Below are positions 1 through 15,070 of a stretch of DNA of 15,070 nucleotides, one piece after another. The DNA is taken from the NCBI GenBank assembly GCA_001563335.1, contig LRSL01000012.1, positions 1-15,070 of the forward strand, given 5' to 3'. Positions within the stretch are counted from its first letter, which is position 1. Every line of letters starts with the position of its first letter. The stretch is from Candidatus Thorarchaeota archaeon SMTZ1-45 (GTDB lineage: Archaea > Asgardarchaeota > Thorarchaeia > Thorarchaeales > Thorarchaeaceae). The notes below the pieces were generated by a model. That model ran no database searches and was not told the DNA's origin. It saw nothing but the letters and a program-made list of their open reading frames with translations. The position numbers and the translations under genes were made by a program.

Positions 1-79
1 AGAGAGCGCCTCCTTTACAGGAGAATTCGGAGATGACATCCACTACTCTCTGCTTAGAAGAAACTGGGGCATGTTTTAG
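1..79 (+). CDS. 3' end of a probable RimJ/RimL-type GNAT N-acetyltransferase (partial, begins left of window)
   Basis: Frame from nt 2 reads ESASFTGEFGDDIHYSLLRRNWGMF* (TAG 77-79), matching the typical G-x-x-x-D-x-x-x-Y-x-LL-x-x-x-W C-terminus of RimJ/RimL acetyltransferases. Only 25 codons are visible. Confidence 0.5.
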   Translation, partial: ESASFTGEFGDDIHYSLLRRNWGMF

Positions 80-108
80 TAGACAGTATACTGAATGTTC
101 ACAGAAAG

Positions 109-214
109 ACAGAGAGGAATATTCTCTCTCTGTAAATTCTGTTTAATACATATGTTTCTCTTGTCCGATTGGTAGATATTCATAGCCGAATATCCCCTGA
201 ATAATGATGATTTG
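109..214 (-). repeat. Cassette-boundary repeat copy 1 (gene-3'-end duplication + hairpin)
   Basis: Hairpin ACAGAGAG(109-116)/CTCTCTGT(126-133). Core 142-210 contains TGTTTCTCTTG at 153. Minus strand reads QIIIIQGIFGYEYLPIGQEKHMY*. About 22/69 mismatches to my hand consensus. Confidence 0.85.
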
Positions 215-376
215 TGGATCGACTCGATTCAGTCCTTCGTTCGGAAACTAGTTAAGGCATGACAGAAAATGTACTGGGAGTATTGCGAGGGAGAAAGAAG
301 ACATTAGCACGCGCCAGTTCTTGAGGTGCAAGAGGAAACCTCGATTACTGCCATCGCAACTGAGGAGAGAGTGTTA

Positions 377-2017
377 ATGCAAAGAAAGGATGGAGTATGT
401 TTCGTAGTCTTATCACTGATGTTCATCCTGGTCCTAGGGAGTGTGCTCACAGTCGCTGACCTTGAAGGTAGTGACTTACAACCAAGTGTGATGGTTTCAG
501 ATCCCGAGAAAGGACAGCTGCAGGTTGCTAACACACCGCACACTTCGATAGTCATCGATGGAGATGCAAATTTCTCGGCCACAGCTCTGCTAGAGGGATG
601 GCCTGGTGATGGCTCATTTGAGAATCCTTATGTCATCGATAAACTGGACATAGACCGCGGTGGTGGCACAGGTCACTGCATATACATCAGCAATACTCGG
701 GTCAACTTCACCATCAGCAACTGCATTCTCACAGGTGCTAATTTATCTACGAACGCTGGTATCTATCTTGAAAATGTCACCTATAGCAAACTGATTGGAA
801 ACATTCTCTACAACAATGCCTTCATCATCTACCTCAAAGACTCTCACTCTGTTTTGATAAAGAACAATACCTGTACAAGTAACAGCCTGAGCATCAAGCT
901 AGAAGCGTCCAATTCCAACACAGTAGTGAATAACAACTGTACTGGCAACAGCGATGGCATCTATCTCAATAATTCGAATTCCAGCACAGTGATGAACAAC
1001 ACCCTCAACAGCAACGACAACTATGGCATCTACCTCGAATATTCATATTCCAACACCGTAGTCAACAACACCTGCACCAGCAGTCCTCTCTATGGCATCG
1101 TCCTCATGGAGTCCAATTCCAACATACTGGCGAATAACACCTGCGCCAACAATGACTATGGTATCTATCTCTATTTTAGTGATCTCAATGTCATTCAGTG
1201 GAACGTCCTAGACCAGAATGGCGGTTCAGGCTGGTGTTCGGGGACTGGCAATGTCTTCGACTATAACTACTGGTCAGACTACTCAGGTACTGATGCAAAC
1301 GGAGATGGTTTTGGTGATGCTCCCCACACGTTCCCTGGTAACTCTGATCCGCATCCATTGATGTATCTTCCATACGCACCTGACTGGCTGCACCTCCCTG
1401 TGGACCAGGTCATTGAGTATGGTAATATATTCGAATATCGTCTCGAGTTCATAGCCACAGCACTGACCGCACCCTATGAGCTGTCTGTAGATGATCATGT
1501 GAACTTCGCGGTGGGCTATGATGACACAATCATAAGTAGAATTCCACTCCCCGTTGGAGTCTACCCACTATGGGTTGTAGCGACTAACATCTACGGATAC
1601 GCGACTGAGGGCACCTTCATGTTAACGGTTGAAGACACGACCCCACCTCTGATAACGAGTCCTGAAGACATCACTCACACACAAGGAGAGGGTTATTATG
1701 AGATAGCTTGGACAATGTCGGATCTAAGCACTATTAGTTTCAGAGTTCTCCTAGACGGAACAGAGCTAACTTCAGGCGGAGTGACTACGACCTCAGTTTA
1801 TTTCACGATGACTCTCGAGGATAAGGACCCTGGCGTCTACAACTATACTATGGTCGCGGAAGATATCTGGGGCAACATAGCTATCGACACGGTCATTGTC
1901 ATGGTACTACCGATTCCGTTCATTGAAGTAATGTTTCCATGGATGGTTGGAGGTGCAGTGATTGTAATATCGATTGTTGTAATAGTCTTCTTTTTAAAAA
2001 GGCGAAAATCCTCGTAA
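377..2017 (+). CDS. Cell-surface protein: NosD/CASH right-handed parallel beta-helix repeats, Ig-like domains, C-terminal TM anchor
   Basis: ORF track 326..2017. ATG 377 is preferred because GAGGAG lies upstream and a signal-like hydrophobic stretch follows. Repeated GIYL-x-x-S-x-x-N-x-x-x-NN motifs, NYWSDY..DANGDGFGD motif, C-terminal hydrophobic helix + KRRKSS. Confidence 0.88.
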   Translation: MQRKDGVCFVVLSLMFILVLGSVLTVADLEGSDLQPSVMVSDPEKGQLQVANTPHTSIVIDGDANFSATALLEGWPGDGSFENPYVIDKLDIDRGGGTGHCIYISNTRVNFTISNCILTGANLSTNAGIYLENVTYSKLIGNILYNNAFIIYLKDSHSVLIKNNTCTSNSLSIKLEASNSNTVVNNNCTGNSDGIYLNNSNSSTVMNNTLNSNDNYGIYLEYSYSNTVVNNTCTSSPLYGIVLMESNSNILANNTCANNDYGIYLYFSDLNVIQWNVLDQNGGSGWCSGTGNVFDYNYWSDYSGTDANGDGFGDAPHTFPGNSDPHPLMYLPYAPDWLHLPVDQVIEYGNIFEYRLEFIATALTAPYELSVDDHVNFAVGYDDTIISRIPLPVGVYPLWVVATNIYGYATEGTFMLTVEDTTPPLITSPEDITHTQGEGYYEIAWTMSDLSTISFRVLLDGTELTSGGVTTTSVYFTMTLEDKDPGVYNYTMVAEDIWGNIAIDTVIVMVLPIPFIEVMFPWMVGGAVIVISIVVIVFFLKRRKSS

Positions 2018-2038
2018 CTGAATCATTCCATAGTGTTT

Positions 2039-2127
2039 CTCTCGATAGAATATTGAATCTACCTCTGTGTGACTTATCTGTACGACTGGTAATCAGGTCT
2101 GAATGTTTCCTGTGCATTGACAAACTG
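2039..2127 (-). repeat. Cassette-boundary repeat copy 2 (decayed)
   Basis: Core 2055-2123 GAATCTACCTCTGTGTGACTTATCTGTACGACTGGTAATCAGGTCTGAATG... aligns without gaps (~22/69 mismatches). Minus strand FVNAQETFRPDYQSYR*VTQR* has an internal stop. Only the CTCTC arm of the hairpin remains. Confidence 0.75.
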
Positions 2128-2298
2128 GGTGGTTCCATCCATAAGAAATGATGAGAAGCAAATCCATCTGCCTATTTACTCATTTTGTGACAAGATTGAA
2201 GTAGAGGTTGAAGTATCTTCATTATGGGACCATAATTTCCATGATAGATGTTATTCCAAAGTATCTGAGATGAGAGTCCTAATAGGTGGTTGTAAATT

Positions 2299-3312
2299 AT
2301 GAAGATCGAAGAAATAAGGAGAACTCATGAGAAGCGTCTGCTGAGAATCGCTAATGTAGTAGGAGTGATGATCGGATACAAGGTAACAGCGGGTGAAAAG
2401 ACCGATAAATTAAGCATTATTTGTCTAGTAGAGAAGAAAGTCAAGGAAAAGGACTTGAAAAAGCAAGACATCATCCCCGCCGAAATAGACGAAGAACTCA
2501 TTGATGTGATTCAGGTAGGGAAATTGAGGGCTTTTCAAATAGATAAAAAGACTCGACACAGACCTTGCCCAATGGGTACATCAGGAGGTCACTATCTAAT
2601 AACTGCAGGCACGAATGGGGAGTTGCTCAGAGATAAGAGAACAGGCAAGACTTGCATAGGGACCAATAATCATGTTGGAGCAAACTCAAATAATGCTCAG
2701 ATTGGAGATCCCTATCTTCAGCCTGCAGCTTATGATGGCGGTACTGTTCAAAACGACACAATAGGACATCTCTTGAGATTCATCCCAATAAGCTTCGGTT
2801 TGGACCAGAGCGAATGTGCGGCAGCAAGGTTCTGGAGCGGGATTTATAATATTCCTGCAAGGGCATTTGGAAGGATGACAAGGCTGCAACCAGTGGTTGC
2901 GTACCCTGAGTATAATCTAGTTGACGCAGCCATGATTGAAGTAGCTGAGAGTGATGTTTCAAGTAATATCGTAGAACTTGGAGTCCCACGAGGCGTCAGA
3001 CAGCCTCAATTAGATATGCTTGTACAGAAGTCGGGAAGAACATCATGTCACACAATTGACGGAGTAATAACTGGTATAGATGCTACGCTAGGTCCTATCG
3101 ACTATGGAGGGAGATACGCGTATTTCAGAGATCAGATAGTCATAAGCAAGGAGGGTTTCAGTGCTGGGGGTGACTCAGGAAGCCTGATCCTAGACAACGA
3201 GGGATATGCTGTGGGCAAGCTCTTCGCAGGTAGTGAGGAGCAGAATATTACAATAGCAAACTCAGTGCAGACCTATCTGGACATGCTTGACGCAGAATTA
3301 ATCACTGAATGA
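2299..3312 (+). CDS. Trypsin-like (PA clan, Nal1-like) serine protease with N-terminal prodomain-like region
   Basis: Catalytic triad motifs TNNHV (His), VDAA (Asp), GGDSGS (Ser); KSGRTS motif typical of this group; GGTGG upstream of ATG. Confidence 0.85.
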   Translation: MKIEEIRRTHEKRLLRIANVVGVMIGYKVTAGEKTDKLSIICLVEKKVKEKDLKKQDIIPAEIDEELIDVIQVGKLRAFQIDKKTRHRPCPMGTSGGHYLITAGTNGELLRDKRTGKTCIGTNNHVGANSNNAQIGDPYLQPAAYDGGTVQNDTIGHLLRFIPISFGLDQSECAAARFWSGIYNIPARAFGRMTRLQPVVAYPEYNLVDAAMIEVAESDVSSNIVELGVPRGVRQPQLDMLVQKSGRTSCHTIDGVITGIDATLGPIDYGGRYAYFRDQIVISKEGFSAGGDSGSLILDNEGYAVGKLFAGSEEQNITIANSVQTYLDMLDAELITE

Positions 3313-3321
3313 GGTCGCTCA

Positions 3322-3573
3322 ATGGTCACGTTAGAACAAGTGAAACGGGTAAAGGCTGAATATGAAGAGGAACTCATGAAAAAGTCCGGAGTTGTAGGTG
3401 TAGCAATTGGTCACAAGCACATCAATGGTGGAAAGACCAAGCAGCTCTGCATAATCTGCTATGTTATAGAAAAGAAACGAATAGGAGAACTTGAAGAACA
3501 CGATATCATCCCGGAGGAGATTGAAGGAGTTCCAATAGACGTTGTTGAGTCAGGAACGATTCGAGCTTTGTGA
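3322..3573 (+). CDS. Small protein homologous to the N-terminal ~80 aa of the upstream protease
   Basis: VVGVAIGHK..GGKTKQLCIICYV.EKK...DIIPEEIEGVPIDVVESGTIRAL aligns with protease VVGVMIGYK..GEKTDKLSIICLVEKK...DIIPAEIDEELIDVIQVGKLRAF. 9-nt gap with GAGGT RBS. Confidence 0.85.
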   Translation: MVTLEQVKRVKAEYEEELMKKSGVVGVAIGHKHINGGKTKQLCIICYVIEKKRIGELEEHDIIPEEIEGVPIDVVESGTIRAL

Positions 3574-3623
3574 AAGGAGGGGGATAGGTCGTACAGTCCC
3601 TGATTTAGGGAAGGTACTGAGGA

Positions 3624-3720
3624 GAGAGGAAGATCCTCTCAATTGAACATTGAAACAACATCTGTTTCTCTTGCTTGTACGGCAGACAGTCAGAGATAAT
3701 GATCTCACGAGCCATGACTA
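3624..3720 (-). repeat. Cassette-boundary repeat copy 3
   Basis: Hairpin GAGAGGA-AGA-TCCTCTC (3624-3640). Core 3652-3720. Minus strand IVMAREIIISDCLPYKQEKQML (stop TAG mutated to TTG). ~12/69 mismatches. Confidence 0.92.
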
Positions 3721-4287
3721 TGAATGAATTGCATTCCACGCAATCTCACATGCCTTCTCAATATTATTCTCATCCATCTTGACTATCCCCGCATAATGGA
3801 AATTCAGAAGGGTGATGATGGGGAAATAGGCAAATGCAGTCAAGATTGGTGGAGGTAGAGCTTTGATTGTCATCTCATTGATGCCCCGCTTGAGTAGACG
3901 GTCGACTGTCTGGAAAAGCTCGAAGTCCTCTGCCCTGATGTTCCTCATCATTGTTGTCCGTTCAAACTGCTCTCGATAGGCGAGATACTCTGGATGCCTG
4001 AGGTTGTATGTGAAAGAGTGATGCCAGATGGACTTGAATGCCTCTTCTGTTGTCATTCCTTCCTCAAATCCCTCCAATGCACCCCGACTCATCTTTTCCC
4101 GAATATCGATATAGAGCTTGGTGAAGAGGTCCTCCTTATTGTCGAAATAAATGTAGATAGTTGCTGGTGAAACCTTCGCCTTCTTCGCAATCTTTGAGAT
4201 AGAGATTCCATCAAAGCCTAGATCATTAATCAGGTTGATAGAAGCATCAACAATCGAATCATATTTTGCTTGGTCGCGTGTTCTCAT
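3718..4287 (-). CDS. TetR/AcrR family transcriptional regulator
   Basis: N-terminal HTH GFDGISISKIAKKAKVSPATIYIYFDNKEDL; 189 aa; divergent from the MBL gene. Confidence 0.95.
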   Translation of the reverse strand: MRTRDQAKYDSIVDASINLINDLGFDGISISKIAKKAKVSPATIYIYFDNKEDLFTKLYIDIREKMSRGALEGFEEGMTTEEAFKSIWHHSFTYNLRHPEYLAYREQFERTTMMRNIRAEDFELFQTVDRLLKRGINEMTIKALPPPILTAFAYFPIITLLNFHYAGIVKMDENNIEKACEIAWNAIHS

Positions 4288-4319
4288 GGCGAGTTATTGC
4301 ATGGCACGAAAGATATATA

Positions 4320-4363
4320 AATGAATGGTCATTCACTTTATTATTAGTGAATGAACGTTCACT
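4320..4363. promoter_or_regulatory. Two palindromic TetR operator candidates in the divergent promoter
   Basis: AATGAATG-GT-CATTCACT (4320-4337) and AGTGAATG-AA-CGTTCACT (4346-4363), 26 bp apart, adjacent to TATA-like ATATATAA (4313-4320) and TTTATTAT (4337-4344). Confidence 0.75.
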
Positions 4364-4378
4364 TATGAGAGTGTAAAC

Positions 4379-5056
4379 ATGACCGACACTTACATCACCA
4401 GGATTGAGTCCGGTGGAGTCAATTGTTACCTGCTTAAGGTGAAAGACGGATTTGTTCTCATTGACACCGGTTATGCAAATTATCGCGATATCATTGATGC
4501 GGCTCTAGCTAAGGCTGGGTGTAATACCCTCAACCTCATAATACTCACACATGGTGACTTCGACCATGTGGGTAACTGCGTCTATCTAAGAAGGAAGTTC
4601 GGTTGCAAAGTGGGAATGCATGCTGATGATGTAGGTATGGTCGAGAAAGGGGATATGTTCTGGAATAGAGATATGGGTCGGGTAAAGCGAACCATTGGGA
4701 GACTTTTCACTCTCATCATGCGAATTAGGCTTGATGAGGTAGACATGTTCTCACCAGACATCTTGCTGAAGGATGGACAGAGTCTTACTGAGTTTGGATT
4801 CGATGCAACTGTACATCATCTCCCAGGGCATTCCAAGGGCTCCATTGGACTTCTGACTGCAGATGGTGACCTCTTCTGTGGTGATGTCTTCACCAATGTG
4901 TCAATGCCAAAGGGATCCGACTTACTTTCGAATCGCAATGAATACATCAAGAGTCTAGAGAGAATACAGAGGCTCGATATCCAGACTGTTTATCCTGGCC
5001 ATGGTCAACCTTTCTCCAGAAGCGCATTCTCAAATATCTTTCAGGAGGTTTTTTGA
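4379..5056 (+). CDS. MBL-fold metallo-hydrolase
   Basis: LIDTG, THGDFDHVG (HxHxDH variant), PGHSKGS, LFCGD, YPGHG motifs. Confidence 0.93.
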   Translation: MTDTYITRIESGGVNCYLLKVKDGFVLIDTGYANYRDIIDAALAKAGCNTLNLIILTHGDFDHVGNCVYLRRKFGCKVGMHADDVGMVEKGDMFWNRDMGRVKRTIGRLFTLIMRIRLDEVDMFSPDILLKDGQSLTEFGFDATVHHLPGHSKGSIGLLTADGDLFCGDVFTNVSMPKGSDLLSNRNEYIKSLERIQRLDIQTVYPGHGQPFSRSAFSNIFQEVF

Positions 5057-5059
5057 TAT

Positions 5060-5644
5060 TTGACAAATTCGAATAGCGAAACAAGGAAATCTGAACACAA
5101 TCAGAGAAACCAACAATTGCGTCGCATTGCACTTGCGAGTTTTATATTCTTGATATGCGCCGCGACGCTAGTAATCATCCTGTTGCAGATGTCAGGATAC
5201 GCTGGGACAATGGAGGACACTCAGCTTGGATTCAATGCTGAGGTCATCAGAAACTACTTCTCTCTCATGAGCCAAACAGATATGGGACTCTTCATTGCTG
5301 CAAATCTTGCAGACTATCTCTTCATGTTGTTCTACGGCATCTTCTTTTTCAGTGCCGCCAGACTCATTTCATGGAACTATAAGAGAGGTCTCCCAAAGAG
5401 GATTGGTCTATCGCTTGCATGGGTAGGTGTCATAGCTGCTTTTCTAGACGGGATTGAGAATGTGTTCCTGCTCTCGATGACTGCTGACCCAATTGGGTTC
5501 GCTGGATGGCTCGCGATTGCTCACTCAAGCTTTGCCCTTGCTAAGTTTCTCTTCATGTATGTGGCAATGGCTTGGACCATGGTGGGTTTTGTGATGAACA
5601 GGACCCCTCTATCTACACATCTGATGGCAAGTCAGCTTGTTTGA
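5060..5644 (+). CDS. Hypothetical membrane protein (~4 TM helices)
   Basis: Starts 3 nt after the MBL stop; four hydrophobic segments; DYLF..FY and AFLDGIEN motifs. Start codon (TTG) uncertain. Confidence 0.75.
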   Translation: MTNSNSETRKSEHNQRNQQLRRIALASFIFLICAATLVIILLQMSGYAGTMEDTQLGFNAEVIRNYFSLMSQTDMGLFIAANLADYLFMLFYGIFFFSAARLISWNYKRGLPKRIGLSLAWVGVIAAFLDGIENVFLLSMTADPIGFAGWLAIAHSSFALAKFLFMYVAMAWTMVGFVMNRTPLSTHLMASQLV

Positions 5645-5659
5645 GATGAAAAGAATATT

Positions 5660-5762
5660 GAGGGAGCTTGAAGCTCCCTCTGTGAATATAGACTCAGAAT
5701 TGTTTCTCTTGTCCGTATAGTATATAGTCAGATCCGAAAATCACCCGCGCCATGACAATCTG
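5660..5762 (-). repeat. Cassette-boundary repeat copy 4
   Basis: Perfect IR GAGGGAGCTT-G-AAGCTCCCTC (5660-5680). Core 5690-5758. Minus strand QIVMARVIFGSDYILYGQEKQF* with TGA at the position where other copies have TAG. Confidence 0.92.
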
Positions 5763-5853
5763 TGTCACTTATTTTAGGAATAATCAAAGAGGTATGACAA
5801 ACTCAAGAGTTGGATTAAGGACATCTTGAATTCCACAAGCACAAAAATACCAA

Positions 5854-6465
5854 TTATTTGCTCAAGAATGCCATCACCCTTTCAATCAGATAACATGGTG
5901 TCCTACTCAATGTCTTGCTAATATTTCCTTTTGATGTCTTCATTACTTTTGCAATCTCGGAAACACGCTTCTTTTCCCATATGTAATAATAACAGTGCTC
6001 ACGCTGAGTTGTGCTTAGACCAAGTAAAGTCGTGAAAAACAGAATGGAATTTATCACAGCATTGTTCTTGCTGTCTGAGGCATTCTCGTCTAGCTTAAAA
6101 CCAGCCGACCTCTTCATGTATTTCATATTCTTTATCTCATCTAAAGCCTCTCTTGCGTTCCAGAAGGCCGGTCCATCACACTCATCAGCCTTTTCTTTGT
6201 ATATCATAATCTCTCCTGTTCCAAGTCCCACACGAAACTCCAACTCCTCGATCAGAAGCTTGTGGAATAGGAACACAATTGGATGCCAACTATTCACCAA
6301 CAGCTCCATGCTGTCACCTTGGGTCAAGACTGGGATAGCCACACAGTGCTCTCTGTAACGATTGTGTGTCAGGTCTAGTAAACCTTGTAACTTTTCGTAC
6401 AAATTCCTCCGCTCACGAGTATCGACATCTCTCGACGCTACGATATCAACGATGACCGCAATCAT
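5854..6465 (-). CDS. SatD family protein with C-terminal HTH
   Basis: DIVASR, TQGDS, FRVGLGTG, DGPAFWNAREALD motifs of the SatD family; C-terminal VSEIAKVMKTSKGNISKTL HTH. ATG 6465 with GGTGAG RBS preferred over TTG 6480. Confidence 0.85.
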   Translation of the reverse strand: MIAVIVDIVASRDVDTRERRNLYEKLQGLLDLTHNRYREHCVAIPVLTQGDSMELLVNSWHPIVFLFHKLLIEELEFRVGLGTGEIMIYKEKADECDGPAFWNAREALDEIKNMKYMKRSAGFKLDENASDSKNNAVINSILFFTTLLGLSTTQREHCYYYIWEKKRVSEIAKVMKTSKGNISKTLSRTPCYLIERVMAFLSK

Positions 6466-6472
6466 CGCTTTC

Positions 6473-6939
6473 TCACCCAACCAACAGAAATCTGAAGATT
6501 CCCCACGCCAATGCCAAAGCCATAGTAATACTCATGAGTGTACCTAGAATATACCAATCTGCACATGCACGATTATTGGTTTCTTTGCTCGAGTACCGGA
6601 AAATGGCTTTGCCAGCAACAATGACTGACAGAAAACTGAGAATTGCTGTATATGACAAGGCAGTGTCAAAATAAGCTATTACAATTGCTAAATATATCAG
6701 ACTCCTCTCTGTATATCCTATTAACATTTTAAGGCAATGTCTTCTTCAAGCCCTCTTCCCAACCAACCAAAAACCAAGTCAATTATCAAACCAGGCATAA
6801 ACAGAGTCAATAGATAACTAAAAAGAATAGTGAAGAATTCTGTATCTACTACAAGCATTGGAAATGCAGCAATTAGATACAGCGCTATACTACTTATGAT
6901 TGATATTAGTAAACCAAGAATCCGTTGAACGATCTTCAT
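6473..6939 (-). pseudogene. Frameshifted membrane protein (DUF3307-like SatD partner), split into 6721..6939 and 6473..6727
   Basis: Two overlapping hydrophobic ORFs. The second carries IGYTERSLI ... KAIFRY ... WYILGTLMS, typical of the C-terminal half of SatD-associated membrane proteins. Frame break at ...GCCTTAAAATGTTAATAGGA (~6728). Confidence 0.65.
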
Positions 6940-6988
6940 ATGAGCACCACATAATCATGTTAAATCCATATTGCCTTGCTCTGTAATA

Positions 6989-7067
6989 AGTTTACCTTTT
7001 TTATTAACAATATATTATGTTAATCATATAAGGAAACATAAATTAATGTTAACCTATATAGTTACAA
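6989..7067. promoter_or_regulatory. Three tandem 29-bp-spaced imperfect palindromes TGTTAA-N9-TTAACA upstream of the SatD operon
   Basis: AGTTTA-CCTTTTTTA-TTAACA (6989), TGTTAA-TCATATAAG-GAAACA (7018), TGTTAA-CCTATATAG-TTACAA (7047). AT-rich background lowers certainty. Confidence 0.5.
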
Positions 7068-7104
7068 ATAGGACTGACTAATGATTCGCCTTATCCTGGT
7101 GTAA

Positions 7105-7207
7105 AAGGGGGAGGAAGACCCTCTCTTGAAGAATATTAGAAACTACATCTGTTTCTCTTGCCTGTATGGCAGAAAGTCGGGTCCGAAAATCTCGCTTGTC
7201 ATGTAAG
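7105..7207 (-). repeat. Cassette-boundary repeat copy 5
   Basis: Imperfect hairpin AAGGGGGAGG-AAGA-CCCTCTCTT (7105-7127). Core 7139-7207. Minus strand MTSEIFGPDFLPYRQEKQM* (TAG 7143-7145). Confidence 0.95.
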
Positions 7208-7345
7208 AATGATTAGTTGTTAGAAGGCTCTAATGTTTGTGTTGCGACACAAGTCTACCTCAAGTTCGATTAAAATATATATCATTAATACTCAAGTTGG
7301 GTCATACTGTCGAATGTCAAACAGTCAAAATGAGCTGAAAAAAGT

Positions 7346-8569
7346 ATGAATCAAAGTAGGAAGATCATTCTTGGAGTAATCTTGATCGGAATTGTTGCCT
7401 TTGCGAGCATTGGGATTGTGCTTTTCCTAGATCATCCAATTACGCTTGATTCCAAGATTCAGCAATTAATGGACGATGGTGATATCCCTTCTTTTGCAGC
7501 CGGTATTGTCATTAATGACACCTTAGTCTGGTCAAAAGGTTACGGTGATCAACCAAGCTTAGATACAGTCTATATGATTGGATCGGTAACTAAAATCTTT
7601 ACAGCAACCGCCATTATGCAACTCTATGATGATGGTACGCTTGACCTTGACGCAGATGTTAACGATTACATCCCTTTTAGCGTTCGGCATCCTATGTATC
7701 CAAGCACTCCAATAACACCCCGTTTGCTCTTGACCCATAAGTCAGGAATCGCAAGTGATGTTTCAAACCAGACCCTCTGGGACTTCGATACAGTCATGAT
7801 TACCTGGGCAAATGATAACTTAGGCGCTGGTCTTCCCTTATGGTCATCACGTCCTACACTAGCAGAATTCTTGAATGGCTCTCTAAACCCTGGTGGTCCT
7901 TATTATTCACCAGAAAATTGGGTTTCACAACCTGGGGGACCAATAAGGCACTACTCTAACACAGGATTTCTTCTACTTGCATATATCGTAGAACAACTCA
8001 CGAACACATCATATATGGAGTACCTGCAGGAGAATGTCTTGGAACCATTGGATATGACTAACACAGGGTTCAACTACACTGATTTTGTGGGTAGAAATGC
8101 CATCCCATACGCATTCAGAGATGGTCAAAACTCTGTGTATCCTCATTATAACCAGTATAACTATGGTGGCGGGGCTGTAAGAACTACAGTCCCAGACTTG
8201 GCTAATCTCCTAATTGCTCACATGAACCAAGGGCACTATGATGACTCACAGATTCTTTCACCTCAAACTATTGATCTGATGCAAACATCGCAATTCAGCA
8301 TGTCTGGTGTCGAGTTTGGCGGTTTTACATACGTTGGACAGGGTCTGGGATGGTTTCTCTTCACGAATAATACTATAGCACATGGTGGGGCAACACCCGG
8401 TTTTCTAGCACAAATCGCATTTAAAACAGTCAGCAACGGCAAATATGGAATTCTGTTCATGGTCAATAGGGGTGCTAGCTTGGTAGAAGACAATTATCTG
8501 GTAAACACCTTCTTCCCATCTATGATTAGCACACTCTTCGATGAAGCTGCTCGATTGTTCAATATGTAG
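7346..8569 (+). CDS. Serine hydrolase, beta-lactamase/PBP-like family, N-terminal membrane anchor or signal peptide
   Basis: SxxK (IGSVTK), LLLTHKSG, YSN, HGG motifs; hydrophobic N-terminus. Confidence 0.93.
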   Translation: MNQSRKIILGVILIGIVAFASIGIVLFLDHPITLDSKIQQLMDDGDIPSFAAGIVINDTLVWSKGYGDQPSLDTVYMIGSVTKIFTATAIMQLYDDGTLDLDADVNDYIPFSVRHPMYPSTPITPRLLLTHKSGIASDVSNQTLWDFDTVMITWANDNLGAGLPLWSSRPTLAEFLNGSLNPGGPYYSPENWVSQPGGPIRHYSNTGFLLLAYIVEQLTNTSYMEYLQENVLEPLDMTNTGFNYTDFVGRNAIPYAFRDGQNSVYPHYNQYNYGGGAVRTTVPDLANLLIAHMNQGHYDDSQILSPQTIDLMQTSQFSMSGVEFGGFTYVGQGLGWFLFTNNTIAHGGATPGFLAQIAFKTVSNGKYGILFMVNRGASLVEDNYLVNTFFPSMISTLFDEAARLFNM

Positions 8570-8633
8570 TGTGTGAAAATCCCCAAAGTGAAATGCAAAC
8601 TAGGATTGTACCTTGCGTGAGACAAAAAAGAAA

Positions 8634-8737
8634 GGGGAGAGGAGAACCCTCTCTCCATTTGAAACTTGAAACTACGATTGTTTCTCTTGACTTTGCAGCA
8701 GATAATCAGGTCCAAAGATCTTTTGTGATTCGACGAT
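8634..8737 (-). repeat. Cassette-boundary repeat copy 6
   Basis: Hairpin GGGGAGAGG-AGAAC-CCTCTCTCC (8634-8656) preceded by an A-run (U-tract on minus strand). Core 8668-8736. Minus strand IVESQKIFGPDYLLQSQEKQS*. Confidence 0.92.
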
Positions 8738-8789
8738 GCAAAGACTCATTTTCAACTCAAGAAATAAGTGAAGCTTGGAAAGAAAGTAC

Positions 8790-9920
8790 ATGAAAGTTGA
8801 ATTAAATGTCAGTGTTCAGAATGTGATAGATGGACTAGTTGCATCAGGTGAAGAAATAGGTTTACAGGTCGCAGTCTATGTTAATGGCGAACTTGTCGTC
8901 GATGCATGGACTGGGGTTGTGGATGAGGTCAATAGGAAACCAGTCAATGGTGATACACTCTTCACATCGTGGTCGACGACCAAAGGGTTTGTTTCAACGT
9001 GTATTCACATTCTTGCTGACCGTGGTCTTATAGACTACGACACTCCAGTGGATACTTACTGGCCTGAGTTTGCAGCACATGGCAAAGACAAGATCACGGT
9101 TCGTAATGTCCTCACTCATTCCTCCGGGATACCACAGATGCCTGAGGATGTAACTCCAGAGATGCTGACAGACTGGGATGCAATGTGCACGGCAATAGCT
9201 AACCTTAAGCCACTATGGACTCCAGGGACTAAATCTGTCTATCATTTTTGGACATTCGGGTGGATTATTGGTGAGGTCATCCGTCGAGTCGATGGTCGCC
9301 CCGTTTCACAGTTTGTACAGGAAGAACTCTGTCAACCTCTGGGTATCAATGACTTCTATCTGGGCATTCCTGATACTGTGGAGCATCGTGTCGCACCACT
9401 TAGAGAAGAATCAACTCCTGATGCTGTAGCATCTGAACTGGACGATTTGGTTTTCCGAGTGACACCACCACAGATTACATGCGCTGAAGCTCTCAATCGA
9501 CATGATGTCCGACGGGCTTGCATCCCTGCCTGTGGTGGAATCATGAATGCTCGTGCTATTGCTCGACACTACGCAATGCTTGCTGGCTTCGGAGAGTTAG
9601 ATGGAATCCGAATCTTGTCAAAAGAACGAGTCGAGCTGATTCGCACTCTTCAGAAAGTTGATCCGGACGAGGTCCACATAGGGCAGATTCCCAAAGGTCT
9701 TGGATATCTCCTTGGGGGAAATCCCTATCATGACTGGAGTATCGCAATGGGTGAGACTGGTGGAGAATTTGGCCATCCCGGTCATGGTGGTTCACTAGGG
9801 TTTGCTGACCCAAACCGAAACCTTGGCTTTGGTCTGACCAAGAATCTCATGAAAGAAGGGGATGAAACCGTACGCATGGTGGCTGAAACAATCAGAAATC
9901 ATCTCGATAATACTCTCTAA
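8790..9920 (+). CDS. Serine hydrolase, beta-lactamase-related esterase (EstA/family VIII-like), cytoplasmic
   Basis: SxxK (WSTTK), YWPEFAAHGKDKITVRNVLTHSSG, YH, FGHPGHGGS..FADP motifs. ATG 8790 preferred over TTG 8775. Confidence 0.93.
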   Translation: MKVELNVSVQNVIDGLVASGEEIGLQVAVYVNGELVVDAWTGVVDEVNRKPVNGDTLFTSWSTTKGFVSTCIHILADRGLIDYDTPVDTYWPEFAAHGKDKITVRNVLTHSSGIPQMPEDVTPEMLTDWDAMCTAIANLKPLWTPGTKSVYHFWTFGWIIGEVIRRVDGRPVSQFVQEELCQPLGINDFYLGIPDTVEHRVAPLREESTPDAVASELDDLVFRVTPPQITCAEALNRHDVRRACIPACGGIMNARAIARHYAMLAGFGELDGIRILSKERVELIRTLQKVDPDEVHIGQIPKGLGYLLGGNPYHDWSIAMGETGGEFGHPGHGGSLGFADPNRNLGFGLTKNLMKEGDETVRMVAETIRNHLDNTL

Positions 9921-9951
9921 TCGAATTTCTTTAATGGAGAAAAGAAGAAGA

Positions 9952-10054
9952 TGAAAGAGGTGATTTAAACCTCTTTCAGTGGGTGAAACTACATCTGCTT
10001 CTCTTGCCTGTATGGTAGATGGTCAGGTCCAAAGAACTCATGAGCTATGACGAT
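9952..10054 (-). repeat. Cassette-boundary repeat copy 7 (closest to consensus)
   Basis: Perfect 10-bp IR TGAAAGAGGT/ACCTCTTTCA (9952-9978). Core 9985-10053. Minus strand IVIAHEFFGPDHLPYRQEKQM*. ~8/69 mismatches. Confidence 0.95.
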
Positions 10055-10103
10055 GAATGAGATGAAATTGGCTCTGATTTTTACCTGCGGGACTTTCTCA
10101 AAG

Positions 10104-10146
10104 TTTATATGGTTTCAATATCAATACCGATATCGCAAGCGATATC
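10104..10146 (+). promoter_or_regulatory. TATA box and palindromic PadR operator candidate
   Basis: TTTATAT (10104-10110) preceded by purine-rich AAAG; perfect IR GATATCGC-AA-GCGATATC (10129-10146) over the expected transcription start. Confidence 0.7.
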
Positions 10147-10195
10147 AATAGTGATAAAGTTGTTACAATACCTGAATGGAGGTGAAAGAAAAAAC

Positions 10196-10735
10196 ATGCG
10201 TAGATCACATATACACAGACACTGGGATAGACGAACCTCATCAGTCCCGAAGGGATACCTTCGAGGCAAAGTCCTACGACTACTCAATAAGAAACCTATG
10301 TCGGGTGCTGAGATTATGAGTGATATTGAGGAAAACACTGGTCACAGATGGAGACCAAGTCCTGGATCTGTCTATCCGCTACTCTCATGGCTCTTAGACT
10401 CGGGTTATACGAAGGAACTGGCTGACACCGAGGCAGGTGTCCGACGATACGAGTTGACCGAGGAAGGTAGGAAACTTCTGGAAGAGCATGAGGAACGAAG
10501 AGCACAAGATAAAGGCGCTAGATTCTTCGGACCCCAGTTCGATGAATGGGATGGTGCCTTACCTGAAGGGGTTAGAGAACTAGCTGAAAGCTGGCATAAG
10601 ATGCGGAGAGCCAGTTATGCCCTCCGGAGAAAGCTAATGAAGGAATACTCCGAAACACTAGTATTGGAGGCTAAGAAACTGGTGGATGAATTCACGGAGA
10701 AGATCTCCAGAATAGCTGAATTTGATAAGGCATAA
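10196..10735 (+). CDS. PadR family transcriptional regulator
   Basis: KPMSGAEIM..WRPSPGSVYPLL..RRYELTEEGRKLL winged-helix signature. ATG 10196 follows GGAGGTGA RBS; the ORF-track start 10109 overlaps the promoter. Confidence 0.93.
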   Translation: MRRSHIHRHWDRRTSSVPKGYLRGKVLRLLNKKPMSGAEIMSDIEENTGHRWRPSPGSVYPLLSWLLDSGYTKELADTEAGVRRYELTEEGRKLLEEHEERRAQDKGARFFGPQFDEWDGALPEGVRELAESWHKMRRASYALRRKLMKEYSETLVLEAKKLVDEFTEKISRIAEFDKA

Positions 10736-10746
10736 ACTGCATCTAC

Positions 10747-10785
10747 GATGGAGTGGATTCCTTCACTCCATCACACTCTTTTTTT
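10747..10785 (+). terminator. Hairpin + T-tract terminator after padR-like gene
   Basis: GATGGAGTG/CACTCCATC stem (10747-10772) followed by ACACTC and TTTTTTT. Confidence 0.7.
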
Positions 10786-10806
10786 CATACCATGTATTAA
10801 CTAGAA

Positions 10807-10860
10807 AGAGAGAGTGAGAGCGAAAGACCCCCTCTCTAATTAATTAATGAATCTACATCT
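10807..10860 (-). repeat. Cassette-boundary repeat copy 8 (truncated)
   Basis: AGAGAG...GAAAGACCCCCTCTCT hairpin-like segment, then GAATCTACATCT (10849-10860), matching the first 12 nt of the core at 11/12. Similarity stops abruptly at 10861. Confidence 0.7.
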
Positions 10861-10938
10861 AGAGTACCATCTAAGTTAAGTGATAAGATATACTATTGAA
10901 TTTCAATTCACGTTGTTGCGAAAGGAAAGGGAGATCGC

Positions 10939-13900
10939 ATGAAATGGTCGATTTTCGTATTTGTTCTTTCAATGATTTTAGTATTTACATGGACACCAAT
11001 AATCTCAGACCCTACTGGACCATTAGAACATAGGTCAATTTCGTTTAGGCATGGTTTTCAACAATCCTATGATGTTCATAGTCCAATTGTTATTGCTAAT
11101 AATACAGACTTCGAATATCAGGCACAGCTTGAAGGATGGGTTGGAAATGGTACTCAGTCTAATCCCTACATTATTGAGGGCCTTTTGATAGATAGAAGCG
11201 GCTTAGCAGGTTATTGTATCGACATCCGGTCCACCACTATATATTTTGAGATACGAAATTGCCATCTCACTGGAGCAACAGTGAATGGGTATGCAGCTAT
11301 ATACCTGGGTGCAGTATCAAATGGAAAACTAACAAACAACAACTGCTCGGTCAATTACTATGGAATTTATGCTAATGGTGGGGGATACAATACGCTATAC
11401 AACAACACTTGCAGGAATAACTACAATGGAATTTATGTTCGAGCTTCTGCCTCACCCACTGTATCAAACAACAATTGTAGTGACAACTCTCTTTATGGCA
11501 TTTACTTGTGGGGCTCTGCTACAACAAATGGTGTAATTCAGGATAATCTATGTTTAGATAATGGTGGAAACGGCATCGATTCATACTACACTCATGATAC
11601 AAGTTATATAAACAACACATGCGTAATAAACTCAGGTTCAGGTATTCATATCAATATCGGGAACAATCCTTTCTTATTGAATAATACATGTAATTGGAAT
11701 GGCGGGCATGGAATTCACCTGGATCAGGGAGGTTATACATATCACTACGTTAGAAACAATACCTGTAGCAATAATAGTGTTATAGGAATCTATGCTCAAG
11801 ATTGGACAGATGGTGAAATCATCAAGAATTTGTGTTGGGACAACTCCTATGGTATCAGACTCACTGCATCGGACTCAGTCATAATAAGGAACAACACGCT
11901 CAATGTACACAATATTGGCATCTCGATAGACGGGTCATCAGATGGAAACACGTTCAACTGGAACGCAGTCAGAGATTGTGTTACCAACTACGCCATAGAT
12001 GATGGTACTAGTAACAATTTCAACTACAACTTTTGGTCAAACTACACAGGAACTGACAGTGATATGGATGGTTATGGTGACACGCCTTATTCTATCGATG
12101 GAACCTCTATGACGCAGGATTCGTATCCTTTAATATTCCCTCCTGATTTACCACCAATCGCTTGGATTGAGACGCCAATCAATCAAGTAATTTCTGAATT
12201 CGATGTATTCTATTATGACCTGAATGCGACTTTACATGCATCTTTAGACACTTGGCATGTAAACGACACGAATCATTTCACTGTGGACTCACTGGGAGTT
12301 GTGAGAAACTCATCTATTCTTGACCCAGGCATGTATGGAATCCAGATTGTAGTTAATGACTCATATGGCAACTATCTCATCGGAACCTTCTCACTGCTAG
12401 TTCTTGATTTCACACAGCCCAGTTGGATTGAGGAACCAACTAATAGATACTTCAGAGCTACCGATGCAATAATAGTCGACTTGGATGCATTTGATATTTC
12501 AGGCATCGACACGTGGTGGATTAGTGATGAAACAAATTTCATTATAGATGAAAATGGTGTGATAACGAATGTCAAGTCCTTACCTGATGCGATTTACCCA
12601 ATCCAAGTCTGGGTCAATGACACATCAGGGAACACACTCTCCGCCCAATTCAACATCAGTGTGGACCATAGTGCACCATATAGGCATGCCGCAATCTATA
12701 TCAATGGTGATGCTGATTTCTTGGTTCAAAACTGGTCTGGTGCAGGCACCCTCGAAGACCCCTATATCATTGAGTATCTTGAGATAAGTCCTGATGGAGA
12801 TTTTGAGTTTTGTATAGAGATTCTAAATACGCAATCATACTTCATCATTCGAGATTGCTTGTTGATTCATGCATGCATTGGGATCCGTCTCTACAATGTA
12901 ACTAATGCACTGATTGAGAATAATCTACTTTTAAACAATGAAGCTGGGATTGAATTGTCCTATTCATCCAACAATGATTTCCTTGATAATCTCTTTGACA
13001 GCTCTGAATTTGGTCTCTACTTGTGGAATTCGAATGAAAACAGAATAGATGGCTGTTCATTTAGTGGTGGTCAAGCTGGAATGTATTTCTATGAATCTGA
13101 TTGGAACGAAGTGACTGCATGTATCTTCAATCAGAGCTACAATGGACTTTATTTCAACACTTCCTCTTCCAACACAATCCTCATGAACACATTTCTTGAC
13201 TTCTCAATGTATCAAATTGTATTCTGCTCGCCATCAAACACTAACAACATTACTTGGAACATTTTCAATAATACACTAGGCTTCTACTTTAGCGGATTTA
13301 TTGTTAACATCTATGACTACAACTTCTGGCTTGCATATGCTGGTGTGGATGATAATGCTGATGGATATGGTGACACTCCATATTATATTCCTGGGGGAAT
13401 TGGACATGAGGATTCACACCCTCTCATGTACAGACCTTATCATCCAAGCTTTACAGACTTCCCAGAAGACCAGATCATTGAGATAGGGACAGCGTTCCAA
13501 TTCGATTGTAATGTCTACTCTCAGGCACCTATTTGGAGATGGTGGATTGATGATGAACTGCATTTTAATATCGATACCGAAGGAATCTTGACAAATACAA
13601 CATTTCTGGAAGCAGGTGAATATGTTATTAGAATTGGTGTTGAAAACATCTACAAGTTTGGTATCTCATCCATTTTTGTTCTGACCATTCAGGATACTAC
13701 CTCACCAATATTCGTTCCCTCCCTGACTAATCAGATGGTTGAATTTGGAAGCGTCTTATATTACGATATCAATGCACACGATTGGGGAGGTATTGACCAA
13801 TGGTGGATCAATGACACCATCCATTTCTCAATAGATAGTAATGGACATGTTACATCCGTTGGACCCCTTCCTGTTGGCGTTTACGGTCTTCGTGTCTGGG

Positions 13901-14604
13901 TAAATGACACACATGGAAACTTGTTAAGTGACACGTTTTCCATCGAAGTTCAGGATACATTGTCCCCAGAGTGGATAGAAACTCCAACTGACCAATTCGT
14001 TGAGTATGGCACCACATTTGTGTGTATGCTCAATGCTACCGACCTATCAGGTATTGATGACTGGTGGATTGATGACATAATTCGATTCACAATAGATTGG
14101 ACTGGAACAATCAGGACAATATCGATTCTACCCCCGGGTTCCTATGGCATTCAAGTCTGGGTCAGTGATATTTATGGCAATGAACTGAGTGCGGCGTTTG
14201 TTGTGGATGTTGCAGACACAACACCTCCAGAGTGGGTTGTTGAACCAGTCGACCAGTTCTTGGAATATGGTGAACCCTTAAGTTATCAGCTCAATGTATT
14301 TGACCTATCAACTATTGATGCATGGAGTCTTAATGATACAGAGAATTTTCATATCAATACTAGCGGATTGATTACAAACATTGTGCTACTTGATCCTGGA
14401 CAATATAGCCTACAGGTCAGTGTATCTGATGAATATGGAAACACACTCAGTTCTATCTTCACTATCCACGTTGTTGACATAACAACAACCCCTCCACCCC
14501 CTATACTTACTCCAGAAGTAATCTATCTTTTAGTTGGTGTAGTTGCAACAGTGGCAATCACAATCACACTATTCATCATCTTGAGAAAGCGTTCTGGAAG
14601 ATAA
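10939..14604 (+). CDS. Large cell-surface protein: two NosD/CASH beta-helix modules, multiple ~87-aa Ig/cadherin-like repeats, C-terminal TM anchor
   Basis: Signal peptide; two GW/NW-x-G-x-GT-x-x-N/DPYIIE-headed beta-helix blocks, each ending YNFW..Y.G.D..DGYGDTPY; repeated P.W...P.DQ..E.G..D.SGID.WW..D...F.ID..G.I units; TM + RKRSGR tail. Confidence 0.92.
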   Translation: MKWSIFVFVLSMILVFTWTPIISDPTGPLEHRSISFRHGFQQSYDVHSPIVIANNTDFEYQAQLEGWVGNGTQSNPYIIEGLLIDRSGLAGYCIDIRSTTIYFEIRNCHLTGATVNGYAAIYLGAVSNGKLTNNNCSVNYYGIYANGGGYNTLYNNTCRNNYNGIYVRASASPTVSNNNCSDNSLYGIYLWGSATTNGVIQDNLCLDNGGNGIDSYYTHDTSYINNTCVINSGSGIHINIGNNPFLLNNTCNWNGGHGIHLDQGGYTYHYVRNNTCSNNSVIGIYAQDWTDGEIIKNLCWDNSYGIRLTASDSVIIRNNTLNVHNIGISIDGSSDGNTFNWNAVRDCVTNYAIDDGTSNNFNYNFWSNYTGTDSDMDGYGDTPYSIDGTSMTQDSYPLIFPPDLPPIAWIETPINQVISEFDVFYYDLNATLHASLDTWHVNDTNHFTVDSLGVVRNSSILDPGMYGIQIVVNDSYGNYLIGTFSLLVLDFTQPSWIEEPTNRYFRATDAIIVDLDAFDISGIDTWWISDETNFIIDENGVITNVKSLPDAIYPIQVWVNDTSGNTLSAQFNISVDHSAPYRHAAIYINGDADFLVQNWSGAGTLEDPYIIEYLEISPDGDFEFCIEILNTQSYFIIRDCLLIHACIGIRLYNVTNALIENNLLLNNEAGIELSYSSNNDFLDNLFDSSEFGLYLWNSNENRIDGCSFSGGQAGMYFYESDWNEVTACIFNQSYNGLYFNTSSSNTILMNTFLDFSMYQIVFCSPSNTNNITWNIFNNTLGFYFSGFIVNIYDYNFWLAYAGVDDNADGYGDTPYYIPGGIGHEDSHPLMYRPYHPSFTDFPEDQIIEIGTAFQFDCNVYSQAPIWRWWIDDELHFNIDTEGILTNTTFLEAGEYVIRIGVENIYKFGISSIFVLTIQDTTSPIFVPSLTNQMVEFGSVLYYDINAHDWGGIDQWWINDTIHFSIDSNGHVTSVGPLPVGVYGLRVWVNDTHGNLLSDTFSIEVQDTLSPEWIETPTDQFVEYGTTFVCMLNATDLSGIDDWWIDDIIRFTIDWTGTIRTISILPPGSYGIQVWVSDIYGNELSAAFVVDVADTTPPEWVVEPVDQFLEYGEPLSYQLNVFDLSTIDAWSLNDTENFHINTSGLITNIVLLDPGQYSLQVSVSDEYGNTLSSIFTIHVVDITTTPPPPILTPEVIYLLVGVVATVAITITLFIILRKRSGR

Positions 14605-14721
14605 TCCAGTCGGAATATCTCTCTTTACTTGAATTGGTAAATCAATAATCACTCAAATCTGCTAAATGAACACATTCTCTCCATTTTTAGATTTAAATAT
14701 CCGACATTCTGTAAATACGCT

Positions 14722-15070
14722 GTGTCAATAGTATCTATTGTAAAGGGAGAACGTGGCGTTAAACCCGTATTTCGAGCAATTGAATTAATACCGTTCAGGC
14801 AGGCCCTTGCACCCCATGAAACTATCTTAGTGAAACCAAATCTGATAACAGGTCACCCCTTCCAGACAGGGATAACAACCGATCCTATTGTTGTGGAAGC
14901 GGTGATTATGAAAATTATGGAACTTGACAAGAAAGCTATAGTGGTTGAAACAGAGGGCGGGATAACATCACCAGACGAAGCAATCATTGAAACAGGCATG
15001 ATGGAAGTGATTGATCGATTGGGTTCTGAGTACGTCAACATGGGGAAGCTTGATGATAAGGTCGAATTGG
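14722..15070 (+). CDS. DUF362-domain protein (partial, runs off window end)
   Basis: Not in the ORF track because there is no stop in the window. GTG 14722 opens MSIVSIVKGERGVKPVFRAIELIPF...ILVKPNLITGHPFQTGITTDPIVVEAVI...VVET, the VKPN / TTDP motifs of DUF362. TTTAAATA TATA box at 14692-14699. Confidence 0.8.
   Translation, partial: MSIVSIVKGERGVKPVFRAIELIPFRQALAPHETILVKPNLITGHPFQTGITTDPIVVEAVIMKIMELDKKAIVVETEGGITSPDEAIIETGMMEVIDRLGSEYVNMGKLDDKVEL

Follow-up and report, generated by a model that had tools for sequence, protein, structure and literature searches.

A probable additive gene island anchored on an acyl-CoA dehydrogenase gene in Thorarchaeia

The window, that is, the whole stretch of 15,070 nucleotides analyzed from Candidatus Thorarchaeota archaeon SMTZ1-45 (genome G000), contains a direct repeat of approximately 130 nt in seven full copies and one partial copy, all on one strand, with small sets of genes between them. 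A profile built from 69 copies gave eight matches in the window, all on the plus strand, with a copy spacing of 1.3 to 2.0 kb, or 0.86 kb up to the partial copy. Repeat finding placed the repeats at 2054, 3651, 7138, 8667, and 9984 in one family and those at 153, 5701, and 9996 in an overlapping family; the repeat starts given in the first-pass annotation were recovered within 1 to 2 nt, and the eight stretches could be aligned. The literal core consensus of that annotation found no match at up to three mismatches because the other copies were only 61 to 74% identical to the reference copy; it is a consensus and not an occurring sequence.

The modules between the repeats hold one to three genes each and, as first described, are unrelated to one another, with two exceptions by Pfam: cassettes E and F each carry a gene for a PF00144 serine hydrolase, and two of the ORFs code for NosD/beta-helix proteins. 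Cassette A (226–2008, plus strand) encodes a 563-residue NosD/right-handed beta-helix protein at 326–2017 (PF13229, PF05048), and cassette B (2139–3604, plus strand) encodes a 337-residue protein with NAL1_N and trypsin-like peptidase domains (2299–3312) and an 83-residue NAL1_N protein (3322–3573). In cassette C (3737–5643), a TetR gene on the minus strand (3718–4287) diverges from genes for an MBL-fold hydrolase (4379–5056) and an unknown protein of 194 residues (5060–5644); in genome G041, the TetR and unknown genes are adjacent, without the MBL gene. Cassette D (5774–7094, minus strand) carries a gene for a SatD-family protein (5854–6480) and small ORFs at 6473–6727 and 6721–6939, and in G001 (contig C8) it directly adjoins a PadR cassette. 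Cassette E (7220–8619, plus strand) encodes a 407-residue PF00144 serine hydrolase of the beta-lactamase/esterase fold, which scored far under every NCBIfam beta-lactamase cutoff. Cassette F (8752–9938, plus strand) encodes a 381-residue PF00144 esterase-like hydrolase, and its counterpart in another species (locus L036) is 83% identical and repeat-flanked, with different neighbors. Cassette G (10069–10800, plus strand), with a gene for a PadR-family regulator (10109–10735), is 93% and 92% identical to cassettes of two other species, and the homology stops exactly at 10794.

At the left edge, the contig end truncates an ORF at 1–79 (plus strand), of which the 3′ end remains; this ORF closes a leftward cassette, and its 25-residue fragment, labeled as a GNAT end in the first-pass annotation, had no Pfam match. 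The right part (10861–15070, plus strand), with a gene for a 1221-residue beta-helix/PKD surface protein (10939–14604) and the start of a DUF362 gene (14722–15069), is probably one more, larger cassette and not the flank of the array. A DUF362 homolog sits between repeats at locus L028, and a Logan contig extends past 15070 into a further repeat copy (joint 15070→3620); together with four other contigs bearing the same repeat, this contig shows that the array goes on beyond the window, as had been proposed. No integrase or transposase domain was found in the 15 window ORFs scanned. The profile matches and the ORF scan bear out the original description of clustered cassettes bounded by direct repeats, with no integrase or transposase in any unit of the window.

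Read on the minus strand, the repeat is the tail of an acyl-CoA dehydrogenase (ACAD) gene: the "core" comprises its last ~22 to 24 codons and stop codon, and the "hairpin" its terminator. In the 69 aligned copies, the core reads (I/V)V-MAREIFGPDYLPYRQEKQM-stop, and a copy on contig C113 of G000 forms the genuine end of a 414-residue ORF with Acyl-CoA_dh_N, Acyl-CoA_dh_M, and Acyl-CoA_dh_1 domains. The Pfam Acyl-CoA_dh_1 match extends to residue 400 of 414, the frame of the repeat corresponds to the C-terminal helix of the ACAD fold, and conservation in many copies extends to the Lys and Gln codons before Ile-Val-Met (QKIVM). What the first-pass annotation took for a free-standing site of hairpin and core is instead, by the C113 gene and the alignment, a duplicated ACAD 3′ end.

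All window copies have this gene end on the minus strand. Copy 1 (101–218) is a pseudo 3′ end whose peptide ends in IIIIQGIFGYEYLPIGQEKHMY before the stop, followed by the terminator hairpin. Copy 2 (2009–2138; profile match 2037–2130) is the most decayed full copy, with internal stop codons and its hairpin lost, and copy 3 (3605–3736; match 3605–3727) ends in VMAREIIISDCLPYKQEKQM, the stop codon having been lost. Copy 4 (5644–5773; match 5644–5766) has a hairpin of the type GAGGGAGC/GCTCCCTC, copy 5 (7095–7219; match 7102–7203) ends in MTSEIFGPDFLPYRQEKQM and a stop, and copy 6 (8620–8751; match 8620–8741) was found by repeat finding and alignment. Copy 7 (9939–10068; match 9939–10060) is a mosaic. 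In the hairpin and the half of the core next to it, it matches the copy accompanying cassette F in L036; at the far end, it matches the one adjacent to the PadR cassette in locus L025. Partial copy 8 (10801–10860) retains the purine run, the hairpin, the spacer, and the stop codon but no more than the final two codons; it holds 13 nt of the core and breaks, on the plus strand, directly after TACATCT.

The copies outside the gene itself retain a coding signature. Among 110 non-genic copies, variability by codon position was 0.107, 0.084, and 0.261, and 391 of the 799 changed codons were synonymous (0.489, against 0.160 expected and a maximum of 0.193 in 200 simulations). The frame was open to the same stop codon in 71 of the 110. 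These copies were therefore working gene ends fairly recently. A hairpin of at least six consecutive base pairs was present in 78 of 95 copies, compared with 31 of 95 shuffles, with 59 distinct stem arms. None of the 21 array copies of G000 had the gene end of G000 as its nearest genic end; that end ranked 7th to 12th of 13. A hairpin conserved in shape and varied in sequence, located where convergent transcripts end, and a frame of 19 to 22 codons open in most copies would also suit a functional module, such as a bidirectional terminator or insulator, a small RNA, or a micropeptide gene, copied beside many genes. Such a module is very improbable given the identity of the frame with the ACAD helix and the conservation reaching upstream of Ile-Val-Met; moreover, the repeat had no Rfam family match at E ≤ 1, and the copies are confined to both flanks of one gene.

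Tandem small cassettes with structured repeats between them also resemble an ordinary integron cassette array without an integrase (CALIN), here with unusual attC sites. Ghaly et al. 2022 (PMC9668308) report that archaea have mostly CALINs, enriched in Asgard, and that attCs are more alike within a genome. A search of the whole window on both strands, however, found no RYYYAAC…GTTRRRY pair 40 to 130 nt apart, against 3.06 in shuffles; single-strand folds of the seven copies formed local hairpins only, with the two ends unpaired, and RNAalifold gave no consensus structure for the 69 copies. The conserved part is a reading frame and not a palindrome, and no IntI was found, so that a CALIN is most improbable. 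By the missing motif pair, end pairing, and consensus structure, the repeat is not an attC, nor is it a tRNA, as the first-pass annotation held. Because the repeat is a duplicated ACAD 3′ end, the array belongs with gene-end and tRNA-anchored additive islands and does not stand apart from them. Among such tandem islands, the ACAD array is unusual: it is integrase-less and two-sided and has very small cassettes, and unlike integrons, it would collect genes without IntI or attC features. In this uncultured Asgard archaeon, unrelated small gene sets stand in a row with copies of the tail of one housekeeping gene between them, an arrangement that resembles a site for collecting genes.

The profile search gave 37 repeat matches in G000, 35 of them on 5 of 119 contigs and on a single strand per contig, which is far beyond chance and agrees with the clustering first proposed rather than a genome-wide scatter. 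The repeat was present in 23 of the 24 other genomes of the genus searched and in none of 16 outside it. The same architecture recurred in 23 further genomes and in 16 metagenome contigs, with arrays ranging from two neighboring copies in G023 to 35 or more in G000 and units from as small as 0.4 to 1 kb up to 13.5 kb in one G015 unit with a type I restriction-modification system. Repeats of about read length on short contigs could lead a metagenome assembler to collapse or chimerically join one repeat, but the copies differ mutually by 26 to 39%, the window is covered by Logan contigs from four runs of four studies, single Logan contigs span copies 2, 6, and 7, with an even depth of about 9× in X1, and the architecture recurs as above; an artifact of this kind is extremely unlikely. 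Cassettes F and G, along with parts of C and D, are found again in other species beside different neighbors, and homology breaks at the repeats. Gene content and order thus differ between relatives, as anticipated, in a comparison of draft metagenome-assembled genomes of different species, where cassette order across the 130-nt repeats could be misassembled in places.

The intact ACAD gene lies on contig C113, and an array begins at its 3′ end. At E ≤ 1e-100, 17 of the 28 genomes of the genus have a single copy of the ACAD ortholog. The gene end itself was a repeat match in 10 of 13 fetched ACAD loci, seven of which had 1 to 4 more copies downstream. DNA homology between species begins ~80 nt ahead of the ACAD ATG and ends at the stop codon or at the terminator; the DNA beyond these limits is unrelated on both sides. 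A second array lies upstream of ACAD, bounded by copies of the ACAD promoter (at 5906, 6829, 7621, and 8706 on C113, of which 8706 is the genic one). Upstream promoter copies also occur in G012, G014, G041, G016, and G013; none was found in G011, where leuB abuts the ACAD promoter. In both repeat families, the boundary on the ACAD-upstream side is constant and the extent on the other side is variable, the 5′ copies sharing one fixed start and extending for 30 to 85 nt.

The window is likely an internal segment of an additive gene island that is anchored on the single-copy ACAD gene of this Thorarchaeia genus and was built up through successive single crossovers inserting DNA at duplicated gene ends. 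The array structure would be the footprint of Campbell-type insertion: a circular DNA with one gene-end copy would recombine with a chromosomal copy and leave the gene end on both sides of the insert, and repeated rounds would give the order gene, end, cassette, end, cassette. At the gene-attached copy, the incoming copy would become the working end and push the old one into the array, conveyor-like, and such displaced working ends would explain the coding look of non-genic copies. The upstream array may have arisen likewise from promoter-region copies. Cassettes would leave by recombination between two repeats and may pass into other genomes of the genus; the assembled Logan contigs gave no sign of a circular or excised form. 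Several shared cassettes are no more similar between species (78 to 85%) than the ACAD gene is (79 to 81%) and may reflect inheritance instead of transfer. The breaks of truncated copies fall at many positions, so the array is shaped by decay and deletion as well. Another point against this explanation is that the orientation bias of cassette genes was only weak, with 29 of 50 antisense to ACAD by manual count.

The trans-acting recombinase invoked by the first-pass annotation did not turn up in or near the arrays. G000, which is 87.7% complete, had no match to PF00589, PF16795, PF00239, or PF07508, and a six-frame search reading through stop codons found no integrase fragment in it. No recombinase catalytic domain was present in the 187 ORFs scanned in and beside arrays, and no integrase near about 100 array loci, which counted against the additive-island explanation; to our knowledge, all well-studied gene-end island systems include at least a few units with integrases. 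PF00589 and PF00239 each matched in only 8 of 28 genus genomes and never on the listed array-bearing contigs, arrays are present in genomes 92 to 95% complete that lack both families (e.g., G004 and G013), and no repeat copy lay at the 12 fetched integrase loci.

These searches weigh against a true integron analog, in which a dedicated recombinase, encoded elsewhere or on an unbinned element and missed by tyrosine and serine models, would insert and excise integrase-less cassettes by a fixed crossover in the gene-end copy. Two different repeat sequences would also require two specificities, linkage among repeat polymorphisms shows no block structure, and the mosaic junction of copy 7 lies mid-core and not at the inverted repeat of the stop-codon block. 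By contrast, the fixed ACAD-upstream boundary in both families favors such an enzyme, as does the excess of truncated 3′ copies with the fixed side intact (~44) over those that lose it (~22, by manual tally). The stop-codon block is near-invariant among array copies, synonymous sites included (variability at third positions 0–0.25, against 0.17–0.42 in genic ends), and contains an inverted repeat of 5 bp around a spacer of 7 nt, at the edge of which the partial copy of the window breaks. Known gene-end repeat arrays are products of integrases (PMC3146451; preprint 10.1101/2020.12.28.424599). Overall, a dedicated recombinase is a doubtful but real prospect; within the additive-island explanation, an unseen site-specific enzyme outside the array, of a family missed by the four Pfam models, is a substantial minority view.

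Host homologous recombination, with the repeats as portable homology, is possible overall, and within the additive-island explanation it is narrowly the leading candidate, at somewhat short of an even chance. Circles would be excised between copies, and circles or imported DNA would reinsert by single crossover on 35 to 130 nt of homology; the founder duplication may stem from one long-lost integrative element. The failure to find recombinase genes favors this route, as do the two unrelated repeats, one per end of ACAD, that both delimit cassettes, the length (35–130 nt) and variable extents of the repeats, the mosaic copy 7, and a mean r2 among polymorphic sites of 0.02 to 0.07 at all distances. 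In other samples, alternative neighbors join at differing repeat points (loose ends at 3647, 8655, and 9989), a weak indication because it comes from contigs only. However, neither the fixed boundary with a variable other side nor the extra conservation of the stop-codon block is predicted, copies only about 75 to 90% alike should hinder homologous recombination, and efficient direct-repeat recombination would erode 35-copy arrays. We know of no natural array of this kind described as built by homologous recombination alone.

The array may instead be a frozen relic, in which full-size integrase-bearing elements once inserted serially at the ACAD 3′ end and deletions of the integrases and most genes left small immobile remnants and att scars. 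The varied truncation points, long repeat-free stretches within the G041 island, and shared cassettes only as similar as the core gene would fit, and both degraded elements and scattered partial tRNAs have been described in Prochlorococcus islands. The absence of integrase fragments in G000 and of integrases at the array loci speaks against it, as do units as small as 0.4 to 1 kb and cassette neighborhoods that differ between species, and the open frames and synonymous bias of non-genic copies argue for recent turnover. Such a relic is unlikely overall, and an inactive array has a small chance within the additive-island explanation.

The direct-repeat array that the first-pass annotation reported in the window was recovered by a repeat search, and all eight of its stretches align; a profile of 69 copies also gave eight matches in the window, all on the plus strand, of which seven are full and one (10801–10860) is cut. 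The core consensus printed in that annotation, by contrast, matched nowhere in the window at ≤3 mismatches, so that the copies stand and the consensus does not occur as such. Scanning of the 15 ORFs of the window revealed zero recombinase or transposase domains, in agreement with the earlier description of the units as free of integrases and transposases. In the draft genome holding the window (hereafter G000; 3.54 Mb, 119 contigs, 87.7% complete), 35 of 37 profile matches lie on five contigs (C113, 10; C61, 9; C12, which is the window, 8; C116, 5; C65, 3), which sum to approximately 99 kb and hold at least 35 copies, with the copies on one strand only in each contig; the remaining two matches are weak and cover the hairpin only. 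A self-BLAST of G000 brought up no second family of clustered short repeats comparable to this one. A MITE or REP-like dispersed repeat was rejected on account of this confinement of 35 of the 37 matches to five contigs, the single strand per contig, and the lack of a comparable family. Beyond the truncated copy, the stretch 10861–15070 is probably another cassette rather than flank, because a Logan contig of sequencing run X1 passes window position 15070 into a further repeat copy and the DUF362 gene on the right-hand edge of the window has a homologue that sits between repeats in another MAG. Paired repeat copies 14–25 nt apart with nothing between them, that is, "empty cassettes," were seen at C113 14131–14390 and on contig C181 of a relative, G023 (locus L069, 5400–5665).

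The repeat unit is approximately 130 nt long: a purine-rich run is followed by a GA-rich hairpin (typically GAGAGAGG-loop-CCTCTCTC), a spacer of ~10 to 20 nt, and a core of ~70 nt whose variable columns recur with a period of three bases. On the minus strand, the core reads as an open frame, (I/V)V-MAREIFGPDYLPYRQEKQM; after it come TAG, ~20 nt of sequence, the hairpin, and then a run rich in pyrimidines/T. A six-frame scan of G000 showed that one copy on C113 is the true end of a 414-amino acid ORF; this ORF contains all three acyl-CoA dehydrogenase (ACAD) domains, with the Pfam C-terminal match extending to residue 400, and is assigned by NCBIfam to the general acyl-CoA dehydrogenase family only. 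Therefore, the "core" is the last ~22 to 24 codons of ACAD and the "hairpin" is the ACAD terminator. The C113 array begins at the ACAD stop codon and extends to the contig end. A hairpin with at least 6 consecutive base pairs is present in 78 of the 95 distinct full copies, compared with 31 of 95 shuffles, and is built from 59 different stem arms; searches with Rfam (E ≤ 1) and ARAGORN found no RNA genes. Two hairpin types, GAGAGAGG/CCTCTCTC and GAGGGAGC/GCTCCCTC, were distinguished, each at the genic ends of different species, and they are mixed within the arrays of G000 and its relatives. As a caution, "novel repeat families" may be wrong-strand readings of gene ends.

The copies outside intact genes carry a coding signature. 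In a set of 110 distinct non-genic copies ("genic" being defined by at least 200 open codons upstream, a class that can include a few non-ACAD ORFs), variability at the three codon positions was 0.107, 0.084, and 0.261, respectively. The synonymous share of changed codons was 391/799 (0.489), whereas 200 simulations of random placement averaged 0.160 and never exceeded 0.193, and the frame is open to the same stop codon in 71 of the 110 copies. Judged from this signature, the non-genic copies diverged under selection, at a time when they were real gene ends. For all 21 scorable array copies of G000, 6 to 11 genic ends of other species were nearer than the genic end of G000 itself, and these copies are thus not recent duplicates of the resident ACAD end. 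Such origins would fit an incoming copy becoming the gene end with the old one displaced, and would equally fit import from other lineages.

An attC site is a folded imperfect palindrome with the ends R'' (RYYYAAC) and R' (GTTRRRY), in which AAC and GTT are conserved. Pairs of RYYYAAC…GTTRRRY 40 to 130 nt apart were absent from both strands of the window (0, whereas 100 shuffles averaged 3.06). Single-strand DNA folds of seven copies displayed local stems, mainly the 6- to 10-bp terminator hairpin, without end-to-end pairing, and RNAalifold predicted 0 pairs for 69 copies, a result in which gappy hairpin columns may have masked the local stem found otherwise. The earlier call of a non-attC site is thus upheld by the lack of an inverted core pair, of an end-to-end fold, and of a consensus structure. 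The array shares one feature with CALINs, namely, tandem small cassettes divided by a repeated site; identity as an attC integron or CALIN was rejected because there is no core pair and no end-to-end fold, and the conserved part of the repeat is a reading frame.

The repeat was present in 23 of 24 other genomes of the same genus and in 0 of 16 searched genomes outside the genus. A pattern scan of GTDB representative genomes matched 24 stretches, all in MAGs titled Thorarchaeota, Promethearchaeota, Hermodarchaeota, or uncultured archaeon. Of 28 genus genomes, 17 carry a single copy of the ACAD ortholog, with 82 to 91% amino acid identity. The arrays start at the intact ACAD gene, both on C113 of G000 and in 10 of 13 fetched loci of relatives, in which the gene end itself is a repeat match (the remaining three contigs stop at the gene or within it); further downstream copies were found in 7 of these 10. 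Array size is variable: in G023, two adjacent copies are followed by a large Ig-domain gene, and in G041 the copies are spread over ~29 kb of a 77-kb contig. In G001, a full and a partial copy accompany adjacent PadR and SatD cassettes in the middle of a 122-kb contig (C8, ~82.4–87.8 kb; locus L046), and ACAD lies on a different contig (C34); the C8 copies represent an outlying portion of an island that has long stretches free of repeats, or else a secondary locus. Sixteen metagenome contigs also matched, all of them array pieces, and 13 of the 16 hold 2 to 11 copies. Two repeat patterns gave 0 matches in viral contigs, and no site-carrying virus or plasmid was found there.

When the ACAD regions of different species are compared, DNA homology sets in sharply ~80 nt ahead of the ATG and is lost at the stop codon or terminator. 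A second repeat forms the upstream boundary, a 30- to 45-nt block with a TATA-like element (…CGAAGGAACTATAAGCAGGGCAC…); some upstream copies reach through the 5' UTR to the ATG, and overall they comprise 30 to 85 nt of promoter and 5' UTR. In G000, an array of this repeat lies upstream of ACAD (C113 2877–8752; locus L003), with copies at 5906, 6829, 7621, and 8706, the last being genic, and weaker copies at 5028 and 2877. Two to four copies each were found in G012, G014, G041, G016, and G013, and G011 has one upstream copy only, which leuB abuts. Within G000, no 5' copies were found in the downstream arrays and no 3'-end matches upstream of ACAD. With a second repeat at the promoter side of the gene, both ACAD ends are therefore cassette docking sites. 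Because two of the upstream copies in G041 abut an ATG, promoter copies may drive the expression of cassette genes in that genome.

Gene content differs between relatives, with breakpoints at the repeats as seen for recurring cassettes. The hydrolase cassette of the window (cassette F, 8752–9938) and both flanking repeats recur with 83% identity in locus L036 among unrelated neighbours. The PadR cassette (10069–10800) was found in two other species with 93% and 92% identity, and the homology ends exactly at 10794, before the purine run and hairpin. A glutamine-synthetase DNA query serving as a core-gene baseline matched 0 of 5 genomes, and the ACAD baseline covered only 2 of the 5, so that recent transfer of this 92 to 93% identical cassette is no more than a possibility. 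The TetR gene and its unknown partner gene recur in G041 without the MBL gene that accompanies them in the window, and numerous other cassette pairs with 88 to 99% identity connect other species. Many units are 0.4 to 2 kb in length, with surface proteins, regulators, and hydrolases as cargo; the cassettes apparently have their own promoters, and their ORFs occur in both orientations (29 of 50 antisense to ACAD). In addition, a single 13.5-kb unit lies between two repeat copies in G015 (C49, ~24.0–37.5 kb; locus L067, 3989–17543). This unit, which encodes a type I restriction-modification system (HsdR/M/S), an HerA-like ATPase, a DprA-like protein, a PRTase, and a 1073-amino acid protein with a weak LAGLIDADG match, resembles a defence island in cassette form.

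The serial addition had been attributed to a recombinase acting in trans, and a search for a tyrosine or serine recombinase near the arrays came back empty: 187 ORFs in or beside them yielded only one TnpB-like gene and one weak LAGLIDADG match. G000, at 87.7% completeness, has no match to PF00589, PF16795, PF00239, or PF07508. PF00589 matches occur in 8 of 28 genus genomes and matches to PF00239, the small resolvase-type serine recombinases, likewise in 8 of 28; none of them is on a contig listed as array-bearing, and no repeat copy was found in 12 fetched integrase loci. The 16 metagenome array contigs showed no similarity to the recombinases among the ORFs from recombinase loci, and the only tblastn matches came from one ORF of locus L085, which hit places in several array loci. 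Twenty of the 28 genus genomes, several of them 92 to 97% complete, lack a PF00589 match, i.e., a recognisable Xer-type enzyme. The TnpB-like gene, a 715-amino acid ORF with a Cas12f1-like TNB domain (C49 11685–13832; locus L100), lies outside the arrays, ~9 kb upstream of ACAD in G015.

We consider it likely that this architecture arose as circles, each with a copy of the gene end, inserted one after another by single crossover. Where such a circle hit the end attached to ACAD, the incoming copy would take over as the gene end and the old end would be displaced. For the catalyst, we lean slightly and tentatively toward host homologous recombination: arrays are present in 92 to 95%-complete genomes without recombinases, two unrelated repeats serve the same job, and copy 7 (9939–10068) is a mosaic whose hairpin half matches the cassette F side and whose other end matches the PadR cassette side. 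Near-zero linkage among the repeat polymorphisms also speaks for it, although such linkage, very low everywhere, is compatible with recombination or recurrent mutation. Should homologous recombination act alone, this would show that an integron-like gene library can arise without special machinery. An unseen site-specific enzyme is nearly as probable in our view. Both repeat families have one fixed boundary and a variable other side; the stop-codon block is extra conserved and contains an inverted repeat of 5 bp around a 7-nt spacer; and the partial copy of the window (10801–10860) breaks 13 nt into the core, at the edge of this spacer. The truncated copies break at positions that form no sharp peak. 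A dedicated enzyme running the arrays would represent a new recombination system. That the array is an inactive relic seems improbable to us. A broader picture, in which the ACAD ends of Thorarchaeia would form a cassette-capture platform, integron-like in function, is conceivable and rather doubtful: the ends would dock integrase-less mini-cassettes that carry the gene end, repair the gene, and pass between species, run by an unrecognised recombinase family or by specialised archaeal homologous recombination.

Asgard archaea are the closest known relatives of eukaryotes, and their gene exchange is poorly understood. The locus described here is a genus-wide hotspot at which genes are stockpiled and reshuffled without a recognisable integrase, and the ACAD gene end provides a practical marker for the flexible genome in Thorarchaeia metagenomes. 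Serial addition at one anchored site is shared with the additive flexible genomic islands of Alteromonas, in which cassettes are added at a tRNA-gene anchor, and with Xer-dependent elements, which are integrase-less, use the host Xer at dif, and form tandem arrays at the host site; the anchor here is ACAD instead of a tRNA gene or dif, and unlike in Xer-dependent systems, a PF00589 match is missing from 20 of the 28 genus genomes. Two described systems come nearest to the ACAD arrays, the ssrA islands of Dehalococcoides and the tycheposon islands of Prochlorococcus. As described by McMurdie et al. 2011 (PMC3146451), the ssrA islands are likewise tandem units downstream of a single-copy gene, each bounded by a repeat of its 3' end, with strain-specific cargo; units without integration genes were proposed to be cis-mobilizable by accretion. 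That account gives a 20-bp tmRNA-gene repeat, 16 islands with a serine-recombinase module, and units of several kb or more, whereas the ACAD arrays have a ~130-nt protein-gene end with terminator, recombinase-free units, and a second, upstream array. In the tycheposon islands of Prochlorococcus, as outlined by Hackl et al. (10.1101/2020.12.28.424599), each new integration at the one site displaces earlier elements deeper into the island, and partial copies of the target gene divide the units, as in the ACAD arrays, with niche-adaptive cargo and degraded remnants. Tycheposons are reported there to have tRNA targets and tyrosine recombinases, with 937 integrase-carrying elements and excision detected by PCR; the ACAD arrays instead lie at a protein gene, and tyrosine recombinases were not found with them. 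CALINs have been reported in archaea, with enrichment in Asgard (Ghaly et al. 2022, PMC9668308), and genomes of this genus may be among those counted. Like CALINs as presented in that report, the ACAD arrays consist of small, unrelated, integrase-less cassettes with a repeated site between recombinase-free units; unlike them, the site is a reading frame plus terminator, and the cassettes lie in both orientations, apparently with their own promoters. Two further candidates are, by their published descriptions, unrelated: aloposons (Wu et al. 2022) are giant-gene, tRNA-targeting elements, and the Atabeyarchaeia elements (Valentin-Alvarado et al. 2024) have 11-bp motifs and their own integrases. 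Literature searches on Thorarchaeota/Thorarchaeia integrons, gene cassettes, Asgard islands, or ACAD integration returned nothing on this locus. Tandem gene-end islands are already known; by these searches, what sets the present one apart is that it is anchored on a gene end, lacks integrases, is built of mini-cassettes, has two sides, and extends genus-wide within the Asgard archaea.

Runs of other studies, available as Logan contigs only, gave a weak hint of variation in that three repeats (near 3647, 8655, and 9989) connect to different neighbours. Neither a circle junction nor a clean cassette-skipping joint was seen among the contigs mapped on the window. A joint from 6217 to 12132 has, in one run, a side of 21 nt, joints within 612–1147 fall in beta-helix repeats, and the sequence between 10006 and 3702 probably represents a further repeat copy. 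A depth spike at 504–1006 in the mapped contigs arises because beta-helix proteins contain internal direct repeats. NosD/right-handed beta-helix surface proteins are recurrent cargo, with at least six on the array contigs of G000 (window 907–1174 and 11335–11437; C113, C116, and C65). A 25-nt insertion is present in the contigs from runs X2 and X3 at window position 6723, where the SatD cassette has the junction between its two small ORFs.

Follow-up and report, generated by a model that had tools for sequence, protein, structure and literature searches.

Homing endonuclease genes at the 3' ends of fungal mitochondrial genes, such as atp6 in Allomyces and rps3 in Ophiostoma, bring with them a duplicate C-terminus. 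In streptococci, ICESt1 and ICESt3 reside at fda, and CIMEs and ICEs accrete at the 3' end of this gene. The system with which we chiefly compare our locus is that of the WHO elements, found at the FBA1 aldolase gene of Torulaspora and Lachancea (Coughlan et al. 2020, PMC7282813; Osborne et al. 2026 preprint, 10.64898/2026.08.13.744650). WHO elements are described as replacing the 3' end of FBA1 at every homing event, and as forming clusters in which endonuclease genes stand alongside FBA1 3' fragments and the newest adjoins the gene (PMC7282813).

Here, we show that the repeats of a contig from a Thorarchaeota-type MAG are displaced 3' ends (pseudo-ends) of a single acyl-CoA dehydrogenase (ACAD) gene, each comprising the final 21 codons of that gene, the stop codon and a terminator made of a hairpin and a T-tract. 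The window is the entire 15-kb contig (15,070 nt). This conclusion is based on an intact 414-aa gene in the same genome (G000:C113:8786-10030(+)), which has three Pfam ACAD domains (Acyl-CoA_dh_N, E 1e-29; _M, 8e-13; _1, 1e-29), ends in ...IQKIVMGREIFGPECLPYRQEKQM*, which is the repeat peptide, has the same layout of stop, hairpin and T-tract as the repeats, and has eight pseudo-ends directly on its 3' side. The first-pass annotation, made from the letters of the window, had read the repeat core as the serially displaced 3' end of a gene plus its terminator, and had assigned that gene to the ACAD family; both the reading and the assignment are supported, and the window copies translate, with decay, to the peptide that it predicted. 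It had also expected the intact gene to the right of the array or beside arrays in relatives, and the gene does head arrays on C113 and in relatives but is not in the window. Because its pseudo-ends are fairly decayed, the window is probably a stretch of array far from the ACAD gene. The ends of the window and of C113 do not overlap, and the DUF362 gene that the window truncates is not completed by the end of C113.

The 63-nt coding end with its stop is present in the window as seven gapless minus-strand copies (local alignment to a 66-nt consensus, within 142-10054; Table 1), as annotated, the single gap in the copy 5 alignment being confined to the first 5 nt. An 11-nt core occurs seven times with at most one mismatch, against a mean of 0.53 and a maximum of 3 in shuffles. 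Among the stops claimed as conserved, TAG in copies 2, 5, 6 and 7 and TGA in copy 4 stand; the eighth copy, with its stop, was not found within 142-10054, where it had been placed, and only a gapped vestige lies at 14566-14632, whose match to the motif is weak and could be due to chance. A hairpin (stem 7-10 bp, loop 3-7 nt) followed by a T-rich tract is predicted 10-17 nt 3' of the stop in six of the seven copies, much as annotated, copy 2 being the exception. Its z-score is clearly beyond shuffles in only two of these six, and a minus-strand terminator scan also detects four of the hairpins (copies 1, 4, 6 and 7). A contig of run X1 extends 1222 nt past position 15070 and meets a further copy there, a hairpin plus end, in 63 letters that resemble window 3620-3682.

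Table 1. Pseudo-ends, hairpins and cargo genes along the window.
Feature	Position	Strand	Evidence and remarks
Hairpin and T-rich tract 3' of copy 1	109-133	-	Terminator scan; z -2.3
Pseudo-end copy 1	143-211	-	46/65 identical over 147-211, gapless; decayed; one extra codon, then TAA
NosD/right-handed beta-helix protein, 563 aa	326-2017	+	Pfam scan of ORFs
Pseudo-end copy 2	2059-2123	-	47/65 identical; TAG stop and internal TAA; no predicted hairpin
337-aa protein (NAL1_N and weak trypsin-like match) and 83-aa NAL1_N protein	2299-3573	+	Pfam scan
Pseudo-end copy 3	3656-3721	-	53/66 identical; TTG instead of stop; hairpin ~3624-3640, z -1.8
TetR regulator	3718-4287	-	Pfam scan
Metallo-beta-lactamase-fold protein	4379-5056	+	Pfam scan
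194-aa protein	5060-5644	+	Same cassette (3718-5644) as the TetR and metallo-beta-lactamase-fold genes
Pseudo-end copy 4	5694-5759	-	49/64 identical over 5696-5759; TGA stop; hairpin 5660-5680, z -5.0
SatD-family protein	5854-6480	-	Pfam scan
Two small ORFs	6473-6727 and 6721-6939	-	Cassette 5854-6939
Pseudo-end copy 5	7143-7208	-	57 identical, nearest consensus of the copies; TAG; weak hairpin, z +0.5
Beta-lactamase-family (PF00144) serine hydrolase, 407 aa	7346-8569	+	E 1.6e-46
Pseudo-end copy 6	8672-8737	-	50/66 identical; TAG; hairpin 8637-8653, z -0.8
Second PF00144 hydrolase, 381 aa	8775-9920	+	Pfam scan
Pseudo-end copy 7	9989-10054	-	55/66 identical; TAG; hairpin 9952-9978, z -4.5
PadR regulator	10109-10735	+	Cassette 10109-14604
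Beta-helix/Ig-like surface protein, 1221 aa	10939-14604	+	Cassette 10109-14604
Possible vestigial eighth pseudo-end	14566-14632	-	Gaps needed to align; 11/19 motif residues
DUF362 gene, truncated by contig end	14722-15069	+	Cargo

Selection acted in the ACAD frame. Across the 26 copies of this genome, the consensus is mismatched 89 times at first, 56 times at second and 186 times at third codon positions, and pN/pS in this frame is 0.27 (0.28 for five window copies). Four other frames give 1.13-2.00, and the antisense frame with coinciding wobble positions gives 0.37. This agrees with the many synonymous differences annotated at first. In G042, the peptides of the intact end and two pseudo-ends are identical, with 11, 8 and 6 synonymous differences and no non-synonymous ones. 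The duplication has a sharp left edge at a fixed boundary: over 124 pseudo-ends, agreement with the intact-gene consensus is 0.16-0.51 at -12 to -7 nt and 0.62-0.91 from -6 nt on. The ACAD gene is saturated at third positions over its full length (0.36-0.66), and end identity correlates with body identity only at r 0.20 over 66 nt. In WHO elements, the signature is a hypervariable 3' end whose phylogeny is discordant.

This genome holds about 25 pseudo-ends in total, spread over five contigs, and many Thorarchaeota MAG loci hold such arrays (L103, for instance, has 8 copies, and L093 and L081 have 7 apiece). In L081 and L117 (the latter in G042), non-synonymous changes and stops are commoner in distal than in proximal ends. 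The cargo cassettes between the window copies span 1.3-2 kb. The NAL1_N pair also lies between pseudo-ends in L087 (89% and 83% amino acid identity), the one-gene PF00144 cassette (8775-9920) is flanked by two pseudo-ends in L095 (82%), the PadR gene has a counterpart between pseudo-ends in L110 (93%), and the DUF362 gene is found within the arrays of L087, L112 and L119. The TetR and 194-aa genes recur in L082 (82-84%), where the metallo-beta-lactamase-fold gene of their cassette has no match. Contigs of runs X2 and X3 have a 25-nt insertion at window position 6723.

Some cassettes keep the same relative order across genomes while others are inserted or missing, and the order of DUF362 and then NAL1 cassette is common to the window and L087. 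This would fit homology-driven shuffling by no dedicated enzyme, with the ends as portable homology blocks and the ACAD body as left anchor, where cassettes, after one or a few founding duplications, are gained, lost or exchanged between cells by homologous recombination or gene conversion. Gene conversion might also account for several synonymous sites being more uniform in pseudo-ends than in intact ends (major-allele frequency: CAA 0.95, GAG 0.89, TAT 0.82), but this uniformity may merely reflect the close relatives sampled. Pseudo-ends differ from one another by 10-25% over 66 nt, a poor substrate for homologous recombination, and shuffling leaves unexplained the founding duplications as well as the first-cassette position and locus-specific clade of the endonuclease gene described below; we consider it quite improbable.

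A one-directional array of short, mostly one-gene cassettes, with a hairpin-containing repeat between them, also recalls an archaeal integron-like array or CALIN, the repeats being its attC sites, and integrons and attC clusters are described as enriched in Asgard MAGs (PMC9668308). However, our repeat is conserved in sequence and coding frame and comes from an actual gene, whose end it forms, whereas attC is conserved in structure and not in sequence; the stem-loop of the repeat is not the bulged R''-L''/L'-R' structure. The 66-nt consensus and its flank, read on both strands, have no GTTRRRY/RYYYAAC pair, which we take to be the attC motif, at conserved positions, and neither IntI nor another tyrosine recombinase was found in G000. 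We give this explanation a very slim chance.

What, then, might drive the insertions? The first-pass annotation had likened them to those of tRNA-targeting elements, and the restoration of a new end with displacement of the old one downstream does hold, but the integrase that the comparison implies was not found; evidence from relatives suggests a LAGLIDADG homing endonuclease instead. In G042, G015 and L059, a homologous large protein gene lies convergent with, and directly 3' of, the intact ACAD gene, and C-terminal remnants (L048, L060, L075 and L078) or an N-terminal piece (L057) lie there in others. Apart from the end and the hairpin, the first unit of G042 (2104 bp) contains nothing but this gene and the region upstream of it. 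The protein is free-standing, with two LAGLIDADG motifs and helix-turn-helix repeats, and no intein splicing domain was seen in it. Its AlphaFold model (pLDDT 86) has a predicted endonuclease fold, and Foldseek ranks the intein endonucleases TliVMA and PI-SceI at the top, together with I-DmoI (TM 0.63 by target), I-SceI and I-AniI. The aspartates of both motifs (D352, D474 and D476) are invariant in 23 sequences. The gene favours the first cassette: it or a remnant adjoins 7 of 23 intact ends vs 2 of 148 pseudo-ends (Fisher p 1e-5, which overstates the evidence since the counted genomes are related), and one of these two, L078, is an intact gene truncated by the contig start. It is sporadic, being present in 11 of 26 genus genomes, and the four ACAD-adjacent genes form a clade (100/100 support) separate from nine at other loci, the pattern expected of target-specific homing enzymes.

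These observations bear on integrase-type accretion, whereby the 63-nt end and terminator would be an att site into which integrase-less, cis-mobilisable cassettes are serially inserted by a recombinase that a virus, a plasmid or an unassembled region supplies in trans, the LAGLIDADG gene being merely another selfish passenger at the same site. Such accretion would leave unexplained why the endonuclease gene is almost exclusively in the first cassette, always convergent and behind the terminator. Neither this genome nor any of the arrays examined yielded a tyrosine or serine recombinase: PF00589 and PF00239 have no match in G000 at E <= 0.01 (control genomes matched in 14/14 and 12/14 cases, respectively), PF00589 matches in only 8 of 26 genus genomes, with none of the listed matches on an ACAD-bearing contig, and Pfam scans of array ORFs (C12, C113, C116, C65, G015, G042 and G046) gave no recombinase or transposase. 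In addition, nearly all third codon positions of the 63 nt vary, so that conserved arm or core binding sites could hardly be accommodated, although the last 20 nt are rather conserved as DNA. On the other side stand the regenerated target and displaced fragments with one sharp edge (target regeneration with a displaced fragment being described as the defining trait of Islander-type islands; PMC4383910), the many 1.3-2 kb cassettes without any endonuclease trace, the identical cassettes flanked by ends in other genomes, and a genome completeness of only 87.7%, so that an integrase might have been missed. We regard integrase-type accretion as unlikely, though far from negligible.

By analogy with WHO, we lean, with modest confidence, towards homing in which every insertion supplies a replacement 3' end, because an endonuclease or its remnant is often beside the intact gene in relatives and because of the minimal 2.1-kb unit; the driver is most likely a homing endonuclease and not an integrase. 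New DNA would enter at a fixed point, 63 nt 5' of the stop, bringing its own functional gene end and terminator and shifting the former end and older cassettes downstream, and repetition would build an array of cargo cassettes divided by decaying pseudo-ends. The endonuclease gene sits convergent to ACAD, immediately behind the shared terminator. Following WHO, we infer that the endonuclease may cut ACAD ends that lack the element and that the break may be repaired from an element-bearing copy, with homology in the ACAD body on the left and in the pseudo-end on the right; the new end, the endonuclease gene and any intervening cargo would thereby be copied in, and decay or deletion of the endonuclease gene would later leave cargo-only cassettes.

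Several findings count against homing. The right-hand homology is only ~66 nt plus the terminator, much shorter than the WHO FBA1 fragments. The endonuclease is absent beside 16 of 23 intact ends and almost all cassettes contain cargo only, which calls for an extra assumption, either clean gene loss or co-conversion or mobilisation in trans. No ACAD-clade endonuclease or remnant was found in G000 at E < 0.01, its two endonuclease homologues sitting at other loci (C24 and C109); the complete chromosome G046 has five pseudo-ends and no orthologous ACAD gene (best match 33% identical); C113 and L047 have no age gradient along the array; and the Foldseek matches also include WhiA, a LAGLIDADG-plus-HTH regulator that is not a nuclease. 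Distance from the pseudo-end consensus is not significantly greater for endonuclease-linked ends than for the other intact ends (Mann-Whitney p 0.17).

As in the fungal mitochondrial cases, the proposed endonuclease insertion would come with a replacement 3' end and leave the resident end as a pseudo-fragment, but those are single organelle events without cargo-bearing arrays, and their endonuclease ORF often continues the host gene as an in-frame fusion. With chromosomal integrons and archaeal attC clusters as described (PMC9668308), our locus shares a long array of small, mostly one-gene cassettes with varied adaptive functions and one entry point; here, however, cassettes are separated by a gene end plus terminator in place of a structured attC site and enter at the end of a metabolic gene in place of an attI beside an integrase gene, and no IntI was found. 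Tandem genomic islands (Islander-type; PMC4383910) and integrase-less CIMEs, located at tRNA genes or the 3' ends of protein genes, likewise regenerate their target, have units bordered by displaced fragments, accrete serially at a single site and include units without their own integrase. They differ from our case in that no integrase was found near the arrays examined or in this genome, about 25 units, mostly of 1-2 kb, occur in one genome, and the repeat varies at nearly every synonymous site.

Like WHO, as far as the published accounts describe it, the locus has a free-standing LAGLIDADG endonuclease gene (here predicted) just 3' of a metabolic host gene, whose 3' end would be swapped at each insertion for an element-borne functional copy, while displaced ends decay downstream in a tandem cluster with the newest unit beside the full-length gene; in both, the endonuclease genes are sporadic and often remnants, and related endonucleases occur at further loci. 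Unlike WHO, the replaced part is 63 nt plus the terminator vs ~415 nt, the predicted enzyme contains helix-turn-helix repeats but lacks a zinc finger, its gene is convergent with the host gene, and the LAGLIDADG fold alone appears common to it and WHO/HO, with no sequence kinship as far as tested. Most units here carry cargo without an endonuclease (hydrolases, regulators, surface proteins and, in G015, a type I restriction system). Finally, the host is an archaeon, so that copying would need DNA transfer or several chromosome copies, as opposed to meiosis in a diploid yeast.

Here, we propose that the repeats of the window are displaced 3′ ends of an acyl-CoA dehydrogenase (ACAD) gene with their terminators, and that insertion took place at one fixed point in this gene, a conclusion that we hold with high confidence. 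The first-pass annotation had assigned the repeat to the end of such a gene, and its main prediction was an intact gene with the same C-terminus. A six-frame search of the genome with the peptide (at most 8 mismatches in 19) gave 26 matches, on contigs C113 (9), C116 (5), C12, the window itself (6), C61 (3) and C65 (3), and the match at C113:9971 has 396 open codons upstream. On the plus strand, C113:8786-10030 encodes a 414-aa protein with the N-terminal, middle and C-terminal domains of the family (PF02771, 1.3e-29; PF02770, 8.3e-13; PF00441, 1e-29), and its C-terminus reads IQKIVMGREIFGPECLPYRQEKQM up to the stop codon. Downstream of it come the spacer, hairpin and T-tract that also mark the repeats; the 11.8 kb beyond contain eight pseudo-ends (displaced copies of the last 21 codons, stop and hairpin/T-tract). 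With all three domains and the matching end in one gene of the same genome, the family assignment and the main prediction were correct, and the original observation and its reading stand.

The copies bear a clear coding signature. Over the 21 codons of the 26 copies, mismatches to the consensus at codon positions 1, 2 and 3 number 89, 56 and 186, and pN/pS in the ACAD frame is 0.27 (0.28 for five window copies; 0.20 once the six most decayed copies are dropped), against 1.13-2.00 in four other frames and 0.37 in the antisense frame, which shares wobble positions. The excess of synonymous changes that had been expected for this frame is thus borne out. In the relative G042, two pseudo-ends and the intact end all specify one peptide, with 11, 8 and 6 synonymous differences and 0 non-synonymous ones; each pseudo-end was therefore a functional 3′ end in the past, and in a different allele. 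At the left edge of the duplication, similarity to the intact genes sets in sharply 6 nt ahead of the MAREIF Met codon, with a match of 0.16-0.51 at -12 to -7 and 0.62-0.91 from -6 on (124 pseudo-ends, all loci), and this edge is identical everywhere. The duplicated unit therefore consists of 63 coding nt, the stop codon, a short spacer and the terminator.

The window spans contig C12 from end to end, in a 3.54-Mb, 119-contig MAG (completeness 87.7%, contamination 5.8%). The 11-nt repeat core occurs 7 times in it at no more than 1 mismatch, against 0.53 expected from shuffles. Aligned to a 66-nt consensus, the seven copies are identical to it at 46-57 positions and have no internal gaps, in agreement with the earlier description, whereas the eighth copy counted there was not found within the stated range. 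Their minus-strand translations are decayed forms of IVMAREIFGPDYLPYRQEKQM and its stop; the stops are as first described in copies 2, 4, 5, 6 and 7, the stop is missing in copy 3, and copy 1 has one additional codon. A hairpin and then a pyrimidine-rich tract are predicted 10-17 nt past the stop in six of the seven copies. The stem sequence varies from copy to copy, a terminator scan also picks up four of these hairpins, and only two clearly exceed the shuffles in stability (z -5.0 and -4.5). An Rfam search of the window gave zero matches at E <= 1. Successive copies enclose cassettes of 1.3-2 kb.

Displaced ACAD ends in the window and the cargo of its cassettes
Feature	Position	Strand	Basis
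Pseudo-end copy 1	147-211	minus	alignment to 66-nt consensus
Pseudo-end copy 2	2059-2123	minus	alignment to 66-nt consensus
Pseudo-end copy 3	3656-3721	minus	alignment to 66-nt consensus
Pseudo-end copy 4	5696-5759	minus	alignment to 66-nt consensus
Pseudo-end copy 5	7143-7208	minus	alignment to 66-nt consensus
Pseudo-end copy 6	8672-8737	minus	alignment to 66-nt consensus
Pseudo-end copy 7	9989-10054	minus	alignment to 66-nt consensus
Vestige of an end	14566-14632		gapped alignment to 66-nt consensus
Cassette cargo: NosD/beta-helix protein			
Cassette cargo: NAL1_N protein with weak trypsin-like match, and small paralogue			
Cassette cargo: TetR, metallo-beta-lactamase-fold protein and unknown protein			
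Cassette cargo: SatD and two small ORFs			
Cassette cargo: two PF00144 hydrolases, each in its own cassette			
Right of copy 7: PadR, 1221-aa surface protein, DUF362			

Other repeats lie within the cargo itself. The 1221-aa surface protein (Ig-like/PKD-type domains) has repeats of 261-nt period at 12480-14336, and internal repeats of 66-69 nt mark the NosD/beta-helix surface proteins (750-1151 and 11335-11908), which are recurrent cargo of many cassettes. The ends of C113, C116 and C65 fall inside NosD/beta-helix genes, so these paralogues, like the gene-end repeats, break assembly. Contigs of two public runs (X2 and X3) have 25 nt inserted at 6723, where the small ORFs 6473-6727 and 6721-6939 meet. 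The two ORFs may thus be parts of a single gene that is interrupted in this assembly or strain.

The window could not be joined to C113, as the two share no suffix/prefix overlap, and the open ORF at the end of C113 does not supply the absent part of the window's DUF362 gene. Four runs have public contigs covering the window, with word shares of 0.95, 0.66, 0.51 and 0.51, and break at or near repeats. One of them, covering 10608-15070, extends 1222 nt further and includes 63 letters like those at 3620-3682, indicating a further hairpin and end to the right of the window, the side on which the ACAD gene should be. Loose contig ends at 9989, 3647, 7190 and 8655 may be other repeat copies and not alternative neighbours, and the joints 6217>12132 (side 21) and 10006>3702 (28 letters between) resemble hits to further copies of the repeat. 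Given its contamination of 5.8%, the MAG may be a mixture of strains.

ACAD orthologues are widespread among the genus genomes (82-91% identity), and the span is 81-91% once Thorarchaeota records are included. Pseudo-end arrays follow them in six genomes (G001, G006, G011, G013, G015 and G016), and arrays are found in many other Thorarchaeota records, with up to 8 copies in 7 kb (locus L103) and 7 each in L093 and L081. All four copies of G042 lie at one locus of a 669-kb contig, and the complete chromosome of G046 has five pseudo-ends at one locus (L119, G046:C1:3060143-3065170), along with the C-terminal remnant of an endonuclease. This chromosome lacks an orthologous ACAD gene (best match, 33% identity), so the gene is dispensable and the array able to outlive it. 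An age gradient along the array is present in L081 and G042 and was not seen in the C113 or L047 arrays.

Cassettes recur between genomes with 82-93% protein identity, flanked by ends there as well and with partly different neighbours, as for the second hydrolase (L095), the NAL1 pair (L087) and PadR (L110). In L082, the TetR gene and a 194-aa gene recur, but nothing matches the metallo-beta-lactamase-fold gene (4379-5056 in the window), which is unmatched in the otherwise similar cassette at L082:10475-11710 and suggests gene gain or loss inside a cassette. In G015, the locus L020:2014-15361 (on contig C49) is a single first cassette of 13.6 kb with an endonuclease, a HerA-like ATPase, a complete type I restriction-modification system (HsdR, HsdM and HsdS) and a DprA-like and phosphoribosyltransferase pair. 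The ACAD-end site thus accepts defence islands too.

What might have inserted these cassettes? G042 and G015 each have, as the first gene beyond the intact ACAD gene and in the opposite orientation, one for a large protein that matches LAGLIDADG_3; the two proteins share 35% identity over 519 residues. The G042 gene (L117:2352-4172, minus strand) codes for 606 aa. With a profile of this protein, complete or remnant genes were recovered at this position in L059, L048, L049, L060, L075 and L078, together with a fragment in L057 and a single remnant behind a G046 pseudo-end; the genes beside ACAD are full in G042, G015 and L059. Among ends with 300 nt or more of sequence behind them, a convergent LAGLIDADG gene or its remnant lay within 500 nt at 7 of 23 intact ends and at 2 of 148 pseudo-ends (Fisher p 1e-5, which overstates the evidence since the genomes counted are related). 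One of the two latter cases is an intact gene truncated by the contig start. No such gene or remnant was found in the five array contigs of our genome. In G042, the first unit (2104 bp) holds only the gene end, the hairpin, the LAGLIDADG gene and 118 nt upstream of that gene.

The AlphaFold model of this protein is confident (pLDDT 86), and its best fold matches are LAGLIDADG enzymes, namely the TliVMA and PI-SceI intein endonucleases, I-DmoI, I-SceI and I-AniI (probability 1.00 for the last three and for PI-SceI), with WhiA, a regulator that is not a nuclease, also among the matches. As modelled, it has the LAGLIDADG homing endonuclease fold, with two LAGLIDADG helices, conserved acidic residues and an alpha-beta-beta-alpha-beta-beta-alpha core. 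Across 23 sequences, G347, D352, G471, D474, G475, D476 and G477 are invariant, including both motif aspartates. The family is small: only 23 relatives are detectable at E <= 1e-5, the two members with a source name are Thorarchaeota hypothetical proteins, and 11 of the 26 genus genomes have it. In the tree, the four ACAD-adjacent genes form one clade (support 100/100) apart from nine at other loci, five of which, in two groups, sit at the same place upstream of rpl44e-eIF2alpha. No endonuclease of the ACAD clade was found in our genome, whose two homologues lie on C24 and C109.

L123 (G000:C24:371-2122, in our genome) and L128-L131 are LAGLIDADG-HTH genes for proteins of 559 to 1106 aa that share one position, upstream of rpl44e, eIF2alpha and STT3, in five genus genomes; they may represent another homing site or a domesticated copy. 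L124 (G000:C109:45216-48911) encodes a 1231-aa LAGLIDADG-like protein directly upstream of a urocanase gene split by a frameshift. A second case of end duplication was sought there and not found; the urocanase is only frameshifted, with no repeat longer than 14 nt.

A tyrosine integrase supplied in trans would also leave a regenerated target with a displaced fragment bounding each unit, and this is the arrangement found. The tyrosine (or serine) recombinase of such an island was found neither in the genome nor in the scanned arrays: PF00589 and PF00239 gave no match in our genome (87.7% complete) with a search that returned matches in control genomes, and Pfam scans of the array ORFs of C12, C113, C116, C65, G015, G042 and G046 revealed no recombinase or transposase. 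PF00589 was matched in 8 of 26 genus genomes, none of the matches listed being on an ACAD-bearing contig. In our genome and 18 of the 26, all from incomplete assemblies, it went undetected, and so likewise did a XerA-like gene, whose absence is, to our knowledge, unusual for archaea. We consider an integrase acting in trans unlikely and still a serious rival.

In integrons, attC sites have an R''/L''-L'/R' structure with a GTTRRRY core. No conserved GTTRRRY/RYYYAAC pair could be read by eye on either strand of the consensus, and the genome has no PF00589 match for an integron integrase. A survey of archaeal 'integrons' reports 539 attC sites against only six IntI genes, with enrichment in Asgard MAGs (PMC9668308). 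An integron is a very improbable reading here. Tn7-like and casposon-like readings were dropped, as the array Pfam scans contained no transposase, TnsABC or Cas1. Target duplication by such elements comprises a few bases only.

We therefore lean, by a modest degree, towards insertion of the cassettes by an endonuclease mechanism with putative cleavage at the gene end. It would account for why the enzyme gene favours the first cassette, why a minimal unit exists, why the clade is specific to this locus and why no integrase was found. For most cassettes one more step has to be assumed, in which the enzyme gene was lost or several cassettes were co-converted from a donor array. Recombination between ends without any enzyme seems improbable. 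The arrays probably reflect a WHO-like, end-replacing homing system in Asgard archaea, which would have built up their cargo-rich series of cassettes.

Going further, we tentatively suggest that Thorarchaeota, and perhaps other Asgard archaea, could possess a gene-capture platform driven by a homing endonuclease, one doing an integron's work by the cassette switching of WHO and HO. The LAGLIDADG enzyme would cleave the end of a dispensable metabolic gene, repair of the break would bring in a recoded gene end with any cargo up to an older pseudo-end, and dozens of defence, surface and hydrolase cassettes would in this way be gathered and exchanged at one locus. If true, the platform would be the first of the third homing-element class outside budding yeasts, the same logic in Asgard archaea would show an independent prokaryotic origin of this mobility route, and part of the reported integrase-less attC clusters in Asgard MAGs could be such arrays. 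A WHO-like system would also explain large variable regions without integrases in Thorarchaeota genomes, and assembly breaks at such loci. As the putative endonuclease would have a defined natural target of ~20-60 bp, the idea is directly testable at the bench. Should the integrase rival be right, the locus would still be an unusually long accretion array, with ~25 units at the end of an archaeal protein gene.

How close, then, is the likeness to WHO elements, the yeast LAGLIDADG homing elements at FBA1? End-replacing elements of this type have so far been described in two yeast genera only. A 2026 preprint treats them as a third category of homing elements, engaged in an arms race at a 28-bp target (10.64898/2026.08.13.744650), and archaea are not mentioned in the text available from either WHO source (PMC7282813; 10.64898/2026.08.13.744650). 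Literature searches on Asgard LAGLIDADG proteins, free-standing archaeal LAGLIDADG proteins and acyl-CoA dehydrogenase integration sites turned up no description of the ACAD-end locus. As in WHO clusters, tandem 3′-end fragments lie downstream of a full-length host gene. A LAGLIDADG gene or remnant in the first position, beside the host gene, is seen in relatives at 7 of 23 intact ends, and none was found in the array contigs of our genome. Two WHO-type predictions, 3′-end diversity or discordance and divergence of endonuclease-linked ends, found no confirmation. Third-position diversity is 0.36-0.66 along the whole ACAD gene (25 full-length genes) with no 3′ excess, since the synonymous sites have reached saturation over its full length; the pairwise identity of gene body and end is uninformative, the available genomes being too diverged; and endonuclease-linked ends are not significantly more divergent than other intact ends (p 0.17). 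The hallmarks of the WHO/HO sequence family (an intein-derived endonuclease with a zinc finger, related to HO and VDE) were not found in the LAGLIDADG protein, for which Pfam gives LAGLIDADG_3 and weak HTH matches only. The model places helical HTH-like repeats both before and after the nuclease core, and the PI-SceI and TliVMA fold matches are restricted to the endonuclease part (TM 0.21-0.24 by query). The protein thus appears to be WHO-like in its working and not a member of the WHO/HO family.

In anatomy, the Thorarchaeota arrays match the WHO elements of Torulaspora and Lachancea. They differ in that the replaced segment is very short, the enzyme has HTH repeats but neither a zinc finger nor a recognisable intein splicing domain, its gene is convergent with the host gene and the host is prokaryotic; the chief difference is their many cargo-only cassettes. 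Tandem island accretion at tRNA genes and gene ends also resembles the ACAD arrays, as integrons do in function, but the enzyme that defines each of these two systems is missing here.
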